A DNA stretch of 64,000 nucleotides from an uncultured Planctomycetota bacterium. Lineage in GTDB: Bacteria > Planctomycetota > PLA2 > JAEUHO01. Position numbers and translations under genes: made by a program. How positions within the stretch are numbered: the stretch's first letter is position 1; each line of letters begins with the position of its first letter. Below are positions 1 to 64,000 of the stretch, in pieces. Under the pieces are notes generated by a model that saw only the letters and a list, made by a program, of their open reading frames with translations, was not told where the DNA came from and made no database searches. The stretch spans positions 1,632,001 to 1,696,000 of the forward strand of contig CAVVXN010000005.1 of the NCBI GenBank assembly GCA_963752285.1. Direction: 5' to 3'.

Positions 1-3000
1 ACCGCCGGGGACCGGCAAGTCCCAGACCATCACGAACGTGATCGCGCACGCCGTCGCGACGGGACGCCGCGTCCTCTTCGTATCGGAGAAGATGGCCGCG
101 CTGAACGTCGTGAAGAAGCGCCTCGAACAGGTGGGGCTCGGGCCCTTCTGCCTCGAGCTCCACTCGAACAAGGCGCAGAAGTCGAAGGTGCTCGCCGAGA
201 TCCAGGAGGCCCTCCACCTCACAGCGCCGGCGCCGGACGACGGCTGGGACCGGAAGGCGGAGCGGCTCCAGGGCCTCGCGAAGGACCTCGACCGCTACGC
301 GGAGGTGCTCCACCGCCGCCGTCCGGCAGGGCTGAGCGCGTACCAGGCGATCGCCAGGCTCGTGGGCCTCGGGGACGCGCCCCTCGTCGCCCTCGACCTC
401 GGCGACGACCCCGAGACGTTCGACGCGAAGCGCCTGGAGCAGCTCCGGGATCAGGTCCAGGCCTTTCGAACGGCGCTCGTCGAGGTGGCGCCGCCCGCCG
501 AGCATCCCTGGCGCGGCGCGACGCTCGACGCCTGGGCGCCCGCGCTCACCGCGGACGCCGTGGCGCGGTTCCGCGAGGTGGCGCGTCGCGCGAGCGACCT
601 CGACGCGGCGCTCGGGGCCCTCGCAACGCCCCTCGCCGTCGAGGGGAAGGCGCTCTCCCGCGCCGCGCTCCTGGCGACCGCCGACGTCGCGCGCCTCCTC
701 CTCGACGCGCCGCCGGTCACGCGCGCGATCCTCGAGGCGTCCGACGCCGACGCGCTTCGCGCCGACGTGGACGCCTGGGCCGCGGCGGGGCGCGAGGAGC
801 AGGCACTTTCCGCGGCGCTCCTCGAACGTTTCTCCCTGGGCGTGCTCGAGCTGGACCTCGACCGGCTTCGCGCACGGCTCGACCTCGCGCGGCGGTCGGG
901 CTGGCCGGTCTCCTGGTTCCGGGCGCGGGCGCCGCGGCGCGCCCTCCGCGCGGTCGCGAAGGACCGTCTCGGCCGGACGGACGCGCTGTTGTCGGACGTG
1001 GACCGCGCGCTCCGCGTCCGGTCCCTCCGCCGGCTCCTCGACGGCGCCGCGGCGCGGGGGTCGGCGTGGTTCGGGAGTCAGTGGCAAGGCGCCGACACGT
1101 CGTGGGACGCGCTCGTTTCGGCGCGAGACTTCGCGCTCGCGCTCCAGAGGGCGACGCTCAGCGCGGCCGACGGCGACGTGCGCCGCCTCGCGTCGGTCCG
1201 GGAGCGCGCGGCGGCGCTCGCGACGGAGGGACAGGACCTCCTCTCGTCGGACGGCCCCCTCCGCGCCGCCCTTGAGGCCGCGGTCGGGGCGCACGACGCG
1301 CTCGCGGGGGCGATGGAGGCCGCGAAGGCGCTCCTCGTCCTCGACGAGGACGCGGCGTGGGGCGGGTCCGCCGAGTCGGGCGCGCTCGCGCGGATCGTGG
1401 CTCGCGCGGGCGCGGCCGCCGGGCGGCCCGAGGCGCTCCGCCCGTGGTGCACCTGGCGCCGTGTCGGCAACGAGGCCCAGAGGAGCGGTCTCGCTCCGCT
1501 CCTGGCGGCGGTCGAGGAGGGTGGGGTCCGGCCGGCCGCGGTCGAGCGCGCGTTCGAGCGCTCCTTCACCGAGTGGTGGATCGGCCGGGTCTTCCAGGCG
1601 GAGCCCCTGCTCCGGGCGTTCGACGGCCGCCAGCAGCAGGACCTCGTCCGCCGCTTCGGCGACCTGGACGTCGGCGTGACCTCGGAGAGCGGCGACGTGA
1701 TCCGGGCGCGCGTGGGCGCGCGGCTCCCGCGCGGGCAGCGCGAGATCTCGCCGAGCAGCACGTCGGAGATGGGCATCGTGCGGCGCGAGCTGATGAAGCA
1801 GCGCCGGCACATGCCGATCCGCCGCCTGCTCGAACGCGCGCCGAACGTCGTGTGCCGCCTCAAGCCCTGCCTGCTGATGAGCCCGCTCTCGGTCGCGCAG
1901 TACCTCTCGACCGACTTCCCGCGGTTCGACCTCGTCGTGTTCGACGAGGCCTCGCAGATCCCGACGCACGACGCGATCGGAGCGATCGCGCGCGGCGAGG
2001 CGCTGGTCGTGGTCGGCGACCCCAAGCAGCTCCCCCCCACCGCGTTCTTCGAGCGGACGGACGACGAGGAGGTGGACGAGGACGACGTCGAGGACCTCGA
2101 GAGCATCCTCGACGAGCTCATGGGCGCGCGGCTCCCGAGCCTGCGCCTCGGCTGGCACTACCGGAGCCGCCACGAGAGCCTGATCGCCTTCAGCAACCAC
2201 CAGTACTACGAGAACCGCCTCCTCACGTTCCCCTCCGCGCTCGCCACGGCGCCCGACCTCGGCGTCTCGCTGGTGAACGTCGAGGGCGTCTACGACCGCG
2301 GCGGGTCCCGCGCGAACCTCGCCGAGGCGAAGGCGGTGGTCGCGGAGATCGTGGCGCGTCTCACGGACCCGGAGCGCGCGCGCTACACGATCGGCGTCGT
2401 CACCTTCAGTCTCGCGCAGCAGACGCTCGTCGAAGACCTCCTCGACCAGGCGCGGCGCGAGAACCCGGCCCTCGAGCCGTATTTCACCGGAGGCGTCGAG
2501 GAGCCCGTGTTCGTGAAGAACCTGGAGAACGTCCAGGGCGACGAGCGCGACGTGATCCTCTTCTCGATCTGCTACGGCGCGGACGCGTCGGGCCGGGTCG
2601 CGCTCAACTTCGGGCCGCTGAACCGCGACGGCGGCGAGCGGCGATTGAACGTCGCGATCACCCGAGCGCGCCGCGAGGTGAAGGTCTACGCCTCGATCCG
2701 CGCCGACCAGATCGACCTCGCGCGGACCCGCGCGGTCGGGATGCGACACCTGAAGGAGTTCCTCGACTACGCCGCGCGCGGACCGGCGGCGCTCGGCCAG
2801 GCGCTCGTCGTGGCGGGCGACGCGGAGGCGGAGTCGCCCCTCGAGGAGGACGTGAAGCGCGCGATCGAGGCCGCCGGCTTCGAGGTCGTGTCGCAGGTCG
2901 GGTGCTCGGGCTACCGGATCGACCTCGGCGTGAAGGACCCGGACGCGCCGGGGCGCTTCCTCCTCGGGGTCGAGTGCGACGGCGCCATGTACCACAGCGC

Positions 3001-3945
3001 GAAGACCGCGCGCGACCGCGACCGGCTCCGGGCGAGCGTGCTGCGCGGTCTCGGCTGGGTGCTCCACCGCGTGTGGTCCACGGACTGGTGGCAGGACCCG
3101 AAGCGCGAGACGAAGCGCGTCCTCGACCGTCTCCAGGAGCTCCGCCGGGCGCCCCGAGGGCCCCCCCCGCCGCCCGTGCCCCCGCGCCCGCGCCGCCGCC
3201 GCCCCCGCCCACGCCCACGGCGCGGGCCGGGGACGCTGGCGAAGACGTCCTGCCCGACGGGGCCCGGGCCGACGCGCCCGCGGCGTCCGGTCCTCGCGGG
3301 GGCTCCGCGGACGCGGCCGGGCCCCTCGTTCCCGGCGCGACGAGGTACGAGGCGCACGAGCCGAACGTGTCCTCGAGCGATCCCGAGGTCTTCTACCTGC
3401 CCCGCACGACGTCTCACGTTCGACGCGTGCTCGAGCAGGTGTTGCGGCAGGAGGCGCCCATCTCCCTCTCGCTCCTCGGGCGGCGCGTGGCGACGGCCTG
3501 GGGGCTCAAGCGCCTCACGAACCGAGCGAAGGAGCGCGTCGAGGAGGTGCTCGTCCGCGTGCCCCACCGCACGACCGCCGCATCCTGGGAGACGTTCGTG
3601 TGGCGCGACGACCAGGACCCGTCGGGCTATCGGGGCGTTCGCGTGCCGGGGCCGAAGGAGGACGACCGTCGGGAGCCCGAAGAGATCTCGCCCCAGGAGA
3701 TCGCGAACGCCGCGGCGTTGATCCTCCGCGACCAGATCAGCATGCCGCCCGACGACCTGTCGCGCGAGACCGCGCGGATGCTCGGATTCCAGCGCATGGG
3801 CTCGGCGGTGAAGCCCGTGATGGAGGCGGGGCTCTCGACGCTCGTTCGGGACGGCCGCGCGGTCCAGGACGGCGAAGCCCTCGTCGCGAACGACGACCCC
3901 CCGGCGACCGACGGCCCCGGACGGGATCTTGCGCCGCCGACGTAG
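1..3945 (+). CDS. SF1 helicase + Vsr/REase-like nuclease + DUF3320 protein (DUF4011 helicase, Hhe-like anti-phage family); 5'-truncated by the window and frameshifted near 3161-3185
   Basis: Frame 2 from the window start reads PPGTGKSQTITN (Walker A), then CLLMSPLSVAQYL, FDEASQ, VGDPKQLPPT, HYRSRHESLIAFSN, ENVQGDERD, RRLNVAITRAR and GVECDGAMYHS...RVWSTDWW. The C-terminal DUF3320-like domain (VLRQEAPISL...EEISPQEIANA...ETARMLGFQRMG) continues in frame 1 to the stop at 3945. Confidence 0.85.
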
Positions 3946-4026
3946 CGTGGTCGTCGCCGCCCGCCCGAGGCGTCGCCTCGGCGCGCGCGTTCTCGTCGAT
4001 CCTCGGCGGCGCCGGCGCCCTCGCCG

Positions 4027-4716
4027 CTACGCCACCTCGTACACGTAGACGAGCGCGAGGTAGATCCCGGTGCCAACGAACACGAGCCCCGTCGCGAGGC
4101 GCGCCCACCTCGCCACGACGGTCGTGCGCCGAAGCGCCAGGCCGAGCGAGCGTGCGCCGAGGGACACTGCGAGCGCGAAGAGCACCACGGGGACCGCGGT
4201 GCCGACGCCGAACACCATCGGGAGCCAGACGCCCGAGCCCTGCCGGACGGCCAGCGGCACGAGGCCGAGGAAGAAGAGACCGGCCGAGACGGGGCAGAAC
4301 GAGAGCGCGAAGAGAACCCCGAGCGGCGCCGCGCCCGCGACGCCGGCGGAGGCGAGGCGCTCGCCGAGGCGCGCGCCGAGGCGCGTGCCCGGGCCGGCGA
4401 AGCGAAGGAGGTCCAGGAGGAGCAACCCGACCAGGATCAGCATCGGTCCGAGGGCCTGGTTCACGTACCGTTCGAGGAGTCGGGAGAGCCCGGCGGTCCC
4501 GACGAGGCTCTCGACGAGCAGGACGCCGAGGGCGACGTAGGCGAGCGCGCGGCCCGCGGCGTAGAGGAGGCCCGCGAAGAGGACGCGCCGAGGGCTCTCG
4601 ACGCTCCGCGCCACGTACGAGACCGCGGCGACGTTCGTCGCGAGCGGGCAGGGGCTGATCGACGTCAGGATCCCGAGCCAGAGGGCCGAGCCGATCGCGG
4701 CGAGAAGTGCCTCCAC
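4027..4716 (-). CDS. ArsG/CcdA-like membrane protein (aromatic arsenical efflux permease family)
   Basis: GTG at 4716; LGILTSISPCPLATN and LFALSFCPVSAGLFF motifs; multiple TM segments; last gene of the ars-type operon. Confidence 0.8.
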   Translation of the reverse strand: MEALLAAIGSALWLGILTSISPCPLATNVAAVSYVARSVESPRRVLFAGLLYAAGRALAYVALGVLLVESLVGTAGLSRLLERYVNQALGPMLILVGLLLLDLLRFAGPGTRLGARLGERLASAGVAGAAPLGVLFALSFCPVSAGLFFLGLVPLAVRQGSGVWLPMVFGVGTAVPVVLFALAVSLGARSLGLALRRTTVVARWARLATGLVFVGTGIYLALVYVYEVA

Positions 4717-4721
4717 CGGCG

Positions 4722-5231
4722 CTACTCCCGGTCGTCCGCGTCGTGCCAGGGCCCGATCACCATCTCGACCTCCGACTCGAGGTAGTCGAAGAAGCCCGGC
4801 CGGTCGTCGGCGAGGTCCCACGTCCGTCCGAGGACGGAGGCGTCCTTCTCCTTCCCGTCCTCGAGCTCGACGAGCACCAGGGAGCTCCGCACCAGGTCGT
4901 AGCGGAGCGCGGCGTCCCGGTTCCAGGCGTCGTCCATGTTCTCGACGTCCCACTCGACGGTCCCCGCGGCGAGCGCACGGGGGAACCGCGCCTCGAGGGC
5001 CTCGCGGGCCCACGCCTCGATCCGGTTGCAGGCGGCGCAGCGTTTCGTCGCGTGGTAGTAGCGGACGACGAGCTGGTGGTGCGGGGCCGTCTCGGAGGCG
5101 CGCGCCGTCGCGCCGGGCGCCGGCTGCTCGGCGGCGCGCCGTTGGCCGACCTCCTTCCCCACCGCGTACCCGGAGGTGAAGACGACGAAGGCGACGAGCC
5201 CCTTCGTGACGAGCCCACGGAGCGTCGTCAC
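4722..5231 (-). CDS. ArsF-like exported thioredoxin-fold protein
   Basis: GTG at 5231 overlaps the upstream stop (GTGA); N-terminal TM; VVRYYHATKRCAACNRIE motif. Confidence 0.75.
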   Translation of the reverse strand: MTTLRGLVTKGLVAFVVFTSGYAVGKEVGQRRAAEQPAPGATARASETAPHHQLVVRYYHATKRCAACNRIEAWAREALEARFPRALAAGTVEWDVENMDDAWNRDAALRYDLVRSSLVLVELEDGKEKDASVLGRTWDLADDRPGFFDYLESEVEMVIGPWHDADDRE

Positions 5232-5482
5232 GGGGACGTCCTCTCCGTGGCGGCGAGCAGCTCCTCGACGTACCTGGCGTTCGCGGCCTTCCCGACGAGG
5301 AGCACCTTGCCGTCCACGACCAGCGCCGGCGTCGTGATCACGCCGAGCGCGATCATCGCCTCGATGTCGGTCACCTTCTCGAGCGTGAAGTCGAGGCCGA
5401 GGGCCTCCGCCGCCTGCCGGGCGTTCTCGGCCAGGCGGTTGCACTTCGCACAGCCCGGGCCATACACCTGGATCTTCCGCAT
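5228..5482 (-). CDS. small redox-active disulfide protein (thioredoxin family, 84 aa)
   Basis: MRKIQVYGPGCAKC...GVITTPALVVDGKV. Confidence 0.9.
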   Translation of the reverse strand: MRKIQVYGPGCAKCNRLAENARQAAEALGLDFTLEKVTDIEAMIALGVITTPALVVDGKVLLVGKAANARYVEELLAATERTSP

Positions 5483-5505
5483 CGTTCTTCCTCTCGGGGG
5501 TTCGC

Positions 5506-6819
5506 TCATCCGGCGACGGCCCCGTACACGAGGCCGGTCACGGTGGCCATCACGACGACGAGAAGCGAAAAGACCGTGGTCTTCCGCCAGCCCATCACCT
5601 TCCCGATGACGAGAAGGTTGGGGAGCGAGAGCGCGGGCCCGGCGAGGAGGAGGGCAAGGGCCGGTCCCTCCGCCATCCCATGGTGGCGCAGCGCCTCGAC
5701 GATCGGGATCTCGGTCAGGGTCGCGAAGTAGAAGAGCGCCCCGACCACGGACGCCGTGAGGTTCGAGAACAGGCCGTTGTCCCCGACCCACGACCCGATC
5801 CCCTGGTCGGGGAGCAGGGCCGAGAGGAACCCCACCACGAACACGCCCCCGAAGAGCAGGGGGACCAAAAGCTTCGCGAACCCCCACGTGTTCGCCATCC
5901 ACTCGCGGCGCTCGTCCCCGTCCATCCAGAACCGCGTCATGAGCAGGACCGCGAGGCCCATGAGGCCCGCGAGGTACCACCGCATGTGCCACACACCCAT
6001 CACCCAGCCGCGGGAGGTCTCGATCGTGCCGATTTCGTCCTTTGCGATCGTCAGCCGCTCCCCCGCGGCGAGGTCGCCCGAGCGCTCCGCGAGCTGGACC
6101 GTGACGTCGCCCGCAGTCTCCTGCAGGACGACGCCCGCGACCTCGCGACCGTCGGTGAGGTGGATTCGCGCGTCGCCGGGGTTGTACCAGTCGCTGAACA
6201 CGAGGAACGCGACCATCGCGGCGAGGAGCAACGTGGTCTTCCGAAGCGACCTCGTCGGGGCCGCGCCCTCCGCGATCGGCACGGGGGTGGTACCGAGGCG
6301 GGCCGCCTCTTCGCGCCGGAACACGAACGCCATGGCGAGCCCGATCACGATGGCGAACCCGATCGCGCCGACCGCGCGGGCGACGCCGAGGTCCACGCCC
6401 AGCACACGGGCGGTCAGGAAGACGGCCAACACGTTGATCGCCGGTCCGGAGTAGAGGAACGCGCTGGCCGGGCCGAGTCCGGCGCCGAGGCGGTAGATGC
6501 CTGCGAACATGGGCAGGACGCTGCACGAGCAGACGGCGAGGATCCCGCCCGAGACCGCGGCCACCGGGTACGCGACGCGCTTCTTCGAGCGAGGGCCGAG
6601 GTGCTTCATCACGGCGGAGGGCGTCAGGAAGGTCGTGATCGCGCCCGCGATGAAGATCGCGGGGACGACGCACGCCAGCGTGTGGTTCCGCGCGTACCAC
6701 TGGAGGAGCCGGAACGCCTCCTGGATCGCGTTCCGGACCCGCGGGTCCGAGAGGGGCAGCGCGTACGCGACCCCGAAGACGCCCAGCATCGCAAGCAGGA
6801 TCCGGAGCTCTCGGCGCAT
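5506..6819 (-). CDS. DUF318/ArsP-family permease
   Basis: ATG at 6819; ILAVCSCSVLPMFAGIY, FLYSGPAIN, YFATLTEIPI and LLAGPALSLP motifs. Confidence 0.85.
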   Translation of the reverse strand: MRRELRILLAMLGVFGVAYALPLSDPRVRNAIQEAFRLLQWYARNHTLACVVPAIFIAGAITTFLTPSAVMKHLGPRSKKRVAYPVAAVSGGILAVCSCSVLPMFAGIYRLGAGLGPASAFLYSGPAINVLAVFLTARVLGVDLGVARAVGAIGFAIVIGLAMAFVFRREEAARLGTTPVPIAEGAAPTRSLRKTTLLLAAMVAFLVFSDWYNPGDARIHLTDGREVAGVVLQETAGDVTVQLAERSGDLAAGERLTIAKDEIGTIETSRGWVMGVWHMRWYLAGLMGLAVLLMTRFWMDGDERREWMANTWGFAKLLVPLLFGGVFVVGFLSALLPDQGIGSWVGDNGLFSNLTASVVGALFYFATLTEIPIVEALRHHGMAEGPALALLLAGPALSLPNLLVIGKVMGWRKTTVFSLLVVVMATVTGLVYGAVAG

Positions 6820-6850
6820 GGGTGGATTCCGAGGGGGAGGAGGGGGCGAC

Positions 6851-7177
6851 TCAGCAGCGACAGCTCGGAGACGCTGCGGAGGCCCGCTTGGGGTCGAGCA
6901 CCCCCTCGATGCACTCGAAGAACCCGAGCACACAGGGGGTGAGGAGCCGGTACACCTGCTGCTGGCCACGTCGCTCCGAGGCGACGATGCCCGCGTGCTT
7001 GAGCGTCGCGAGGTGCCGCGAGACCGTGGAGATGTCGTCGCCGACGATGGCCGTCAGGTCGCAGACGCAGCGGTCCCCGCGGGCCAGCTCCTCCACGAGG
7101 CAGAGACGGGTCGGGTGCGCCATCGCCTTGATGACGGTGGCCCGGGCTTCGAGACGGCGGCGCGTGCGGACGTTCAT
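6851..7177 (-). CDS. arsR: ArsR/SmtB family transcriptional repressor
   Basis: KAMAHPTRL...RCVCDL...STVSRHLATLKHAGIV; GGAG RBS upstream; Cys-rich C-terminus SCRC. Confidence 0.9.
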   Translation of the reverse strand: MNVRTRRRLEARATVIKAMAHPTRLCLVEELARGDRCVCDLTAIVGDDISTVSRHLATLKHAGIVASERRGQQQVYRLLTPCVLGFFECIEGVLDPKRASAASPSCRC

Positions 7178-7195
7178 GGTGGGCTCCGGACCTAA

Positions 7196-7228
7196 GTATT
7201 GCGTATTTGGCCAAACTTACAAATAAAG
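7196..7228. promoter_or_regulatory. AT-rich promoter/operator of the ars operon with inverted repeat TATTTG-N10-CAAATA
   Basis: TATTTG at 7204-7209 and CAAATA at 7220-7225 lie in an AT-rich patch just upstream of arsR, typical of ArsR autoregulatory sites. Confidence 0.6.
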
Positions 7229-7860
7229 ACCGAGCGCGACCCGGGTCGGGGCGATGGGAGCGTTCCCTGGCGCAACGCGCCCCGGAAGAAGCGGGCCTCC
7301 CGGCGGGTTCGGGAGAGGACCGCCACGGAGAACCCGCCGCAGGACCCCTCGCGCCCCGGTGGGCCCAGGTGCACGCCTGAGGGTCCCACGTGCACACCCG
7401 GAGCGACTCGTCGGGCGAGGGGGTCGTGCGGGGGTGCCGTCACACCATCGCGACCGAGGGGGAGGGCCGGGTGTACACGGAGCGCTACGACCGCGGCACC
7501 CACGCCGGCCCTGCCAGGCCATGACCACGCGCATCGGGGGTGGGTTCGGGAAGCGGATGCAGATCGTTCGGAACGCGGCCTCCCACATCGAGACCACCGC
7601 CACACGGCATCACGAGGATGGGCCCGGCCGGCCCAGCGCGGCGTACCGAGGGTCCAGCGTGAAGTCGAGGTACGCGGGACTCCCCTCGACCAGCTCGATC
7701 TTCCCCTCGATGTCCGCGTGCCTTGGGGCGTGAAAGATCGAGCCAGGGATTCGGAGGGTGTAGAGGCCCGCCGGCAGTCCGACGGAATCGAACTCAGTCG
7801 CAGCTGAGCGCCGCGGGCCGGCGCGCCGTCTCCCAGATCGCCGCCTGGGTGTCGGGGCGA

Positions 7861-7998
7861 CGCGGCTACGCGGTGCTGTTCGTGCCGGCCTTCAAGCCGG
7901 TGGAGGACCTCCTGGCAGCCAAGCGCGATCTCGCGCCGGAGCGGGAGATCCGGCGACTGGACGAGTTTGACGTGGTGATCGTGGACGACATCGGCTAC
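7861..7998 (+). pseudogene. istB: IS21-family IstB ATPase fragment
   Basis: Reads RGYAVLFVPAFKPVEDLLAAKRDLAPEREIRRLDEFDVVIVDDIGY (IstB Walker B region); no start, and it ends at the stop codon of the PIN gene. Confidence 0.7.
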
Positions 7999-8560
7999 GG
8001 CCCACCGCGAAGGTCGCGCAGTCGCACGACAGAGCGCACGAGCCCGGCATCTTGCAGCGCCGTGAGTACGTCCTCGATCGTACACGGCGGGTTCCCAAGC
8101 GCCGCCGCCTGCTCCCTCAGGACCTGCGCGACGAGAGGCGGGCCTCTTCGATGCGCTCCAGGATGAAGTCGTCCGGGTGCTGTGCCTCGACGCCGTGCGC
8201 AGCCAGTACGGCCGACGGGAAGTCCTTCACGTTCGATGTCACGATGATCTGTGCACGCCCTCGGATCACCGCCGCGAGAACATGACGGTCGTCCGCGTCG
8301 GGGAGTTCCACGTCCTGGATGAGATCCTCGAAGTCGGTGATCTCCCAGTCGGGAATCGCCGCCTTCATCAGCTCGCGGGTTCGGTCGAGCGCGTCCGGCG
8401 CGAGGTCCGGACGTCGAGCGAGGATGCTCGCGAAGCACTCTTCCATGATCCGCTCCGACCACCGGGCGCGCACCATGCCCGCGAGATCGAGCCGGATCAA
8501 CAGGTCGCGCAGCGGCGCAGGATGAAGGACGCATGCGTCGAGGACCACGACGAGCGGCAC
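7995..8560 (-). CDS. PIN-domain (VapC-like) toxin, split by a 1-nt frameshift near 8140
   Basis: VVLDACVLHPAPLRDLL...LPDADDRHVLAA...IVTSNVKDFP...HPDDF; the C-terminus PLVAQVLREQAAALGNPP...LQDAGL lies in the adjacent frame and ends at 7995. Confidence 0.8.
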
Positions 8561-8572
8561 GCGGACGCCCGA

Positions 8573-9025
8573 TCAGTACCCGAGGTCGTGCTTCTGCGCT
8601 TCGGCCGCCAGCTCGTCCAGCACGGCCTTGCGGCGCTTCTCCTCTTCCATGCGGAACCGCAGCACGTCGTCGGCTCGCACGCGGCGATGGGTGCCCACCT
8701 TACGAGACGGGATCTTCCCCTCCTCCAGGAGTTGGACCAGGTGCGGACGCGACACATTCAGCAGATCCGCGGCCTGCTGCGTGGTGAGCTCCGCGTGGAT
8801 CGGAACCAGGGTCACGCCGTTCCCGTTCGCCATCTGGCCGAGGATGGCCATGAGCATCTGGAAGGCCTCGAGCGGCACGTCCACGGTGATGGGCTTGTCC
8901 ACTCCCTCCGGCCGTAGGCGCACGATGCGCCCCCGCGACCGCGGGAGATCGGACAGGGCGCGCAGGGCCTCCCGCGCGCGCTCCGTCAGGGCCTTCGAGG
9001 GCATCTTGAGTTCGAGCGCGCTCAT
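8573..9025 (-). CDS. excisionase-family HTH DNA-binding protein (putative antitoxin/regulator)
   Basis: ELTTQQAADLLNVSRPHLVQLLEEGKIPSRKVGTHRRV; directly upstream of the PIN gene. Confidence 0.88.
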   Translation of the reverse strand: MSALELKMPSKALTERAREALRALSDLPRSRGRIVRLRPEGVDKPITVDVPLEAFQMLMAILGQMANGNGVTLVPIHAELTTQQAADLLNVSRPHLVQLLEEGKIPSRKVGTHRRVRADDVLRFRMEEEKRRKAVLDELAAEAQKHDLGY

Positions 9026-9046
9026 GGGAGGGAGTCTACCACCAAA

Positions 9047-9091
9047 CGAAGCATCCGAAACAGACGAAACACCCGAAACAGACGAAACAGG
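9047..9091. repeat. five direct 9-bp repeats CGAA(A/G)CANN, probable operator of the HTH-PIN operon
   Basis: CGAA starts at 9047, 9056, 9065, 9074 and 9083, immediately upstream of a minus-strand TAGACT -10 box (9033-9038). Confidence 0.75.
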
Positions 9092-9565
9092 TGCACACAG
9101 CCGGGCTCCCCCACGCGGGTCCCTGGCCCCCCGCGGCTCGGCGCCGGAGCCGGCCAATCAATGAACGTTCAGGTTCCGGGAACTGCCCCTGCGATTGCAG
9201 AACCACGGAGAGGGTGACCGGTTCTGCAAGCGAACGGGCGCTCGAGCCCGCCCCGCTCGGGCGCTGCCCCGCCCGTCGATCCCCCCTGTCCACTCCGCGT
9301 CCGCGCGCCGGCGGCTGGGTGGCCGAAGAAACCGTCCGGCGGCCCGACGGGAGCCGCACGAGGTCGCGACGGCCCCCGACCTCCCGGGCAGAGGTATCCG
9401 CCCACGGAGCAGGTCGGAGACGACCAGTGGACGGGCCCCCGGCATGATCCCGTCCGGGTCGGCGCCCCGCGGCCGAAGTGCGTCCACCCCGTCCAATCCG
9501 AGTCCAACGCATCGATGACCTCTCCGCCAGCCTCCGTCGCTCGACGATCCGCCCCTCATCGGTGC

Positions 9566-9643
9566 CGCGCGCAGTACGTGCGCATGTCCACCGAGCATCA
9601 GCAGTACTCGACGGAGAACGAGGGCGACGTCATCCGCGACTAC
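9566..9643 (+). pseudogene. serine recombinase N-terminal relic
   Basis: RAQYVRMSTEHQQYSTENEGDVIRDY contains the catalytic YxRxST motif; homology stops after about 26 codons. Confidence 0.7.
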
Positions 9644-9950
9644 CCATCTTCTGAGCCAGCACGGCGGCGAAGTCGTACGGATCGGCCTTTGGCATGCGCG
9701 TCACAGGGACACCCAGCGGGGAGAACCGCTCAGGAACCGACGAGATCTCCCGCCGCCTCGGCGGCGAAGTCGGATGCCCACCCGAGGAGCTCGGGTGCCT
9801 TCCCGTGGTCCAGGCGGAAGAAGGGGACGCGGACACGTGGAGTGCGTACTCCACGGAGGTCTACCGGCACGGCTAGTGGGCAATCTGGTGGGCAGTGGCC
9901 ATATCCGGCCTCCTCGTCCCCACGAGGCCGGTTCCCCCAAAGGGCGGAAG

Positions 9951-10042
<92 letters not shown>

Positions 10043-10060
10043 GTGGCGGCCAAGGGGCGG

Positions 10061-10089
10061 AAGGTAGGGCTCGCCCCGGCCGGGGTCAA
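10061..10089 (-). promoter_or_regulatory. sigma70-type promoter of tRNA-Ser
   Basis: TTGACC (10089-10084), 17 bp spacer, TACCTT (10066-10061). Confidence 0.7.
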
Positions 10090-10168
10090 GGAGCGTCGGG
10101 GTACCGGCGCCGTGGCGCGCGGGGGCGCGCGGGGGCGCGGCGCGCGTGGACGTCTCTCCTCTGAACCC

Positions 10169-10624
10169 TCAGCCCCGGCGGGCGGCGAAGAACGCGCGGA
10201 GGAGTCGGCCCGCCTCCTCGGCGAGCACGCCGGCGCGCACTTCGAGGCGGTGGTTCAGGCGCGGGTCCTCGCACACGTTCGCGAGGCTGCCCGCGGCGCC
10301 GGCCTTCGGGTCGGTGGCCCCGTACACGAGCCGCGCGACGCGCGCGTTCACGCACGCGCCCGCGCACATGAAGCACGGTTCGAGCGTCACGTAGAGCGTG
10401 GCCCCGTCGAGCCGCCACGACCCGACGGCCCTCGCGGCGTCGCGGAGCGCGAGGATCTCCGCGTGCGCGGTCGGGTCCCCGTCCGCCTCGCGCCGGTTTT
10501 GCGCGCGGGCGACGACCCGCCCCCCCACCGCGACCACCGCGCCGATGGGCACGTCGTCGTGGAGGAGCGCGGCCTCGGCCTCCGCGAGCGCCTCCCGGAG
10601 GAAGGCCTCGTCGGGGTCCGTCAC
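10169..10624 (-). CDS. tadA: tRNA adenosine(34) deaminase
   Basis: DVPIGAVV, DPTAHAEILA, LYVTLEPCFMCAGA, YGATDPKAGA. Confidence 0.93.
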   Translation of the reverse strand: MTDPDEAFLREALAEAEAALLHDDVPIGAVVAVGGRVVARAQNRREADGDPTAHAEILALRDAARAVGSWRLDGATLYVTLEPCFMCAGACVNARVARLVYGATDPKAGAAGSLANVCEDPRLNHRLEVRAGVLAEEAGRLLRAFFAARRG

Positions 10625-10658
10625 CGCTCGGCTCCCGCCTTCGCGCGGCGCCCCGCCG

Positions 10659-11153
10659 TCACGGGCGGCCCGGCCGCTTCTCGCGCTCGTCCCGCCGGCG
10701 GCACGATCCCGAGTCTCGGAACTGGCGGCAGCGGACGTAGAGCGTCAGGTTGTGGCCCTCGATCTCGAAGCCCTCTTGCTCCGCGACCTTCTCCTGCTGG
10801 CGCTCGATCTCCTCGTTTCGGAACTCGATCACCGCGCGGCAGTCCACGCAGACCATGTGGTCGTGGTGTTCGCGCTTGAGCGCGCGCTCGTAGCGGCGCT
10901 GCCCGTCGGCGAAGTCGTGCCCTTCGAGGATCCCCGCCTCCTCGAGAAGGCGCAGGCCGCGGTACACGGTGGCCATCGAGACCGTCTCGCCTTCGTCGAT
11001 GAGGCGCTGGTAGAGGTCCTCGGCGGTGAAGTGCCCCTTCTGGTCGAGCGCCGCGCGAACCATCTGCCGGCGTTGGTCGGTCATCTTGAGACCGTCGGCC
11101 CGGAGGAACTGGCCGAACAGGCCCAGCGCGTGATCGAAGGTCGGGTCGGCCAT
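10659..11153 (-). CDS. fur: Fur family transcriptional regulator
   Basis: GLKMTDQRR, HFTAEDLY, SMATVYRGL, HHDHMVCVDC. Confidence 0.9.
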   Translation of the reverse strand: MADPTFDHALGLFGQFLRADGLKMTDQRRQMVRAALDQKGHFTAEDLYQRLIDEGETVSMATVYRGLRLLEEAGILEGHDFADGQRRYERALKREHHDHMVCVDCRAVIEFRNEEIERQQEKVAEQEGFEIEGHNLTLYVRCRQFRDSGSCRRRDEREKRPGRP

Positions 11154-11270
11154 TGCGGGCGGAAGATACCATCCGCGAGGCCTGATGGAGAATGAGAGTG
11201 AGAGGCGTTCCCGCCGTGGCCGGCGGCTCGCGACGGGTCGCGCGGGCCCGGATGAGGGCCCGGGTGGCCG

Positions 11271-11981
11271 CTACTTGATCGAGGCGATCACGTCGAGGGC
11301 CTTGGCGACCTCGGCCTGGATCCGGATCGGCGCGCGGACCACGAGGTAGCGGTCGGTCGCCCGGATCGTCCATCCCTCGGTGTCCCAGAGCTCCGTCGCG
11401 ACCATCGTCTTCACGAGCTCCATGACGGCGTCCCCGCTCGTCAGGGGATCGTCCTCCACCACCTTCTCGGGCTCGTACTCCTCGACGGGGGTGAAGTCGG
11501 ACGGGTGCAGGTTGATGTCGGGCCCGATGAAGTCCACCTTCGTGTACGTGATGTGGCTGATCGCGTGGAGGCGCGTCACGGGCTTCCCGTAGCTCGCGGC
11601 CTTGGTGGTGATCGTCACCAGGTTGTCGGTCACGACCGCGGCGAGGTCGTGGGGATCGAGGGCCAGGTGGAGGATCGTCGCGACGGTCACGTCGTCGAGC
11701 TCGGCCGTGAAGGTGACGTCGGCGGGCTCGACCCCGGCCTTCGAGAGCGCGGTCCGGTCGATCACGAAGTTCGAGCCGGTGGCGGTCCGGAGCCACTTGA
11801 GGAGGTCCTCGAGCGACACCGCCTGGAGCTTCACGTTCCTGAGCCGCTGCGTCCGGAGCTTGTGGACGAGGGCCGCGGCGCGCGCGGACGACGTCGCCTT
11901 GGCCGGCGGCGGGTCCCCGGCGAACGCCGGGGACGCGAGGAGGAGGGCGGTAAGGAGCAGGGCGAGGGACGTCGGGCGCAT
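11271..11981 (-). CDS. secreted protein with STN/secretin-N-like domains
   Basis: Signal peptide MRPTSLALLL...AFA; VSLEDLLKWLRTATGSNFVID...VATILHLAL; C-terminal LVVRAPIRIQAEVAKAL. Confidence 0.6.
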   Translation of the reverse strand: MRPTSLALLLTALLLASPAFAGDPPPAKATSSARAAALVHKLRTQRLRNVKLQAVSLEDLLKWLRTATGSNFVIDRTALSKAGVEPADVTFTAELDDVTVATILHLALDPHDLAAVVTDNLVTITTKAASYGKPVTRLHAISHITYTKVDFIGPDINLHPSDFTPVEEYEPEKVVEDDPLTSGDAVMELVKTMVATELWDTEGWTIRATDRYLVVRAPIRIQAEVAKALDVIASIK

Positions 11982-12043
11982 CGGAGGCCTCCGCATCCTG
12001 GGAACGTCGGCGGGCGCCCGCTGGCGCGCCCGGGACTCGCGGC

Positions 12044-13336
12044 TCAGCGCGCGCGCGACGCCGAGAGCGCGCGGTGCGCGATGTCGGTGCGGAACATCGC
12101 CCCCTCGAAGTCGATGCGCTGGACGCCCTCGTAGGCCCGGTCGCGCGCCTCGCGGAGGCCCGGGCCCCGGCCGGTGACGCAGAGCACCCGCCCGCCGGCG
12201 GTCACGACCCGGTCGCCCGCGCGGCGCGTCCCGGCGTGGAACACCTCGACCCCCTCCAGGCCCGCGGCCTCCTCGAGGCCCCGGATCGGCTTCCCGGCCT
12301 GGTACGCCCCCGGGTACCCCTGCGAGGCGATCACCACCCCCACGCACGGTTCCGGGTCCACGTCGAGGCCCTCGATCGACGCGAGCCTCCCCTCGGCCGC
12401 CGCGTAGAGGACCTCGAACAGGTCCGTCTCGAGGCGCGGCAGCACCACCTGGGCCTCGGGGTCGCCGAAGCGCACGTTGAACTCGAGCACGCGCGGTCCG
12501 CCCTTCGTGACCATGAGGCCCGCGTAGAGCACGCCGGCGAAGGGAGCGCCCTCCATCTTCATCCCGTGAATCGTGGGCACGAGGACCGTACGGATTACGC
12601 GGTCCATCAGGTCGCCCTCGACGACGGGCGCCGGGCTGTACGCGCCCATGCCGCCGGTGTTCGGCCCCGCATCCCCGTCGAGCGCGCGCTTGTGGTCCTG
12701 CGAGGAGGGCAGGACGAGGATCGTGTCGCCGTCGGTGATGGCGTGGATCGAGGCTTCCTCCCCGCGGAGGTACTCCTCCACCACCACCCGCGCGCCCGCG
12801 TCGCCGAACCGGCGCGCCGACATCGACTCGTCGAGCGCCGCGAGCGCCTGGTGCAGATCCTCGCAGATCGCGACGCCTTTCCCGGCCGCGAGCCCGTCGG
12901 CTTTCACCACGAGCGGGAAGACCTCGCTCTGGCGCACGTACGCGCGCGCCTCGTCGGCGTCGGTGAACGAACGCCACGCCGCGGTGGGCACGTTGTTCCT
13001 CACCATCATCTGCTTCGCGAACGCCTTGCTGCCCTCGAGGCGCGCGGCCGCGCGGGTCGGCCCGAAGATGACGAGGCCGTCGTCGCGGAACAGGTCCACG
13101 ATGCCCTGGACGAGGGGCGCCTCGGGGCCCACGACCGTCAGGTCCACCTTCTCCTCGCGGGCCCAGCGCCGGAGGCCCTCGACGTCGCTCGTGAGCAGGT
13201 CCGCGCGACATCGCGCCACCGCCTCCATGCCGCCGTTCCCCGGCGCGGCGAGGACCTCGTCGACGCGGGGGCTCTTCGCGAGCGTCGCGGCAAGCGCGTG
13301 CTCGCGGCCCCCGCCCCCCACGACCAGCACCTTCAT
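12044..13336 (-). CDS. purD: phosphoribosylamine--glycine ligase
   Basis: MKVLVVGGGGREHAL, VVKADGLAAGKGV, QDHKR...GPNTGGMGAYSP, LEFNVRFGDPE. Confidence 0.97.
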   Translation of the reverse strand: MKVLVVGGGGREHALAATLAKSPRVDEVLAAPGNGGMEAVARCRADLLTSDVEGLRRWAREEKVDLTVVGPEAPLVQGIVDLFRDDGLVIFGPTRAAARLEGSKAFAKQMMVRNNVPTAAWRSFTDADEARAYVRQSEVFPLVVKADGLAAGKGVAICEDLHQALAALDESMSARRFGDAGARVVVEEYLRGEEASIHAITDGDTILVLPSSQDHKRALDGDAGPNTGGMGAYSPAPVVEGDLMDRVIRTVLVPTIHGMKMEGAPFAGVLYAGLMVTKGGPRVLEFNVRFGDPEAQVVLPRLETDLFEVLYAAAEGRLASIEGLDVDPEPCVGVVIASQGYPGAYQAGKPIRGLEEAAGLEGVEVFHAGTRRAGDRVVTAGGRVLCVTGRGPGLREARDRAYEGVQRIDFEGAMFRTDIAHRALSASRAR

Positions 13337-13673
13337 GACGGCTCCTCGGGGCGATGTCCGGCGGCGCTCTCGTACCACGCGGGGGCCCGGCCGGCGAACG
13401 GATCGGGCGGGGCCCCTCCACCGTGCGCTCGACGATCCGTGACCCGTACGTGACATCCGAGGCCCGCGAGAGGCCCCCGAGAGCGCGCTCCGGGCGTCTG
13501 CGGGGCCGTTCCAGGGTCCGTCCCCCCCCGGTGTCACCCGATACGTAGCGATGGGCCCTCGCTCCTTGGAGGGGAGTGCCGTCCGCGGTACCCTCGCCCG
13601 GGGTCAGGCCCCAAGGAGGCATGTCTAGACCCAGCGCCCCCGGCGAATGGGTCGATTGGGAGGTTCTCGATCC

Positions 13674-13880
13674 ATGAGGAAGTTCGTCGTCCTGCTGGCG
13701 CTGGTCGTCGCGGTCGGCACGATGGTTGGCTGCTCCAGCCCGTGCAACCCCTGCCAGCCCTGTCAGCCCTGTGTCGCCGCTCCCGTCTACCAGAGCCCGT
13801 GCTGCCCCGCTCCGAGCGGTGCGGTCGATGGCGCCTGGGGGATGGCCGCGCCGATGGCGCCCGCCGGTGGGGGCTACTAG
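13674..13880 (+). CDS. small Cys/Pro-rich lipoprotein 1 (68 aa)
   Basis: GGAGG RBS; MRKFVVLLALVVAVGTMVG|CSSPCNPCQPCQPCVAAPVYQSPCCP...GGGY; lipobox; terminator follows. Confidence 0.85.
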   Translation: MRKFVVLLALVVAVGTMVGCSSPCNPCQPCQPCVAAPVYQSPCCPAPSGAVDGAWGMAAPMAPAGGGY

Positions 13881-13948
13881 GACTCGTACCGCTACGAGCA
13901 CGTAGGGTCGTCCCGCGCGACGAGTGCGGGAGGACCCGGACATCCGAG

Positions 13949-13985
13949 ACGCACGGCGATCGAGATCGCCGTGCGTTTCTCTTTT
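13949..13985 (+). terminator. intrinsic terminator after lipoprotein 1
   Basis: ACGCACGGCGAT-CGAG-ATCGCCGTGCGT followed by TTCTCTTTT. Confidence 0.8.
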
Positions 13986-14174
13986 TCGGCCGCATCTCGT
14001 GTTCGTGGGCGGGGATCACGGCGCCACACGGGCCCGGCCCGACGTAGCGCCGCGCGCGGGGCACGCGCCGCCACCCGCCGGCCCGCGCCGGTCGTGGACC
14101 GCGCGCTTGGCAGCCGCCGCGCGACCTCCTACGATCGCGCGGCGACGCGCGGTTCGCGTCGGGAGGACGAAGGC

Positions 14175-14441
14175 ATGCGGCCGCGAACGATCCTCGGCGT
14201 GGTGCTCGCGCTCCTCTTCGTCGCCGGCGCCCTGGGCCTCTCCGGCTGCTGCGTCGAGCCGGCGGACTGTCTCTGTCCGGGCGACCCGTGCCAGGAGGGT
14301 GCGGCGCCGTGCGACCCGTGTCGGAACGGCGGCGAGAAGCGGTTCTGGACGCCGATCCACCGCGTGTCCTGTTGCTGGTGGCAGCCCGTACCGTGCCCGT
14401 GCGCGGACCCCGCCCCACTCCCCTCGGCCTGCGCGCCGTAG
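14175..14441 (+). CDS. small Cys/Pro-rich lipoprotein 2 (88 aa, OmcA-like Cys pattern)
   Basis: GGAGG RBS; MRPRTILGVVLALLFVAGALGLSG|CCVEPADCLCPGDPC...PCDPC...SCCWWQPVPCPC; 12 Cys. Confidence 0.8.
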   Translation: MRPRTILGVVLALLFVAGALGLSGCCVEPADCLCPGDPCQEGAAPCDPCRNGGEKRFWTPIHRVSCCWWQPVPCPCADPAPLPSACAP

Positions 14442-14599
14442 CGGCACCGAATTCGCCGGGGACACGCGTCGTGACCCACGGGTGACCCGGGAGGGCATCC
14501 TGGGGGCGTACCGGGACTCGTGCTCGCGGCGTCCCCGGGGACCGTGGCCGTCGTCCCGTTCAACCGGGGCCGGGGCCCTCGACGTCGGGACGGAGGACC

Positions 14600-14761
14600 A
14601 TGAAGAAGCTGACCCTCTGGCTGCTTGCGGCCGCTCTCCTGGGGCTCGGGGCCGCCTGCAGCTCCCCCTGCAACACCCCCAATCCCTGCAACACACCCAA
14701 CCCCTGCAACACGCCGAACCCCTGCAACACCCCGAATCCGTGCAACCCCTGCGGGCGCTAG
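14600..14761 (+). CDS. small Cys/Pro-rich lipoprotein 3 (53 aa; not in the ORF track)
   Basis: GGAGG RBS; MKKLTLWLLAAALLGLGAA|CSSP(CNTPNP)x4CNPCGR; repeat units differ only at synonymous positions. Confidence 0.88.
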   Translation: MKKLTLWLLAAALLGLGAACSSPCNTPNPCNTPNPCNTPNPCNTPNPCNPCGR

Positions 14762-14950
14762 GCCCCCGCGGAGCGCGTAGCCTCGTCTGCTTGTGGTCAG
14801 GAGGAGGATCGGCGGTCCGGGATCCAGGTCTTGGAGAACGGTCCCGCTCGGCCTATTCTCTTGGCTCGGAGGTTGGGCGCCGCCTTCAGGCGTCGGTCTG
14901 CAGACGTCACGGCCGGGCCCATGTACGTTCATCCTAGGAGGTACATCCCC

Positions 14951-15238
14951 ATGCTTCGCAAGCTCGTGATCGTGGCCGCGCTGGTCGGCTGCGTCGGCTT
15001 GGTGGCCTGCTCGTCGCCGTGCAGTCCGTGTAACCAGCCGAACCCCTGCAACAACCCGTGCAGCAGTCCCTGCAACCAGCCGAACCCCTGCAACACCTGC
15101 AGCCCCTGCAACCAGCCGAACCCGTGCAACCAGCCGAACCCCTGCGCGTCGCCGTGCGCCACCCCGTGCGCGCCGGCTCCGTGCGCCCCGCCGCCCTGCG
15201 CGCCGCCCCCGGCGCCCTGCGCGGCTCCCGGCTACTAG
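14951..15238 (+). CDS. small Cys/Pro-rich lipoprotein 4 (95 aa)
   Basis: [42 protein letters not shown]...[13 protein letters not shown]; 16 Cys in the 76-aa mature part. Confidence 0.88.
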
Positions 15239-15263
15239 CTCGCGGTCGGCACAGAGGCTGAGT

Positions 15264-15336
15264 GGGAACCGCCCGGACCCGGGCGGTTCTCTTCCCCAGG
15301 GAAGGTCGTGGTCGAGGGCACCACGGCCTTCCCTTC
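15264..15336. terminator. two consecutive hairpins between lipoprotein 4 and the convergent tRNA-Pro
   Basis: GAACCGCCCGG/CCGGGCGGTTC followed by TCTT, and GGGAAGGTCGTGGT/ACCACGGCCTTCCC followed by TT. Confidence 0.65.
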
Positions 15337-15457
15337 GCTTTGCGTGGGCGCGCGGACGTCGATCGCGTCACGCGCGTTCGTCCGCGGCGCCGGGCCTCCG
15401 ACGCGCGAGGGCCCGCGACGCCGCAGCGTCCGTGAACGGGCGCGCGCGGGCGGAAGT

Positions 15458-15532
15458 TGGTCGGGGAGATGGGATTCGAACCCACGACTGGCAGCTCCCA
15501 AAGCTGCCCCTCTACCACTGAGGTACTCCCCG
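15458..15532 (-). tRNA. tRNA-Pro(TGG)
   Basis: CGGGGAGTACCTCAGTGGTAGAGGGGCAGCTTTGGGAGCTGCCAGTCGTGGGTTCGAATCCCATCTCCCCGACCA. Confidence 0.96.
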
Positions 15533-15645
15533 AGCCGGTCGTCTCGGTTGGCGCCCAAAGGCGCGCCGCGGCGAAGGGTACCACCTACCGGTAGACGCCC
15601 CAAGCGAGCCGGTACGACGTACGGGCCCGCGCTTCGCCGCGCGCG

Positions 15646-17406
15646 CTACCCGCCGGTGGTCGGGCGGTCGGGCGTGCTGCCCGGCTTCGGTCCCGCCGCG
15701 GGACGAGGCGGCGGCTTGGGAGGCGTGGGCGCCGGTCCGTGTCCGCCCTTCCCGTTGGGCTTCTTCGCCGTCGCCTCTTCGAGGACCTCTACGTCCACGT
15801 CGAAAGTGTAGAGCCGCTGGCGTTCGAGCAGAAGCTCCCACGGCGTGCCGCCGTAGCGGGACCGGAGCCGCATGCGCCTCAGCCACAGCTCGGCGAGCGC
15901 GAGGTTTCGCTCGCGGTCGTCGAGGTCCCGCGCCTCGGGCCGCCGCTCGAACCCCTCGGCGATCAGGCGGGGAACGAGCCGCGCTCGCCGGTAGGTGACG
16001 TGGAGCGGCTTGATGCGGCGGAGCGCGGCGACGCGCTCGAGCCAGTGGAAGCGGACCTGCTGGAGCAGGGTGCCGAGCAGCTGGAAGTCGGCCTCGACGC
16101 GTTCGGAGAGCGGGTCCTGACGATCGGAGGGCGTCCGGGCGCGGCCGTCCACCTCGGCCCACCACTGGAGGGCCTGGTTCACGCGCTCGAGCCGGGCGGT
16201 GGCGTGGGCGATCGCCCGGCGCACGTCGTCCATCTCCTCGTACCAGACGGTCAGCGGCTGGAGCGAGCGCACGGGTCGCTGCGGGCGGAGACCGAGGCCG
16301 CCGCCCACCATCTCGAGCGAGCCGAGCGTCTGGAGCACGGGGCACGCCTCGTCCGCCAGATGCTCCCAGATCCGCACGATCACGCGCGCGCGCGCGTCCT
16401 TGTCGAGGTCCTTCAGGACGCGCGCGCGGGGGCGCAGGTCGGGCGCGAAGCGCGCAAGTCGCCCCGGGTCGTACACGGGCGACGCCTGCCTCTTCGCAGC
16501 CGAGCCGGTCGCGGAGAAGTCGGTGACGAAGTAGCGTCCGCCGGTGCTGAACGCGAGCGACGCGGGCGCCCAGTAGCCGAATCCGGACGGCACCGGGTAG
16601 CGCGGCGGGCGCTGCCACAGGAACTCGAGCTGCGCGAGGTCGAGCTCCCAACCGTACGGGACCAGGCCGAGCGCGACGTCGCCGTCGTAGAAGAGCGAGT
16701 CGTGATCGCCCGAGCCCGGCTCCGGTTCGAAGCGCTCGACGAGTCCGAGGGCGGGCACGTTCCTCGGCACGAACGTCTCCTGCCACGCCCGCTCGAACCC
16801 CGCCTCGGGCGCGATCGCGTAGAACGCGACGCCCCCGTCGAGGAGCGCCTCCCGTGTCGCCTCGACGTCGTCCTCGGCGTCGCCCCCGTCTGCCGTCACG
16901 AGGCAGATCGCGAGGGGACCGCGGGTGCGCCGGAGCTCGGCCGCGGCGTCGCGCGTGGCGCGGAGCAGGTTCTTCGTGCCGGGCACGGGGATCGCCGCCA
17001 GGGCCTCGAGGGCGACCCGGGCCCGAGCGGGGTCGGGATCCGGGCGGAGCCGGTCCGCGCCGCAGCCGAGCACCCCGATGGCGAGCCCCGGAGGGCCCTC
17101 CGCCGCGACGCTCTCGATCGCGGCCGCGAGCTGCTTCAGGCGCGGAACGAGCGAGGGCGTCGGGTCGATCACGAGCATCAGCGCGCCGGCGCCGGCCTCG
17201 GGCCGCGCCTCGGCGCGGAGCGCGAGGTCCCGCGCCACGAACCGGACCGCGTCCCGGAAGTCGCGCCCGCGCTCGTACACCTCGGCCGGTGTGCGTGCCT
17301 CCGTGGCGACGCCGCCCTCGGCGCCCGGAGGTGGGGTGAGCCCCGCGAGGAGGAGCGCCGCCGCGAGGGCGAAGGACGGGCGGAGGAGGAGCCGGGGCCG
17401 CGGCAC
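15646..17406 (-). CDS. secreted vWA-like domain protein
   Basis: Signal peptide; LMLVIDPTPSL (degenerate MIDAS), ICLVTADGGD, LAFSTGGRYF; Pro-rich tail. Confidence 0.6.
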   Translation of the reverse strand: MPRPRLLLRPSFALAAALLLAGLTPPPGAEGGVATEARTPAEVYERGRDFRDAVRFVARDLALRAEARPEAGAGALMLVIDPTPSLVPRLKQLAAAIESVAAEGPPGLAIGVLGCGADRLRPDPDPARARVALEALAAIPVPGTKNLLRATRDAAAELRRTRGPLAICLVTADGGDAEDDVEATREALLDGGVAFYAIAPEAGFERAWQETFVPRNVPALGLVERFEPEPGSGDHDSLFYDGDVALGLVPYGWELDLAQLEFLWQRPPRYPVPSGFGYWAPASLAFSTGGRYFVTDFSATGSAAKRQASPVYDPGRLARFAPDLRPRARVLKDLDKDARARVIVRIWEHLADEACPVLQTLGSLEMVGGGLGLRPQRPVRSLQPLTVWYEEMDDVRRAIAHATARLERVNQALQWWAEVDGRARTPSDRQDPLSERVEADFQLLGTLLQQVRFHWLERVAALRRIKPLHVTYRRARLVPRLIAEGFERRPEARDLDDRERNLALAELWLRRMRLRSRYGGTPWELLLERQRLYTFDVDVEVLEEATAKKPNGKGGHGPAPTPPKPPPRPAAGPKPGSTPDRPTTGG

Positions 17407-17568
17407 GGTCCCTCACTCTACCCGCGGGGCGCCGAGCCGCGGGGGCCGCGAGCCCGGCCCTCGGCGCTCGATCCGTCTCCGAGGCGCGACCCGGACGGGC
17501 GGCCCGGGCCCGATACGATCTCGGGTCGAGCGGCGCGTTCCTCTCGATGCGCGCCCGGAAGGAGACCG

Positions 17569-18633
17569 ATGCGGCGCCCCGTCTTCCTCTCGTCCCTGGC
17601 CCTCGCCGCCCTCGCCACCGGTCTTTGGGGCTGCGGCTCCAAGGACGACGCGCCCCTGCCGGAGGAGCTCTGGTGCTATCCGGTGTCGGCCATCATCATC
17701 AAGCGGAACGACCAACAGCCGTTCGAGGCGATCGTGCGTGCGAACAAGCTCTTCCTCGAGGCGAAGAGCGGGCGGTCGTTCGCGGACCTCGCCCGCCGGA
17801 ACAGCGACGACCCCGAGTCCGCTGCGGTCGGCGGGTTCCTGGGCTTCATGCGCCCCGCCGACGACGAAATCGTTGCCGGCGCGATCCAGGCGCTGGCGCC
17901 CGGCGTGGTCGGAGGCCCCGTTCGGACGCAACGTGCGATCGAGATCATGCTGCGCCACACCTTCGACGAGGGGCGGGAGATCGAGGCGCGGTCCACCGTC
18001 GCTGCGTACGGATTCCTCGTCCCCTGGAAGGGATCGGCGAAGGAAGCGGAGCGGACGAAGGAGGAGGCGAGACAGCTCGCCGAGTCGTTGCTCGCCGACG
18101 TGACGTCGGGCAAGAAGACCGTCGAGGACGCCGCACGCTCGGTGCTCGGCGACCGCGACGTGAAGCCGGCGGCGTACATCGGGCTGATCCGCGACGCGGA
18201 GCCGATGAAGGGCTTCTACGAGGCGCTGCGGGCCGTCCCCGTGGGCGGCTACATCCCAGTCGCCGACTACCCCGGCGGGTACTCCGTGGTGAAGCGTGGC
18301 CCGCTCGTGCGCTGCATCCTCCGGGAGATCCTGATCCAGCACGTCGAGAGCCCCTCGCGCAAGCTCAGCATCCGACGCACGAAGGCGGAGGCGAAGGAGC
18401 TCGCGGAGAAGGTCCTGTCGGAGTGCCACCGGGACGGTTCGAACTGGCCCGAGATGGTGCGTCGCTACCACGACGATCCCGGCCTCGCAGCGATCGACGG
18501 CTCGGTCGGCGTCGTGTCGAACGACCTCCCGCCGCCGATGGTGGACGTGCTGGTGGACACGCCGCCCGGCGAGGTCGCCTCGCGTCTGGCCGAGACGCCC
18601 GAGGGCTACCACATCCTCTACAAGGTGAAGTGA
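17569..18633 (+). CDS. parvulin (PpiC)-type peptidyl-prolyl isomerase lipoprotein with repeated PPIase domains
   Basis: AAGGAG RBS; lipobox LWGC; SFADLARRNSDDPESAAVGGFLG; EILIQH...RTKAEAKELAE; ETPEGYHIL. Confidence 0.8.
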   Translation: MRRPVFLSSLALAALATGLWGCGSKDDAPLPEELWCYPVSAIIIKRNDQQPFEAIVRANKLFLEAKSGRSFADLARRNSDDPESAAVGGFLGFMRPADDEIVAGAIQALAPGVVGGPVRTQRAIEIMLRHTFDEGREIEARSTVAAYGFLVPWKGSAKEAERTKEEARQLAESLLADVTSGKKTVEDAARSVLGDRDVKPAAYIGLIRDAEPMKGFYEALRAVPVGGYIPVADYPGGYSVVKRGPLVRCILREILIQHVESPSRKLSIRRTKAEAKELAEKVLSECHRDGSNWPEMVRRYHDDPGLAAIDGSVGVVSNDLPPPMVDVLVDTPPGEVASRLAETPEGYHILYKVK

Positions 18634-18700
18634 GCGGCGCGGCGCGGCGCGGCGCGGCGCGGCCAGAGCCTTGCTCCCGCTATACTGCGCCCGAGTCCAC

Positions 18701-18777
18701 GCCCCGGTAGCTCAGCCGGATAGAGCATCGGATTTCTAATCCGACGGTCGGGGGTTCGAGTCCCTCCCGGGGCGCCA
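18701..18777 (+). tRNA. tRNA-Arg(TCT)
   Basis: GCCCCGGTAGCTCAGCCGGATAGAGCATCGGATTTCTAATCCGACGGTCGGGGGTTCGAGTCCCTCCCGGGGCGCCA; TATACT -10 at 18681. Confidence 0.97.
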
Positions 18778-18856
18778 CCGCATCCTCTCGCGTGCGGCGA
18801 CGGGCCCGTCTTCGGGTTGGCGGTGCGGACGTCGGGCGTCGCGAGGAGGGTCCCCC

Positions 18857-19660
18857 ATGAAGCGTCTCGTTCGGTTCGGCCTCCTGTCGATCGCGATCGG
18901 CGGCGCGTTCGCGTCCGGGCTGGGCCTCGGCGGCGCGCGCGCCGCCCCGCTCCAGGCGAGCGCGGCGCTCCAGGCGTTCGCGCTCAAGGTGAAGACGGTC
19001 CGCGAGGACGTGGACGCGACGAACAAGGCCGTCCAGGAGGCGACCGCCGCCCGCGATTGGAACGCGTGGTGGCGCACGCACGACGCGTACGTCGTCCGGC
19101 TCCGCCGCGCCGAGGACGAGATCGAGCGGGCGAGCGGCGCGCTCTTCGCCGAGACGCTCGCCGGCGGCGGCACGCTGGACCGCGCGACGTTCGAGGCCGT
19201 GGACCTCGCCGCCACCGAGGCCGCGAACTACGAGCGGCACCGCGTGATCGTCTGGGCCTACGCGTACCTCGCGCGAAACGCCGTGCCCCCCGAGAGACGC
19301 GGCGAGGCGCTGGCGCTGCTCGCGCGTCAGGGCGTCTACCAACCGAGCGCCGGGGCGGCGGGGACGGAGATCGCGCCCCGACCGGGGCCGGATCTGCTCG
19401 ACGCCCCGATGACGGGACGGGTGCCGGGGTCCCCCGAGGCGGCCGACTACCTGAGCCGATGGCAGACGGCTGCGATGCAGGCCGGCGCGAGCGCGCAGCG
19501 GGTCGCAGGGCTCGAGCGCGACCTGGCGACGACCCCCGCGGCCAGTCCGGTCCGACCCCTGGTCGAGGAGCGGCTCAAGGCCGCGCGCGCGCAGTACGGC
19601 GTCTCGGTCCGCGAGGCCCAGGGCTGGCGGGAGAAGTACTTCCGCGCCGGTGGACGGTAG
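18857..19660 (+). CDS. hypothetical secreted helical protein
   Basis: GAGGAGG RBS, signal peptide ending ARA, coding-like codon usage. Confidence 0.65.
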   Translation: MKRLVRFGLLSIAIGGAFASGLGLGGARAAPLQASAALQAFALKVKTVREDVDATNKAVQEATAARDWNAWWRTHDAYVVRLRRAEDEIERASGALFAETLAGGGTLDRATFEAVDLAATEAANYERHRVIVWAYAYLARNAVPPERRGEALALLARQGVYQPSAGAAGTEIAPRPGPDLLDAPMTGRVPGSPEAADYLSRWQTAAMQAGASAQRVAGLERDLATTPAASPVRPLVEERLKAARAQYGVSVREAQGWREKYFRAGGR

Positions 19661-19795
19661 CCCGGCGCGCGGTCCGGCCACGCGGCCGACGGGACGCCGT
19701 ACGGACCGCGGCGGCCGGACCCAGGGCCGGGGCGCGGGGAGGGCTCCCGTACAATCCGACGGTCCCGCGCGGACGACGGCGCGGCGGCCCCCGCA

Positions 19796-21763
19796 ATGAG
19801 CGCACGCATCCGATTCCGTGGCGGCCCGCTCGCGGGCAAGGTCTACGAGTTCGACGACGACCACGCGTCGATCGTGGTGGGGCGGGATCCCGAGCGCTGC
19901 GACGTCGTCCTGCCCGCGGACTGGGTCGCGGTCGGCCGCGAGCACCTCGCGCTGCACCGGTCGCTCGGGCGGTACCGACTCGTCCTCAGCCCGAACCACG
20001 CCGTCTACCTCGACGGCGAGCGCGCGCTGAGCGACACGACCCTTCCCGACGTCGCGACCTTGACGCTCGGCGAGAACGGCCCGCGGATGGTCGTGCACAC
20101 GGTCGGCTCCGACGCCGTCCCCCCCACCCTGGAGCCCGAGGAGTCGGCGCCCGACACACCTGCGCTCCTCGTCGCCGCGATCCGCCGCTCGCGAGCGAAC
20201 CGGCGGATCCTGCTGGTCACCGCGGGCGCGCTGGTGATGCTGGCCCTCGCGGCCGTCGGCGCCCTCCACGCGACGAGCCGGCGGGTGGGCGCGGTGAGCG
20301 AGGAGCAGGCGTCCGTCCGGGGACGGCTCGCCGCGGAGTCGGAGACGCTGCGCAAGATCGAGGCGGAGCAACACGAGGTCACGGAGGGGCTGCGGTCGCG
20401 TCTCGAGGGGATGGACGCCTCCCTCGAGAAGCTCCGGCCCGACTTGACCGGGCTCCGCCAGGCCGTCGCCGGCCTCGGCCCGCGCATGCAGGGCCTGGAG
20501 GAGCGGATCCAGCGGCTTTCGCCGCGCATCCGGGAGGCGCTCCACCGGGCCGCACCGTCGGTGTACGTCGTGATCGTCCGGCGCGAGCAGGGCGACGACG
20601 TCTTCGGCACCGCGTGGGTGGGAGGTCCCGGGGTGCTCGTCACGAACGCGCACGTGGCGCGACTCTTCGAGCAGATGAAGGAGCGCCCGGACCTCGCCGA
20701 CGCGAGCCTCGTCGCGCGCTCTCCCGGCAAGGAGCCGAAGGATCACGTCGTCGAGTCGGTCGAGATCCACCCGGGCTGGCAGGCCTTCACCGCGCTGTGG
20801 GACGAGTACCGCCCGACCGACGTGGACGTCGCGGGGCGCCTGAACCCGCTCTACACGGCGGGCGCCTGCGATGTCGCCCTCCTCCACGTGAGCGATCCCG
20901 ACACGCTCGCCCCTCCGCTCGAGATCGCGCCGGAGGCCGACCTCCTCGCGCTCGACGCCGGCGACGTGGTCGGCTTCGTGGGCTACCCCGCCGAGAACAT
21001 GGCCTCGGGCGGCGTGAACCCGAGCCGGCCGATCGCGCAGACGCAGGTCGCCCACGTCACCGCCGTGACGAACTACTTCCTCGCGCCCGACGAGCCCGAG
21101 GACGCGCTCCTGGTGCAGCACTCGCTCCCCGCGACGGGCGGCGCGAGCGGCAGCCCGATCCTCGACCCGGACGGCCGGGTCGTCGCGGTACTGAACGCCG
21201 GCAACGTGACGATCGGGGGCTTCGGGCAGCGGATCCCGAGCGCCGTGCTCGTGAACTTCGCACAGCGGGCCGACCTGGTGTCGGAGCTCCTCGAGCACCG
21301 CGCCGCGGCCGCGCAGGAGGGCCGGACGAAGCGCTGGCGCGAGGGCATCCGTGTGTTCACCTCGCTCCGCGCGGCGGTCGAGAGGAACTCTCTCGACGTG
21401 GAGCGCCGGTACCTCGCCGTGGTCGAGGCGCGCGAAGGGAAGAAGCCGGAGGCGCTCGAGCAGCGCGACGGCGTGCTCGGGGCGGGACAGACGTCGCCCG
21501 AGCCCCAGACGAAGGACGAGATCCAGGTCCACCTGCCCGGGGCGGGCCTCTACGTGTTCTTCGTCTACGCGGCGATGGGCCAGAGCGTCGGCCTCGAGGC
21601 GGCTCCCGCGGCGACGCCGGACGCGCCGATCGGGACGGACCGCCGCGACCGCTGGTACGCGCTGATCGAGATGAAGGCGGACGGAGAGACGGACCTCGTC
21701 GTGCGCGTCCTCGGTCCGCGGGACACGGAGTACCGCCTCCACACGTGGCGCGTCGTGCCGTAG
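19796..21763 (+). CDS. FHA-like domain + TM + coiled coil + trypsin-like serine protease
   Basis: IVVGRDPERCDVVL...VGREHL; TM RILLVTAGALVMLALAAVGAL; catalytic triad TNAHV / CDVALL / GGASGSP. Confidence 0.8.
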   Translation: MSARIRFRGGPLAGKVYEFDDDHASIVVGRDPERCDVVLPADWVAVGREHLALHRSLGRYRLVLSPNHAVYLDGERALSDTTLPDVATLTLGENGPRMVVHTVGSDAVPPTLEPEESAPDTPALLVAAIRRSRANRRILLVTAGALVMLALAAVGALHATSRRVGAVSEEQASVRGRLAAESETLRKIEAEQHEVTEGLRSRLEGMDASLEKLRPDLTGLRQAVAGLGPRMQGLEERIQRLSPRIREALHRAAPSVYVVIVRREQGDDVFGTAWVGGPGVLVTNAHVARLFEQMKERPDLADASLVARSPGKEPKDHVVESVEIHPGWQAFTALWDEYRPTDVDVAGRLNPLYTAGACDVALLHVSDPDTLAPPLEIAPEADLLALDAGDVVGFVGYPAENMASGGVNPSRPIAQTQVAHVTAVTNYFLAPDEPEDALLVQHSLPATGGASGSPILDPDGRVVAVLNAGNVTIGGFGQRIPSAVLVNFAQRADLVSELLEHRAAAAQEGRTKRWREGIRVFTSLRAAVERNSLDVERRYLAVVEAREGKKPEALEQRDGVLGAGQTSPEPQTKDEIQVHLPGAGLYVFFVYAAMGQSVGLEAAPAATPDAPIGTDRRDRWYALIEMKADGETDLVVRVLGPRDTEYRLHTWRVVP

Positions 21764-21791
21764 CGCCGGGCCCATCGGGCGCGGCGTCGGG

Positions 21792-23834
21792 TCAGACGGT
21801 GCGGACCAGGCGGGCGAGCGCGTGCGCGACCTCCGCGGCGTTCGCGGGCCGGTCGCCTGGGTCCGTCGCGAGGAGCGACGCCACGAACCGGTCCACGGCC
21901 GGCGCGACGTCGGGTCGGAACTCGGCGAGCCGGGGCGCGGCCTCGTGGCGCAGGCGATCGAGGAAGGCGCGCGGATCGGGTGAACCGTCGGCCAGGGGCC
22001 GGAAGCCGACCATCCACTCGAAGACGATCACGCCGAGCGCGTAGAGGTCGGTCCGCCCGTCCACCGGTTCGCCGGCCGCCTGCTCGGGCGCGAGGTACGC
22101 GAGCGTCCCGGCGAGGTCCGCCTCGCGCGGATCCACGTTCGCGACGCCCATGTCCACGATCACGGGCGAGCCGTCGTCGCGGAGGATCACGTTCTCGGGC
22201 TTGAGGTCGCGGTGGACCACGCCGGCCCCGTGGAGGGCCGCGAGCGAGAACGCGAGGTTCAGAGCCACGCGTCCGACCCGCGCGAACGGGGGGTCGGGCT
22301 CGGCCTCCATCGCGACGCGGAGCGGACGGCCGGGCACGTACTCTCGGACGACGTAGAAGCCGCCGTCGTCCTCCTCGCCCACCGCGAAGACGCGCGCGAC
22401 GCCCGGGTGGCGGACGCGCGACGCCGCGAGGAGCTCGGTCCGCGCGGCGTTCGCAAGGCGCTCGCGCCGCGCGCCGTCGTAGACGCGCTCGAGGTGGAGG
22501 ACCTTCAGGGCCACCTCACGCCCACGTACGGGGTCCCAGGCCTGGTACACCTCGCCCATCTGGCCGCGGCCGAGCAGCGCGAGCGTGACGTACGCGCCGT
22601 CCGCGGGCCGGCCCCCCGCGCTCCGAGGACGCGGGGGCTCCTCGATCGCCCCCTCGACGAGCGCGAGGGACGCCATCGCCTCGTTCAAGAGCGGCAGGAA
22701 GCGCCGGTAGCCGGACGCCCGTACGCGCCGCGACGCCTCGAGGAGCGTGGTCCGCGCGCCGGCCTCGTCGCCGCGATCGAGGAGGGCGCGCGCGAGGCGC
22801 ACCCGCGCCGGGATCTCGAGGTCGAGCACGTCCGCGCGCTCGAGCGCCACGACGCCCTCCCGGAGCACCCCGAGGCCGCTCGCGTCGCCCTCCGCGAGGA
22901 GCAGGTCGCCGCGGACGGCCTGGAGCATGCCGGTTCGGTACGACGAGGCCCCGGTCGGGGCGGTCGCCTCCGCCACCTCGAGCACCTGGCGGGCCTCGCG
23001 GTTCCGCCCGTGCCGCAGGTGGAGCGCCGCGAGGTCCAGCCGCGCGAAGAACGCGATCTCCGCGTGGCCGTGGCGCTGGGCGAGGACGATGGCGCGCGCG
23101 AAGGCCTCGGCGGCCTTCGCGTCGTCTTCGAGACCCGCCCACGCCCGGCCCAGGTCCTCGTGCATGCGCGCCTGCGCGCGGAGGTCGCCCTGCTCGCGGG
23201 CGAGCGCGAGGTCGCGTTCGAAGCAGCGCACCGCGTCGCCGAAGCGCCCCGCCCGGAGCGCGACCCGGCCGAGGTTGCCGATGGTCACCGCCAGGCCCCG
23301 CCGGTCGCCGAGGACGGCCTTGTCCACCAGCGAGACGGCGAAGTAGAAGGTCGCGGCCTCGAGGCGGCCACGCGTCGCGTGCACGAGCCCGATCGAGTCG
23401 TCCACGTGGGCGCGCGCGAGGACGTTGCCCGTCTGCTCGTAGAGCCGCGCCGCCTCGAGGAGCACGGCGAGCGCGCGGCCGGTGCGCCGCAGGCGGTCGT
23501 AGGCCATGCCCATCACGTGGAGGGCGCGCGCGCGAAGCGCCGGGGCCTCGCAGCTCCGCTTCGCCACGGCCCGCGCGGCCTCGAGGACCCGCTTCAGGTC
23601 GTGGCCCTGACGCAGGTCCACGTACGCGAGCTCCAGCCGCGCCGCGTCGCCGACGACCGGGAGGGCCGCGTCGAGGTCCACGCGTGCCTCCTGGTCACGG
23701 CCGATCGCGAGGCGTGCGAGCGCGCGCGCGTAGCGCTGCTCGGCGGTCAGGGCCTCGACGTCGGCACCCTCGCGCGCGGGCGAGCGCGGCGCGGGCGGCG
23801 GAGGGACGTCGGGGGCGGGCGATCCTTCGGACAC
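21792..23834 (-). CDS. TPR-repeat Ser/Thr protein kinase (C-terminal kinase domain)
   Basis: TPR-like helices, then LGRGQMGEVY, VALKVL, HRDLKPEN, DMG, GTLAYLAPE, DLYALG; start approximate. Confidence 0.85.
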   Translation of the reverse strand: MSEGSPAPDVPPPPAPRSPAREGADVEALTAEQRYARALARLAIGRDQEARVDLDAALPVVGDAARLELAYVDLRQGHDLKRVLEAARAVAKRSCEAPALRARALHVMGMAYDRLRRTGRALAVLLEAARLYEQTGNVLARAHVDDSIGLVHATRGRLEAATFYFAVSLVDKAVLGDRRGLAVTIGNLGRVALRAGRFGDAVRCFERDLALAREQGDLRAQARMHEDLGRAWAGLEDDAKAAEAFARAIVLAQRHGHAEIAFFARLDLAALHLRHGRNREARQVLEVAEATAPTGASSYRTGMLQAVRGDLLLAEGDASGLGVLREGVVALERADVLDLEIPARVRLARALLDRGDEAGARTTLLEASRRVRASGYRRFLPLLNEAMASLALVEGAIEEPPRPRSAGGRPADGAYVTLALLGRGQMGEVYQAWDPVRGREVALKVLHLERVYDGARRERLANAARTELLAASRVRHPGVARVFAVGEEDDGGFYVVREYVPGRPLRVAMEAEPDPPFARVGRVALNLAFSLAALHGAGVVHRDLKPENVILRDDGSPVIVDMGVANVDPREADLAGTLAYLAPEQAAGEPVDGRTDLYALGVIVFEWMVGFRPLADGSPDPRAFLDRLRHEAAPRLAEFRPDVAPAVDRFVASLLATDPGDRPANAAEVAHALARLVRTV

Positions 23835-23870
23835 GGTGTCCCCAGGGTAGCGGGGGTAGGCTCCCGCTCC

Positions 23871-24761
23871 ATGGACCGCCGCGTTCGCGCACGCTTCGAG
23901 ATCCTCCTCGCCGCGACGCTCTTCTCGACCGGCGGGGCGGCGATCAAGGCGATCTCGCTCGGCGGCTGGCAGGTGGCGGCGGGGCGCTCCCTGTTCGGCG
24001 CGCTCGCGCTCTTCGTCCTCGTGCCCGGCGCCCGCCGCGTGTCGGTCCCGAGGACGTGGCTCGTCGCCGCGCCCTACGCGGCGACCCTGATCCTGTACGT
24101 CCAGTCGAACAAGCTCACGACCGCGGCGAACGCGATCTTCCTCCAGTCCACGGCCCCCCTCTACCTCCTCGCGATCGGCCCGCTCCTCCTCGGGGAGCGG
24201 ATCCGGCGCGCGGACCTGGTCTACATGGCGGCGCTCGCGACCGGCCTGGCCCTCTTCCTCGCGGGGCTCGAGCCGCCGCAAAGGACGGCGACGGACCCGG
24301 CGCTCGGAAACGTGCTCGCCGCGGTATCGGGACTCACCTGGGCGTTGACCGTTGCCGGGCTGAGGAGCCTCGCCCGGCCCGGCGCAGGGGGCGGCGAGGC
24401 GCGGGAGGCCCCGGCGGCGGCCGCCGCGGCCCAGGGGAACCTCCTCGTCGTCCTCGTCGCGCTGCCGTTCGCGCTGCCCCTCGCGGGCGCGAGCTTCTCG
24501 GACCTCCTCGGTGTCGCCTACCTGGGCACGTTCCAGATCGGGCTCGCGTACGTCTTCCTGGTCCGGGGCGTCCGCGACGTGTCGGCGCTCGAGGGGGGCC
24601 TCCTCCTGCTCCTCGAGCCGGTCCTGAACACCCTGGCGAGCTGGCTGGTCAACGGCGAGGTCCCGGGTCTGCTCGCGCGGGCCGGGGCGGGGGTGATCCT
24701 GGTCGCCACGGCGGCGCACGCGGTCCACACCCGGCGCCGCGCGCGCCCCGGCCCCGCCTGA
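23871..24761 (+). CDS. EamA/DMT family transporter
   Basis: LLAATLFSTGGAAIK, KLTTAANAIFLQSTAPLY, LLLEPVLN. Confidence 0.88.
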   Translation: MDRRVRARFEILLAATLFSTGGAAIKAISLGGWQVAAGRSLFGALALFVLVPGARRVSVPRTWLVAAPYAATLILYVQSNKLTTAANAIFLQSTAPLYLLAIGPLLLGERIRRADLVYMAALATGLALFLAGLEPPQRTATDPALGNVLAAVSGLTWALTVAGLRSLARPGAGGGEAREAPAAAAAAQGNLLVVLVALPFALPLAGASFSDLLGVAYLGTFQIGLAYVFLVRGVRDVSALEGGLLLLLEPVLNTLASWLVNGEVPGLLARAGAGVILVATAAHAVHTRRRARPGPA

Positions 24762-24780
24762 CGAAGCCGGGCGGCCGGGG

Positions 24781-25131
24781 TCAGGACACCTGTACGGCCG
24801 CGGCCTCCGTGTCGTAGGCCTGCACGACGTCGAGGATGCCGCAGATGTCGAGGACGCGCCGGACCTTCGGGGGGACGGAGGCGAGGACCAGGGTCCGATT
24901 CGCGTTCCGGGCGCTGGTGAAGGCCGCGGCGATCACGCCGACGCCGGCGCTGGTGATGTACTCGAGGTGCTCCAGGTTCAGTACGACCCGCTCGGGCCCG
25001 TCCTTCACCCGCTGGCGCAGCTCCTCCCCGAACTCGTACGAGTACGTGCTCTCCCCCAGGATCCCGCTCAACCGGTAGACGAGGCTCTTCCCGTCCTGAC
25101 TGGAGATGTGCTCGACGTCGAGATGGCTCAT
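24781..25131 (-). CDS. STAS domain anti-sigma factor antagonist
   Basis: VVLNLEHLEYITSAGVGVI...VPPKVRRVLDICGI. Confidence 0.88.
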   Translation of the reverse strand: MSHLDVEHISSQDGKSLVYRLSGILGESTYSYEFGEELRQRVKDGPERVVLNLEHLEYITSAGVGVIAAAFTSARNANRTLVLASVPPKVRRVLDICGILDVVQAYDTEAAAVQVS

Positions 25132-25200
25132 GGGCAGGGACTCCGACCCAAGAACCTACCAGCCCCCCCGCCCCTGCCAAGCGCCCAAAGCACCCCCCGC

Positions 25201-25490
25201 GCCAATGCCAAGCGCGCAAAGCGCGCAAGGCAAGGCCCCCCCGCCAATGCCAAGCGCGCAAAGCGCGCAAGGCAAGCCCCCCCGCCAATGCCAAGCGCGC
25301 AAAGCGCGCAAGGCAAGCCCCCCCGCCAATGCCAAGCGCGCAAAGCGCGCAAGGCAAGCCCCCCCCGCCAATGCCAAGCGCGCAAAGCGCGCAAGGCAAG
25401 CCCCCCCCGCCAATGCCAAGCGCGCAAAGCGCGCAAGGCGAGGCCGTCGCGCCAATGCCGAGCGCGCGAAGCGCGCAAGGCGAGGCCCCC
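25201..25490. repeat. tandem array of seven 41-42 bp units, each a hairpin
   Basis: GCCAATGCCAAGCGCGCAAAGCGCGCAAGGCAAG(C)7-8 starts at 25201, 25243, 25284, 25325, 25367, 25409 and 25451, plus a degenerate partial copy near 25170. Confidence 0.95.
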
Positions 25491-25507
25491 CGCGCCCCCC
25501 AGCGGCG

Positions 25508-25612
25508 TCCGGGGGGCTGAGAGCGTCGCGGAGTGGCCATGACGACGACGCCGCGTGCGAATGCACGCAAGGAGGAGGAAGGGTCGCTCAGCGGCGCTCT
25601 CAGCCCCCCGGA
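25508..25612. repeat. long inverted repeat immediately downstream of the gdh stop
   Basis: TCCGGGGGGCTGAGAGCGTCGC (25508-25529) against GCGGCGCTCTCAGCCCCCCGGA (25591-25612), one mismatch; internal GCGTGC/GCACGC hairpin. Confidence 0.8.
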
Positions 25613-25613
25613 G

Positions 25614-26864
25614 TCAGAGCCAGCCGCGGTCGCGGACGGCGGCCGCCACGCGCTGAACGGCCACGAGATAAGCCGCCAGCCGCATGTGCACCTTCTCCCG
25701 CTCCGCCATGTCGTTCACGGCGTGGTACGCGGCCGTCATCTTCTGGTCGAGGCGCTCGTGGACGAGTCCGATCGGCCAGTAGTAGTTGTACGTGTTCTGC
25801 ACCTGCTCGAAGTACGAAACGGTGACGCCACCCGCGTTCGCCATGAAGTCGGGCAGGACGTACACGCCCTTGTCGTAGAGGATCTTGTCGGCCTCGGGCG
25901 TGGTCGGGCCGTTCGCGAGCTCGCAGATCATCTTCGCCTTGATCCGCCCGGCGTTCTCGGCGGTGATCGCGTTCTCGAGCGCGCTCGGGTAGAGCACGTC
26001 CACGCCGAGCTCCAGGAGGTCGGCGTTCGTCACGGGGTCGGCGCCCGGGTAGCCGGTGACGCTGCCGTGCTCGCGCTTGTACTGGACGACCGATTGGGGA
26101 TCGAGGCCCTTCTCCGAGTAGATGCCGCCGCGGCTGTCGCTGACGGCGAGCAGGCGCGACGGGCCGAGGATCTCGTGGTGCAGCGTGGCCGCGAACTGGC
26201 CAGCGTTCCCGAAGCCCTGTACGGCGAAGCTCGCCCTCGACCAGTCGATGCCGCGGAGCTTCCCCGCCTCGCGGACGCAGTAGACGCCGCCGCGCGCGGT
26301 CGCGTCCATGCGACCGAGGGACCCGCCGAGGGTCAGGGGCTTCCCGGTGATGACGCCGGGATGGGCCTCGCCGAGGAGCGTCTCGTACTCGTCCAGCATC
26401 CAGGCCATGATCTGGGGGTTCGTGTACACGTCGGGCGCGGGGACGTCCTTCGTGACGCCGAGGACGCGGCCGACCGCGCGGATGTACGCGCGCGCGAGGC
26501 GCTCCTGCTCGGCGTGCGAGAGCTCCTTCGGGTTGCAGGTGACGCCGCCCTTGCCGCCGCCGAGGGGGATGTCCACGACGGACGTCTTCCAGGTCATCCA
26601 CGCGGCGAGCGCGCGGACGGTGTCGATCGTCTCGTCGGGATGCCAGCGGAGCCCGCCCTTCGTGGGACCGCGCGCGGAGTTGTACTGCACACGGTAGCCG
26701 TGGAAGATACGCGTGTGCCCGTCGTCCATCCGGACGGGCAGGGTGACGTGGTACTCCCTCAGTGGCCAGCGCAGGAGCTCCCGCATCGCATCGTCGAGTC
26801 CGAGCTTCTCGGCGGCTTCGTCGAACTGGCGCTGGGCGATCGTGAAGGGGTTCAGGTCCGACAT
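25614..26864 (-). CDS. gdhA: Glu/Leu/Phe/Val dehydrogenase (glutamate dehydrogenase)
   Basis: ARGPTKGGLRWHP, PLGGGKGG, DVPAPDVYT, VQGFGNAG, ELANGPTT, ANAGGVTVSYFE. Confidence 0.93.
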   Translation of the reverse strand: MSDLNPFTIAQRQFDEAAEKLGLDDAMRELLRWPLREYHVTLPVRMDDGHTRIFHGYRVQYNSARGPTKGGLRWHPDETIDTVRALAAWMTWKTSVVDIPLGGGKGGVTCNPKELSHAEQERLARAYIRAVGRVLGVTKDVPAPDVYTNPQIMAWMLDEYETLLGEAHPGVITGKPLTLGGSLGRMDATARGGVYCVREAGKLRGIDWSRASFAVQGFGNAGQFAATLHHEILGPSRLLAVSDSRGGIYSEKGLDPQSVVQYKREHGSVTGYPGADPVTNADLLELGVDVLYPSALENAITAENAGRIKAKMICELANGPTTPEADKILYDKGVYVLPDFMANAGGVTVSYFEQVQNTYNYYWPIGLVHERLDQKMTAAYHAVNDMAEREKVHMRLAAYLVAVQRVAAAVRDRGWL

Positions 26865-27026
26865 GCGTCTTCTCCCGGGTGTGACTCCTCCCCGAAGGGA
26901 TGCGCCCAGGATGGACCCGGATCGGGAAGCCGGGGTCCACTTTCCCGGTGCTCGCCGGCCCGATCGGGAGGCGTGCGCGATCCGGGCGACGGTGGGGCCC
27001 CGCCGCCGCCGGCATACGATGCGCGG

Positions 27027-29315
27027 ATGAACGCGGGCCCCCGGAGTCCCGAGGACGTCGCGGCCACGCGGGCGCACCTCGAGGCCTACCTCGACTCGTA
27101 TCCGGGGCTGAGGGGCCGCGTCTGCCGCGTGCTCCTCCTCCACCTCCACACCGCGGGGATCACGCGCATCGAGGACGTGTACGAGCGCGCGGAGCGGCGC
27201 GACGAGTGGCACGCGCCCCACGACCCGAACGTGCCCTCGAGCCACCTCTGGGCCGCCGACGAGGCCGAGGTGATCAACCGCATCGTCATCGACCTCGCGG
27301 CGAGACACCTGACGCCGGAGGAGGTGGACGCGATCGTCTGGTCCGCGCACCAGCGGGACGAGGCCAAGTCGGTGGAGGCGCTCGCTCGCATGCCCGACGT
27401 GCCCCTCACGCTGATCGCGCGCAAGGTGAGGCAGTTCTGCTCGCTCGCGGACGCGGCGGGTCGCCGGGCCGAGGCCCCCGAGGGAACGCTCGTCGCGCTG
27501 GTCCGGCGGTTCATCTCGGACCGGGTGGACTTCATCTCCCGGGCGAAGCGGTTCCTCGACGTCGGCCACATGGCGTGGGTGCTCGAGCGCGTGGTGGCGA
27601 CGGAGCGCGGCAGCGGCTGGGTCGGGGGGAAGGCGGCGGGCATGGTCCTCGCGTGGGCCATGCTGGAGCACGCCGGCATCGAGGACCTGGAGGTGCCGAA
27701 CACCGTCTTCGTGCTCACCGACGCGTACGCGGCGTTCAAGGAGCACAACGGCCTGACGGAGCTCGCCGACTTCAAGTACCAGCCGCTCGCCGAGATCCGC
27801 CACAGCCACCGCGCGATCCAGGCCGTGTTCCAGAACGCCGAGTTCCCGCCGTTCGTGGCAAACCGGTTGCGGGCGGAGCTGGGGCGGTTCGGGGACGTCC
27901 CGCTGATCGTGCGTTCGTCCAGCCTGCTCGAAGACTCGTTCGGCGCGGCGTTCTCGGGCATCTACCAGAGCCTGTTCCTCACGAACCAGGGCCCGCCCGA
28001 CGAACGTCTCCGCGCGCTGCTCGGCGCGATCGCCGAGGTGTACTCGGGCGTCTTCCACCCCAACGCGATCTCGTACCGGCGGCGTCACGACCTGATCGAC
28101 CACGACGAGCAGATGGCGGTGATGATCCAGCCCGTCGTGGGGCGCCCGTACGGTCGCCTCTACTTCCCCGCGGCCGCCGGCGTCGCGTTCTCGCGGAACG
28201 ACTACCGGTGGAACCGCCGCATCCGCCGCGAGGATGGCCTGATGCGCGTCGTCGTGGGCCTCGGCACGCGCGCCGTGGACCGGGTCGGGGACTTCGCTCG
28301 CATGGTGGCGCTCGCGAACCCGACGATGCGGCCCGAGGTGACGCCCGAGGAGATCGTCGCGGCCTCGCAACGACGGGTCGACGTGGTGGACCTCGAGGGC
28401 GGCGGGTTCCGCTCGGTCCCCGCGGCGGAGGCGCTCGAGGGCATGCGCGGGCACGGCCTCGCGGACTTCGTCTCGGTCGTCGAGCGCGGGGGTCACCTCG
28501 CCACCCCGGTCGGGACGCAGGTCGCGGAGCCCGCCGCGGACCTGTGCATCACCTTCGACCGGATCCTCCGGCAGGGCGCGTTCCCCCGGCAGATCCAGAA
28601 CGTGCTGAGGACGCTCGAACGGTCGTACAAGACGCCGCTCGACATCGAGTTCGCGTACCACGAGGGCCGGCTCTTCCTGCTCCAGTGCCGGCCGCTCCTC
28701 GGCATCGAGGAGCGCGCGAGGCGCGAGGTCCCGTCCGACGTCCCCAAGAAGGACCGCGTGTTCAGCGCGAACCGGTGGGTCAACAGCGGGACCGTGGACG
28801 GGATCCGGTACGTCGTGCTGATCGACCCGCGCGACTACGCGCGCCTCCCGAGCGTCGATCGGCGCGTCGAGCTGGCGGGGGTCGTGAGCCGCGTGAACGA
28901 GGCGCTCCAGGACCAGGCGTTCATCCTGATGGGGCCCGGTCGCTGGGGCTCGCAGGACATGCGCCTCGGCGTGCGCGTGGGCTTCGCGGACATCTGCCAC
29001 GCCCGGGCCCTCATCGAGATCGCGCGGTCGTCGGAGGGCCTGTGCCCCGAGCCCTCGTTCGGGACCCACTTCTTCCAGGAGCTCGTCGAAGCGGCGATCC
29101 ACTACCTGCCGCTCTATCCCGACGACGACGGCGTCCTGTTCGACGAGGGGTTCCTGCTGAGGTCGCCGAACGCGCTGGACCGCCTCGTACCGGACGCGGC
29201 GGACGCCTTCGGGGACGTGCTGCGGGTGATCGACGTCGAGGCCGTGGCGCCCGGACGCCGGCTCTGCCTCGTGATGGACGGCGAGCTCCAGGAGGCCCTC
29301 TGTTACCTCACCTGA
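27027..29315 (+). CDS. PEP/pyruvate-binding (PPDK N-terminal ATP-grasp-like) domain protein
   Basis: VGGKAAGM, PLIVRSSSLLEDSFGAAFSGIY, VGLGTRAVDR, DIEFA...LLQCRP, GPGRWGS, PSFGTHFFQ. Confidence 0.85.
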   Translation: MNAGPRSPEDVAATRAHLEAYLDSYPGLRGRVCRVLLLHLHTAGITRIEDVYERAERRDEWHAPHDPNVPSSHLWAADEAEVINRIVIDLAARHLTPEEVDAIVWSAHQRDEAKSVEALARMPDVPLTLIARKVRQFCSLADAAGRRAEAPEGTLVALVRRFISDRVDFISRAKRFLDVGHMAWVLERVVATERGSGWVGGKAAGMVLAWAMLEHAGIEDLEVPNTVFVLTDAYAAFKEHNGLTELADFKYQPLAEIRHSHRAIQAVFQNAEFPPFVANRLRAELGRFGDVPLIVRSSSLLEDSFGAAFSGIYQSLFLTNQGPPDERLRALLGAIAEVYSGVFHPNAISYRRRHDLIDHDEQMAVMIQPVVGRPYGRLYFPAAAGVAFSRNDYRWNRRIRREDGLMRVVVGLGTRAVDRVGDFARMVALANPTMRPEVTPEEIVAASQRRVDVVDLEGGGFRSVPAAEALEGMRGHGLADFVSVVERGGHLATPVGTQVAEPAADLCITFDRILRQGAFPRQIQNVLRTLERSYKTPLDIEFAYHEGRLFLLQCRPLLGIEERARREVPSDVPKKDRVFSANRWVNSGTVDGIRYVVLIDPRDYARLPSVDRRVELAGVVSRVNEALQDQAFILMGPGRWGSQDMRLGVRVGFADICHARALIEIARSSEGLCPEPSFGTHFFQELVEAAIHYLPLYPDDDGVLFDEGFLLRSPNALDRLVPDAADAFGDVLRVIDVEAVAPGRRLCLVMDGELQEALCYLT

Positions 29316-29393
29316 GGCGGCCGGGGCCCGGGGCGGAGACGATGGACCTCGCGGGGCCCCGCGCGGTCCACGAGGGTCACGGGGACGAGACGC

Positions 29394-29422
29394 TTGACCC
29401 GGGGGCCGGGGGCCCCTACGAT
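29394..29422 (+). promoter_or_regulatory. sigma70-type promoter for the leader peptide/ABC exporter
   Basis: TTGACC (29394-29399), 17 bp spacer, TACGAT (29417-29422). Confidence 0.75.
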
Positions 29423-29479
29423 CCTCCGCTTCCCCGTGGTCGCCGGAGGGTCCTCCGGAGGGATCACCAGGAGAGCCGG

Positions 29480-29614
29480 ATGGTGACGCAGCGCCTCCCC
29501 CACCGAGCGTGCCGGACGTCGATGACGTCCTTCACGTGGCTCGGCAGCGGGTCGACGGCGCGCGTCGCGTTCCCCGTCGTCCCCGCTCTCCCGGGTGGCG
29601 TCCGGGTCGTCTGA
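29480..29614 (+). CDS. putative 44-aa leader peptide (uORF)
   Basis: CAGGAG RBS, then MVTQRLPHRACRTSMTSFTWLGSGSTARVAFPVVPALPGGVRVV, between the promoter and the ABC genes. Confidence 0.5.
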   Translation: MVTQRLPHRACRTSMTSFTWLGSGSTARVAFPVVPALPGGVRVV

Positions 29615-29712
29615 CCCGACGCGGGCTCGCCCTCGAGCTCCCGCCGCCCGGTCCGCCCGCTCTCGGGCCGACTCCCCCACTCGCGTTCGCTCGTCCGTGT
29701 CGAGGTCCCCCC

Positions 29713-31512
29713 GTGTCCGTCCCCTCACCTCCCCTCCATAGTCCCGCGGCCCGACCGGGGCTCTCGACGCTCGCACGCCTCGCGGGACGGTTCCGTCCGC
29801 GCGCCGCGCGGACGGCGGGCGTGCTCGGCCTGCTCCTCGTCCGGGGCGGGCTCGAGGCCGCGTGGCCGCTCCTGGTCGCGGCGGCCATCGACCGTCTGTT
29901 GGGCCACGAGGGCGGCGGCGGCGGTCTCCCCCCCGGGTACGCGGCGTTGCTCGTGGTCCTCGGGGCCACCGCGCTCGTCCGGAATGCGCTCGTGTTCGTC
30001 TCGCAGGTGGCGGCGGCGCGCCTGGGGCAGGACCTGGAGAACGCGCTCCGCTCCGACCTGCTGGGGCACGTCCTCGCGCTCCGCTTCCGCTACCACGACG
30101 TCAACCGCAGCGGCGCCACGATCGCCCGGGGCCTCCGCGACATGGAGAAGGCCAGGCACTTCTTCCGCGAGGTCTGGTTCGGCTGGGCGGAGGTCGCGAT
30201 CCTCCTCCTGACCGTCGTCCCGGCGGTGTTTGTCGAGCACTGGACGTACGGCCTGGCGACGGCCGTCGCGTTCGGCCTCGGCACGGCCTCCGCGATGCTC
30301 GTGGGCCGGCGGGTGGCCCATCTCGACCGCGACGTGTCGGACGTCTACGACGACGTCGCGACGACGCTGCAGGAGAACGTGGCGGGCGCGCGCGTGGTCC
30401 GCGCGTTCGGCCGCGAGGGCCACCAGGTCCGAAAGTTCGGCGTGCACATGGACCGCTTCTCGGGCCACTGGGCGTCCGAGGAGCGCTACTGGACCGGTCG
30501 GATGCCGCTGGTCCACCACGTGTACCACCTGGTGCTCCCGGTCGTCCTCCTGCTCGGCGCCGCCCGCGTCGCGACCGGTCACGGGGGCGTCGGCGAGGTG
30601 ACGGCCGTGCTCCTCTTCGTGCGGATGGTGCATCACCGCGTGCGCCCGCTGACCCGTCTCGTGATCCTCGGTCAGCAGGCCGTGGCGAGCGCGAGCCGCG
30701 TGTTCGAGGTCCTGGACCACGACGACGTGATCCCCGTGCCGACGGCGCCGCGACGCCTGCCGCCGACCGGAGGGGACCTGGCGCTCGAGGACGTCCGCTT
30801 CCGGCGCGGCACGGACGGCGAGGAGATCCTCCGCGGCGTCTCGCTCGTCGTGCCGGCGGGCTCGTCCCTCGGGATCCTCGGCCCGACGGGCTCGGGCAAG
30901 AGCAGCCTGGTCCACCTCCTCCCGCGCTTCTACGACCCCACGGGCGGCACGGTCCGCCTCGACGGGATCGACCTCTCCGACCTCGACGTCCGCCAGGTGC
31001 GGCGCGAGGTGGGTCTGGTCTTCCAGGAGCCGTTCCTGTTCTCGGGCACGGTCGCCGAGAACATCGCGTACGGGCGGCCGGACCTCGACCGGGCCGCGGT
31101 CGTACGGGCCGCCGAGCTCGCGGCGGCCGACGAGTTCGTTCGCGAGCTGCCCGACGGCTACGACACGCTCGTGGGCGAGCGCGGCGTGAGCCTCTCCGGC
31201 GGTCAGTGCCAGCGCCTGACGATCGCCCGGGCGGTCGCGATGGACCCGCGCGTGCTCGTGTTCGACGACGCGACGGCGAGCGTGGACGCGGTCACCGAGC
31301 GCGTGCTGTTCCAGGGCATCCGGGCCGCCGCGCGCGGCCGGACGACGCTCGTGATCAGCCAGCGGGTGACCTCGGTGCGGTGGTGCGACCGCATCGCCCT
31401 CCTGGAGGAGGGTCGCGTCACCGCCCTGGGGTCCCACGACGAGCTCCTGCGCGAGGAGGGGCTCTACCGCGAGATCTTCCGTCACCAACAGCTCGAGAGG
31501 GTCGCGACATGA
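29713..31512 (+). CDS. ABC exporter, permease + ATPase (degenerate-site subunit)
   Basis: GPTGSGKS, LSGGQ, Walker B FDDAT (no Glu), switch ISQR (no His); start approximate. Confidence 0.9.
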   Translation: MSVPSPPLHSPAARPGLSTLARLAGRFRPRAARTAGVLGLLLVRGGLEAAWPLLVAAAIDRLLGHEGGGGGLPPGYAALLVVLGATALVRNALVFVSQVAAARLGQDLENALRSDLLGHVLALRFRYHDVNRSGATIARGLRDMEKARHFFREVWFGWAEVAILLLTVVPAVFVEHWTYGLATAVAFGLGTASAMLVGRRVAHLDRDVSDVYDDVATTLQENVAGARVVRAFGREGHQVRKFGVHMDRFSGHWASEERYWTGRMPLVHHVYHLVLPVVLLLGAARVATGHGGVGEVTAVLLFVRMVHHRVRPLTRLVILGQQAVASASRVFEVLDHDDVIPVPTAPRRLPPTGGDLALEDVRFRRGTDGEEILRGVSLVVPAGSSLGILGPTGSGKSSLVHLLPRFYDPTGGTVRLDGIDLSDLDVRQVRREVGLVFQEPFLFSGTVAENIAYGRPDLDRAAVVRAAELAAADEFVRELPDGYDTLVGERGVSLSGGQCQRLTIARAVAMDPRVLVFDDATASVDAVTERVLFQGIRAAARGRTTLVISQRVTSVRWCDRIALLEEGRVTALGSHDELLREEGLYREIFRHQQLERVAT

Positions 31513-33287
31513 CCGACGAGATCGCCCTCGAGGAGGAGTTCGCCCGGGCGCCGCTCAAGCGGGCGACCTTCCGCCGGCTCCTCGGCTACTTCCGCCCGTG
31601 GCGCGGCAAGGTCGTCCTCGTGATCGTGCTCGAGGCGACCTGGGTCGTGTCGATGCTCGTGGACCCGCGCCTCGTGCGCCGGGCCGTGGACGGTCCGCTC
31701 GGACACGGGGACGTGTCGGGCACCGCTGGGATCGGCGCGTTCATGGTCGCGAACATGCTGGCGCGGGCCGCGCTCACGGTCTGGGAGCTCCGCATGAGCA
31801 CCTGGATCGGCGTCCAGGTCGTGGACGCGCTGCGTCGCGACGTGTTCGGGCACATCCAGCGACTCCACATGCGGTACTTCGACCGCACGAAGCAGGGCCG
31901 GATCATCGCCCGGGCCGACCGGGACGTGGACACGCTCGAGCAGCTCGTCTTCTGGGGCCCGATCGCGTTCACCTCGCTCGCCCTCTCCCTGGTCCTCGGA
32001 TCGACCTGGCTCCTCGGCTCGAACGCCTCCCTCGCCCTCTGGCTGGTCGGCGCGACGCCGGTGGTCTGGGCGCTGACGCGTCTCTTCCACCGGTTCGGCT
32101 TCCCGGCGTACCGGCGCATCCGCGAGACGCACGCCGCGATCTCGGCGCAGGTCGCCGAGGCGATCACGGGCGTCCGCGTCGTGCAGGCCTTCGGCCAGGA
32201 GGGCCGCGAGCTCGAGGACCTCGGACGCCGGCAGGGCCTCTACCGCGCGGCCGTGATCCGCGGTGCGAAGGTCGCGGGCGCGTACATCCCGAGCCTCTCC
32301 CTCGTCTTCCACGGCGTGACGCTCCTGATCCTCGCCCTCGGCGCGGGCGCCGTGACGCGGGGCGAGATGAGCGTGGGGGGCCTGCTCGAGTTCGTGCTCC
32401 TCATGGGGTTCGTGCTCGGGCCGGTCGAGGGGCTCGGAGGCCTCTACAACGAGTCGCTCGTGGCCGGCGCCGCGGCCGAGCGGATCTTCCTCCTCCTCGA
32501 CACGGAGCCGGAGGTTCGGGACCGCCCCGACGCGATCGACCCGGGACGCCTCCGGGGCCGCGTCCGCTTCGAGGACGTGTGGTTCCGGTACGACGCGTCC
32601 GACGAGACCGGCTGGCAGGTCGAGGGCGTGTCCTTCGAGGTGCGGCCCGGCGAGACGGTCGCGCTCGTGGGCCACACCGGCGCCGGCAAGACGTCGGTGA
32701 TCAACCTGCTGGGCCGGTTCTACGAGGCGCAGCGGGGCGTGGTCCGCCTCGACGACATGGACATCCGCACGCTCACGCTCGACGCCCTCCACCGCCAGAC
32801 GGGCATCGTGCTGCAGTCGAACTTCCTGTTCGACGGCACCGTGCTCGAGAACCTCCGCTTCGTGGAGGAGGGCCTCACGGCCGAGGCGGCCGAGCGGGGC
32901 TTCGAGGCGCTCGGCTGCCTGCCCGTGCTCCGCCAGCTCCCGCACGGCCTCGACACCGAGGTCGGCGAGCGGGGCGCGAACCTGTCCGAGGGCGAGCGCC
33001 AGATCGTGTGCTTCGTGCGCGCGCTGCTGGCCCACCCGTCGATCCTGATCCTCGACGAGGCCACGAGCGCGGTGGACACGCGTACCGAGGCGCTGATCCT
33101 CGGCGCGCTTCACCGCCTCGCGTCCCGACAGACGACGGTCGTGATCGCGCACCGTCTCTCCACCATCCGGGGCGCCGACCGGATCCTCGTGATGGACCAC
33201 GGCCGCCTGGTCGAGCAGGGCACGCACGCGTCCCTGCTCGAGGCGGACGGCGTGTACGCCCGCCTCTACGCGGAGTACGCCGCCTGA
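31509..33287 (+). CDS. ABC exporter, permease + ATPase (consensus-site subunit)
   Basis: ATGA overlap with the upstream gene; GHTGAGKT, degenerate signature LSEGE, LDEATS, IAHRLST. Confidence 0.92.
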   Translation: MTDEIALEEEFARAPLKRATFRRLLGYFRPWRGKVVLVIVLEATWVVSMLVDPRLVRRAVDGPLGHGDVSGTAGIGAFMVANMLARAALTVWELRMSTWIGVQVVDALRRDVFGHIQRLHMRYFDRTKQGRIIARADRDVDTLEQLVFWGPIAFTSLALSLVLGSTWLLGSNASLALWLVGATPVVWALTRLFHRFGFPAYRRIRETHAAISAQVAEAITGVRVVQAFGQEGRELEDLGRRQGLYRAAVIRGAKVAGAYIPSLSLVFHGVTLLILALGAGAVTRGEMSVGGLLEFVLLMGFVLGPVEGLGGLYNESLVAGAAAERIFLLLDTEPEVRDRPDAIDPGRLRGRVRFEDVWFRYDASDETGWQVEGVSFEVRPGETVALVGHTGAGKTSVINLLGRFYEAQRGVVRLDDMDIRTLTLDALHRQTGIVLQSNFLFDGTVLENLRFVEEGLTAEAAERGFEALGCLPVLRQLPHGLDTEVGERGANLSEGERQIVCFVRALLAHPSILILDEATSAVDTRTEALILGALHRLASRQTTVVIAHRLSTIRGADRILVMDHGRLVEQGTHASLLEADGVYARLYAEYAA

Positions 33288-33312
33288 CCGACCTTCCGTG
33301 CCGCGCGGGCCC

Positions 33313-36300
33313 TCAGAGACCGGCGCCGGAGCCGATGCCGAGGCGGCGGCCGACCCAGACGCGGCCGGCGAGGACCAGCCGGAAGAGCGTGGGGATCAGG
33401 AGCAGCGTGAAGATCGTCGAGACGAAGAGCCCGCCGATCAAGATGCTGCCGATGCCCCGGTAGAGCTCGCTGCCCGCGCCGGGGAAGAGGACCAGCGGCA
33501 GCAGGCCGAAGACCGTGGTGAAGAGGGTCATGAAGATCGGCCGCATGCGGGTGTGAACGCTGCGGAGGACCGCCGCGGAGGGCGGGAGCTTCTCGACGCG
33601 CATGTAGTTGAGCGACTGGTGCACGATCAGGATCGCGTTGTTCACGACGGTCCCGACGAGGATCACGAAGCCGAGCATGGTGAGCACGTCGAGCGCCTGC
33701 GGCACGAAGCGGTTCAACAGCCAGAGGCCGAACAGCCCGCCCACGGCGCCCAGCGGCACGGAGAGGATCACCACGAAGGGGTAGAACCACGACTCGAAGA
33801 GCGCCGCCATGAGGAGGTAGGTGATCGCGACCGCGAGCAACAGGTTGAACTGGAGCTCTCCCCAGACGGCCGCGAGCTTGTCGGCCGTGCCGCCCAACGT
33901 GACGCGGTAGCCACCCTCGAGACTCCCGTCCCTCTCGAGCGGCTGTACGACCTCGCTGCGCACGCGGTCCACCGCCTCCTGCAGGGGGACCGACTCGGGC
34001 GGGACGAGCTCGATCGTGACCGCCCGCTCGCGCTCGCGCCGGTTGATCTGCTCGGGCCCGGAGCTCAGGACGACGTTGGCGATCGAGCCGAGCGGGACGA
34101 GATTGCCGCTGGGGGTCGCGACCGGGAGGTCCTCCAGGTCCTGGAAGCGGCTCGCGTACTGGTCCTCGCCGACGATCGTGAGGTCCATCTTCTTGCCGCC
34201 GGAGAAGTAGTCCCCCGCGTACGCACCGTCGACGAGCGCGTCGATCGTGTAGCCGAGGTCCACGCCCGACATCCCGACGTCGCCGGTGCGGTTCCAGAGA
34301 GGCAGGATGTGCACCTCGGGGCTCGAGAGGTCGAGGCTCGGGATGGGGCGGATCTGGGCGCCCTTCGGATACATCTGCATCACCTGGCCCATCACGCGGC
34401 CGCCCATGCCGACGAGACGGTGGAGGTCGGGCCCCCGGATCTCGATGTCGATCGTCCGGCCGCCCGTGAGCCCCTGCTCGAAGAGGCTCGTCTGGAACGC
34501 GAATCCGATCGAGCCCGGGATGCCGTAGATCCGGCGGGTCAGCACGGGCCCGAGGTCCTTCGCGAGCATGTCGTCCATGGCGCGAATGCCGATGAAGAGC
34601 TGGCGCCCGCTCGCCACGAAGAAGAACTGGCTGATCGCCGGCTCCCCCGAGACCGTCGTCGTGCCCTCGTCCACGTCCCAGAGCGGACGCATCTGCCCGT
34701 CGAGGTTCTCCCCGATCCGCGTCATCTCCTCGAGGTTGTAGCCGGGGGGAGGCAGGATGATCGCGATGGTCAGGTTCTGGTTTCCGGTCGGCAGGTACTC
34801 GGCCTTGGGGATCAGCAGCCACGTCCCGAGGCCCGCCGCGCCGACGAGGAGGAGGGCGAACACGATCTGGCGGAGGATCCCGCGTTCGAGCCAGCGATGG
34901 ATCCCCAGCACGCCGTTCACGAACCCCCGCCCCAGGAGGTCGAAGGGCAGGACGAGCGGTCGGAAGAACCGCGGGACGCGGGCGTTTACGTCGGGCCCGG
35001 CGTCGGGGTCGCGTCCCGGCTCGGGCTCCTCGTCGGGATCGTGCTCCGGCAGGATCCGGGCCGTCGAGGGCGGGATCACCGTAACGGAGACGAGCAGCGA
35101 GAGGCCGACGGCGCACGAGATCGCCAGCGCGATGTCCGAGAAGAGCTGGCCGACCTCGTCCTTGAGGAAGAGGACCGGGATGAACACGGCGAGGGTCGTG
35201 AGCGTCGAGGCGACGACCGCGCCCCACACCTCGGCCGTCCCGCGGACGGAGGCGTCCACGCGGCTCTCCCCCATCTGGTGGCGGCGGTAGATGTTCTCGA
35301 GGACCACGATCGCGTTGTCCACGAGCATGCCGACGGCGAAGGCCATGCCCGCGAGGCTCACGACGTTCAGCGAGCGCCCCATCAGCCCGAGGAGGAGGAA
35401 CGTGCCGACCACGCTCGTCGGGATTGCCAGGGAGATGATGAGCGTCGAGCGAAGGCTCCTCAGGAAGATGAGCAGGACGAGCACGGTGAGGATGCCGCCC
35501 AGGACGATGTTCGACTGGACCAGGCCGATCGCCGACTCGATGTACTCGGTCTCGTCGTAAGCCTGGTCGAGCTGGACGCCCTTCGACGCGAGGACGCCCG
35601 AGTTGAGCTCCTCGATGGCGGTTCGGATGCCCGCCATCACATCGAGGACGTTCGCGCCGGTCTCGCGAACGCAGTTGATCGCCAGGCAGCGCTGGCCGAA
35701 GTGGAAGACGGCGGCCGAGGGCTTGTGGTAGCCGATCTTCACGTCCGCGACGTCGCGGACGAGGACGGTGACGCCGCCGCGGCGCGCGACGACGCTCTCC
35801 GCGACGTCTTCCGGCGAGTGGAACTGGCCGAGGGTGCGCACGACGTAGCGCCGCTTCCCCTCCCAGTAGTCGCCGGCCGAGACGTCGGTGTTGTGGAGCG
35901 CGAGGGCCGCGCGGAGCTCCGGGATCGTGATCCGCCGCGCGGCGAGACGCTGCGGGTCCACGACGACGAGAAGCTCCTCCTCCTCGCCGCCGAACACGTT
36001 CGCGTTCGACACCCCGGTGACGCGCTCGAGACGCGCCTCGATCTGGTCCTCGGTGAAGCGGAGGAGCTTCGGAATGTCCACAGCGGGCGGCAGGATCGGC
36101 TGGACCCCCGGATTCGCCTTGGCCGCGTCCGCGAGACGCCGGCCCCTCAGGCCCCGGCTCTTCGCGCGGAGCGCGGGCTCGAGGGCGCTCGCGAGCTCCG
36201 GGTGCTCCTGCTGAAACTTCCGGATCTCGGCGTCCGTGGGGACCCGCGGCCTGAGAATCATCCACGCGATCGGCTTGTCCGAGGACGAAGACGTGGCGAT

Positions 36301-36678
36301 GACGGGCTCGTCCGCGTTCTCCGGGTAGCTCTTCACCTGCTGGAGCCGGGTGTTGACCTTGAGGAGCGCGGTCGCGATGTCGGTCCCGACCGAGAACTCG
36401 AGGTTGATCGTGCCGGTGGAGTCCTGGCTCTCCGAGGACATCTTCGTGACGCCCTCGACGCCCTTCAGCTGCTCCTCCTGCGCATCGACGATCTCTCGCT
36501 CGACCTCCTCCGGGCTCGCGCCGGGCCACGCGGTCTTGATCGAGATGACCTGACGCTGCACCTCCGGCACGAGCTGGATCGGCATCCGCGTCAACGCGAT
36601 CAGCCCGAAGAGGACGACCAGCAGCACGCCGACCGCGATCTTGACGGGGTTCTGGACGAAGGCGGTGATCAGGTTCAC
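33313..36678 (-). CDS. RND efflux transporter permease (AcrB family)
   Basis: WPGASPEEVE, VGMLVDNAIVVLENIYR, GTVVNNAILIV, RMRPIFMT. Confidence 0.95.
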   Translation of the reverse strand: MNLITAFVQNPVKIAVGVLLVVLFGLIALTRMPIQLVPEVQRQVISIKTAWPGASPEEVEREIVDAQEEQLKGVEGVTKMSSESQDSTGTINLEFSVGTDIATALLKVNTRLQQVKSYPENADEPVIATSSSSDKPIAWMILRPRVPTDAEIRKFQQEHPELASALEPALRAKSRGLRGRRLADAAKANPGVQPILPPAVDIPKLLRFTEDQIEARLERVTGVSNANVFGGEEEELLVVVDPQRLAARRITIPELRAALALHNTDVSAGDYWEGKRRYVVRTLGQFHSPEDVAESVVARRGGVTVLVRDVADVKIGYHKPSAAVFHFGQRCLAINCVRETGANVLDVMAGIRTAIEELNSGVLASKGVQLDQAYDETEYIESAIGLVQSNIVLGGILTVLVLLIFLRSLRSTLIISLAIPTSVVGTFLLLGLMGRSLNVVSLAGMAFAVGMLVDNAIVVLENIYRRHQMGESRVDASVRGTAEVWGAVVASTLTTLAVFIPVLFLKDEVGQLFSDIALAISCAVGLSLLVSVTVIPPSTARILPEHDPDEEPEPGRDPDAGPDVNARVPRFFRPLVLPFDLLGRGFVNGVLGIHRWLERGILRQIVFALLLVGAAGLGTWLLIPKAEYLPTGNQNLTIAIILPPPGYNLEEMTRIGENLDGQMRPLWDVDEGTTTVSGEPAISQFFFVASGRQLFIGIRAMDDMLAKDLGPVLTRRIYGIPGSIGFAFQTSLFEQGLTGGRTIDIEIRGPDLHRLVGMGGRVMGQVMQMYPKGAQIRPIPSLDLSSPEVHILPLWNRTGDVGMSGVDLGYTIDALVDGAYAGDYFSGGKKMDLTIVGEDQYASRFQDLEDLPVATPSGNLVPLGSIANVVLSSGPEQINRRERERAVTIELVPPESVPLQEAVDRVRSEVVQPLERDGSLEGGYRVTLGGTADKLAAVWGELQFNLLLAVAITYLLMAALFESWFYPFVVILSVPLGAVGGLFGLWLLNRFVPQALDVLTMLGFVILVGTVVNNAILIVHQSLNYMRVEKLPPSAAVLRSVHTRMRPIFMTLFTTVFGLLPLVLFPGAGSELYRGIGSILIGGLFVSTIFTLLLIPTLFRLVLAGRVWVGRRLGIGSGAGL

Positions 36679-36688
36679 GGCGGCCCGA

Positions 36689-37963
36689 TCAGTCCTGGAC
36701 CTGGACCGGAGCCGCCGGCGGGAACAGGCGCTCGTTGCCGCGCGTCACGACCTGGACGCCGGCCTCGAGCTCCCCCTTCACCTCCACGAGGTCGTCCACC
36801 GCCGCGCCGAGCACGACGGCCACGGGGTGCGCGACCGACGTCTTCGGGTCGATGACCCAGACGACCGGCTGCGGTCCGCCCAGCACCACCGCGTCCTTCG
36901 GGACGAAGATTCCCTGGCTCTCCTGCCCCACCGCGAGCGTCGTGCGCGCGAACATGCCCGCCTTGATCAACGGCTCGTCGCCAACGCGCTCGTTGTCGAG
37001 GCGCACGAGGACGGGAAAGGTACGACCGCGTACGTCGGCCTGCGGCACGATGCGGTGGATCTTGCCGGTCAGCATGCGGCGTGCGAGCGCGTCGATCTCG
37101 ACGCGCACCGACGTCTCCTCCACGAGGCCGCCGACGAAGTCCTCGGGCACCTGCACGACGACGTCCACCTGGTCGAGCGCGACGATCTCCACGACGGGCG
37201 CCCCCACGGAGAGGTACTCGCCCTCCTCCGTGCGCTCCGCCACGACCCACCCGCCGAAGGGGGCCTTGATCTCGTATCGACTTCGCTGCTCCTCGAGACG
37301 GTCCACGGTGGCCTGCTCGCCGTCCACCTGGGCCTTCGCCTGGGCGACCTCCTCCTCCCGGGGACCGGCGACGACGAGGGCCAGCGCGGCCTTGGCCGCG
37401 TCCACGAGCAAGCCGGCGTCCTTCTCCTGAAGCCGCGCGTCGCGGAGCTGGTCCTCGCTGATCGTGTGGTCGGAGTAGAGCCGCTCCGCGGCCTCGCGGC
37501 GCCACGTCTTGAGCTCGAGATCCGCCTCCTGCTGGGCCACGCGGGCGCGCGACTGCTGGACCTCCTCGGGACGCGACCCGTTCTGGAGCTCCCGGAGGCG
37601 CTCGGTCCTCAGCGCGAGCTCCGCCCGCGCCGCGGCGAGGTCCAGGTCGAGGATGGCCGTGGAGAGCTTCGCGACCGGCTGCTTCTCCTCGACGCGGTCG
37701 CCCTGGCGCACGAGGAGCGCGGTCACGAGCCCCGCGAACTCGCTCCCCACGACGCTCCGCCGTGTCGGCTCGACGGACCCCACGAACGAACGGCCTTCGC
37801 GCACCGACCGCGCGACCACGGGCGCCGCCTTCACGGGCTGCGGCGGACGCGCGGGCGGCCCGGCCGGGCCCGCGCCCGCCTTCCCGCCTCCGCCCTCGGC
37901 CCACACCACGCCCGCGAGGAGGCCCAGGAGGACCGCCGCCCGCGCCGCCAGACGAACCCTCAT
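36689..37963 (-). CDS. RND membrane fusion (periplasmic adaptor) protein
   Basis: GLVTALLVRQGDRVEE, NGSRPEEV, IKAPFGGWV, IKAGMFAR, VVTRGNERL. Confidence 0.92.
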   Translation of the reverse strand: MRVRLAARAAVLLGLLAGVVWAEGGGGKAGAGPAGPPARPPQPVKAAPVVARSVREGRSFVGSVEPTRRSVVGSEFAGLVTALLVRQGDRVEEKQPVAKLSTAILDLDLAAARAELALRTERLRELQNGSRPEEVQQSRARVAQQEADLELKTWRREAAERLYSDHTISEDQLRDARLQEKDAGLLVDAAKAALALVVAGPREEEVAQAKAQVDGEQATVDRLEEQRSRYEIKAPFGGWVVAERTEEGEYLSVGAPVVEIVALDQVDVVVQVPEDFVGGLVEETSVRVEIDALARRMLTGKIHRIVPQADVRGRTFPVLVRLDNERVGDEPLIKAGMFARTTLAVGQESQGIFVPKDAVVLGGPQPVVWVIDPKTSVAHPVAVVLGAAVDDLVEVKGELEAGVQVVTRGNERLFPPAAPVQVQD

Positions 37964-38430
37964 TCGACCTCCTCGACGCCCAGGTTCTGGCGGATCACGG
38001 CGAGCGCCTCGCGCAACGTGTCGAGCTGCTCCCGCGAGAGGCCGGCGATCGCACGCTCCCGGACACGGTGGGCGCACTCGACGAGCTGCTCCCAGACGGG
38101 CCCGATCCGTGGCTCCAGGCGCACGAGCTTCCGGCGCTTGTCGCTGGGGTTCGGACGGCGCGTGATCCACCCGTCGCGTTCCATGCGGTCGAGGATCCCC
38201 GCCAGCGTCGGCGGCTCGATCGTCATCTCCTTCGCCAGCTCGGCCTGGCAGACGTCCCGTTCGCGCGTGAGGCGGAGGAGGACGCGCCACTGCTGGTGCG
38301 TCACGCCGACGCGGGCGAACTCCTCGTTCAAGGCCCGCTTCATGGCCCGCGCCGTCGGGAGCATCCAGTACGTGATGCTCTCGTGGAAGTCGTACTCGAG
38401 GGGTTTGTGCTCGCTGTCGGTCACGTGCAT
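37960..38430 (-). CDS. MarR family regulator
   Basis: GVTHQQWRVL...QAELAKEMTIEPPTLAGILDRMERDGWITR...DKRRK; overlaps the MFP start. Confidence 0.92.
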   Translation of the reverse strand: MHVTDSEHKPLEYDFHESITYWMLPTARAMKRALNEEFARVGVTHQQWRVLLRLTRERDVCQAELAKEMTIEPPTLAGILDRMERDGWITRRPNPSDKRRKLVRLEPRIGPVWEQLVECAHRVRERAIAGLSREQLDTLREALAVIRQNLGVEEVE

Positions 38431-38907
38431 GGAACCTTCCAGGGTAGTGTTGCCGCCCTCCCGGGCCAGCGGGGGAACGAGCGACGCGCGCGCGTCGGCG
38501 CGGGTCTCGGCCTCTGGCTCCGTCCCGACCGGCCTCGCGGGCGAGGCCCTCCTGTGTCGCGCCCCGTGTGCTCGTCCTCTCCGCGTACGCGGCGCACCGG
38601 CCCGCGCCGACCCCGAGCTCGCCGCTCGAGGTGGCCCAGAGCCCGAGGCGGACCGGACCACCCCCCGCGCGCCCGGGGGCCCTGAACGTACCGGCGGACG
38701 GGGGCCGGCCCGTCGGTGGAGTTCATCCCCGACCCCGGCCGTCGCGCACGGGCGAGGCGCCCCCGCCCACCGGCGGGAGGCGAGTCTTTGCCGCGGAGGG
38801 GCCGGGGCGGGTTTGCGTCCCGTTCTCAGCATCGCTACCGGGACCCTCGGCCTCCCCCTAGCATCCCCCCCCGGTTCGATCCCATCGATCCCAGGCAGGA
38901 GCATCCC

Positions 38908-39114
38908 GTGAAGAAGGCTTTCCTGGTTCTCGGTCTCATCGCAGCGGCGGGACTCGCCGGAGCGTGCCATCACTACAGCTACGCGGGCACGCCGGGCGCC
39001 ACGACGTACGCGCAGCCCGCCCCGACGGGCCCGATGCCGGCGCCGATGACCGCGCCCCCGATGTCCGCCCCCGCGGCGGGCACGGGCTGCGGCGGCCCGC
39101 ACGGTTGCGGCTAA
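38908..39114 (+). CDS. small Pro-rich lipoprotein with C-terminal CGGPHGCG (68 aa)
   Basis: CAGGAG RBS and GTG start; MKKAFLVLGLIAAAGLAGA|CHHYSYAG...PMPAPMTAPPM...GCGGPHGCG. Confidence 0.75.
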   Translation: MKKAFLVLGLIAAAGLAGACHHYSYAGTPGATTYAQPAPTGPMPAPMTAPPMSAPAAGTGCGGPHGCG

Positions 39115-39329
39115 ACCCCGCTCGCGCGAACGTCTCCGGTCGTCTCGACCGGCCTGACCCCGCTTGACCGCCGCGCCCCCGTCGGCGCGGGTCGGTTCTG
39201 GTCGTCTGCTCTTCGACAAGGGGGAGCAGACGACCTCGTTCCAGGTGGCGCCGGCCGCGCACGCCCTCTGACGCGACCTGCCTGCGCCCGATTCCGGGCC
39301 CCGTGCGCGCATGGCGCCGGGAGGACCAC

Positions 39330-39791
39330 GTGAGCGGCGAACGCCCCGGGACGCCGGACGAGAGTCGGGAGCGCCTCGTCGCCCGACTCGGAGACGAGGA
39401 CCCCGGCCAGCGGACCGCCGCCGCGAAGGCGCTCGGCCGACTCGGGCCCACGGCGCGCGAATTCGCGCCGGAGCTCCTACCGGTCCTCGGGGACGAGGAC
39501 CCGATGGTTCGGGCGATGGCCGCCGCGGCGCTCGGGAAGATCGGCGCCGACGAGGACCGGGTCGTGCAGGCGCTCGGCCTCCTCCTCGACGACGCGGTGG
39601 TGCCGGTTCGCTTCTGGGCGGCCGACGCGCTCGGACGGCTCGGTGCCTCGGCGGGCCCGCTCCTGGCACGACTCGACCGGCTGGCGGCGAGCGGTCCGCC
39701 TCCGGTCTCGAACGCGGCCCGACTCGCCGCCAGCCGCATTCGATCGGCAAGGGCGGGCGAGGATCAGGGGTCGGACGCGATCGGGCGGTAG
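39330..39791 (+). CDS. HEAT-repeat protein
   Basis: GGAGG RBS; repeats LGDEDPxxRxxAAxALGxxG. Confidence 0.8.
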   Translation: MSGERPGTPDESRERLVARLGDEDPGQRTAAAKALGRLGPTAREFAPELLPVLGDEDPMVRAMAAAALGKIGADEDRVVQALGLLLDDAVVPVRFWAADALGRLGASAGPLLARLDRLAASGPPPVSNAARLAASRIRSARAGEDQGSDAIGR

Positions 39792-39802
39792 AATCCCGCG
39801 CG

Positions 39803-40030
39803 ATGCCGAGTCCGCATTCCCTCCGCCGCCTCGCCAACCTCTCGAAGAAGGTCCACGACGACCTCCGGCGCGGCGGGATGGCGATGACGTTCAAGTACCT
39901 CTTCCGCTCCACCGCGATCTTGGCCCGGGTGACGGCGATCCTCGCCGACTACGTGGCGACCGAGGCGGGCGCCCCCGCCCAGGAAGGCGAAGAGCCGCCC
40001 GGGAAGCGGGGCCTTCGCACCGGCCGCTAG
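39803..40030 (+). CDS. small hypothetical protein (75 aa)
   Basis: TAGAAT 8 nt before the ATG; MPSPHSLRRLANLSKKVHDDL...; coding-like codon usage. Confidence 0.55.
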   Translation: MPSPHSLRRLANLSKKVHDDLRRGGMAMTFKYLFRSTAILARVTAILADYVATEAGAPAQEGEEPPGKRGLRTGR

Positions 40031-40053
40031 CCCGCCGGGCCCGCCCCCCTCGA

Positions 40054-41208
40054 TCAGCGCGCGGCGCGCCGCGGCGGTGCGGTCGGGGGCGCGGCGCCTT
40101 CGCGGGCTTCGGCGGAGAGGAGCTCCAACGCGCGCCTGTTCGCGCGGGGGAACGCGTAGCCGTCCAGGTCCGAGAGGCGGACGAAACGCGGCGACTCGCA
40201 CGCGAGCGGGCGCGGACGACCGCGGGCGCACGAGCAGTGGAAGAGGTGGAGCGTGATCTTCATGTGCGTGTAGGCGTGGTCGATCGCCACGAACCGGCGA
40301 CCGACCGCGACCTCGAGACCGGTCTCCTCGCGGACCTCGCGCGCGCAGGCCTCCTCGAGCGTCTCCCCCCGCTCCCGCTTCCCGCCGGGGAACTCCCAGA
40401 GCCCGCCGAGGAGACCTTCGCGGGGCCGGCGCGCGACGAGGAGCCGGTCGCCCCGCCACACGAGACCCGCCGCGATGTCGTGGTGCGGGACCGGCTTCCT
40501 CGCGGGCCTGTGGGGCAGCGCGGCTGCCCGGCCGCGAGCTCGGGCGCGGCACACGTCCGCGAGGGGACACACGTCGCAGCGCGGCGCCCTCGGCACGCAG
40601 ACCGTTGCGCCGAGGTCCATCACGGCCTGGTTCCAGTCGCCCGGCCGGGACGCGGGGAGGAAGGCATCCGCCGCGCGGCGCACGCGTTCTCTCGCCGCGG
40701 ATCGGGTCACGTCGCCGCCCTCGTCGAGGAGTCGCGCCACGACGCGGACCACGTTCCCGTCCACGACGGCCGCCGGGCACCCGAACGCGATGCTCGCCAC
40801 CGCGGCGGCCGTGTACGGCCCGAAACCCGGAAGGGCCACGAGGGCCTCGACCTCGCGCGGGAGGGTCGCCCCGTACCGCGCCACGAGCACCCGGGCCGCG
40901 CGGTAGAGGGACCGCGCCCTCGCGTAGTAGCCGAGCCCCTCCCACGCCTTCAGGACCTGGTCCTCGCGGGCGCCCGCGAGGGACCGGACGTCGGGGAACT
41001 GCGCGAGGAACCGCGGCCAGCGGTCGAGGACCGTGGCCACGCGCGTCTGCTGGAGCATGGTCTCCGAGACCCAGATCTCGTAGGGGTCCCGGGTGCGGCG
41101 CCACGGGAGGTCCCGCGCCGCGCGGTCGTAGTGGGCGAGGAGACGGCGACGGACGCGCCGCACGAAGGACGCGTCCGGGCCCGACGACCCGGTGTCGCGG
41201 GCCCGCAC
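40054..41208 (-). CDS. mutY: A/G-specific adenine glycosylase with C-terminal NUDIX-like domain
   Basis: RDLPWR, WVSETMLQQT, WEGLGYYARAR, LPGFGPYTA, VDGNVVRV, CxxxxPRCxxCPLxxxC, GLWEFPGGK; start uncertain (41163-41265). Confidence 0.93.
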   Translation of the reverse strand: MRARDTGSSGPDASFVRRVRRRLLAHYDRAARDLPWRRTRDPYEIWVSETMLQQTRVATVLDRWPRFLAQFPDVRSLAGAREDQVLKAWEGLGYYARARSLYRAARVLVARYGATLPREVEALVALPGFGPYTAAAVASIAFGCPAAVVDGNVVRVVARLLDEGGDVTRSAARERVRRAADAFLPASRPGDWNQAVMDLGATVCVPRAPRCDVCPLADVCRARARGRAAALPHRPARKPVPHHDIAAGLVWRGDRLLVARRPREGLLGGLWEFPGGKRERGETLEEACAREVREETGLEVAVGRRFVAIDHAYTHMKITLHLFHCSCARGRPRPLACESPRFVRLSDLDGYAFPRANRRALELLSAEAREGAAPPTAPPRRAAR

Positions 41209-41285
41209 GCGGGAAGGGCCGTCTCGGCGTCCGCCTCTGGCGGACGCCCGGGAACGATCGGTCACGGGTCGCGCCGACGGCGCGA

Positions 41286-41819
41286 CTAGGGAGCCGCTCA
41301 GGTCCCGCCGACGCAGGGCTCGGGCGCGGCTCTCGGCGCGCCCGCCCCGGCGAAGAGGCCCTTCATCGACCCGCGCGACGCCGCGGGGCGCGGCGTGGCG
41401 ACGGCCTCGCGCGGCGGCATGACCGGCGCGGCGACGGCGGGCTGAACCCGCGCGGTGCGGCTGACCGGCACCACCGGCGTCGGCCCGGCCAGGTCGCGGC
41501 GTACCAGCGGGACCGCGCGATGCCCGCGCATCAGCTCCATCGAGGGCGGCGCCGGCGTCGGGGGCCGCGCGGTGGTCGTCGCGACCACGCGCGGCTCGAT
41601 CACGACCGGCCGCGCCACGGGTCCGGCATGCACCGGTCCGGAGATCACGGGGCTCGGGCTCACGGGCCTCGAGCTCACGGTGCGGCGGATCACGCGCGGC
41701 GGCGGCAGCGCGGCCCGGGAGGCCACGCTCGTCCGACGCTGCGACAGCCCGCCCGAGGCACAGCCGCCGAGGACCACGACGGCCCCCAGCGCGAACGCCA
41801 CGGTTCTCGGCATCCTCAT
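41286..41819 (-). CDS. Pro/Arg-rich lipoprotein paralog C; ends at TGA 41298, or reads through as Sec to TAG 41286
   Basis: GGAGG-rich RBS; lipobox VLGG|C; C-terminus EPCVGGT-TGA-AAP-TAG aligns with DPCAGGRCxVP of its paralogs. Confidence 0.8.
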
Positions 41820-42104
41820 CCTCCCCCTCCGGGGGTCCGGCCGGGGCGACGACCGTCGCCCCTCGGCGTCGGTCGAGCGGGCCTCCTGCCTCCCTCGGAA
41901 TCGGCTCGCACGGGCATGGAATCCACCGCGGGTCACCGGCAGTTCACGAGACGGGGGTCCCATTCGTCCCGGTTCGCTCCTCTGAACGCCCTCTTCACGA
42001 TCTCGAGGGCCAGGGTGTACGGCCTCGTCGGCCGCTCCTTCGACGCGCCGAGACAGCGCGGTCCTCCCTCGGGAGCCCCGGTTTTGGGCGTCCGTCCGCA
42101 CCGG

Positions 42105-42665
42105 TCAGGGGACCAGACACCGGCCGCCGGCACACGGGTCGGCCGCACAGGGGGAAGGCGCGGCCACCGGGGACGCCCGCGGCGACTCGAAGAGGCCGCG
42201 CAACTCCGAGAGCGAGCTCGTCCTCGCCGCGCCGAGCGACCTCGGGGCCCGGGGCGCGGGAGCGGCCCGAGCCGGAAGCGGCGAGGCGACGGAGAGCCGG
42301 AGCGGCGCGGGACGGCTGACGGGGACGACCGGCGTCGGGCTCGAGAGGGCCCGCCGCGCGATGGACGACGTGCCCGGTCTCGCGAGGATCTCCATCGACG
42401 CGGGCCGCGGCGGCCCCGGCGCGCGGACCACCGCCGGCTCGGGCGCTGCCAGGCGCCTTGTCTCGACGACGCGCGGCGCGACGAAGGCCGGCGTGACGGT
42501 CCGGGCCGCGGCGACGGAACGGACCGGGAGGCGATAGGACGCGCTCCGCACGACCGGAGGCGGGAGGGACGCGCGTGAACGCGGCACCCGGACGGGGGCG
42601 CCGGGGGCCGCGCAGGCACCCAGGAGCAAGAGCCCCCCCATCCCGAACGCCAGGATCTTCGACAT
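42105..42665 (-). CDS. Pro/Arg-rich lipoprotein paralog B
   Basis: AGGGAGGA RBS; MSKILAFGMGGLLLLGA|C...; ends PCAADPCAGGRCLVP. Confidence 0.8.
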   Translation of the reverse strand: MSKILAFGMGGLLLLGACAAPGAPVRVPRSRASLPPPVVRSASYRLPVRSVAAARTVTPAFVAPRVVETRRLAAPEPAVVRAPGPPRPASMEILARPGTSSIARRALSSPTPVVPVSRPAPLRLSVASPLPARAAPAPRAPRSLGAARTSSLSELRGLFESPRASPVAAPSPCAADPCAGGRCLVP

Positions 42666-43323
42666 CGTCGTCCTCCCTGTCGCGACGAGGGACGAGGGGG
42701 TCACGCGCGCCGGCCGGCGCCGGCGGACCCTCTCGTCTTGCCTCCCGTGGACCCGGGACTCCACGCGCTCGCGGAGCCCGCATCGCGGAGGGATCGCTCG
42801 TTCGGGCCCGGACCAAGGACCACGAAGACCGTCTCACCGGCGTCGGGCGCGGCCCCTCGGGGGTGCCGCGTCGGCGCGCCCCCACGGGCGACCAACCGCC
42901 CGCCCGTACGGGCGACCGGTCGATGGGCGCGCGCGAGTCGCGCGCCCGCCGTACGACGACGCATCGGTGTTCGGATGGCCCTGCTTCCCAACGAGCCCGG
43001 GAGGACGAGCACGCCTCGCCCACCACGAATCCCTACCCTGTCGGGCGACCACTCTAGCGGGTCCCTGGGCGCCCCCCAAGAGAGGATTCCTCGCCGCGCG
43101 TTCGGGCCCCCGTCGGACGTGCAGGGCGCGCCGATGGCTCTCCAGGCCCTGAAAACAGGGCGGGAAGGCGCCGGACCGAGCGGGCAAGGGAAAGGGGCCG
43201 CGGGATCTAAGTCCCATGGCGCCCACAGACCCGGGGCTCTCTACGGGGCCCGGAACGGGCCACGACGGGCGTACGAGCTGCCGGCCGGGCGGGGGCGAGC
43301 GGGGCTCGGGTCGAAACGGGCCC

Positions 43324-43698
43324 TCAGGGGACCCGGCAACGGCCGCCGGCGCAGGGGTCGCAGCCGTCGTCGGCCGTCTTCGGGCACGGGCGGAACAGGG
43401 TCCCGAGGCTCCCCGAGTGGACGGTCGCCGAGCGGCGGGCGGCCTGGGCCTCGGACGCGTCGGCCCCCGCACGCACGGCACGACGCGACACGAGCGTCGC
43501 GGCGGACGCCGGCTGCGCCTTCGACGCCGCGGTCGCCGCCACGTGCACGACGGCCGTGGTCGTGGTCGGCCGGGCGTCGCTCACGCGCGGCGCCTCGGGG
43601 CTGGTCACACCGGCGAGCACGCGCTCCCTCGCCAGCGGTCGCGACGCACACGCGGCGAAGAGAAGCGCGACGAGGGGAAGGAACATCGAGGTCTTCAT
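43324..43698 (-). CDS. Ala/Arg-rich lipoprotein paralog A
   Basis: GGAGGAG RBS; MKTSMFLPLVALLFAA|C...; ends GTLFRPCPKTADDGCDPCAGGRCRVP. Confidence 0.8.
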   Translation of the reverse strand: MKTSMFLPLVALLFAACASRPLARERVLAGVTSPEAPRVSDARPTTTTAVVHVAATAASKAQPASAATLVSRRAVRAGADASEAQAARRSATVHSGSLGTLFRPCPKTADDGCDPCAGGRCRVP

Positions 43699-43926
43699 CG
43701 TCTCCTCCGGTCCCGGGGGGCCTCCACCCGGGGCGAGCGCGGGCATGCGCACCCGCTCTTCCGTATTCATGGCCCGCGAAAGCGCGTGTGGCATGGCTTT
43801 CGTGGGCGTCCTGAATGCAGAGGGAACGTGTAAGGAGAAACCTCTTCACGCGCCCCGAGCGCGGTCTTCATGGACCCTGGTACCGTCTCCGCGGACCCGG
43901 CGGTCGGGACCAGCGCGAGGAACGAG

Positions 43927-45393
43927 ATGCCCCGTAGGAACAGGCCGGGACCGGGTGGCGATGCCGCGGCGTCGCGCGCGTCGCGCCCCGTGGCCGGAGC
44001 GGCGCTGCTGGGGCTCCTCGCCGCGTTCCTCGGCGCGTCGGGGCTCGAGGCGGGCGAGTCGGACGGCGTCCGGTGGGAGCCGGACCTCGAGGCGGGGCTG
44101 CTCCGCGCCGCGAAGGAGGGCCGCCCCGTCCTCCTCGCCGTGAACGCGATCGAGACGGAGGCCGCCAACCAGCGTCTGGCGGGCGAGATCTACCCGTCGG
44201 CGGCGTGGGGCGACGCCACGCGCGACTGGGTCGCGTTCGTCGGGAACCCGAACGCGCACGGCGGCGCGGCGTGCTCGCGATACGGCGGCATCCCGTGCGC
44301 GACGCACCAGGCGGTGCTCCGCTACGTCGTGCGGCGCTTCGCGCCCGGCGGCGACCTGATCAGCCCGCAGCACCTCGTCCTCGACCCCGACGGGCGCCTC
44401 GCGTTCCGCAAGGAGTACTTCACGGGCGTGGTGGGCCCGGACTTCTTCGACCGGTGGCTCGCACGGCTCTGCCCCACCATCACGCTCGACCGGGCGGCGC
44501 GCCGGCGCCCCGACACGATCGACGCCCTCGGCGCCGCGCCCGTGGAGAAGGTGACGGACACGGCGCGGGCGTGGCTACGGAGCGGCGACCCTCTCGCGCC
44601 CGCCGGCGTGCTCGACGCGATGGACTACGCCATGGAGGAGCCGCGACGGGTCGCGCTCGCCCTGTCGTTCGACGCGACGCCGAAGGAGCTCCTCGCCGTG
44701 CCGTGGACGGCGGCGTACGACGCCGCCGTCGCGCCCGACGACGCGCCCGAACGGACGCTCGCGTTCGTGACCGCGTTCCTGCTCGCCGATCCGGGCACGG
44801 GCGCCGACCTCGCGGCGCGCGCCGCCGTGCTCACCCGGGACGCCTCCCTGTCGAGCCGGGTCCTCGCCGCGTGGGTCGGCGGGCCGGTACCGGCCTCCGG
44901 CGTCGTGCCGGGCCTGGACGACCGGGCGGCGGCCCGCCTCGCGGAAGTCCTGGCGCTCCTCGGTCGGCCGGACGGCGGGCGGGCGCCGGAGAGGCTCCCG
45001 CCGCCTCTCGCCGCGCGCCTCCAGCGCGCCCGGGAGAAGGCGGGGCGCGCCGCGACGCCCGCGCCGCCGCTCGCGCAGGTCCTCGCCGCGGACCCCGCGC
45101 CGGGCGCGCTCCGCCGGGCGGTCCTCGCCGCCGCGCCGGACGCGGTCCTCGCGTCCGAGGCCGAGGTCCGCGCGCTCCTCGACCGTCCGGAGGAGCGCGT
45201 GCGCGTGGCCGCCGCGCTCGCGCTCCTCTCGACACGGCGCCGGCTCGACGCCGCGGCCGAGGCCGTGCTCCTCGCCGCGGTCTTCGACCCCGTCGAGGGG
45301 CCCGACACGCGCGAGCTCGCCGCGCTGCGTCTCGGGACCGACCCGGGCCGCGACGAGGAGACATGGCGACGCGCGTTCGAGGCCCGCAGGTGA
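43927..45393 (+). CDS. secreted protein with an N-terminal thioredoxin-like fold and a helical-repeat C-terminus
   Basis: Signal-like hydrophobic stretch; VRWEPDLEAGLLRAAKEGRPVLLAV...CSRYGGIPCATH...PQHLVLDPDGR; start uncertain. Confidence 0.6.
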   Translation: MPRRNRPGPGGDAAASRASRPVAGAALLGLLAAFLGASGLEAGESDGVRWEPDLEAGLLRAAKEGRPVLLAVNAIETEAANQRLAGEIYPSAAWGDATRDWVAFVGNPNAHGGAACSRYGGIPCATHQAVLRYVVRRFAPGGDLISPQHLVLDPDGRLAFRKEYFTGVVGPDFFDRWLARLCPTITLDRAARRRPDTIDALGAAPVEKVTDTARAWLRSGDPLAPAGVLDAMDYAMEEPRRVALALSFDATPKELLAVPWTAAYDAAVAPDDAPERTLAFVTAFLLADPGTGADLAARAAVLTRDASLSSRVLAAWVGGPVPASGVVPGLDDRAAARLAEVLALLGRPDGGRAPERLPPPLAARLQRAREKAGRAATPAPPLAQVLAADPAPGALRRAVLAAAPDAVLASEAEVRALLDRPEERVRVAAALALLSTRRRLDAAAEAVLLAAVFDPVEGPDTRELAALRLGTDPGRDEETWRRAFEARR

Positions 45394-45398
45394 GCCCG

Positions 45399-46424
45399 AT
45401 GCGCCGCGGCCTCCTCCTCCTCGCCCCGCTCGTGCTCGCCGGGAGCCTCTACGGACGGATCTCGGGCGTCGCGCGCGGCAGCGACGAGCCCACGCTCGAG
45501 CACCTCCTCGGCGCGCTGCTCCGCGCGGACGACGACACGAAGGTCGAGGCCGCGCTCGACGCGATCGCGGCGCGCGTCGGAGCGCCGCAGGGCTTCCGCG
45601 ACCAGGGCGCGCTCGCGGACTGGCTCGGTCGGATCGCCCCCTCCGCGGCGAAGCAACCCCGGGTGCTCCTCCGGCGCGGGTACGCGTACGTCGCCGTCGG
45701 GCGCGGCCAGGACGCGATCGAACCCCTCACGGAGGCCGCCGCGACCGAACGGACGCGAACCGCGGCCACCGCGTACCTCGGCGAGGCCTACCGGCAGTCG
45801 GGGGACCCGGCGCGCGCGCTCGAGGTCCTGGCCGAGGCGGCCCGCCTCGGCTACGAGCCCTCACGCTTCCTCGACGAGGCCGCGCTGAAGGCCGCGTTCT
45901 CGATCCGACAGAACGAGGTGCGCCAGGCCGCGAAGGACCTGCCGCGGTACGCGGCGGCCTCCGCGGTCTATCTCGCGTCGCGCCCGTCGCCCGCGGTCGA
46001 GGCCGCCGTCGCCCGCTGGCTGCTCGACGACGCGGACGCGTACGCCCCGGTGGGCTCCGAGCGTGAGGCGAGGTGGTCCGCCTTCGCCGCGAAGGAGGCG
46101 GTGGCCGCCGTGCGCGCGGACCCGACGATCGCGGGCGGGCCCCGCCTCTGCTACGACGCCGCCCTCGGCCTCGCCGCCGAGGACGCACGGACGGGTGGTC
46201 GGACGCTCTACTTCGACTGCCTCGCCTGCGCCTACCGGCTGGGCCGGGGCCCGGACCGCGATACGCACGAGATCCCCCAGGCGATCGCGCTCCTGGCCGA
46301 GGCGGCGCTCCGCGAGGGCCGCTACAGGCTGGCGCTCCGGCTCGCGCGCGAGCGCCTCGCGGTCTCGGACAGCCCCCTGGCGCGGGAAGTCCTCCGGGAC
46401 CTGCCGCCCGACGTCGCGGACTGA
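45399..46424 (+). CDS. secreted TPR-repeat protein
   Basis: Signal peptide; LRRGYAYVAVGRGQDAIEPL, YLGEAYRQSGDPARALEVL. Confidence 0.7.
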   Translation: MRRGLLLLAPLVLAGSLYGRISGVARGSDEPTLEHLLGALLRADDDTKVEAALDAIAARVGAPQGFRDQGALADWLGRIAPSAAKQPRVLLRRGYAYVAVGRGQDAIEPLTEAAATERTRTAATAYLGEAYRQSGDPARALEVLAEAARLGYEPSRFLDEAALKAAFSIRQNEVRQAAKDLPRYAAASAVYLASRPSPAVEAAVARWLLDDADAYAPVGSEREARWSAFAAKEAVAAVRADPTIAGGPRLCYDAALGLAAEDARTGGRTLYFDCLACAYRLGRGPDRDTHEIPQAIALLAEAALREGRYRLALRLARERLAVSDSPLAREVLRDLPPDVAD

Positions 46425-46437
46425 CCGCGGGGGCGGC

Positions 46438-48756
46438 TCAGGACGGGACGCGCGCCGGGGCCCCCGCCTTCGGGGTCGCCTCGCGGGCGGCGCCCGCGCG
46501 CCCCCGCTCGCGCTGCGCGAGGGCCACGCAGGCGAGGTTCACGAGCGTATCCACGCTGGCGGACTGGTACGAGACCACCACGGGCTTTCGCATCCCGAGC
46601 AGGATCGGGCCCACGACCTCGCCGCCGGCGAGGTACTCGGCGAACTTGTACGAGATGTTCGCGGACGAGAGGTCCGGGCAGACGAGGACGTTCGCGTCGC
46701 CCTTGATGACGCTGTGCGGGAACAGGCGCTCCGCGACGTCGGGCGAGAGCGCGACGTCCACGTGCATCTCGCCGTCGATCACGAGGTCCGGACGCTCCTT
46801 TCGGACGATCCGGACCGCCTCCTCCGCCTTCGCCGCGTCGGGGTGCGGCACGCTGCCGAACGTGCTGAACGACAGGACCGCCACCCGGGGGTCGATGTCG
46901 AACGAGCGCGCCGTGTCGGCGGCGGTGATGGCGATGTCCGCGATCTCGCGCGCGGTCGGCTGGATGTTGATGGACGTGTCCGCCACGAGGATCGTGCGGC
47001 TCTTGAGCGCGATGAGGTGGAGGGCGGAGGCCTTGCAGCCGCCGGTCCCGATGATCTGCAGCGCGTCCCGGACCGCGTCGGGGTACGGCGTGTTCACGCC
47101 CGTCACCACGCAGTCCACGTCGTCCTGGTCGAGCAGCAGGAACGCGAAACGGCGCGGCCGCAGGACCTCGGTCTCCGCGATGCGGGCGTTCATGCCGCGC
47201 CGGCTGCGCAGCTCGTAGAGGCGGCGCGCGAAGGTGTCGCGGCGCTCGTCGAGCCTCGGGTCCACGATCTCCATGCCGGCGAGGTCGAGACCGTGCTTCT
47301 CGGCGGTGGCCTGGATCCGGAGCGTGTCGCCGACGAGGACGGGGGTGGCGATGCCCTCCTCCTTCAGGTGCAGGGCGGCACGCTGCGCGCGGACCGCCTC
47401 GCCCTCGGCGAACGCCACCCGCGCCCGGGCGCGGCGTGCGCGCTCGGTCACGCCGCCCATGATCTGCCGCGAGCCTCCGAGGTACTGGGCCAGCGAGCGC
47501 CGGTACGCGTCCGCGTCGAACGACGTGACGCGCGCGGCGCCCTCCGCGACCGCCGCGCCGGCGACGGCCGGCGAGACCCAGAGCAGGACGCGGTGGTCGA
47601 ACGGCTTCGGAATCAGGTACCGGGGGCCGAAGCGAAGGTCCTCGCCGCCATAGGCCTCCATCACGCTCTCCGGGACCTCCTCGCGCGCGAGCGCCGCGAG
47701 GGCCCGGGCGGCCGCGAGCTTCATGCCCTCGGTGATGGCGCGCGCGCCGACGTCGAGGGCGCCCCGGAAGATGAAGGGGAAGCCGAGGACGTTGTTGACC
47801 TGGTTCGGGTAGTCCGACCGGCCGGTGGCCATGATCACGTCGTCGCGCGCGGACACGGCGTCGGGATAGGTGATCTCGGGGTCCGGGTTCGCCATCGCGA
47901 AGACGATCGGACGCTCGGCCATCGAACGGACCATGTCCTTCGTGACGAGATCCGGGCCCGACAGGCCGAGGAACAGGTCCGCGCCGCGGATCGCTTCCGC
48001 GAGCGTGCGGTGCGGCGTATCGGCCGCAATCCGCTCCTTCTCGACGTTCATCCCCTCGCGGCGGCCCCTGTAGACCACGCCGCGGCTGTCGCAGAAGATC
48101 ACCTTCGCGCGGTCCGCGCCGAGGGCGACGAACATGTCGATGCACGCGATGCCGGACGCGCCCGCACCCGAGCAGACGATCTTCAGGTCCTCGAGCCGCT
48201 TGCCCGCCACCTCCACCGCGTTCAGGAGCGCCGCGCTCGAGATGATCGCGGTCCCGTGCTGGTCGTCGTGGAAGACGGGGATGTCGAGCTCGGCCCGGAG
48301 CCGGCGCTCCACGTGGAAGCACTCGGGCGCCTTGATGTCCTCGAGGTTGATGCCCCCGAAGGTCGGCGCGAGGCGCCGGATCGTGTCCACCAGGAGGTCG
48401 GGGTCCTTCTCGTCGATCTCGATGTCGAAGACGTCGATGCCGGCGAACTTCTTGAAGAGGACGCTCTTTCCCTCCATCACGGGCTTCCCTGCGAGCGGGC
48501 CGATGTTGCCGAGGCCGAGGACCGCCGTGCCGTTCGTGATGACGGCGACCAGGTTCCCGCGGTTCGTGTAGCGGTACGCGAGGTCGGGGTCCTTCTCGAT
48601 CGCCAGGCAGGGCACCGCGACGCCGGGGGTGTAGGCGAGCGAGAGGTGGTGCTGGGTCGAGAGGCTCTTGCTCGGGACGACCTCGATCTTCCCCGGCCGG
48701 GGAAACTCGTGATACTCGAGGACCTCGCGTTCGAAGGCGGGACGTTGCTCGGCCAT
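46438..48756 (-). CDS. maeB: NADP-dependent malic enzyme with phosphotransacetylase-like domain
   Basis: [56 protein letters not shown]-terminal PTA-like domain. Confidence 0.96.
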
Positions 48757-48837
48757 GGTGGCGGCTCCCGAAGGGCTCGTGCGTACGCTACCCAGAGGCG
48801 GGAGGACCGCCCCCCCTCTCCCCACCGAGCGTCCGGG

Positions 48838-50703
48838 TCAGTGCCCTGGATCGACCGGGTCCAGGTCCGCTTCGACGTCGATCTCGTCGCTCCCGCGGCG
48901 GACCCTGAGCTTCAGGTGCTCTCCCTCCCAACGCCCGGTCAGCAGCTCCGCACCCGAGCGGGCGTCGGTGATCGGCCTTCCGTCCACGCCGACGATCACG
49001 TCCTGTGCACGAAGGCCCGCGTGCTCCGCCGCCGAGCCCGGCGTGACCTCGTCGATGGCGGGCGGCCCGTCGCCGGCCGCGAGGCGGATGCCGAGGCGCC
49101 CGCGCCGGAGCGAACGTCCCGCCTCGAGGCGCGGGAGGGCCGCCACGACGCTCGGCCAGGGAACGACGAAGCCGATCCCGGAGTTGCGCCCCTGTCGAAG
49201 CGGCATCCAGAGCTGGAGTACGCCGAGGACACGGCCCCGCACGTCCACGAGCGCGCCGCCGACGTTCGCGTCGGTCACCCCGGCGTCCGTCTGCCACTGG
49301 CCCCGCCACGCGCTCGGCACGTCGTCCGCGTGGACCTTCGAGAGGACGCCGAACGTGAGCAGCGGGTCGGGGAGACGGTCTTTTCCGAACGGATTTCCGA
49401 GCGCGAGCACGAAACGGCCGGGCTGGAAGGCGTCGGCGGGCGCGACGTCGGGGACGGAGAGACCGGGCGCGGTCCGCCCGCCGTCGTCCTTCCCGGCGAG
49501 GTCGGCCTGGAGGAGCGCGATCCCGAGGCGTCCGTCGTGCGCGACGAGCTTCGCTGGCACGTCGAGGCCCCCGCCGAGGTGCGCCGTCACCTTCGTGACG
49601 GCCCGCAGCCCCGACTCGACCTGCATCTCGGGCGGGAGCTCGGCGCCGGGCAGCACGAGTTCCGTCACGTTCGTCAGGTTGTAGAGGCTCGTGACGATGA
49701 ACCCGTCGCCGCTCACGAGCACGCCGCTCACGGGACCCTGCCAGCGGGCCGTGTCGGCGAGGCTCCGGTCGCCGGGGCTCTTCGTCGAGAGCGGCGTCGC
49801 GCGCGTGACCTCGAGGCTCACGACCCACGGATAGGCCTTCGCGGCCGCGCTCCGGAGCACGCGCTCGAGCTTGGCCGCGCCCGTCGCGCGCGCGGGCGTA
49901 GCCGCGACGGCCGTGAACGCGATCTTCGTCTCGGGCAGGTCCGAGTAGATCGCGCGGATGCGGTCGATGGGCAGGACCTTGCCCAGGAACTGGTACGGCT
50001 CGGTGGGCGTCGGCAGCATCCACGTGGAGACCGTCCCCACGAGTCGGCCCTCCACGTCCACCACCGGGCCGCCGTTGACGCCCGGGTTCACGGCCGCGCT
50101 CGTGTACACGTACTCGAGGCGGCCGCCGCCGTCGCCCGGCGGGAGGTACGTCAGGGCCGAGACGATGCCCGCGGTCAGCGCGGGCGGGGTCTCCTCGGAC
50201 AGACCGAACGCGTTCCCCGTAACGAAGAGGAAGTCGCCGACCTTCAGGTGGTCGCTCCCCGCCGGCGGCAGCGCGAACGGGAACCCCCCGGGCGGCGGCT
50301 GGGTGACACGGAGGAGGCAGGTGTCCGAGCCCCGCTCGCGCCGCACGACGACCGCGGGGTACGAGCTGAACCCGCCCTTCTCCAGATCGGGCACGCGGAT
50401 CTCGACGTCCTCCGACAGGTGGTCGAGCCCGCGGCCCTTGGGCCCGAGCACCGCGCCGACGTCGCCGTCGGAGAGCACGAGCCCGGAACGGGAGACGATC
50501 ACCCCCGACGACGAGGAGGCGCGTTCACTCTCGACCCCGCGCGGGACGCAGATCACCGTGGCGGGCGTGACCTTCCCGATGGCTTCGCGGAACTCGCGCT
50601 CGACGTCGTCGAGGCTCCCCTTCGCGAAACCCCTCGCGGGAGCGAGGAGCACCACCGCGAGCACGGGCGTCCAGCGGAGGAGGGAGAGCCGGGGGCGGGT
50701 CAT
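48838..50703 (-). CDS. secreted tandem trypsin-like (S1C) double pseudo-protease + PDZ
   Basis: Two S1C-like domains lacking catalytic residues (LSDGDV / NPGVNGGP; VTSLYNL / DANVGGAL) and a C-terminal PDZ. Confidence 0.8.
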   Translation of the reverse strand: MTRPRLSLLRWTPVLAVVLLAPARGFAKGSLDDVEREFREAIGKVTPATVICVPRGVESERASSSSGVIVSRSGLVLSDGDVGAVLGPKGRGLDHLSEDVEIRVPDLEKGGFSSYPAVVVRRERGSDTCLLRVTQPPPGGFPFALPPAGSDHLKVGDFLFVTGNAFGLSEETPPALTAGIVSALTYLPPGDGGGRLEYVYTSAAVNPGVNGGPVVDVEGRLVGTVSTWMLPTPTEPYQFLGKVLPIDRIRAIYSDLPETKIAFTAVAATPARATGAAKLERVLRSAAAKAYPWVVSLEVTRATPLSTKSPGDRSLADTARWQGPVSGVLVSGDGFIVTSLYNLTNVTELVLPGAELPPEMQVESGLRAVTKVTAHLGGGLDVPAKLVAHDGRLGIALLQADLAGKDDGGRTAPGLSVPDVAPADAFQPGRFVLALGNPFGKDRLPDPLLTFGVLSKVHADDVPSAWRGQWQTDAGVTDANVGGALVDVRGRVLGVLQLWMPLRQGRNSGIGFVVPWPSVVAALPRLEAGRSLRRGRLGIRLAAGDGPPAIDEVTPGSAAEHAGLRAQDVIVGVDGRPITDARSGAELLTGRWEGEHLKLRVRRGSDEIDVEADLDPVDPGH

Positions 50704-51836
50704 CGGCGCGGGATCAGGCCCTTCGGAGCCGCCGGGAGACGACCGCTCCACTCGTAGGAGAGCCTGCCGCGCCGGAACTTGATGCGGAGGAACGTGCCCT
50801 CGCGACAGAGCGAGAGGAGGTTCGTCACGTCGGACGCGGTGCGGATCCGGTGGTCCTCGCCGAACCCCCAGATCGAGACGATCACGTCGCCGACCCGCAG
50901 CGGCCTCTTCGACTTCGGGCCCGCGGGACCGTCCGGTGCGACCGCGGCGACCGCGGCACCCTCGGGGCTCCCGTGCTCGCCGACGGAGGTCTGGAGCTCG
51001 AGACCGAGGTACCCGGCGCTGGCGTCCGTCCGGCTCTCGATCAGGGCCATCAGGAACGCGTTGACCTGATGGATGGGGATCGAGAAGGACGCGCCCGTGT
51101 TCGTGTGCCCCGCGCCCGGCTGCGAGGGCCGCGTCGCGATCATGCCGTTGATGCCGAGGAGGTCGCCCTTGCGGTTCCAGAGCGGACCGCCCGAGTTGCC
51201 GGGGTTCACCTCGGCGTCGTGCTGCAGCGCGTTGCCGTAGAGGAACTCGCCGCCGAGGATCCGGTCGCGCCCCGACAGCACGCCGAGCGTAACGACCGGA
51301 TGGCCGTCGAGGGCGAGGCCGAACGGGTTGCCGGTCGCGAGGACCCAGGCGCCCTCCTCGACGACCTTGCTCGCGCGCACGCGGTTCGGGTTCAGGGTGA
51401 AGGCGTCCAGGTCCTTCGGCCGGCGCGGGAACGCGAGGAGCGCGATGTCGTACTGCGGGATCGTGTCGTGGACCTCGACGGCGCGCTCCTGGCCGTCCGA
51501 GGTCGAGATCGTGACCACGTCCGCGCCGGCGACGACGTGCACGTTCGTGATCACCCAGAGACGGCTCGCCCGCTCCACGATCACGCCCGACCCGAACGCG
51601 TAGGGCCGCACCTGGGCGCCGTCGACCGGCTTCCCGTCGCGACCGCGCGGATAGCGCTTGTTCCACACCGCCACCGTCATCTTCCGGACGGTGGCCGCGG
51701 TGTCCACGAGCTCCTGCTCCATGTCGAGCACGTCGGAGAGGTCCGACGAGAGGCCCCGGTCGGAGTCGTCGTCCGCGCGCGCCGGACCGAGCAGGGTCAG
51801 CGCGAGGACTCCGGCCAGCAGAACGCGTGTGCGCAC
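50700..51836 (-). CDS. HtrA/DegP-family serine protease + PDZ (intact triad)
   Basis: ITNVHVV, YDIALL, NPGNSGGP; signal peptide; overlaps the downstream start. Confidence 0.88.
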   Translation of the reverse strand: MRTRVLLAGVLALTLLGPARADDDSDRGLSSDLSDVLDMEQELVDTAATVRKMTVAVWNKRYPRGRDGKPVDGAQVRPYAFGSGVIVERASRLWVITNVHVVAGADVVTISTSDGQERAVEVHDTIPQYDIALLAFPRRPKDLDAFTLNPNRVRASKVVEEGAWVLATGNPFGLALDGHPVVTLGVLSGRDRILGGEFLYGNALQHDAEVNPGNSGGPLWNRKGDLLGINGMIATRPSQPGAGHTNTGASFSIPIHQVNAFLMALIESRTDASAGYLGLELQTSVGEHGSPEGAAVAAVAPDGPAGPKSKRPLRVGDVIVSIWGFGEDHRIRTASDVTNLLSLCREGTFLRIKFRRGRLSYEWSGRLPAAPKGLIPRR

Positions 51837-51893
51837 GAGGAAAGGCTATCGCGCGAAACAGGATCCCGCGTGATCGCTTCCGGCGTCCCCGTC

Positions 51894-53807
51894 TCAGGGG
51901 CGCTGGCCGAGGGTCACCGGGACCGTCAGGAGCGCGCCCCGGCGTCGGACGGTCATCTCGACCGTCTCGCCGGCGTATCGGAAGGCGACCGCGTCCACCG
52001 CGTCTTCGACCGTGGCGACCTCGTCGTCGTCCACGCGGTACACGACGTCCCCCGCGGCGAGGCCCGCGCGGTCCGCGGCGGACGCCGGAACGACGGTCTC
52101 GATCGTCGGCACGTCGCCCGAGGCGAATCGGACGCCGAGGAAGCCGTGCGCGGGCACGCGGCCCCGGCGGATGTCGGCGGCGGACGCGATCAGCCTCTCC
52201 GCGGGCACGACGAACGCGACCCCGCTGCTCCGGCCGTGCCGCCCCGGGTGCCAGAGCTGGAGCATGCCGACGAGGCCCCCGTCGATGTCCACGACCGCGC
52301 CGCCGCAGTTCGAGTCGATGCCCGACGCGTCCGTCTGCCACTCGCCGCGCCAGGCCACCGCGCCGTCGTCGGGGTGCTTCTTCGAGAGGATGCCGAACGA
52401 CACGAGGGGCAGGGGTCGGCGCTCGGGCCCGAACGGGTCGCCGACCGCCACGACGAAGCGTCCGGGCGCCAGCGCGGCCGTGGGCGCGGCCGGGACCACG
52501 TGCGCCCCCGACCGCCGCGCCACGTCCTCTTCCACCTCCAGGAGCGCGACGCCGGTCCGGTCGTCGTGCCCGACGAGGCGCGCCGGACCGTGCGCGCCCG
52601 AGGGGAACCACGCCTCGACGTCGAGCACGTCGTCGAGCCCGTCGGCGACGCTCGCGCCCTCCGGCGGTCGCCAGAGCGGGTACACGAGCTCGGCCACGTC
52701 CGTCAGGTCGTAGAGGCTCGTTGCGATGCCGCCTTGCTCGTCCACGAGGAGGCCGCTCACGGGGCCCCGCCAGCGAGGCAGCGCCTCGCCGGGGGGCAGC
52801 GCGGGCGTGCGCCCCGAGATGGGCCGCCGACGACGGACGACGAGGCTCACGACGCCGGCCCGTGCGGCGCGCGCGGCGACCCCGACGGCGTGCTCGAGCG
52901 CTCGCGCGGTCTCCCCCGCCGGCTCGGGGCTCGCCGGCGCGAGCGCGCGCGACTCCGCTCCCCCGACGGCGGCGCGGATCCGGTCGATGGGGACGACGCG
53001 CCCGAGGAGCTGCTGCGGCTGGTCGGGGCCGGGGTCCACCCAGCTCGAGACGGTGCCCACGAGCTGGCCGTCGAGCGACACGACACCGCCGCCGTTCATG
53101 CCCTGGTTCAACGCGGCGGTCGTGTAGAGGAGGGTCCATGGGCCGACGGGCGCGCCCTTCGGCGCGGGATCGGCCGACGCGACGAGACCCGCGGTGACCG
53201 TCGGGGGCGTTGACCCCACGTCGTCGAACGCGACGCCCGCCGCGATGACGAACCGCCCGGGCTCCAGCTCGGCGCTCCGTCCGACGGGGACGAAGGGGAA
53301 CCCACCCGCGGGGGGCCCGAGCACGCGCACGAGCGCCGTGTCGGCCTCGACGCTCCGCGCGACCACGCGCGCGGGCCACGCGCGGTACCCCCCGTTCCCG
53401 TCCGCCCTTCGGACCTCGACGTCGTCGAGGCGCACCTTCTCGACGCCGTCCCCCGCGCGCCGCCACATCACGCCCGCGTCCCCGTCGGTCAGGACGAGAC
53501 CCTCCGCGGAGACGAGCACGCCCGACGAGAAGCCCCCCTCCGCGCGCGACACGCCGCGCGGCACGACCACCACGGTGGCGCGCCGCGCGCGGTCCGCGAC
53601 AAAGCGGAACGAGTCCTCCACGCGGGAGAGCGCGTCGCTCGCGGGCGCGCGCCCCGCCAGCGCGAGGACGGCGAGAACGGCGAGGGCGCCGAGGCCGAGG
53701 CGGGAGGCCCGGGCCGTCAGCCCGCGAAGCGCCGGCGCCCCCGGCGTCGAGCCGCCGGGGCGGGGCGGCGCGCCGGCCGAGCGCGCGAGGACCGGGAGCG
53801 TCCTCAC
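51894..53807 (-). CDS. secreted tandem trypsin-like (S1C) double pseudo-protease + PDZ
   Basis: LTDGDAG / NQGMNGGG; ATSLYDL / DSNCGGAV; C-terminal PDZ; clear paralog of 48838-50703. Confidence 0.8.
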   Translation of the reverse strand: MRTLPVLARSAGAPPRPGGSTPGAPALRGLTARASRLGLGALAVLAVLALAGRAPASDALSRVEDSFRFVADRARRATVVVVPRGVSRAEGGFSSGVLVSAEGLVLTDGDAGVMWRRAGDGVEKVRLDDVEVRRADGNGGYRAWPARVVARSVEADTALVRVLGPPAGGFPFVPVGRSAELEPGRFVIAAGVAFDDVGSTPPTVTAGLVASADPAPKGAPVGPWTLLYTTAALNQGMNGGGVVSLDGQLVGTVSSWVDPGPDQPQQLLGRVVPIDRIRAAVGGAESRALAPASPEPAGETARALEHAVGVAARAARAGVVSLVVRRRRPISGRTPALPPGEALPRWRGPVSGLLVDEQGGIATSLYDLTDVAELVYPLWRPPEGASVADGLDDVLDVEAWFPSGAHGPARLVGHDDRTGVALLEVEEDVARRSGAHVVPAAPTAALAPGRFVVAVGDPFGPERRPLPLVSFGILSKKHPDDGAVAWRGEWQTDASGIDSNCGGAVVDIDGGLVGMLQLWHPGRHGRSSGVAFVVPAERLIASAADIRRGRVPAHGFLGVRFASGDVPTIETVVPASAADRAGLAAGDVVYRVDDDEVATVEDAVDAVAFRYAGETVEMTVRRRGALLTVPVTLGQRP

Positions 53808-53811
53808 GGCG

Positions 53812-54951
53812 TCAGCGAACGCCCAGACGGCCGGTCCACCGAAGCGTCTGACCGCTCCTCACGAAGCGGAGGGTGACCGTCGTGCCGGGCACGAGGCCGC
53901 GGAGCACGCTGTGCACGTCCTGCGCCGAGCGGATGCGCCACGCGCGGCCTCCCGTGGCGAACCCCGTGATGACGTCGCCCGGGAGGAGCGCGCCGTCGCC
54001 CGACGAGGGCCGGCCGGGCGACGGCCCGAGGACGCTCGTCACGCGGGCCCCGAGCGGCTCCCCGCGTCCGTCCGTCTCGGTCGTGTACCGGATCCCGAGC
54101 AGGCTCGTCGGCCGAACGACCGGCGGCGGGAGCGAGGCCACCACGTCCGGCCTCGGCTCGACCGGACGCGAGGGCTCGGTCACCGACGCGAGGAAGCGCT
54201 GGATCCGCTCCATCGGCACCGCGAACGAGGCGCCGGTGTAGGCGGGGCCCGCGCCCTGCGCGCGGGAACGCGTCGCGATCGTGCCGTTCAAGCCGAGCAG
54301 CTCGCCCCGCGCGGACCAGAGCGGCCCGCCGCTGCTGCCCGGGTTGATCTCGGCGTCGTGCTGCAGCGTCGGCGCGTCCACGTACGTCGTCTCGTCGGGC
54401 GGCCGGAGCCCCGAGACGACGCCGAGCGTCGCGACGGCGCGGCCGTCGAGAGCGAGGAAGAACGGGTTGCCCGTCGCGAGCACCCACGAGCCGTCGTCCG
54501 GGCGAGGCGTCCGCCGCCCCTCGAGCGGCACCGACCGGAGCGAGTCGGGGGCCGTGCGGAAGGAGAGGAGCGCGAGGTCGCCCTGGCGGTCCCGCGCGCG
54601 CACCTGGACGGGGAAGTGCCGGCCGTCCGCGGTCACGACCTCGAACGTCGCGTCGGAGTCCACCACGTGGAGGTTCGTGAGCACGAAGAGCCCGCGGTAG
54701 CGGACGAGGACCCCCGACCCGACGGCCTGGAGGGGCAGCGGTCGTCCCCCCGGGCCGCCCGCGGCCGTCGCGGGCGTCTTCGCGAGCACGCTCACGGTCG
54801 CGCCGCGCACCAGCTCGACGGTGCGGACGATCCTGCGCTCGAGCTCGTGCACCTCCGCGCGCTCGGCCGTGGTCAACTCGTCGGCCCGGAGCCGCGCGGG
54901 GAGGAGGACGGCCGCGGCCAGGGTCGCGGCCAGGATCCCGAGGCGGGGCAT
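53812..54951 (-). CDS. HtrA/DegP-family serine protease + PDZ (intact triad)
   Basis: LTNLHVV, GDLALL, NPGSSGGP; paralog of 50700-51836. Confidence 0.87.
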   Translation of the reverse strand: MPRLGILAATLAAAVLLPARLRADELTTAERAEVHELERRIVRTVELVRGATVSVLAKTPATAAGGPGGRPLPLQAVGSGVLVRYRGLFVLTNLHVVDSDATFEVVTADGRHFPVQVRARDRQGDLALLSFRTAPDSLRSVPLEGRRTPRPDDGSWVLATGNPFFLALDGRAVATLGVVSGLRPPDETTYVDAPTLQHDAEINPGSSGGPLWSARGELLGLNGTIATRSRAQGAGPAYTGASFAVPMERIQRFLASVTEPSRPVEPRPDVVASLPPPVVRPTSLLGIRYTTETDGRGEPLGARVTSVLGPSPGRPSSGDGALLPGDVITGFATGGRAWRIRSAQDVHSVLRGLVPGTTVTLRFVRSGQTLRWTGRLGVR

Positions 54952-55061
54952 GGCGCGAGAGTAGGGATCGGGAGAGGCCCGGTCAACGCGCCGTGTCGCG
55001 ACCCTCCGGGCACCCCCCGGCGCAGGCGGTCGGGACCGGCCCGCGCGGTGGGGTCCCGGGC

Positions 55062-55089
55062 TTGACGCCGCCGGGGCGTCTCCTAACAT
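55062..55089 (+). promoter_or_regulatory. sigma70-type promoter upstream of tRNA-Gln/tRNA-Glu
   Basis: TTGACG, 16 bp spacer, TAACAT. Confidence 0.55.
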
Positions 55090-55222
55090 CGCCGATTCCC
55101 CGCCGCCCGCATCCCGCGGGGCCGGCGGGCGTTCTTTCGGAGCTCGACCCCGCGCGACGTGCCTTCGCGGCCGCCCGAGCCGGGCGTTCGCGGGGCCCGT
55201 CGGCGCCGCGCGACGTTCGCGT

Positions 55223-55298
55223 TGAGGAGTAGTTCAGCTGGTAGAACGCCTGACTCTGGATCAGGAAGTCGGAGGTTCGAGTCCTCCCTCCTCAGCCA
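55223..55298 (+). tRNA. tRNA-Gln(CTG)
   Basis: TGAGGAGTAGTTCAGCTGGTAGAACGCCTGACTCTGGATCAGGAAGTCGGAGGTTCGAGTCCTCCCTCCTCAGCCA. Confidence 0.96.
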
Positions 55299-55345
55299 CC
55301 CTCGCCGCTCGGCCCGCGCATCGTCGGTCTCTCGCCCGCCACCCC

Positions 55346-55421
55346 GGCCCCATCGTCTAGCGGTCTAGGACACGGCCCTCTCAAGGCTGAAACGGGGGTT
55401 CGAGTCCCCCTGGGGTCACCA
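55346..55421 (+). tRNA. tRNA-Glu(CTC)
   Basis: GGCCCCATCGTCTAGCGGTCTAGGACACGGCCCTCTCAAGGCTGAAACGGGGGTTCGAGTCCCCCTGGGGTCACCA. Confidence 0.96.
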
Positions 55422-55568
55422 TCCACGGGCCCTCCGGTCTCGTCCGACCGGAGGGCCCTCGTCGTCGGCGCCCTCGCCGTGCGGACCCGTGTCGTCGGGG
55501 CCCGCGCCGTCGGTCCGGCCTCGGGGCCGCGGGAACGGGAGGCGGACGCGCGGGGTTCTTCGCGCCCG

Positions 55569-56354
55569 CTACCAGTCGGTGCGCTTCTTGTTCTTGTTCC
55601 ACCAGGTCCGCCACTCCTGCGGACGGGTGAGCTGCTGGCCCGTGAGCGACTGGAGCGCGTGGCGGAGCGAGACGTGGTACACGCGCCATCGTTCCTTCAT
55701 CACGGACGCGATGACCTTGTCCTCCTGCTGGACGGACATCATCAGGTTCCACGTCGTCGTGTAGAGGTCCACGAGGCTCTTCACGGCGTCCTTGCGAACC
55801 ACGAGCGGCGCGGCGCCGTACGTGGCGAGGGCTTCGGCGGCCTCGGCCACCACCTCCGCGTCCTCGTCGGAACGGATGAGGGGCTCGAGGAGGGGAACGG
55901 CCGCGGGGTCGGCGATCACCGAGAGGGAACGGGCGATCCGTCGCCTCAAGTCCGCGTCCCGCCGGAAGTCCTTGTCCTCGAGGAGCGCGCCGAGCGGGGC
56001 GAGGAGCGGCGGTCCGTGCTCCTTGTCCACGAAGGCGAACACGCGGTCCCGGAGCTTCGCGTCCGTCAGCACGACGGCCTCGAGCGTGACCTCCGCGGCG
56101 TCGGGACCGCCGAGGACCTCGATCGCATCGAGGAGCCCGGTGACCTCGCCCATCTCCTCCTCGACGTGCGGGTCCCGGACCGCCTTGCGGAGCGCGCGGC
56201 CGAGCTTCTTGAGCTGCGCCTTCCGCACCGCGGGCGGGACGGCCGGGCCCTCCTCGGCGAGCGCCCGCTCCGACGCGGCCGCGACGAGGAGGGCGGCCAG
56301 GAGCGCGGACGCGAGCGCGGCGAGGAGGACGGCGGGGAGACGACGCGAAGGCAT
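55569..56354 (-). CDS. secreted HEAT-repeat protein
   Basis: Signal peptide ending ALA; LRRRIARSLSVIADPAAVPLLEPL, VAEAAEALATYG; ALQSLTGQ...EWRTWWNKNK tail. Confidence 0.75.
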   Translation of the reverse strand: MPSRRLPAVLLAALASALLAALLVAAASERALAEEGPAVPPAVRKAQLKKLGRALRKAVRDPHVEEEMGEVTGLLDAIEVLGGPDAAEVTLEAVVLTDAKLRDRVFAFVDKEHGPPLLAPLGALLEDKDFRRDADLRRRIARSLSVIADPAAVPLLEPLIRSDEDAEVVAEAAEALATYGAAPLVVRKDAVKSLVDLYTTTWNLMMSVQQEDKVIASVMKERWRVYHVSLRHALQSLTGQQLTRPQEWRTWWNKNKKRTDW

Positions 56355-56518
56355 GCCCATGGGGATCCTAACGCCGGCGGGCGCGAGGCCGGGCGCATGG
56401 GAGGATGGGCCCATCCGGACTCCGCCCCGGGAGGGACCTCGATGGACGTTCGCGGTGCGCCCGCGCGGCCCGCCCCCGCGCCGCTTTGCCCGTCTCGCGC
56501 GATCGCCCTGGGGCTCGC

Positions 56519-57763
56519 GTGACCCCGCCTCGGCCCCTGCCCGCGCCGGATGCCGGTCCGACGTCCGACCCCGAGGCCGACCTGCTCCGCCTCCGCACGC
56601 GGTTCCCGACCCTCGAGACGTGCGCGTACCTGATCTCGAACTCGCTCGGCGCGATGCCCGTGGACGCCGCGAACGACCTCGAGGAGTACGCGCGGACGTG
56701 GACCGCGCGCGGCGTACGCGCGTGGGCCGAGACGTGGTGGGCACTGGCCGGCCAGGTCGGCGACGAGATCGGCCGACTCCTTCGCGCCGCGCCGGGCACG
56801 GTCTCGATGCACCAGAACGTGACGCTCGCGTCGGCGGTCGTCATCTCGTGCTTCGACTGGTCCGGCGAGCGGAACCGCGTCGTCCACACCGACATGAACT
56901 TCCCGTCGGTCCGGTACCTCTACGAGCGGTTCGCGGGTGCGCAGGGCGCCGAGATCGTGGAGGTCCGAAGCGAGGACGGCGTCGGCGTGGAGACGGAGCG
57001 GATCCTCGAGGCGATCGACGAGCGGACGCTTCTCGTCCCGGTGAGCCACGTGCTCTTCAAGAGCGCGTGGATCCAGGACGCGGAGGCGATCTGCCGCCGC
57101 GCGCGCGAGGTCGGCGCCCACGTGGTGCTCGACGCGTTCCAGTCCGCCGGGACGATCCCGGTGGACGTCCAGGCGCTCGACTGCTCCTTCCTGGTCGGCG
57201 GGGTGCTGAAGTGGCTCTGCGGCGGTCCGGGCGGCGCGTTCCTCTACGTGCGGCCGGACCTGCTCCCGACCCTCGAGCCGCGCCTGACGGGCTGGCTGGC
57301 GCATCCGCGGCCGTTCGCGTTCGAGGGGCCGCCCATGACGTACACGGAGGGCGCGTACCGCTTCCAGAACGGCACGCCGAACGTGCCGGCCCTCTACGCG
57401 GCCCGCGCGGGGCCCCGCATCGTGCGCGAGGCGGGGATCGAGCGGATCCGGTCGAAGAGTCGCCGGCAGACGGGGCGGCTGGTCCACGCCGCCGACGAGC
57501 GGGGCTGGCGCGTCACCGCCCCGCGCGACCCCGACCGCCGCGGCGGGACCGTGGCGATCGACGTCGAGCACGCGTACGAGGTCGCCCAGGAGCTCCTCCG
57601 CCGCGAGGTGATCGTCGACTACCGGCCCGGCGCGGGGATCCGCATCTCGCCGCACTTCTACACCACCGACGACGAGGTCGACCGGGCCGTGGACGAGATC
57701 GGCGCGATCCTCGTGTCGGGCGCGTGGCGCCGTCACGAGGGCGCGCACCGCACCGTGACGTGA
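56519..57763 (+). CDS. kynU: kynureninase-like PLP enzyme (aminotransferase class V)
   Basis: YLISNSLGAMP, LDAFQSAG, GGVLKWLCGGPGG, GWLAHPRPFAF, GIRISPHFY; followed by kynB; start approximate. Confidence 0.8.
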   Translation: MTPPRPLPAPDAGPTSDPEADLLRLRTRFPTLETCAYLISNSLGAMPVDAANDLEEYARTWTARGVRAWAETWWALAGQVGDEIGRLLRAAPGTVSMHQNVTLASAVVISCFDWSGERNRVVHTDMNFPSVRYLYERFAGAQGAEIVEVRSEDGVGVETERILEAIDERTLLVPVSHVLFKSAWIQDAEAICRRAREVGAHVVLDAFQSAGTIPVDVQALDCSFLVGGVLKWLCGGPGGAFLYVRPDLLPTLEPRLTGWLAHPRPFAFEGPPMTYTEGAYRFQNGTPNVPALYAARAGPRIVREAGIERIRSKSRRQTGRLVHAADERGWRVTAPRDPDRRGGTVAIDVEHAYEVAQELLRREVIVDYRPGAGIRISPHFYTTDDEVDRAVDEIGAILVSGAWRRHEGAHRTVT

Positions 57764-57775
57764 GCGGGGAGCACG

Positions 57776-58405
57776 ATGAGGATCCACGACATCAGCCGCC
57801 CCGTCTCCGAGACGATCGCCGTCTGGCCCGGCGACACGCGCTACCGCTTCCGCCTCGTGCAGCGCATCGCCGATGGCGCGAGCGTGAACGTCGGCGCGCT
57901 CGAGATGAGCGCGCACACCGGCGCGCACGTGGACGCGCCCCTCCACTTCGAGGACGACGCCCGAGACGTCGCCTCGCTCGACCTCGACCCCTACCTCGGC
58001 CCGTGCGTGGTCGCCGACGTGAGGCCCTCGGGCCGGGGGATCCGCCCCTCGGACCTGCCGCCGGGGCTCCTCGCCCTGCTCGAGACGGCCCCCCGGTGCC
58101 TGCTCCGGTCGTACGGCCGGCGTCCCGAGGGCTTCGACGAGGGCATGGCGCACGCGACGCCCGAGCTGGCCGACGCCCTCTCGGGGGCCGGCGTGCGCCT
58201 CCTGGGGATCGACACCGACTCGATGGACGCCTTCGAGTCGAAGGACCTGCCCTCGCACCGGCGGCTCCTGGCGCGCGGCATCGCCATCCTGGAGGGGATC
58301 GACCTCTCCTCGGTCGCGCCGGGGCGGTACGAGCTGGTGGCGCTCCCCCTCCGGCTGGTCGGCGCGGACGCGAGCCCGGTCCGGGCCGTCCTCGTCGAGC
58401 GGTGA
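57776..58405 (+). CDS. kynB: kynurenine formamidase / cyclase family
   Basis: VWPGDT, HTGAHVDAPLHF, GIDTDSMD, ILEGIDL, LVALPLRLVGADASPVRAVL. Confidence 0.85.
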   Translation: MRIHDISRPVSETIAVWPGDTRYRFRLVQRIADGASVNVGALEMSAHTGAHVDAPLHFEDDARDVASLDLDPYLGPCVVADVRPSGRGIRPSDLPPGLLALLETAPRCLLRSYGRRPEGFDEGMAHATPELADALSGAGVRLLGIDTDSMDAFESKDLPSHRRLLARGIAILEGIDLSSVAPGRYELVALPLRLVGADASPVRAVLVER

Positions 58406-58505
58406 CGCGCCGGGGGGAGGGCCGGCGCGATAGGCAATCGTCGGGCTTGCGCCGCGGGGGCCCGTGGGTCTCCAATTGGGACCGGGGTGGTTCCAGGAGA
58501 TGCCG

Positions 58506-58988
58506 ATGGCCGAAGGCGAGCCCGACGCGAAGGCGGAGCTGATCGAGATCCTGTCCGAGATCACCCCCACGATCGACGGGGTGGACCTCGCGAGCGACGA
58601 CGCCGCGGAACGTCTGGAGGCCACCCACCCGTTCGGGAGCCCGGGCATGACCCGGATCCGCGACCTCTGCCGCGCGGGGGTCGAGGAGGGCTGGCTCGTC
58701 CCGCGCGAGGCGGGCCCGCACGTGCGCTTCGGCCGGCTCGCGAAGGAGGTGAACGGCTACGCCGTGGACGTCGTGCTCATGGAGGGGAAGGCGCTCGGCC
58801 ACACGCATCCGAGGGGGGAGGTGAACATCGGGTTCGCGTGGGAGGGCGACCCGCGGTTCGACGGGAAGCCCGAAGGCTGGGTCGTCTACCCGCCGAACAG
58901 CCACCACGTCCCGACCGTCACCGGGGGAAAGATGCTCTTCGTCTACTTCCTCCCGGGCGGCGAGGTCCTCTGGGACCCGCCGCGGTAG
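58506..58988 (+). CDS. DUF4863 / hydroxylaminobenzoate lyase-like cupin
   Basis: CAGGAG RBS; HTHPRGEV, FDGKPEGWVVYPPNSHHVPTVTGG...YFLPGG. Confidence 0.75.
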   Translation: MAEGEPDAKAELIEILSEITPTIDGVDLASDDAAERLEATHPFGSPGMTRIRDLCRAGVEEGWLVPREAGPHVRFGRLAKEVNGYAVDVVLMEGKALGHTHPRGEVNIGFAWEGDPRFDGKPEGWVVYPPNSHHVPTVTGGKMLFVYFLPGGEVLWDPPR

Positions 58989-58997
58989 GATCGGCGC

Positions 58998-59405
58998 CGC
59001 GCGAGCGGGCCGGGCGACCGCGAGGCCGCAAGGCCCCGAGGAAAGTCCGGGCTCCACAGGGCGAGGTGGTGGGTAACGCCCACCGGGCGCGAGCCCGGGG
59101 AAAGGCAACAGAGAGCAGACCGCCGATGGCCCCGAGGCGCCCCCGTGGCGCCCGCGGGGATCAGGCAAGGGTGAAACGGTGGGGTAAGAGCCCACCGCGG
59201 CGGCGGCGACGCCGTCGGCGAGGCACGCCTCACCCGGAGAAAGGCCAAATAGAGGAGGAGCGGGTCGGCGGCGACCCCACGGTGCGGCCCGCACCGTCCA
59301 ACTCCCGGGTAGGCCGTTCGAGACCGCCGGCGACGGCGGTCCCAGATCGATGGTCGCCCCGGTCTTCGGACCGGACAGGACCCGGCTTACAGGCCCGCTC
59401 GCGCG
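58998..59405 (+). ncRNA. rnpB: RNase P RNA (type A)
   Basis: GAGGAAAGTCCGGGCTCC, GGTGAAACGGTGGGGTAAGAGCCCACC and ACAGGACCCGGCTTA; P1 helix CGCGCGAGCGGGCC/GGCCCGCTCGCGCG; TAGGAT -10 at 58986. Confidence 0.96.
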
Positions 59406-59431
59406 TCTTCGCCCCCGGTCGGGCCGAACCC

Positions 59432-60148
59432 TCAGACGGGACGGAGCACGACGACGCGGTTGCAGCCCCGGCACACGACGAGCCGGGTCTGGTTCTGCAC
59501 CGCGAAGACGTCGTTCTTCGTCAGGCGCTCCATGCAGGCCCCGCAGTACTCGCCCTCGAGGTACGAGAGACCGCTCCCGCGGCTCCGGAGGACCCGCTCG
59601 TAGACCGCGAGGGCCTCGGCCGGGATGCCGGCCTGGAGCGCGCCGCGCGCCTGCACCAGGTCGTCCCGCGCCTTCTTCACGCCGCCGAGGCTCGCTTCCA
59701 TCGCCTCGCGGGCCGTGTCCACGCGGGCCGTCGCCTCGGCCTTGTCCTTCGAGAGCGTGTCCACCCGCGCCGCGGCCTGCTCGACGACGTCCAGGATCTT
59801 CAGGATCTCGCTCTGGAGGCGGTCGGCGTCGGCCTGGTAGTTCGCGAGCTCCGCCTTGAAGGCCACGAACTCCTTGTTCGTTCGCACCTCGGAGGACTGC
59901 GCGCGGAGCCGCTCGATCTTCTGTTCGGCCGCCTTGAGATCGTTCTCGCGAAGCTTGATCTGCGCCTTCAGGATGCGGGCGCGCTCGTCCACCGCAGAGA
60001 TCTTCTGGTCGATCTCCTGGACGCGGCCCTGCGAGGTGTCGAGGCGTCGGGGACCCGCCGCGAGATCCTGCTCGAGCTCGGCGATCCGCTGGTCGTGCTC
60101 GTGGAGGGCCAGGAGCCGGTCCACCACCTCCGAGTAGTCGCTCGCCAT
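59432..60148 (-). CDS. coiled-coil C4-type zinc-ribbon protein (DUF164 family)
   Basis: Long coiled coil, VRTNKEF, YCGACM...VVCRGCNRV. Confidence 0.88.
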   Translation of the reverse strand: MASDYSEVVDRLLALHEHDQRIAELEQDLAAGPRRLDTSQGRVQEIDQKISAVDERARILKAQIKLRENDLKAAEQKIERLRAQSSEVRTNKEFVAFKAELANYQADADRLQSEILKILDVVEQAAARVDTLSKDKAEATARVDTAREAMEASLGGVKKARDDLVQARGALQAGIPAEALAVYERVLRSRGSGLSYLEGEYCGACMERLTKNDVFAVQNQTRLVVCRGCNRVVVLRPV

Positions 60149-60288
60149 GTGCAAGGGGGCCCCGCCGGGTGACGGGGCAAGGTATCGAATGGCGGAGCCG
60201 CGGGGAAGGGATCTCCGGGGTCCTTCGGCGCGCGGGGAGGCCGCCTTCCGGTGCGAGGCGCCGCGCCGGGCCGCGCGCGCCGGACGGC

Positions 60289-62022
60289 TCAGGTCTCGAG
60301 GAAGCCCTCGAGCTTGCGCGCGCGGACCGGGTGCTGGAGCTTGCGGACGGCCTTCGCCTCGATCTGGCGCACCCGCTCCCGGGTCACCTTGAAGATCTTC
60401 CCGACCTCCTCCAAGGTGTACGTGTAGCCGTCGCCGATCCCGTAGCGGAGCTTGATGATCTCGCGCTCGCGGAACGTCAGGGTCTGGAGGACCTGGTCGA
60501 TCTTGTCCTTCAGCATCTCGTGCGTGGCGGCATTGACCGGGCTCTCGGCCTGCTCGTCCTCGATGAAGTCGCCGAAGTACGAGTCCTCCGAGTCGCCGAT
60601 CGGGCGGTCGAGGCTGATCGGGTGCTTGCTGATCTTCATCACCCGCTTCGTCTCTTCGACGCTGATGCCGCTCGCGCGCGCGATCTCGTCGATGGTGGGC
60701 TCGCGGCCCATCTTCTGGACGAGGCGCTTCGTGACGTTTCGGATCTTCGACATCGTCTCGATCATGTGGACCGGGATGCGGATCGTCCGCGCCTGGTCCG
60801 CGATCGAGCGAGTGATCGCCTGGCGGATCCACCACGTGGCGTACGTGCTGAACTTGTAGCCCCGGCGGTACTCGTACTTCTCCACCGCCTTCATGAGGCC
60901 CGTGTTGCCCTCCTGGATGAGGTCCAGGAAGGTCAGGCCGCGGTTGCGGTACTTCTTCGCGATCGAGACCACGAGCCGCAGATTGCCGGAAGACAGCTTG
61001 CGCTTCGCCTCTTCGTACTCGGCGAAGCGGTGCTGGATCTCCTTCACGCGCAGCAGGAAGTCGTCGAGGGGTTCGAGACACTGGATCCCGATCTCCTCGA
61101 GACGCTCCTCGGCGTCCTGGATCTCCTCGGCGTCGCCGCCGCGCCGCCGGAGCTCCTTCGCGCGAAGGCGCAGCTCCTCGATCTCCTCCGCGATCTCGTA
61201 GCACTCTTCGTGGATCGGCCGGATCTTCTTCGTCTGGATCGCCACCTCCTCGAGGAGGTAGAGCGCCTTCAGGCGCCGGCTCTGGAGCGAGGGCACGTAC
61301 ACGCCCTTCTCGGTCCGCGGCTTCTCGATCAGGGCGCGGAGCTGCTTCGCCTCCTTCGCCCGGCGGACGTACCGCTCCATGTCCACGCGCATCTCGGTCA
61401 CGAGCTTCTCGAGCGTGCGCAGGTTGACCGGCATGCGCTTCTGGAGGTCGTCCTTGCCGACGGGATCCGCGGTACCGATCCGAAGGGTGCGGTCGAACGC
61501 GAGGTCCCCGCGCGCGACCTCCTGCAGGATCCGGATCGCGGCCGCGATGCCGATGCCGCTCTCGAGGACGCGGTGGCGGTACCGCTTCCTCGTGATCTCG
61601 ATCTTCTTGGAGAGGCTGATCTCCTCGTCGCGCGTGAGCAGCGGGATCTCGCCCATCTGCGTGAGGTACATGCGGACGGGGTCGTCGATCTTCTCGGTCG
61701 TGATCGGGAGGTCGAGGCTGCTCGCCGTCTCCTCGCGCGCGACCTCCTGCACGAGGGCCTCGTCCACCTGCACACGCGAGGTGCGCTGCTGGCGGCGGGC
61801 CGCCTCGCCCCCGTCCACGACCTCGATGCCCGCCAGGTCGAGGGACTGGAGGATGCGGTCCATCATCGCGGGGCAGGGCGCCAGCTCGGGCTCCGCGGTG
61901 TTGAGCTCCTCGTAGGTGAGGAACCCCCGCGTCCGCCCGGTCTGGATGAGCTCCTGGATCTCCCCCTCGGTCTCGTCGAGGGGACTCGGGGGGACGTAGG
62001 GATCGACGCGACGCTTGCTCAT
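60289..62022 (-). CDS. rpoD: RNA polymerase primary sigma factor
   Basis: [83 protein letters not shown]. Confidence 0.97.
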
Positions 62023-63911
62023 CCGACGTGCTTCCGAGACGGGGCCGGCGATGAAGAGTCTGCCGTACCCCGGGTGGGGGGCCCCGGTTCGCCCGGGTCT
62101 TCGTCCAGAACCCCAGGCGGCCTGCCTCCGCCGAGACCCCGAACGAGCTCTTCCTGACGACGCCGCTCCCGACGGCGACGTTCCAGGAACTCGAGGTGCA
62201 AGGGTATTCGTTCGGCCAGGGTCGGATCCTCGGGGAGACCGGCGAGCACCCCCTGGGCCTCGGCGTCCTCGGCGAGGCGCGCCACGAGCGTCCTCGCGGA
62301 CCAGGCCGGGGCGAGGGGGGCCGTGGCGGCGGGGCCGGCGGCCGGCGGCGAAGGGGTCTCTTCCAGGTCCAATACGGCTCGGTAGATCCTCCGGTTGACC
62401 TCGAATCGGAAGTCTTCCGGCCCCACGGCGGTCAGGATCCGATCGCGGAGGGCGGGGAAGAAGACGAGGCCCGAGAGGAGGAACGCCTCGCTCTCCCTCC
62501 GGTTTCGGTCGCGGGCCCGCGCCGCCGGGTCGGCGTCCTCTGACGCCGCGGGCCCGCCGGGGCCGGCCTCGCGCGAGGCCTCCCGGTGCCGGGTCCGGAC
62601 AACTTCGTCCCGTCCGGCGCGGCGCACCTGGCGGCCGGCCTCCTGGCGGAGTGCCGCCTCGACGCCGGTCCCGCCCAGCCGCTCGGCGGCCAGCCGGAGC
62701 CACTGGTCCCGCTCCACCGGGCTCGGCACGCGAACCAGGGTGCTCACCAGCTCCTCCGCCGCGCGCGCGCGCCCCGCCGGACCGCCGAGGTCGTGGCGCC
62801 TCGCGAGCGCCCACCACTTGAAGTCGAGGAGGTCGAGCGCGCCGCCGAGGATCTCTTCGACGGCCTGCGGCCCCTCCTCGAGCAGCACCTCGTCCACGTC
62901 GCGCCCCGTCGGGAGCCGCGCGACGCGTACCTCCAGGCGCTCCCCCACGAGCACGTCCAGGGTCCGCTCGGCAGCGAGGCACCCCGCCTCGTCGGAGTCG
63001 TAGACGAGCACGACGCGCCGGGCGAACCGCTTGAGGAGGCCCGCCTGCCGCGAGGTGAACGCCGTCCCCATGCCGGCGACCGCCCGGTCGAAGCCGTGGA
63101 GGTGGCACATGAGCACGTCGGTGTAGCCCTCCATCAGGAGGGCCTCGCCGCTGCGGCGGATCGGCTCCTTCGCACGGTCCAGGTGGAAGAGGGTGTTCGC
63201 CTTCTTGAAGACGAGGGTCTCGGGCCCGTTCAGGTACTTGGGCTGGTCCTCGGGCGAGAGGGCCCGGGCGCCGAAGGTGACGACCCGACCCTGGAGGTCC
63301 GCGATGGGGAACACGACCCGGTTCCGGAAGCGGTCGTAGGGCCGCCCGTCCTCGGCGCGGAGCACGAGCCCCGCCTCGTCGAGCGCCTCGACCGGGATCT
63401 TCCGCTCGCGCGCGGCCGCGAGGAGCCGATCCCATCCGGGCGGAGCGCAGCCGAGCCCGAAGCGGCGCCGGGCCTCCTCGTCGTAGCCGCGGTGCTCCAG
63501 GTAGGCGCGGGCCTCGGCCCCCGCCGGCGAGGCGAGCGCCCGGGCGAAGTGCTCGCGCGCGAACGAGAGGGCCGAGAGCGCGCGCTCGTACCGACGCGGC
63601 TCGACCCGCTCGCCGCCCCCGCGCTCGGGCACCTCGATCCCGCGCTCGCGCGCGAGCATCCGGACCGCCTCCGGGAACGTCATCCCCTCGTGCTCCATCA
63701 GGAAGCGGAACACGTCGCCGCCGACCCCGCACCCGAAGCACTTGAACGTCTGGCGGTCCGGGTTGACCGTGAACGACGGCGTCTTCTCGTCGTGGAAGGG
63801 ACAGAGCGCCTTTTGGGACCGGCCCGCGGGCTTCAGCGAGAGGTAGCGCCCGACCACGTCCACGATGTCGTGGGCGGCGAGCACCCGGTCGAGGACGTCC
63901 TGGGAGATCAC
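62019..63911 (-). CDS. dnaG: DNA primase
   Basis: [11 protein letters not shown]...[42 protein letters not shown] overlap with rpoD. Confidence 0.97.
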
Positions 63912-64000
63912 GAGGGAGGCGGGCGCGACGCGGCGGGCGGAGTATAGAGGCCCCGGCCCCCACCGCGGCGGTCCGTCGCGGCGCGGGCGCCGGGCGCGGA

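Follow-up and report, generated by a model that had tools for sequence, protein, structure and literature searches.

Genes and features of the locus

Between purD and a tRNA-Pro gene, the 64-kb stretch of DNA analysed here (the window) carries four small genes, L1 to L4 (Table 1). The preliminary description had placed four co-oriented small ORFs between these flanks, with neither a modifying enzyme nor a transporter next to them. Both statements held when the span and the neighbouring genes were checked, with each of the four ORFs lying on the + strand. The purD product contains the Pfam GARS_N/A/C domains (E 1e-77 to 1e-32). An Rfam scan of positions 13000–15700 yielded the tRNA, one chance-level match, and nothing else.

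Table 1. Coordinates of the genes, repeats, and predicted regulatory features of the L1–L4 locus (positions in the window).
Feature	Position	Strand	Description
purD (phosphoribosylamine-glycine ligase)	12044..13336	-	Upstream flank, divergent; start MKVLVVGGGG
Promoter-like site for L1	13566..13594	+	TTGGAG-N17-TACCCT; matching pattern at equal distance in L002
L1	13674..13880	+	68-aa prolipoprotein, 49-aa mature chain, 7 mature Cys
Intrinsic terminator after L1	13946..13989	+	15-bp stem, then T-run
Promoter-like site for L2, probably L3 too	14107..14135	+	TTGGCA-N17-TACGAT
L2	14175..14441	+	88-aa prolipoprotein, 64-aa mature chain, 12 mature Cys
L3	14600..14761	+	53-aa prolipoprotein, 34-aa mature chain, 7 mature Cys
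18-bp tandem repeat in L3	14665..14746		4.6 copies
Promoter-like site for L4	14831..14859	+	TTGGAG-N17-TATTCT; 91–97 nt from ATG in 4/4 genomes
L4 5' leader	14860..14950	+	Conserved element CGGAGGTTGGGC...GCCC
L4	14951..15238	+	95-aa prolipoprotein, 76-aa mature chain, 16 mature Cys
18-bp repeat in L4	15068..15145		
GC-rich hairpin after L4	15265..15290	+	11–12 bp stem, then UCUCUUCCCC
tRNA-Pro(tgg)	15458..15532	-	Downstream flank

GC3 of L1–L4 in the proposed frames was 0.88–0.94. Long ORFs overlapping the region had a GC3 of 0.68–0.74 and an Arg content of 13–25%, the signature of spurious high-GC frames. ORFs with a lipobox pattern and GC3 > 0.8 were present at ten places on both strands of the window. 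Mature Cys contents of at least 14% were reached only by L1–L4, the other six remaining at or below 6%; because just four of the ten places attain this level, L1–L4 go beyond chance. A tiny lipoprotein at position 38908 was considered as a family member and rejected, its hhalign alignment with the L1 family covering the signal peptide only.

The ATG start of each gene is preceded by an SD sequence (GGGAGG, GGGAGGA, GGAGGA or AGGAGG), as had been described. By reading, the gap between SD and ATG is ~10, 7, 2–3, and 9 nt for L1, L2, L3, and L4, respectively, that of L3 being short. The n-regions (MRK-, MRPR-, MKK-, and MLRK-) are each followed by 14–18 hydrophobic or small residues. Lipoboxes were assigned by regular expression, with [LVI][ASTVI][GAS]C as the canonical form. 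The signal peptide and lipobox Cys attributed to all four proteins were found in each, the lipobox being canonical in L2 (LSGC) and L4 (LVAC) and relaxed in L1 (MVGC) and L3 (GAAC). This Cys does not vary in any of 13 L1-type and 24 family sequences.

The mature chains comprise 34–76 residues, 14–21% of them Cys, and the individual Cys counts agreed with those given previously. So did the CSSPC start shared by three mature chains (L1, L3, and L4; L2 starts CCVEP) and the terminal GY of two proteins (L1 and L4). The C-terminal residues of L1 to L4 are Y, P, R, and Y.

Upstream sites of the form TTGGnn-N17-TAnnnT were present in two of three genomes for L1, all three for L2, all four for L4, and none of four for L3. 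The number of chance matches, estimated from base composition, is ~0.016 per 330 nt. At the L1 position, locus L001 (see below) reads TTGGCC-N17-TGTGTT. The TACGAT upstream of L2 was retained in all three genomes. The fold of the terminator after L1 (−32.2 kcal/mol, z = −5.25) was equalled by none of 200 shuffles, and a 16-bp hairpin follows L1 in L001. The hairpin after L4 had a z of only −1.54 (62-nt piece), and the terminator scan called no terminator there; one was called after the L4 gene of L002. The element in the L4 leader has 15 predicted pairs, just one of them with a compensatory change. In Escherichia coli, the small gene lpp is monocistronic, has a promoter to itself, and combines a strong SD with a strong terminator. 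Because L1 shows an lpp-like layout of promoter-like site, SD, and terminator, it fits what may be constitutive, high expression.

Conservation and selection

The full cluster was recovered at two Planctomycetota MAG loci, L001 and L002, and part of it at L003, a locus of a third MAG cut by a contig end. The synteny with purD and tRNA-Pro that had been proposed as a check was found: in L001 and L002, the four genes stand in identical order between both flanks, and purD is syntenic and 67–74% identical. In L003, two of the four genes adjoin tRNA-Pro, which is downstream of the cluster at all three loci. That L1–L4, each of a different type, have stayed together while purD diverged to this degree suggests joint action as opposed to redundancy.

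In all 18 pairwise comparisons, dN/dS was below 1, ranging from 0.14 to 0.66 at a dS of 0.4–1.7. The ranges per gene were 0.14–0.28 (L1), 0.35–0.66 (L2), 0.16–0.54 (L3), and 0.19–0.42 (L4). L1–L4 are real genes under purifying selection, syntenic, and with lipoprotein-type signals. That they could instead be chance ORFs in DNA of 73% GC, or that the true gene could be on the opposite strand, is extremely improbable. Long spurious ORFs do abound in high-GC DNA, the mirror frame of L4 (14929–15162, − strand) has a GC3 of 0.91, and every source listing relatives leaves them unnamed or, by automatic annotation, calls them 'hypothetical protein'. However, such ORFs would have to account for the dN/dS values and the gene order shared with L001, L002, and, for two genes, L003. 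They would also have to account for SD, promoter-like sites, and terminator all being on the + strand, and for the small repeat-bearing lipoproteins among the profile matches (see below).

Diversity of the four proteins and their relatives

L1 contains a conserved core, PVYQSPCCPAPSGxVDGxWG, and in an alignment with twelve relatives P37, V38, Y39, S41, P42, C43, C44, P45, and P47 were invariant. The mature chain of L3 consists of CSSP, four CNTPNP units, and CNPCGR, and its orthologues have, by reading, three to seven CNQPN-type units. In L4, the mature chain is made of CNQPNP repeats followed by a tail; orthologues of L4 were found in L001, L002, and L003. The number of free Cys per protein in the window is six (L1), 11 (L2), six (L3), and 15 (L4), and it ranges from six to seven among L3 orthologues and from 11 to 17 among L4 orthologues. 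Cys spacing is retained in the relatives, whereas repeat number differs between orthologues.

The mature chain of L2 opens with CC and contains CCWWQ. A word-based protein search with L2 returned only the window's own protein, one of four candidates, and the L2 orthologues of L001 and L002 were identified via synteny; alignment with them gave 29 invariant columns, eight of them Cys. When L2 was compared with the repeat family by hhalign, only 16 signal-peptide columns aligned. The preliminary description had treated the four as one family, which stands for L1, L3, and L4; for L2, similarity extends to the signal peptide only. Beyond that, alignment demonstrated no relationship with L1, L3, and L4, and L2 counts as a Cys/Pro-rich lipoprotein of a separate family.

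We defined the family by a lipobox signal peptide, at least two C-x-x-P-N-x-C or C-x-P-C units, and a mature chain of less than ~100 aa, a description that fits L1, L3, and L4 and does not fit L2. Judged by these features, L1, L3, and L4 belong to an unnamed, unannotated lipopeptide family with C-[NDE]-x-P-N-P repeats and a mature chain of 17–93 residues. A profile search of 1.84 billion representatives gave 31 matches, 21 of which were small proteins with signal peptide, lipobox, and repeats. Every match carrying an organism name was from Planctomycetota, and the earlier suggestion of an easily missed, unannotated family in a PVC phylum was borne out. In a search for related loci based on a five-sequence alignment, the pattern PCN[QT]PN[PQ]C occurred in 41 stretches among 185,579 species-representative genomes, with only three loci confirmed. 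Because of this small number, the N-Q/T form of the repeat is, on the genomes searched, a lineage-specific, rare family. Literature searches returned nothing on a C-[NDE]-x-P-N-P lipopeptide family; matches for 'cystine' as envelope chemistry turned out to be growth-substrate lists.

Across 49 distinct lipobox-bearing members, the composition was 22.7% Pro, 18.8% Cys, and 12.9% Asn. Distances between successive Cys peaked at 3 (115 of ~400 gaps) and 6 (94). Free Cys were odd in number in 25 members and even in 24; many members are unable to pair all their Cys within the chain because the number is odd. Asp or Glu replaces Asn beside Cys in many relatives (CEPNPCDQPNPCDPC types), and several end in CGGGGKSCG, ACGG, or CGPCGY.

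Profile searches and structure prediction gave no assignment to a characterised group. Scans of L1–L4 against Pfam and NCBIfam at E ≤ 10 produced only sub-threshold signal-peptide or low-complexity matches; in Pfam, L1, L2, and L4 had no family and L3 only a sub-threshold match to a lipid-attachment site. The PDB profile search gave three matches (E 0.04–1.4), each of them confined to either the signal peptide or a short Cys stretch. The mean pLDDT of AlphaFold2 models was 51.4 for L4 (24 sequences) and 53.5 for L1 (13 sequences). Only the signal peptides were confident; the mature parts scored below 50 and had neither fold nor helix. The nearest ESM Atlas clusters were Planctomycetota 'lipoprotein family' or hypothetical proteins, with scores of 0.81–0.88, below the lead threshold of 0.9.

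Proposed role in the cell envelope

L1–L4 probably help to build or protect the cell envelope. The most likely reading, which we put forward tentatively, is a disulfide-stapled layer of envelope lipopeptides, OmcA-like in its working and non-homologous to OmcA. The lipidation, location, abundance, Cys redox state, and structural role of L1–L4 are what we infer. Four separately expressed genes would give tiny lipoproteins with predicted Sec export. The precursor would be lipidated at the lipobox Cys and cut by signal peptidase II, leaving a chain of 34–76 residues tethered and reaching into the periplasm. Asp is absent from position +2, where the 49 members have N, S, A, C, L or Q, so the anchoring membrane would probably be the outer one. 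Having no globular fold, the chains would be stiff, turn- or polyproline-rich strings of C-N-x-P-N-P and C-x-x-C units with ~19% Cys. In an oxidising periplasm, their thiols would be converted to disulfides, some of them intramolecular and others linking one chain to another or to a different envelope protein. The outcome would be a lipid-anchored, covalently stapled protein layer stiffening or sealing the envelope, in which L1 and L2, with their conserved aromatic motifs, may act as specific connectors, and L3 and L4 as repeat fillers.

The varying repeat number suggests polymer-like structural proteins; a defined metal cluster would call for a constant set of Cys. Lnt and LolCDE occur in planctomycetes, and it is accepted that the class has Cys-rich wall proteins (PMC8567305).

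Several observations count against a mesh. None of the genes in the window was recognised as a Dsb oxidase. What the window does have, ~8 kb away, is a thioredoxin-like gene and a gene for a DsbD_2-type membrane protein, neither of them syntenic in L001 or L002. C-x-x-C, the commonest spacing, also suits metal or redox chemistry, and the Asp/Glu beside Cys in relatives would also suit cation binding. The lipoboxes of L1 and L3 are noncanonical, and there is no homology to OmcA, YTV proteins, or any structural family.

A more specific proposal strikes us as doubtful: that L1–L4 evolved independently as a counterpart of OmcA and, in one planctomycete lineage, make up the lipid-anchored part of a protein layer cross-linked by disulfides. 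Planctomycete envelopes were reportedly found by Liesack et al. in 1986 to be rich in proline and cystine. The preliminary description had invoked this classical composition, for which the family, with three confirmed loci, is too rare to be a general explanation.

Alternative readings

Thiol-based metal or sulfur binding is the main rival. The chains, reduced or cycling, would bind soft metals such as Cu, Zn, Cd, Hg or As in the manner of a metallothionein tethered to a membrane in the periplasm, carry sulfane sulfur, or serve as a sacrificial redox buffer, which we consider possible, if somewhat unlikely. Mature chains with ~19% Cys, C-x-x-C as the most frequent spacing, and the Asp/Glu that often flank Cys in relatives would suit such a role, as would L3 and L4 being nearly free of hydrophobic or aromatic residues. 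The Cys-bearing tails of several relatives may resemble the flexible, Cys-containing arm found in sulfur carriers. In three of nine larger or non-lipobox matches scanned, a SoxA/TsdA-type cytochrome c domain is bordered by NPCAAKNPC repeats. In these proteins, Cys chemistry is plausible over structure, but the likeness (E 1e-5 to 1e-6) may be low-complexity convergence. That AlphaFold finds no fold in the absence of a ligand is as expected of apo-metallothioneins, yet no metallothionein profile was matched in Pfam, and the number of Cys varies among orthologues. The genomic setting also disfavours ligand binding: the genes are syntenic with housekeeping genes, with no metal sensor, efflux pump, chaperone, or sulfur-oxidation gene adjacent, and the promoters are plain and sigma-70-like, with no conserved operator visible by inspection. 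Moreover, an oxidising periplasm disfavours stable thiolates.

A structural role could also be filled without cross-linking between chains. If all disulfides were intramolecular (C-x5-C and C-x2-C loops), the proteins would be stiff lipid-anchored rods that form no mesh, comparable to Lpp without attachment to peptidoglycan. Such rods would set periplasmic spacing or coat the membrane face. Regular six-residue units with Pro at two of six positions favour, as far as composition indicates, an extended turn or polyproline form, and repeat number, hence length, differs between species; the gene layout is Lpp-like, and free Cys are even in number in L1 and L3. However, they are odd in L2, L4, and about half of the members (25/49), the aromatic motifs conserved in L1 and in L2 suggest specific partners, and none of L1–L4 has a C-terminal Lys, so that rods of this kind are quite unlikely. 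It is very improbable that the genes encode exported natural-product or bacteriocin precursor peptides with the lipobox serving merely as a leader. Short, Cys-rich products of varying repeat number and several tandem paralogues would be in keeping with such precursors, but neither ~5 kb on either side nor the syntenic loci contain a radical-SAM enzyme, cyclodehydratase, lanthipeptide synthetase, peptidase-ABC exporter, or immunity gene. RiPP leaders, besides, are not marked by a Sec-type n/h-region whose cleavage site carries an invariant Cys; this combination is the signature of lipoproteins.

Comparison with known systems

OmcA, a 9-kDa lipoprotein rich in Cys, belongs to the disulfide-linked outer membrane complex of chlamydiae (PMC2811131). 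L1–L4 resemble it as tiny lipoproteins of the PVC superphylum that lack an enzyme domain and have mature chains very rich in Cys, and L2 does so further in opening its mature chain with CC and having DPC/CxPC units. They differ in that no homology is detectable (Pfam, E ≤ 10), and OmcA has neither the C-N-x-P-N-P repeats nor so high a content of Pro and Asn, nor is it encoded in a cluster of four genes. No partner of the OmcB or MOMP kind was seen in the window, and cross-linking of L1–L4 is putative.

The known Cys-rich wall proteins of planctomycetes are the YTV-domain proteins of Planctomycetia, which are planctomycete-restricted (PMC8567305, PMC12673574). YTV proteins were identified when wall preparations were analysed by tryptic proteomics. 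L1–L4 share with them the phylum and Cys richness; association with the envelope is a feature of YTV proteins and is proposed for L1–L4. The YTV tripeptide is absent from the L1–L4 translations. Standard tryptic proteomics would be blind to L1, L3, and L4 because mature L1 and L4 have no Lys or Arg and the sole Arg of mature L3 is its last residue.

Lpp is likewise a very small lipoprotein, and L1 parallels it as a monocistronic gene with a promoter-like site, strong SD, and strong terminator; a role in envelope architecture is plausible for L1–L4. However, no Lpp profile matched (Pfam, NCBIfam), Lpp is a coiled coil whereas the mature L1 and L4 models are without helix, and the C-terminal Lys by which Lpp attaches to peptidoglycan has no equivalent among the ends of L1–L4. 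Metallothioneins of the SmtA/BmtA type are also short, with ~20% Cys, C-x-x-C units, and few hydrophobic residues. They are cytoplasmic, in contrast to the predicted export and lipid anchoring of L1–L4, which are rich in Pro and Asn, vary in Cys number between orthologues, and have no match to them in Pfam or NCBIfam.

In animal cornified tissues, keratin-associated and small proline-rich proteins form a disulfide-cross-linked matrix from short Cys/Pro units. The SPCCPAPS of L1 resembles their CCxP units, by analogy only, as these proteins are eukaryotic, intracellular, and without a lipid anchor. The SoxA/TsdA-type cytochrome c proteins with NPCAAKNPC repeats (P0018, P0020, and P0024), of which we know no characterisation, share N-P-C units and a signal peptide with the family, whose profile matched them at E of 8e-6 to 5e-5. 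They differ in having no lipobox, a length of ~240–260 aa, a haem-binding domain, and an A-A-K spacer in place of x-P-N, and the likeness may be compositional.

Significance

Small proteins are systematically missed, and no Pfam or NCBIfam model covers L1–L4. Tryptic proteomics of planctomycete walls would miss 28 of the 49 members, which have no internal Lys or Arg. How planctomycetes come by a robust envelope is a long-running question. To date, the named Cys-rich components are limited to the YTV proteins, to which a lipid-anchored class (~19% Cys, 23% Pro) would add a second, concrete candidate. If the proteins bind metal, they would be, to our knowledge, the first membrane-tethered, periplasmic metallothionein-like family. 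Under either reading, C-N-x-P-N-P, with its six residues, represents an unstudied type of peptide repeat, short enough for direct synthesis and characterisation. If L1–L4 are indeed a counterpart of OmcA, C-N-x-P-N-P would be a new structural repeat in which Cys recurs at six-residue intervals in an extended chain, and a thiol-stapled protein sacculus would be a recurring PVC solution to envelope rigidity.

Locus and evidence for genes

In the window, which has a G+C content of 73.2%, four small ORFs (L1 to L4) lie between purD and tRNA-Pro(tgg). All start with ATG, preceded by GGGAGG, GGGAGGA, GGAGGA or AGGAGG, and encode a K/R-containing n-region followed by a hydrophobic stretch with a cysteine at its end. 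The lipoboxes of L2 (LSGC) and L4 (LVAC) are canonical, and those of L1 (MVGC) and L3 (GAAC) are relaxed. Mature chains begin with CSSPC in L1, L3, and L4 and with CCVEP in L2; they contain seven, 12, seven, and 16 cysteines (L1 to L4, respectively), with GY as the last two residues of L1 and L4. The preliminary description of the ORFs was accurate in every countable detail. A lipobox expression combined with GC3 > 0.8 matched ten sites across the 64 kb. Mature cysteine content was at least 14% in L1–L4 only and at most 6% in the other six matches; the Cys-rich lipobox pattern is no chance pattern. The C-N-x-P-N-P units of L3 and L4 are encoded by tandem repeats.

Positions of the genes and elements discussed, in the window unless another locus is named
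Feature	Positions	Strand	Description
ArsR-type regulator, ArsP_1-type permease, small thioredoxin-like protein, unknown ORF, DsbD_2-type membrane protein	4027–7177	-	
purD	12044–13336	-	Pfam GARS_N/A/C, E 1e-77 to 1e-32
L1	13674–13880	+	68 aa
L2	14175–14441	+	88 aa
L3	14600–14761	+	53 aa
Tandem repeat in L3	14665–14746		18 bp, 4.6 copies, 87% matches
L4 5' leader	14860–14950	+	
L4 5' leader, L001	9903–10003		
L4 5' leader, L002	10316–10415		
L4 5' leader, L003	39–142		
L4	14951–15238	+	95 aa
Tandem repeat in L4	15068–15145		18 bp, 4.3 copies
tRNA-Pro(tgg)	15458–15532	-	
586-aa ORF	15646–17406	-	signal peptide, no Pfam family
Lipobox protein (LWGC)	17547–18633	+	no Pfam match at E <= 1e-3
Tiny lipoprotein-like ORF	38908–39114	+	68 aa, GTG start, AGGAG upstream
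Lipobox protein	41298–41813	-	171 aa, no Pfam family
Lipobox protein	42105–42665	-	186 aa, no Pfam family
Four trypsin-like (HtrA-type) peptidase genes in a row	48838–54951	-	PDZ domains in three

L1–L4 are genes according to four lines of evidence: codon-position signal, synteny, purifying selection, and expression signals. GC3 was 0.88–0.94 in their frames, comparable to purD, fur, and acrB (0.92–0.96), and 0.68–0.74 in the overlapping long ORFs of the region, where arginine reached 13–25%. The mirror frame of L4, which necessarily has the same GC3, is without start context.

The peptide pattern PCN[QT]PN[PQ]C, scanned against 185,579 species-representative genomes, matched 41 stretches, and tblastn confirmed three loci (L001, L002, and L003), all in Planctomycetota MAGs. 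L001 and L002 share the gene order deaminase, fur, conserved hypothetical, purD, and homologues of L1, L2, L3, and L4, followed by tRNA-Pro(tgg) on the minus strand and tRNA-Arg(tct); their purD genes are 67–74% identical to that of the window. L003 begins at a contig end and carries an L4-like and an L3-like gene, then the same two tRNAs. In all 18 pairwise comparisons (Nei–Gojobori, dS 0.4–1.7), dN/dS was 0.14–0.28 for L1, 0.35–0.66 for L2, 0.16–0.54 for L3, and 0.19–0.42 for L4, the values for L3 and L4 being rough because repeat alignments are approximate.

The promoter-like pattern TTGGnn-N17-TAnnnT occurs at conserved distances upstream of L1 (two of three genomes, strict pattern), L2 (3/3), and L4 (4/4), and upstream of L3 in none of four genomes; from base composition, approximately 0.016 matches per 330 nt would be expected by chance. 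L1 is followed by a terminator with a 15-bp stem and a T-run (-32.2 kcal/mol, z = -5.25; none of 200 shuffles folded as well). A comparable hairpin follows the L1 of L001, and a terminator was called after the L4 of L002. Based on these promoter-like sites and terminators, L1 alone, L2–L3 together, and L4 alone are the likely transcription units. L4 has a conserved 5' leader of approximately 90 nt, with an element CGGAGGTTGGGC...GCCC kept in all four genomes (the window, L001, L002, and L003). RNA structure of this leader is not established, because only one of the 15 pairs in its consensus fold shows a compensatory change.

Repeat family

No Pfam or NCBIfam model covers any of the four proteins, and no relative was found in the PDB. 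A word-seeded search with L4 recovered four proteins among 77 candidates. A seven-sequence profile searched against 1.84 billion representatives yielded 31 proteins at E <= 1e-3 (two at E <= 1e-10), of which 21, by reading, are 48–109 aa long and combine a signal peptide and a lipobox with Cys/Pro/Asn repeats. Searching a 5.8-billion set with a 24-sequence profile gave 34 proteins among 8000 scored candidates; L1 of the window and its counterparts in L001 and L002 are among them. The three matches from named organisms belong to Planctomycetota or Planctomycetia, and the functional name, wherever given, is 'hypothetical protein'. The nearest ESM Atlas clusters are also from Planctomycetota, though under its lead threshold.

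Subfamilies were assigned by reading the sequences: an L1 type with an invariant core P-V-Y-x-S-P-C-C-P-x-P; pure, L3-like repeat peptides; an L4 type with a PCAPAPC tail; peptides ending in GGSGWR; a Lys-rich CNQPNKC type ending in CAK; and an acidic CEPNPCDQPNPC type whose end is often CGGGGKSCG. L2 appears separate from this family. Twenty-nine columns are invariant among its orthologues, with eight cysteines and CC-W among them; only 16 signal-peptide columns align with the repeat family in hhalign, and a word-seeded search with L2 returned nothing beyond L2 itself.

Composition was assessed for 49 distinct lipobox-bearing members. Ten larger or non-lipobox matches were left out beforehand, P0011, P0026, P0039, and P0055 were dropped as not called by a stricter lipobox rule, and two duplicates were removed. 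Mature length ranged from 17 to 93 aa (median 49), with 22.7% P, 18.8% C, 12.9% N, 9.4% A, and 8.0% G. Cysteine spacing peaked at 3 (115 cases) and 6 (94), then 4 (53), 5 (40), and 1 (34). An odd number of free cysteines was present in 25 members and an even number in 24. Position +2 carried N in 15 members, S in 13, A in 10, C in nine, and L and Q in one each, with D in none. Internal K or R was absent in 28 members.

Mean AlphaFold2 pLDDT was 51.4 for L4 (24 aligned sequences) and 53.5 for L1 (13). Confidence was limited to the signal-peptide helices; as mature parts were almost entirely below 50, the mature chains are not predicted to be globular. With two prolines per six-residue unit, they may adopt an extended, turn- or polyproline-rich conformation.

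Three profile matches of ~240–260 aa (P0018, P0020, and P0024) carry NPCAAKNPC-type repeats on both sides of a SoxA/TsdA-type cytochrome c domain. Cysteine repeats are thereby paired with a haem domain of the sulfur-oxidation type.

Genomic surroundings

The adjacent genes do not point to a pathway. Within ~5 kb of the cluster there is no peptide-modifying enzyme (radical-SAM or other), no exporter, and no metal pump or metal sensor. On the upstream side are purD and genes for a secreted hypothetical protein, a Fur-family regulator, and a deaminase; on the downstream side are tRNA-Pro, the 586-aa protein without a family, a lipobox protein, and tRNA-Arg. L001 and L002 do not have the 586-aa ORF, which in the window separates tRNA-Pro from the next conserved gene (only ~240 bp takes its place there), and L003 gives only a weak 53-residue match; the ORF is a lineage-specific insertion adjoining a tRNA. 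The LWGC lipobox protein is kept between the two tRNAs in all three related loci. The ArsR/ArsP/thioredoxin-like/DsbD_2 group lies outside the conserved synteny: in L001 and L002 it does not accompany the cluster.

Elsewhere in the window, the tiny ORF at 38908 encodes an Ala/Pro/Met-rich mature chain that starts with CHHYSY and ends with GCGGPHGCG; it has no Pfam family and aligns with the L1 family in the signal peptide only. The neighbouring 171- and 186-aa lipobox proteins have similar Pro/Arg/Val-rich mature chains. Four HtrA-type peptidase genes stand in a row further downstream.

Possible function

L1–L4 are conserved genes that carry expression signals of their own. Their products are lipoprotein-type precursors with mature parts predicted to be non-globular Cys/Pro/Asn repeats. 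The precursors would be exported by Sec, lipidated, and cleaved. Release would be to the outer membrane, since +2 is never Asp (an E. coli rule not validated in planctomycetes). Expression may be constitutive and high, as the gene layout resembles that of lpp and the boxes are plain sigma-70-like ones, and the thiols would be oxidised in the periplasm. Our tentative preference is that the proteins form a covalently stapled, lipid-anchored envelope layer, in which L1 and L2, through conserved aromatic motifs, would act as specific connectors and L3 and L4 as repeat fillers. We favour this because half of the family, including L2 and L4, cannot pair all cysteines in-chain, because the four types have stayed together over divergence at the genus-to-family level, and because repeat number is free to vary. 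The preliminary description had proposed a disulfide-crosslinked envelope system or surface metal binders; its observation is confirmed, and this interpretation is partly supported.

The main alternative, somewhat less likely in our estimate, is thiol-ligand chemistry (metal or sulfur binding, or redox buffering). C-x-x-C is the commonest cysteine spacing, acidic repeat variants exist, and N-P-C repeats flank the cytochrome domains of three matches, but the context is housekeeping genes, cysteine number is variable, and the compartment would be oxidising. A spacer stapled purely within its own chain is less probable than either reading. A RiPP-like precursor is very improbable, with neither a modifying enzyme nor an exporter close by. 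Least credible of all, next to the four lines of gene evidence, is that L1–L4 are not genes.

Relation to known systems

Keratin-associated and small proline-rich proteins are comparable to L1–L4 by analogy only. For their proposed way of working, chlamydial OmcA would be the closest system. OmcA is described as a 9-kDa Cys-rich lipoprotein of the disulfide-linked outer membrane complex that stands in for a rigid wall (PMC2811131). Membership of L1–L4 in its family was rejected, as no Pfam family matched at E <= 10. YTV proteins are described as Cys-rich wall proteins of Planctomycetia (PMC8567305, PMC12673574); L1–L4 are without the YTV motif, and this identity was also rejected. The same applied to Lpp (no profile match, helix, or C-terminal Lys) and SmtA-type metallothioneins (no profile match, probable export, varying cysteine count).

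No paper on the repeat family was found in the openly licensed PMC and bioRxiv literature. The family is lineage-specific, as its N-Q/T form was confirmed at only three loci among species representatives, and this restriction caps its general importance. A small Cys-rich lipoprotein is a known kind of protein; the repeat family, its six-residue repeat, and the conserved four-gene cluster appear not to have been described before.

Follow-up and report, generated by a model that had tools for sequence, protein, structure and literature searches.

Two of three tandem paralogs encoding predicted small lipoproteins in an uncultured Planctomycetota bacterium end in a motif with a pair of cysteines, and the third carries a UGA codon where the second cysteine would stand. 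Is this UGA an ordinary stop, a sequencing error or a codon for selenocysteine (Sec), and, if it is Sec, what might such a protein do? We examined the locus in a stretch of 64,000 nucleotides of contig CAVVXN010000005.1 (assembly GCA_963752285.1; hereafter the window), in the genome to which it belongs (4.64 Mb, 89% complete, 73% GC) and at the corresponding position in related genomes. Features are listed in Table 1.

Table 1. Features of the paralog C locus, in positions of the window
Feature	Position	Strand	Remarks
mutY-like gene, downstream synteny marker	40054..41265	-	name from sequence resemblance
Putative SECIS hairpin, 8-bp stem, GUC loop (GTC in DNA)	41268..41286	-	in 3' UTR
Paralog C gene, predicted Sec-form lipoprotein	41286..41819	-	177 aa with U174; alternative ATG two codons later
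True stop TAG, three codons past the UGA	41286..41288	-	TAG in 7/8, TAA in 1/8 TGA forms, after 2-4 codons
C-terminal tail C-V-G-G-T-U-A-A-P (CX4U)	41289..41315	-	paralog C
In-frame UGA, very likely Sec	41298..41300	-	TGA in 7 genomes and L100; Cys in 16 genomes and paralogs A/B
Pro/Ala/Val/Arg-rich linker, predicted disordered	41316..41759	-	conserved motifs PPSMEL, VVPVSRxxRVQPAVAAP
Predicted lipoprotein signal peptide, lipobox LGG-C20	41760..41819	-	by inspection; C20 invariant in A1/A2
Conserved upstream element, 11-bp-period direct repeat GTGAM-N6-GTGAC, then TTCCAT/TCCAAT hexamer	41916..41947	-	in 19/25 upstream regions
Paralog B, Cys form CAGGRCLVP	42105..42665	-	ends DPCAGGRCLVP at a TGA stop; without SECIS-type hairpin
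Paralog A, shorter Cys form CAGGRCRVP	43324..43698	-	ends DPCAGGRCRVP at a TGA stop; without SECIS-type hairpin
Divergent neighbour X, upstream synteny marker	43870..45393	+	kept in 28/29 family genomes

A UGA codon in the place of a conserved cysteine

The ATG of paralog C (41817-41819, minus strand) is in frame with the TGA at 41298-41300. With this TGA read as U, the gene encodes 177 residues that end EPCVGGT-U-AAP at a TAG codon, and U174 is aligned to the last (second) Cys of paralogs A and B. A preliminary description of this DNA had placed the TGA at exactly that cysteine, had stated that readthrough gives a matching length and a terminal Pro, had reported an 8-bp stem with a G-first loop starting 11 nt past the UGA, and had called the product a CxGGxU lipoprotein; the alignment bears out the first two statements (CVGGT-U-AAP against CAGGRCRVP and CAGGRCLVP), the stem is present at 41268-41286, and inspection revealed the lipobox LGG-C20, with Sec as a candidate and the lipoprotein as a prediction. 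The gene has a clear coding signal: in conserved blocks of five orthologs, differences at the three codon positions number 38/14/115, and 94 codon differences are synonymous and 46 nonsynonymous.

An in-frame TAG or TAA follows within 2-4 codons in all eight TGA forms, against 8 of the 2521 TGA-ended background genes (0.3%). As an argument for Sec the choice of stop codon loses weight, because 7 of the 18 Cys-form genes also end in TAG. Since just 2-4 codons could be compared past the UGA, conservation there is thin, with Pro in 7 of the 8 post-UGA tails, as in the xxP of the Cys forms.

Orthologs with TGA, with Cys and with neither

At the syntenic position, the 29 family genomes comprise 7 with TGA (G000, G001, G009, G011, G012, G013 and G018), 16 with Cys, 3 with a similar lipoprotein that lacks the paired motif (G006, G023 and G019) and 3 fragmented assemblies in which no ortholog was seen (G010, G041 and G042). 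Two identical metagenome records, L100 and L101, counted once, also have TGA. Each of the 16 Cys genomes encodes one to three Cx[G/D]GxCxxP units; the CxGGxCxxP unit is repeated two or three times in 6 of the 16 orthologs, acidic or His residues precede it in several, and the orthologs of G002 and G005 contain 19 Cys each. The absence of the paired motif from three orthologs indicates that the tail is dispensable in some lineages.

The close orthologs recovered by sequence search are those of G001, G009 and G011, and in all three a single TGA occupies the identical codon. A profile search matched just 4 of the 29 family genomes, and divergent orthologs were identified by synteny (upstream of mutY or of neighbour X) and by the upstream element, whose presence in 19 of 25 upstream regions backs their orthology. 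A contig end truncates the G012 gene and an assembly gap interrupts the G018 gene, and in both the N- and C-terminal parts were joined by position alone. A class-wide DNA pattern, applied to 40 genomes, gave matches in G015, G017 and G019 and no member beyond family f1 (0 of 11 in f2), and it is insensitive, as it also missed G001, G013 and G018. Database searches returned ten proteins and fourteen representatives, one of the latter a spurious match of 4062 residues; 9 of the 10 and 10 of the 14 end in CxGG[T/G], which reflects standard gene calling, and Cys forms among them are few (including P0016-P0018). The family was found in one uncultured Planctomycetota lineage only.

Five orthologs, those of G017, G003, G008, G024 and G007, contain an inserted segment (L046:2720-3679 -, L043:655-1401 +, L048-L050) that we take to resemble a YHS/TRASH metal domain; the two that were scanned gave no Pfam match. 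Elsewhere in this genome, a second CPGGT-TGA with a hairpin (C5:339053) is out of frame with a likely real gene and was judged a chance occurrence.

A hairpin behind the true stop accompanies TGA

The stem opens on the last base of the TAG stop, a G, and the rest of the hairpin belongs to the 3' UTR; in paralog C its loop is 19 nt from the UGA. Bacterial SECIS elements (bSECIS) place a G-containing apical loop 16-37 nt downstream of the UGA (PMC13188914, Fig 2A). A G[U/G]-loop hairpin of 6-10 pairs was found 19-22 nt downstream, with compensatory changes, in 8 of 8 TGA copies as against 1 of 22 Cys sites. In a strict test (stem of at least 6, G[GT] loop, 15-24 nt on, a range chosen after the candidates were known), the background was 96 of 2521 TGA-ended genes, or 42 of 2521 with a stem of at least 7, and five of the seven control selenoprotein genes, whose loops stand 20-23 nt downstream, passed; the two that failed are SelD and the TUGYCR redoxin. 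The published bSECIS consensus (PMC13188914, Fig 2 legend), applied in our own coding of the rules and not through bSECISearch, was found at 8 of 8 TGA sites and behind 631 of 2521 (25%) ordinary TGA-ended genes.

Five of the eight pairs change on both sides, and the covariation score, computed on an unfitted MAFFT alignment and inflated by relatedness, was 0.42 as compared to 0.157 for shuffled alignments (0/500) and at most 0.129 for slid partners; the eight TGA copies are not independent, because those of G000, G001, G009 and G011 form one clade. The element is free to covary because it lies behind the true stop, outside the coding sequence, and its position in the 3' UTR means that its gain or loss leaves the protein untouched. 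Folding z-scores did not discriminate (-2.1 over 45 nt, -0.1 over 61 nt), an Rfam scan of 39000-44500 yielded nothing at the gathering score, and a scan of the window region for sigma-70 promoters and terminators called none; the hairpin has no U-tract. Behind the TAG of the Cys-form ortholog of G014 lies a degenerate copy of the SECIS-like hairpin (L070:3661-3705, +), which hints at a relic of a Sec ancestor and hence at reversion in that genome.

Selenocysteine machinery and control selenoprotein genes

The genome encodes selA (E 3.9e-152), selB (1.4e-94; about 34 kb from gene C), selD (2.0e-106; itself with one in-frame TGA) and tRNA-Sec (70 bits), all above curated cut-offs. Among the seven TGA genomes, selA was present in all and tRNA-Sec at E<=1e-9 in six, the tRNA not being found at that threshold in G011 (83% complete); tests of further TGA genomes found selB in 5 of 5 and selD in 5 of 5. 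Of the 29 family genomes, 26 had selA above the cut-off and 22 had tRNA-Sec, and because the machinery is near-universal in the family, the choice between Sec and Cys does not track it.

A scan of the genome for readthrough candidates listed 46 TGAs, from which nine were picked by eye; selD, missed by the scan, brought the set to ten, of which nine were scanned. Seven of the genes are of known selenoprotein kinds and served as controls: SelD, a SelW-like protein, three Prx/redoxin-like or TUGYCR proteins and two ResA/TlpA-like proteins. The genome encodes several thioredoxin-fold selenoproteins with signal-like N-termini. Three other observations concern UGA codons elsewhere. A DUF5049-containing ORF at C5:1450531 of G000 (L107:117-485, -) reads C-A-R-TGA (CxxU-like), with coding-like sequence past the TGA and an atypical hairpin; a HEAT-repeat ORF at C5:2261009 of G000 (L109:66-2000, -) has an in-frame TGA after PMW, with the frame open on both sides and no clear SECIS; and G017, G003 and G000 (two copies) share an exported family, unrelated to paralog C, that has Cys-UGA or UGA-Cys near its N-terminus (L015:979-1749 (-), L017; L131, L132).

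TGA forms do not form one clade

In a 28-row tree of the flanking proteins, TGA forms appear in four places: a clade of G000, G001, G009 and G011; G012; G013, beside the Cys-form G004; and G018, placed among Cys forms with 100% support. A single TGA clade was rejected (AU p 3.5e-6), with at least 4 changes, on 17 of the 28 rows; left out of the AU test were six of the rows with Cys, the three that lack the motif and the two in which no gene was seen. The tree is built from two flanking genes, not from species, and, being unrooted, does not separate gain from loss. The Sec form of G018 stands beside G022, which has two repeats, and that of G013 beside G004, which has three.

How the UGA is read

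A hairpin by itself is weak evidence at 73% GC, and the case for Sec rests on the comparative data, from which we conclude that the UGA of paralog C is, with high probability, decoded as selenocysteine. A rival to this conclusion holds that the UGA is an ordinary stop, that the protein ends in CxGGT and that the hairpin is a terminator or an mRNA-stability element before mutY. TGA does end 2521 of the 3341 called genes of this genome, hairpins are common at its GC content, a caveat of the preliminary description with which the 25% background of the published consensus agrees, and the database proteins do end in CxGG[T/G], although this reflects the calling of genes by standard rules. Such a stop is nevertheless hard to reconcile with the near-exclusive pairing of hairpin and TGA or with the second stop within 2-4 codons, the hairpin lacks a U-tract and a terminator call, a separate terminator-like hairpin lies further on in G001, and TGA would have had to arise at one Cys several times, each time with a hairpin; we regard this explanation as very improbable. 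That TGC was misread as TGA in this genome, through a base-call or assembly error, has a practically negligible probability: the preliminary description had raised it as a caveat, and the identical TGA in six other assembled genomes and two identical metagenome records makes it untenable. Among the contigs listed for a check of this codon, none spans 41298, and a contig that ends at 41241 accounts for the depth of run X1 in that bin. Since the TGA carriers are not one clade, neither such an error nor a single nonsense mutation from TGC to TGA, the remaining caveat, fits the distribution. The searches that had been suggested for the selenium genes and for orthologs both returned what Sec decoding predicts, namely selA, selB, selD and tRNA-Sec in the genome and, in orthologs, TGA followed by a brief in-frame tail and by a hairpin that covaries. 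Paralog C very likely represents a new selenoprotein family of one Planctomycetota lineage, in which the decoding appears standard, the protein unusual and the function a matter of inference.

The protein, its neighbours and the upstream element

Paralog C has a basic N-region, a hydrophobic stretch and a lipobox Cys by inspection, from which lipidation and export are predicted; the G008 ortholog lacks the lipobox Cys. The linker of about 150 residues is dominated by Pro (18%), Ala (16%), Val (13%) and Arg (13%), and an AF2 model from a four-sequence alignment had no fold (mean pLDDT 53, pTM 0.12), its sole helix being H6-17. No NCBIfam or Pfam family exceeded the cut-off with any of the three paralogs or with the 14 other homologs scanned, and when the last 30 residues of paralog B were compared with PDB sequences, the only matches were chance ones to the IL-11 receptor (E at least 0.27). 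The family as a whole retains just a signal peptide, low complexity and the tail, which makes the tail the likely working part.

Downstream lies a gene that we take to be mutY-like (40054..41265, minus strand), by sequence resemblance. In G001, mutY is inverted relative to the ortholog of C and the separate terminator-like hairpin lies past the SECIS (L060, about 7156-8350), so that co-transcription of the gene C ortholog with mutY is not required. Neighbour X consists of an N-terminal hydrophobic helix, a predicted thioredoxin-fold domain without a canonical CxxC, and helical repeats (AF2 pLDDT 87); Foldseek gave weak matches to DsbH and DsbD-gamma (E about 0.01-0.04) and none at E<=0.001, and the tie of neighbour X to paralog C is limited to divergent synteny and this weak thioredoxin-fold match. 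The consensus of neighbour X has H-x6-C-x7-C-x2-H inserted in the predicted fold that lacks CxxC, possibly a metal site. A second small lipoprotein, whose Pro-rich linker runs into a Cys-rich end (GCGGPHGCG), is encoded 2 kb away (38908-39114, +); it has no Pfam or NCBIfam match, and its counterpart in G009 ends CGGCGGPAGCG (L061 from 4338, +).

The element upstream of gene C, absent before paralogs A and B, is likely a regulator site with a promoter; its repeat resembles an OmpR/PhoB-type site. The repeat is enriched in non-coding DNA, with 32 matches at spacer 6 as against 5-20 at other spacers. Twelve genes downstream of repeats, picked by eye for signal-like N-termini, include those for two OprO/P porins, a secretin, a SurA-like protein and a TPR lipoprotein (sites in G000: C1:616339, C1:614772, C3:153888, C3:156272, C5:1218848, C5:572201 and C2:166155). 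The repeat may mark an envelope regulon, and this context of gene C leans towards a role in envelope upkeep.

Possible functions of the tail

We propose that Sec insertion goes together with the role of a swinging redox arm, a combined reading for and against which the chances seem to us evenly balanced. The genome's SelB/tRNA-Sec system would read the UGA as Sec by means of the hairpin just past the TAG, and the product would be a lipid-anchored, disordered envelope protein, both properties being predictions, with a C-terminal Cys-x4-Sec pair. The tail would alternate between a selenolthiol and a selenenylsulfide state, with one of the exported thioredoxin-fold proteins reducing it again, and would hand electrons to envelope targets or scavenge oxidants for them, acting like the CX4C tails of ribonucleotide reductase (RNR) and FrnE but in trans, because the protein has no enzyme domain of its own. 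It is from these tails, which shuttle electrons at the C-terminus of RNR (PMC11067019) and carry them in FrnE (PMC8945050), that we infer a membrane-tethered redox arm. As a more tentative proposal, on balance somewhat doubtful, this domainless selenoprotein might be a stand-alone, tethered Sec 'whip', a diffusion-limited electron or metal shuttle acting in trans for envelope enzymes; the same proposal sees repeated flips in the family between a single Cys-x4-Sec pair and a series of Cys-x4-Cys repeats, which we hold with equal reserve.

The Cys-rich repeat forms suit metal binding or cross-linking equally as well as a redox role, and two other functions of an inserted Sec were weighed against the redox arm. 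One, possible if rather unlikely, is that the tail binds or senses soft metals (Cu, Hg, Ag, As) as a tethered, metallothionein-like chelator, as might be suggested by the orthologs with 19 Cys, by the 6 of 16 with two or three units, some preceded by acidic or His residues, and by the five with the insert presumed to resemble a metal domain (no Pfam match in the two scanned). The conserved synteny includes no metal transporter, however, and TGA forms with a single CX4U pair would have a low capacity as chelators, although many Sec proteins are implicated in metal resistance (PMC13188914) and SaoC, a lipoprotein ending CU-COOH, sits in a system proposed to handle metals (bioRxiv 10.1101/2022.07.06.499078). 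The other, which we think distinctly unlikely, is a structural lipoprotein whose tail forms intermolecular S-S or Se-S cross-links in the envelope: planctomycete envelopes are described as Pro- and Cys-rich and disulfide-stabilised (PMC3035269, PMC8567305), paralog C is itself a Pro-rich predicted lipoprotein, and its upstream repeat also precedes genes for porins, a secretin, a SurA-like protein and a TPR lipoprotein, but a costly Sec would be unexpected in a static cross-link, and YTV wall proteins are reported, in the available part of that literature, from Planctomycetales only (PMC8567305). Identity with a YTV cell-wall protein was rejected, as Pfam found no YTV repeat domain in any member scanned.

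Gene callers miss the Sec form by four residues, so that databases hold a plausible protein with its reactive pair halved, and the combination of anchor, flexible linker and CX4U tip suggests a class of short-tail selenoproteins overlooked by domain-based searches. With at least four switches between Sec and Cys in one bacterial family and a covarying SECIS in the UTR, the family offers a compact system for studying Sec gain and loss and, if the 'whip' reading is true, a natural experiment on the benefit of Sec over Cys; the CX4U tail is short enough for synthesis and assay.

Comparison with known systems

Like bacterial genes that depend on SelB and a SECIS, paralog C has a UGA aligned to the Cys of homologs and a G loop downstream in a genome with selABCD, and its family resembles this genome's own selenoprotein genes (selD, SelW-like, Prx- and TlpA-like) in loop position, at 19-22 against 20-23 nt. 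In the usual bacterial selenoprotein gene the SECIS is part of the coding sequence, whereas the putative SECIS of paralog C follows the true stop, in the 3' UTR. The fold of most catalogued bacterial selenoproteins is thioredoxin-like (PMC13188914), but C has neither this nor another recognised fold. A CX4U-tail lipoprotein family is absent from the 119-family Table 1 of PMC13188914 (2026), as far as that source was available, and no description of one was found in literature searches that covered BSepDB in part, a supplementary or unpublished listing being possible.

A flexible C-terminal tail tipped by a CX4C or CX4U pair, here within the last 10 residues, is shared with RNR alpha (PMC11067019) and with FrnE of the DsbA family (PMC8945050); their tails are cytoplasmic and serve a catalytic domain in the same chain, whereas C has none, is predicted to be exported and has Sec as the second member of the pair. 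C was rejected as a FrnE/DsbA-like protein, having no Pfam match, no CxxC-containing DsbA or thioredoxin domain and no fold in the AF2 model, and the DsbA-like form 2 with DxxUP (PMC13188914, Table 1) requires a DsbA domain that C lacks. KCU-star/DUF466 (NF033934), a small protein ending Lys-Cys-Sec-COOH, is likewise small and has Sec near the C-terminus, but its motif differs, its HMM does not match C, and C has a lipobox and a long low-complexity linker.

Nearest in layout, as far as its description was available, is SaoC (NF040734; bioRxiv 10.1101/2022.07.06.499078), a lipoprotein of comparable length (158 aa on average) with Sec at its C-terminal end, in which the UGA is soon followed by UAG, a 7-bp SECIS with a GGU loop lies past the stop, and both Cys and Sec forms occur. 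C is not SaoC itself: the NF040734 HMM gave no match to it at E<=1, nor at E<=0.5, and it has no CC- or CU-COOH ending. SaoC, one component of a nine-gene SAO system, has the ending Cys-Sec-COOH, whereas C ends C-x-G-G-x-U-x-x-P and stands by mutY and a predicted thioredoxin-fold gene.
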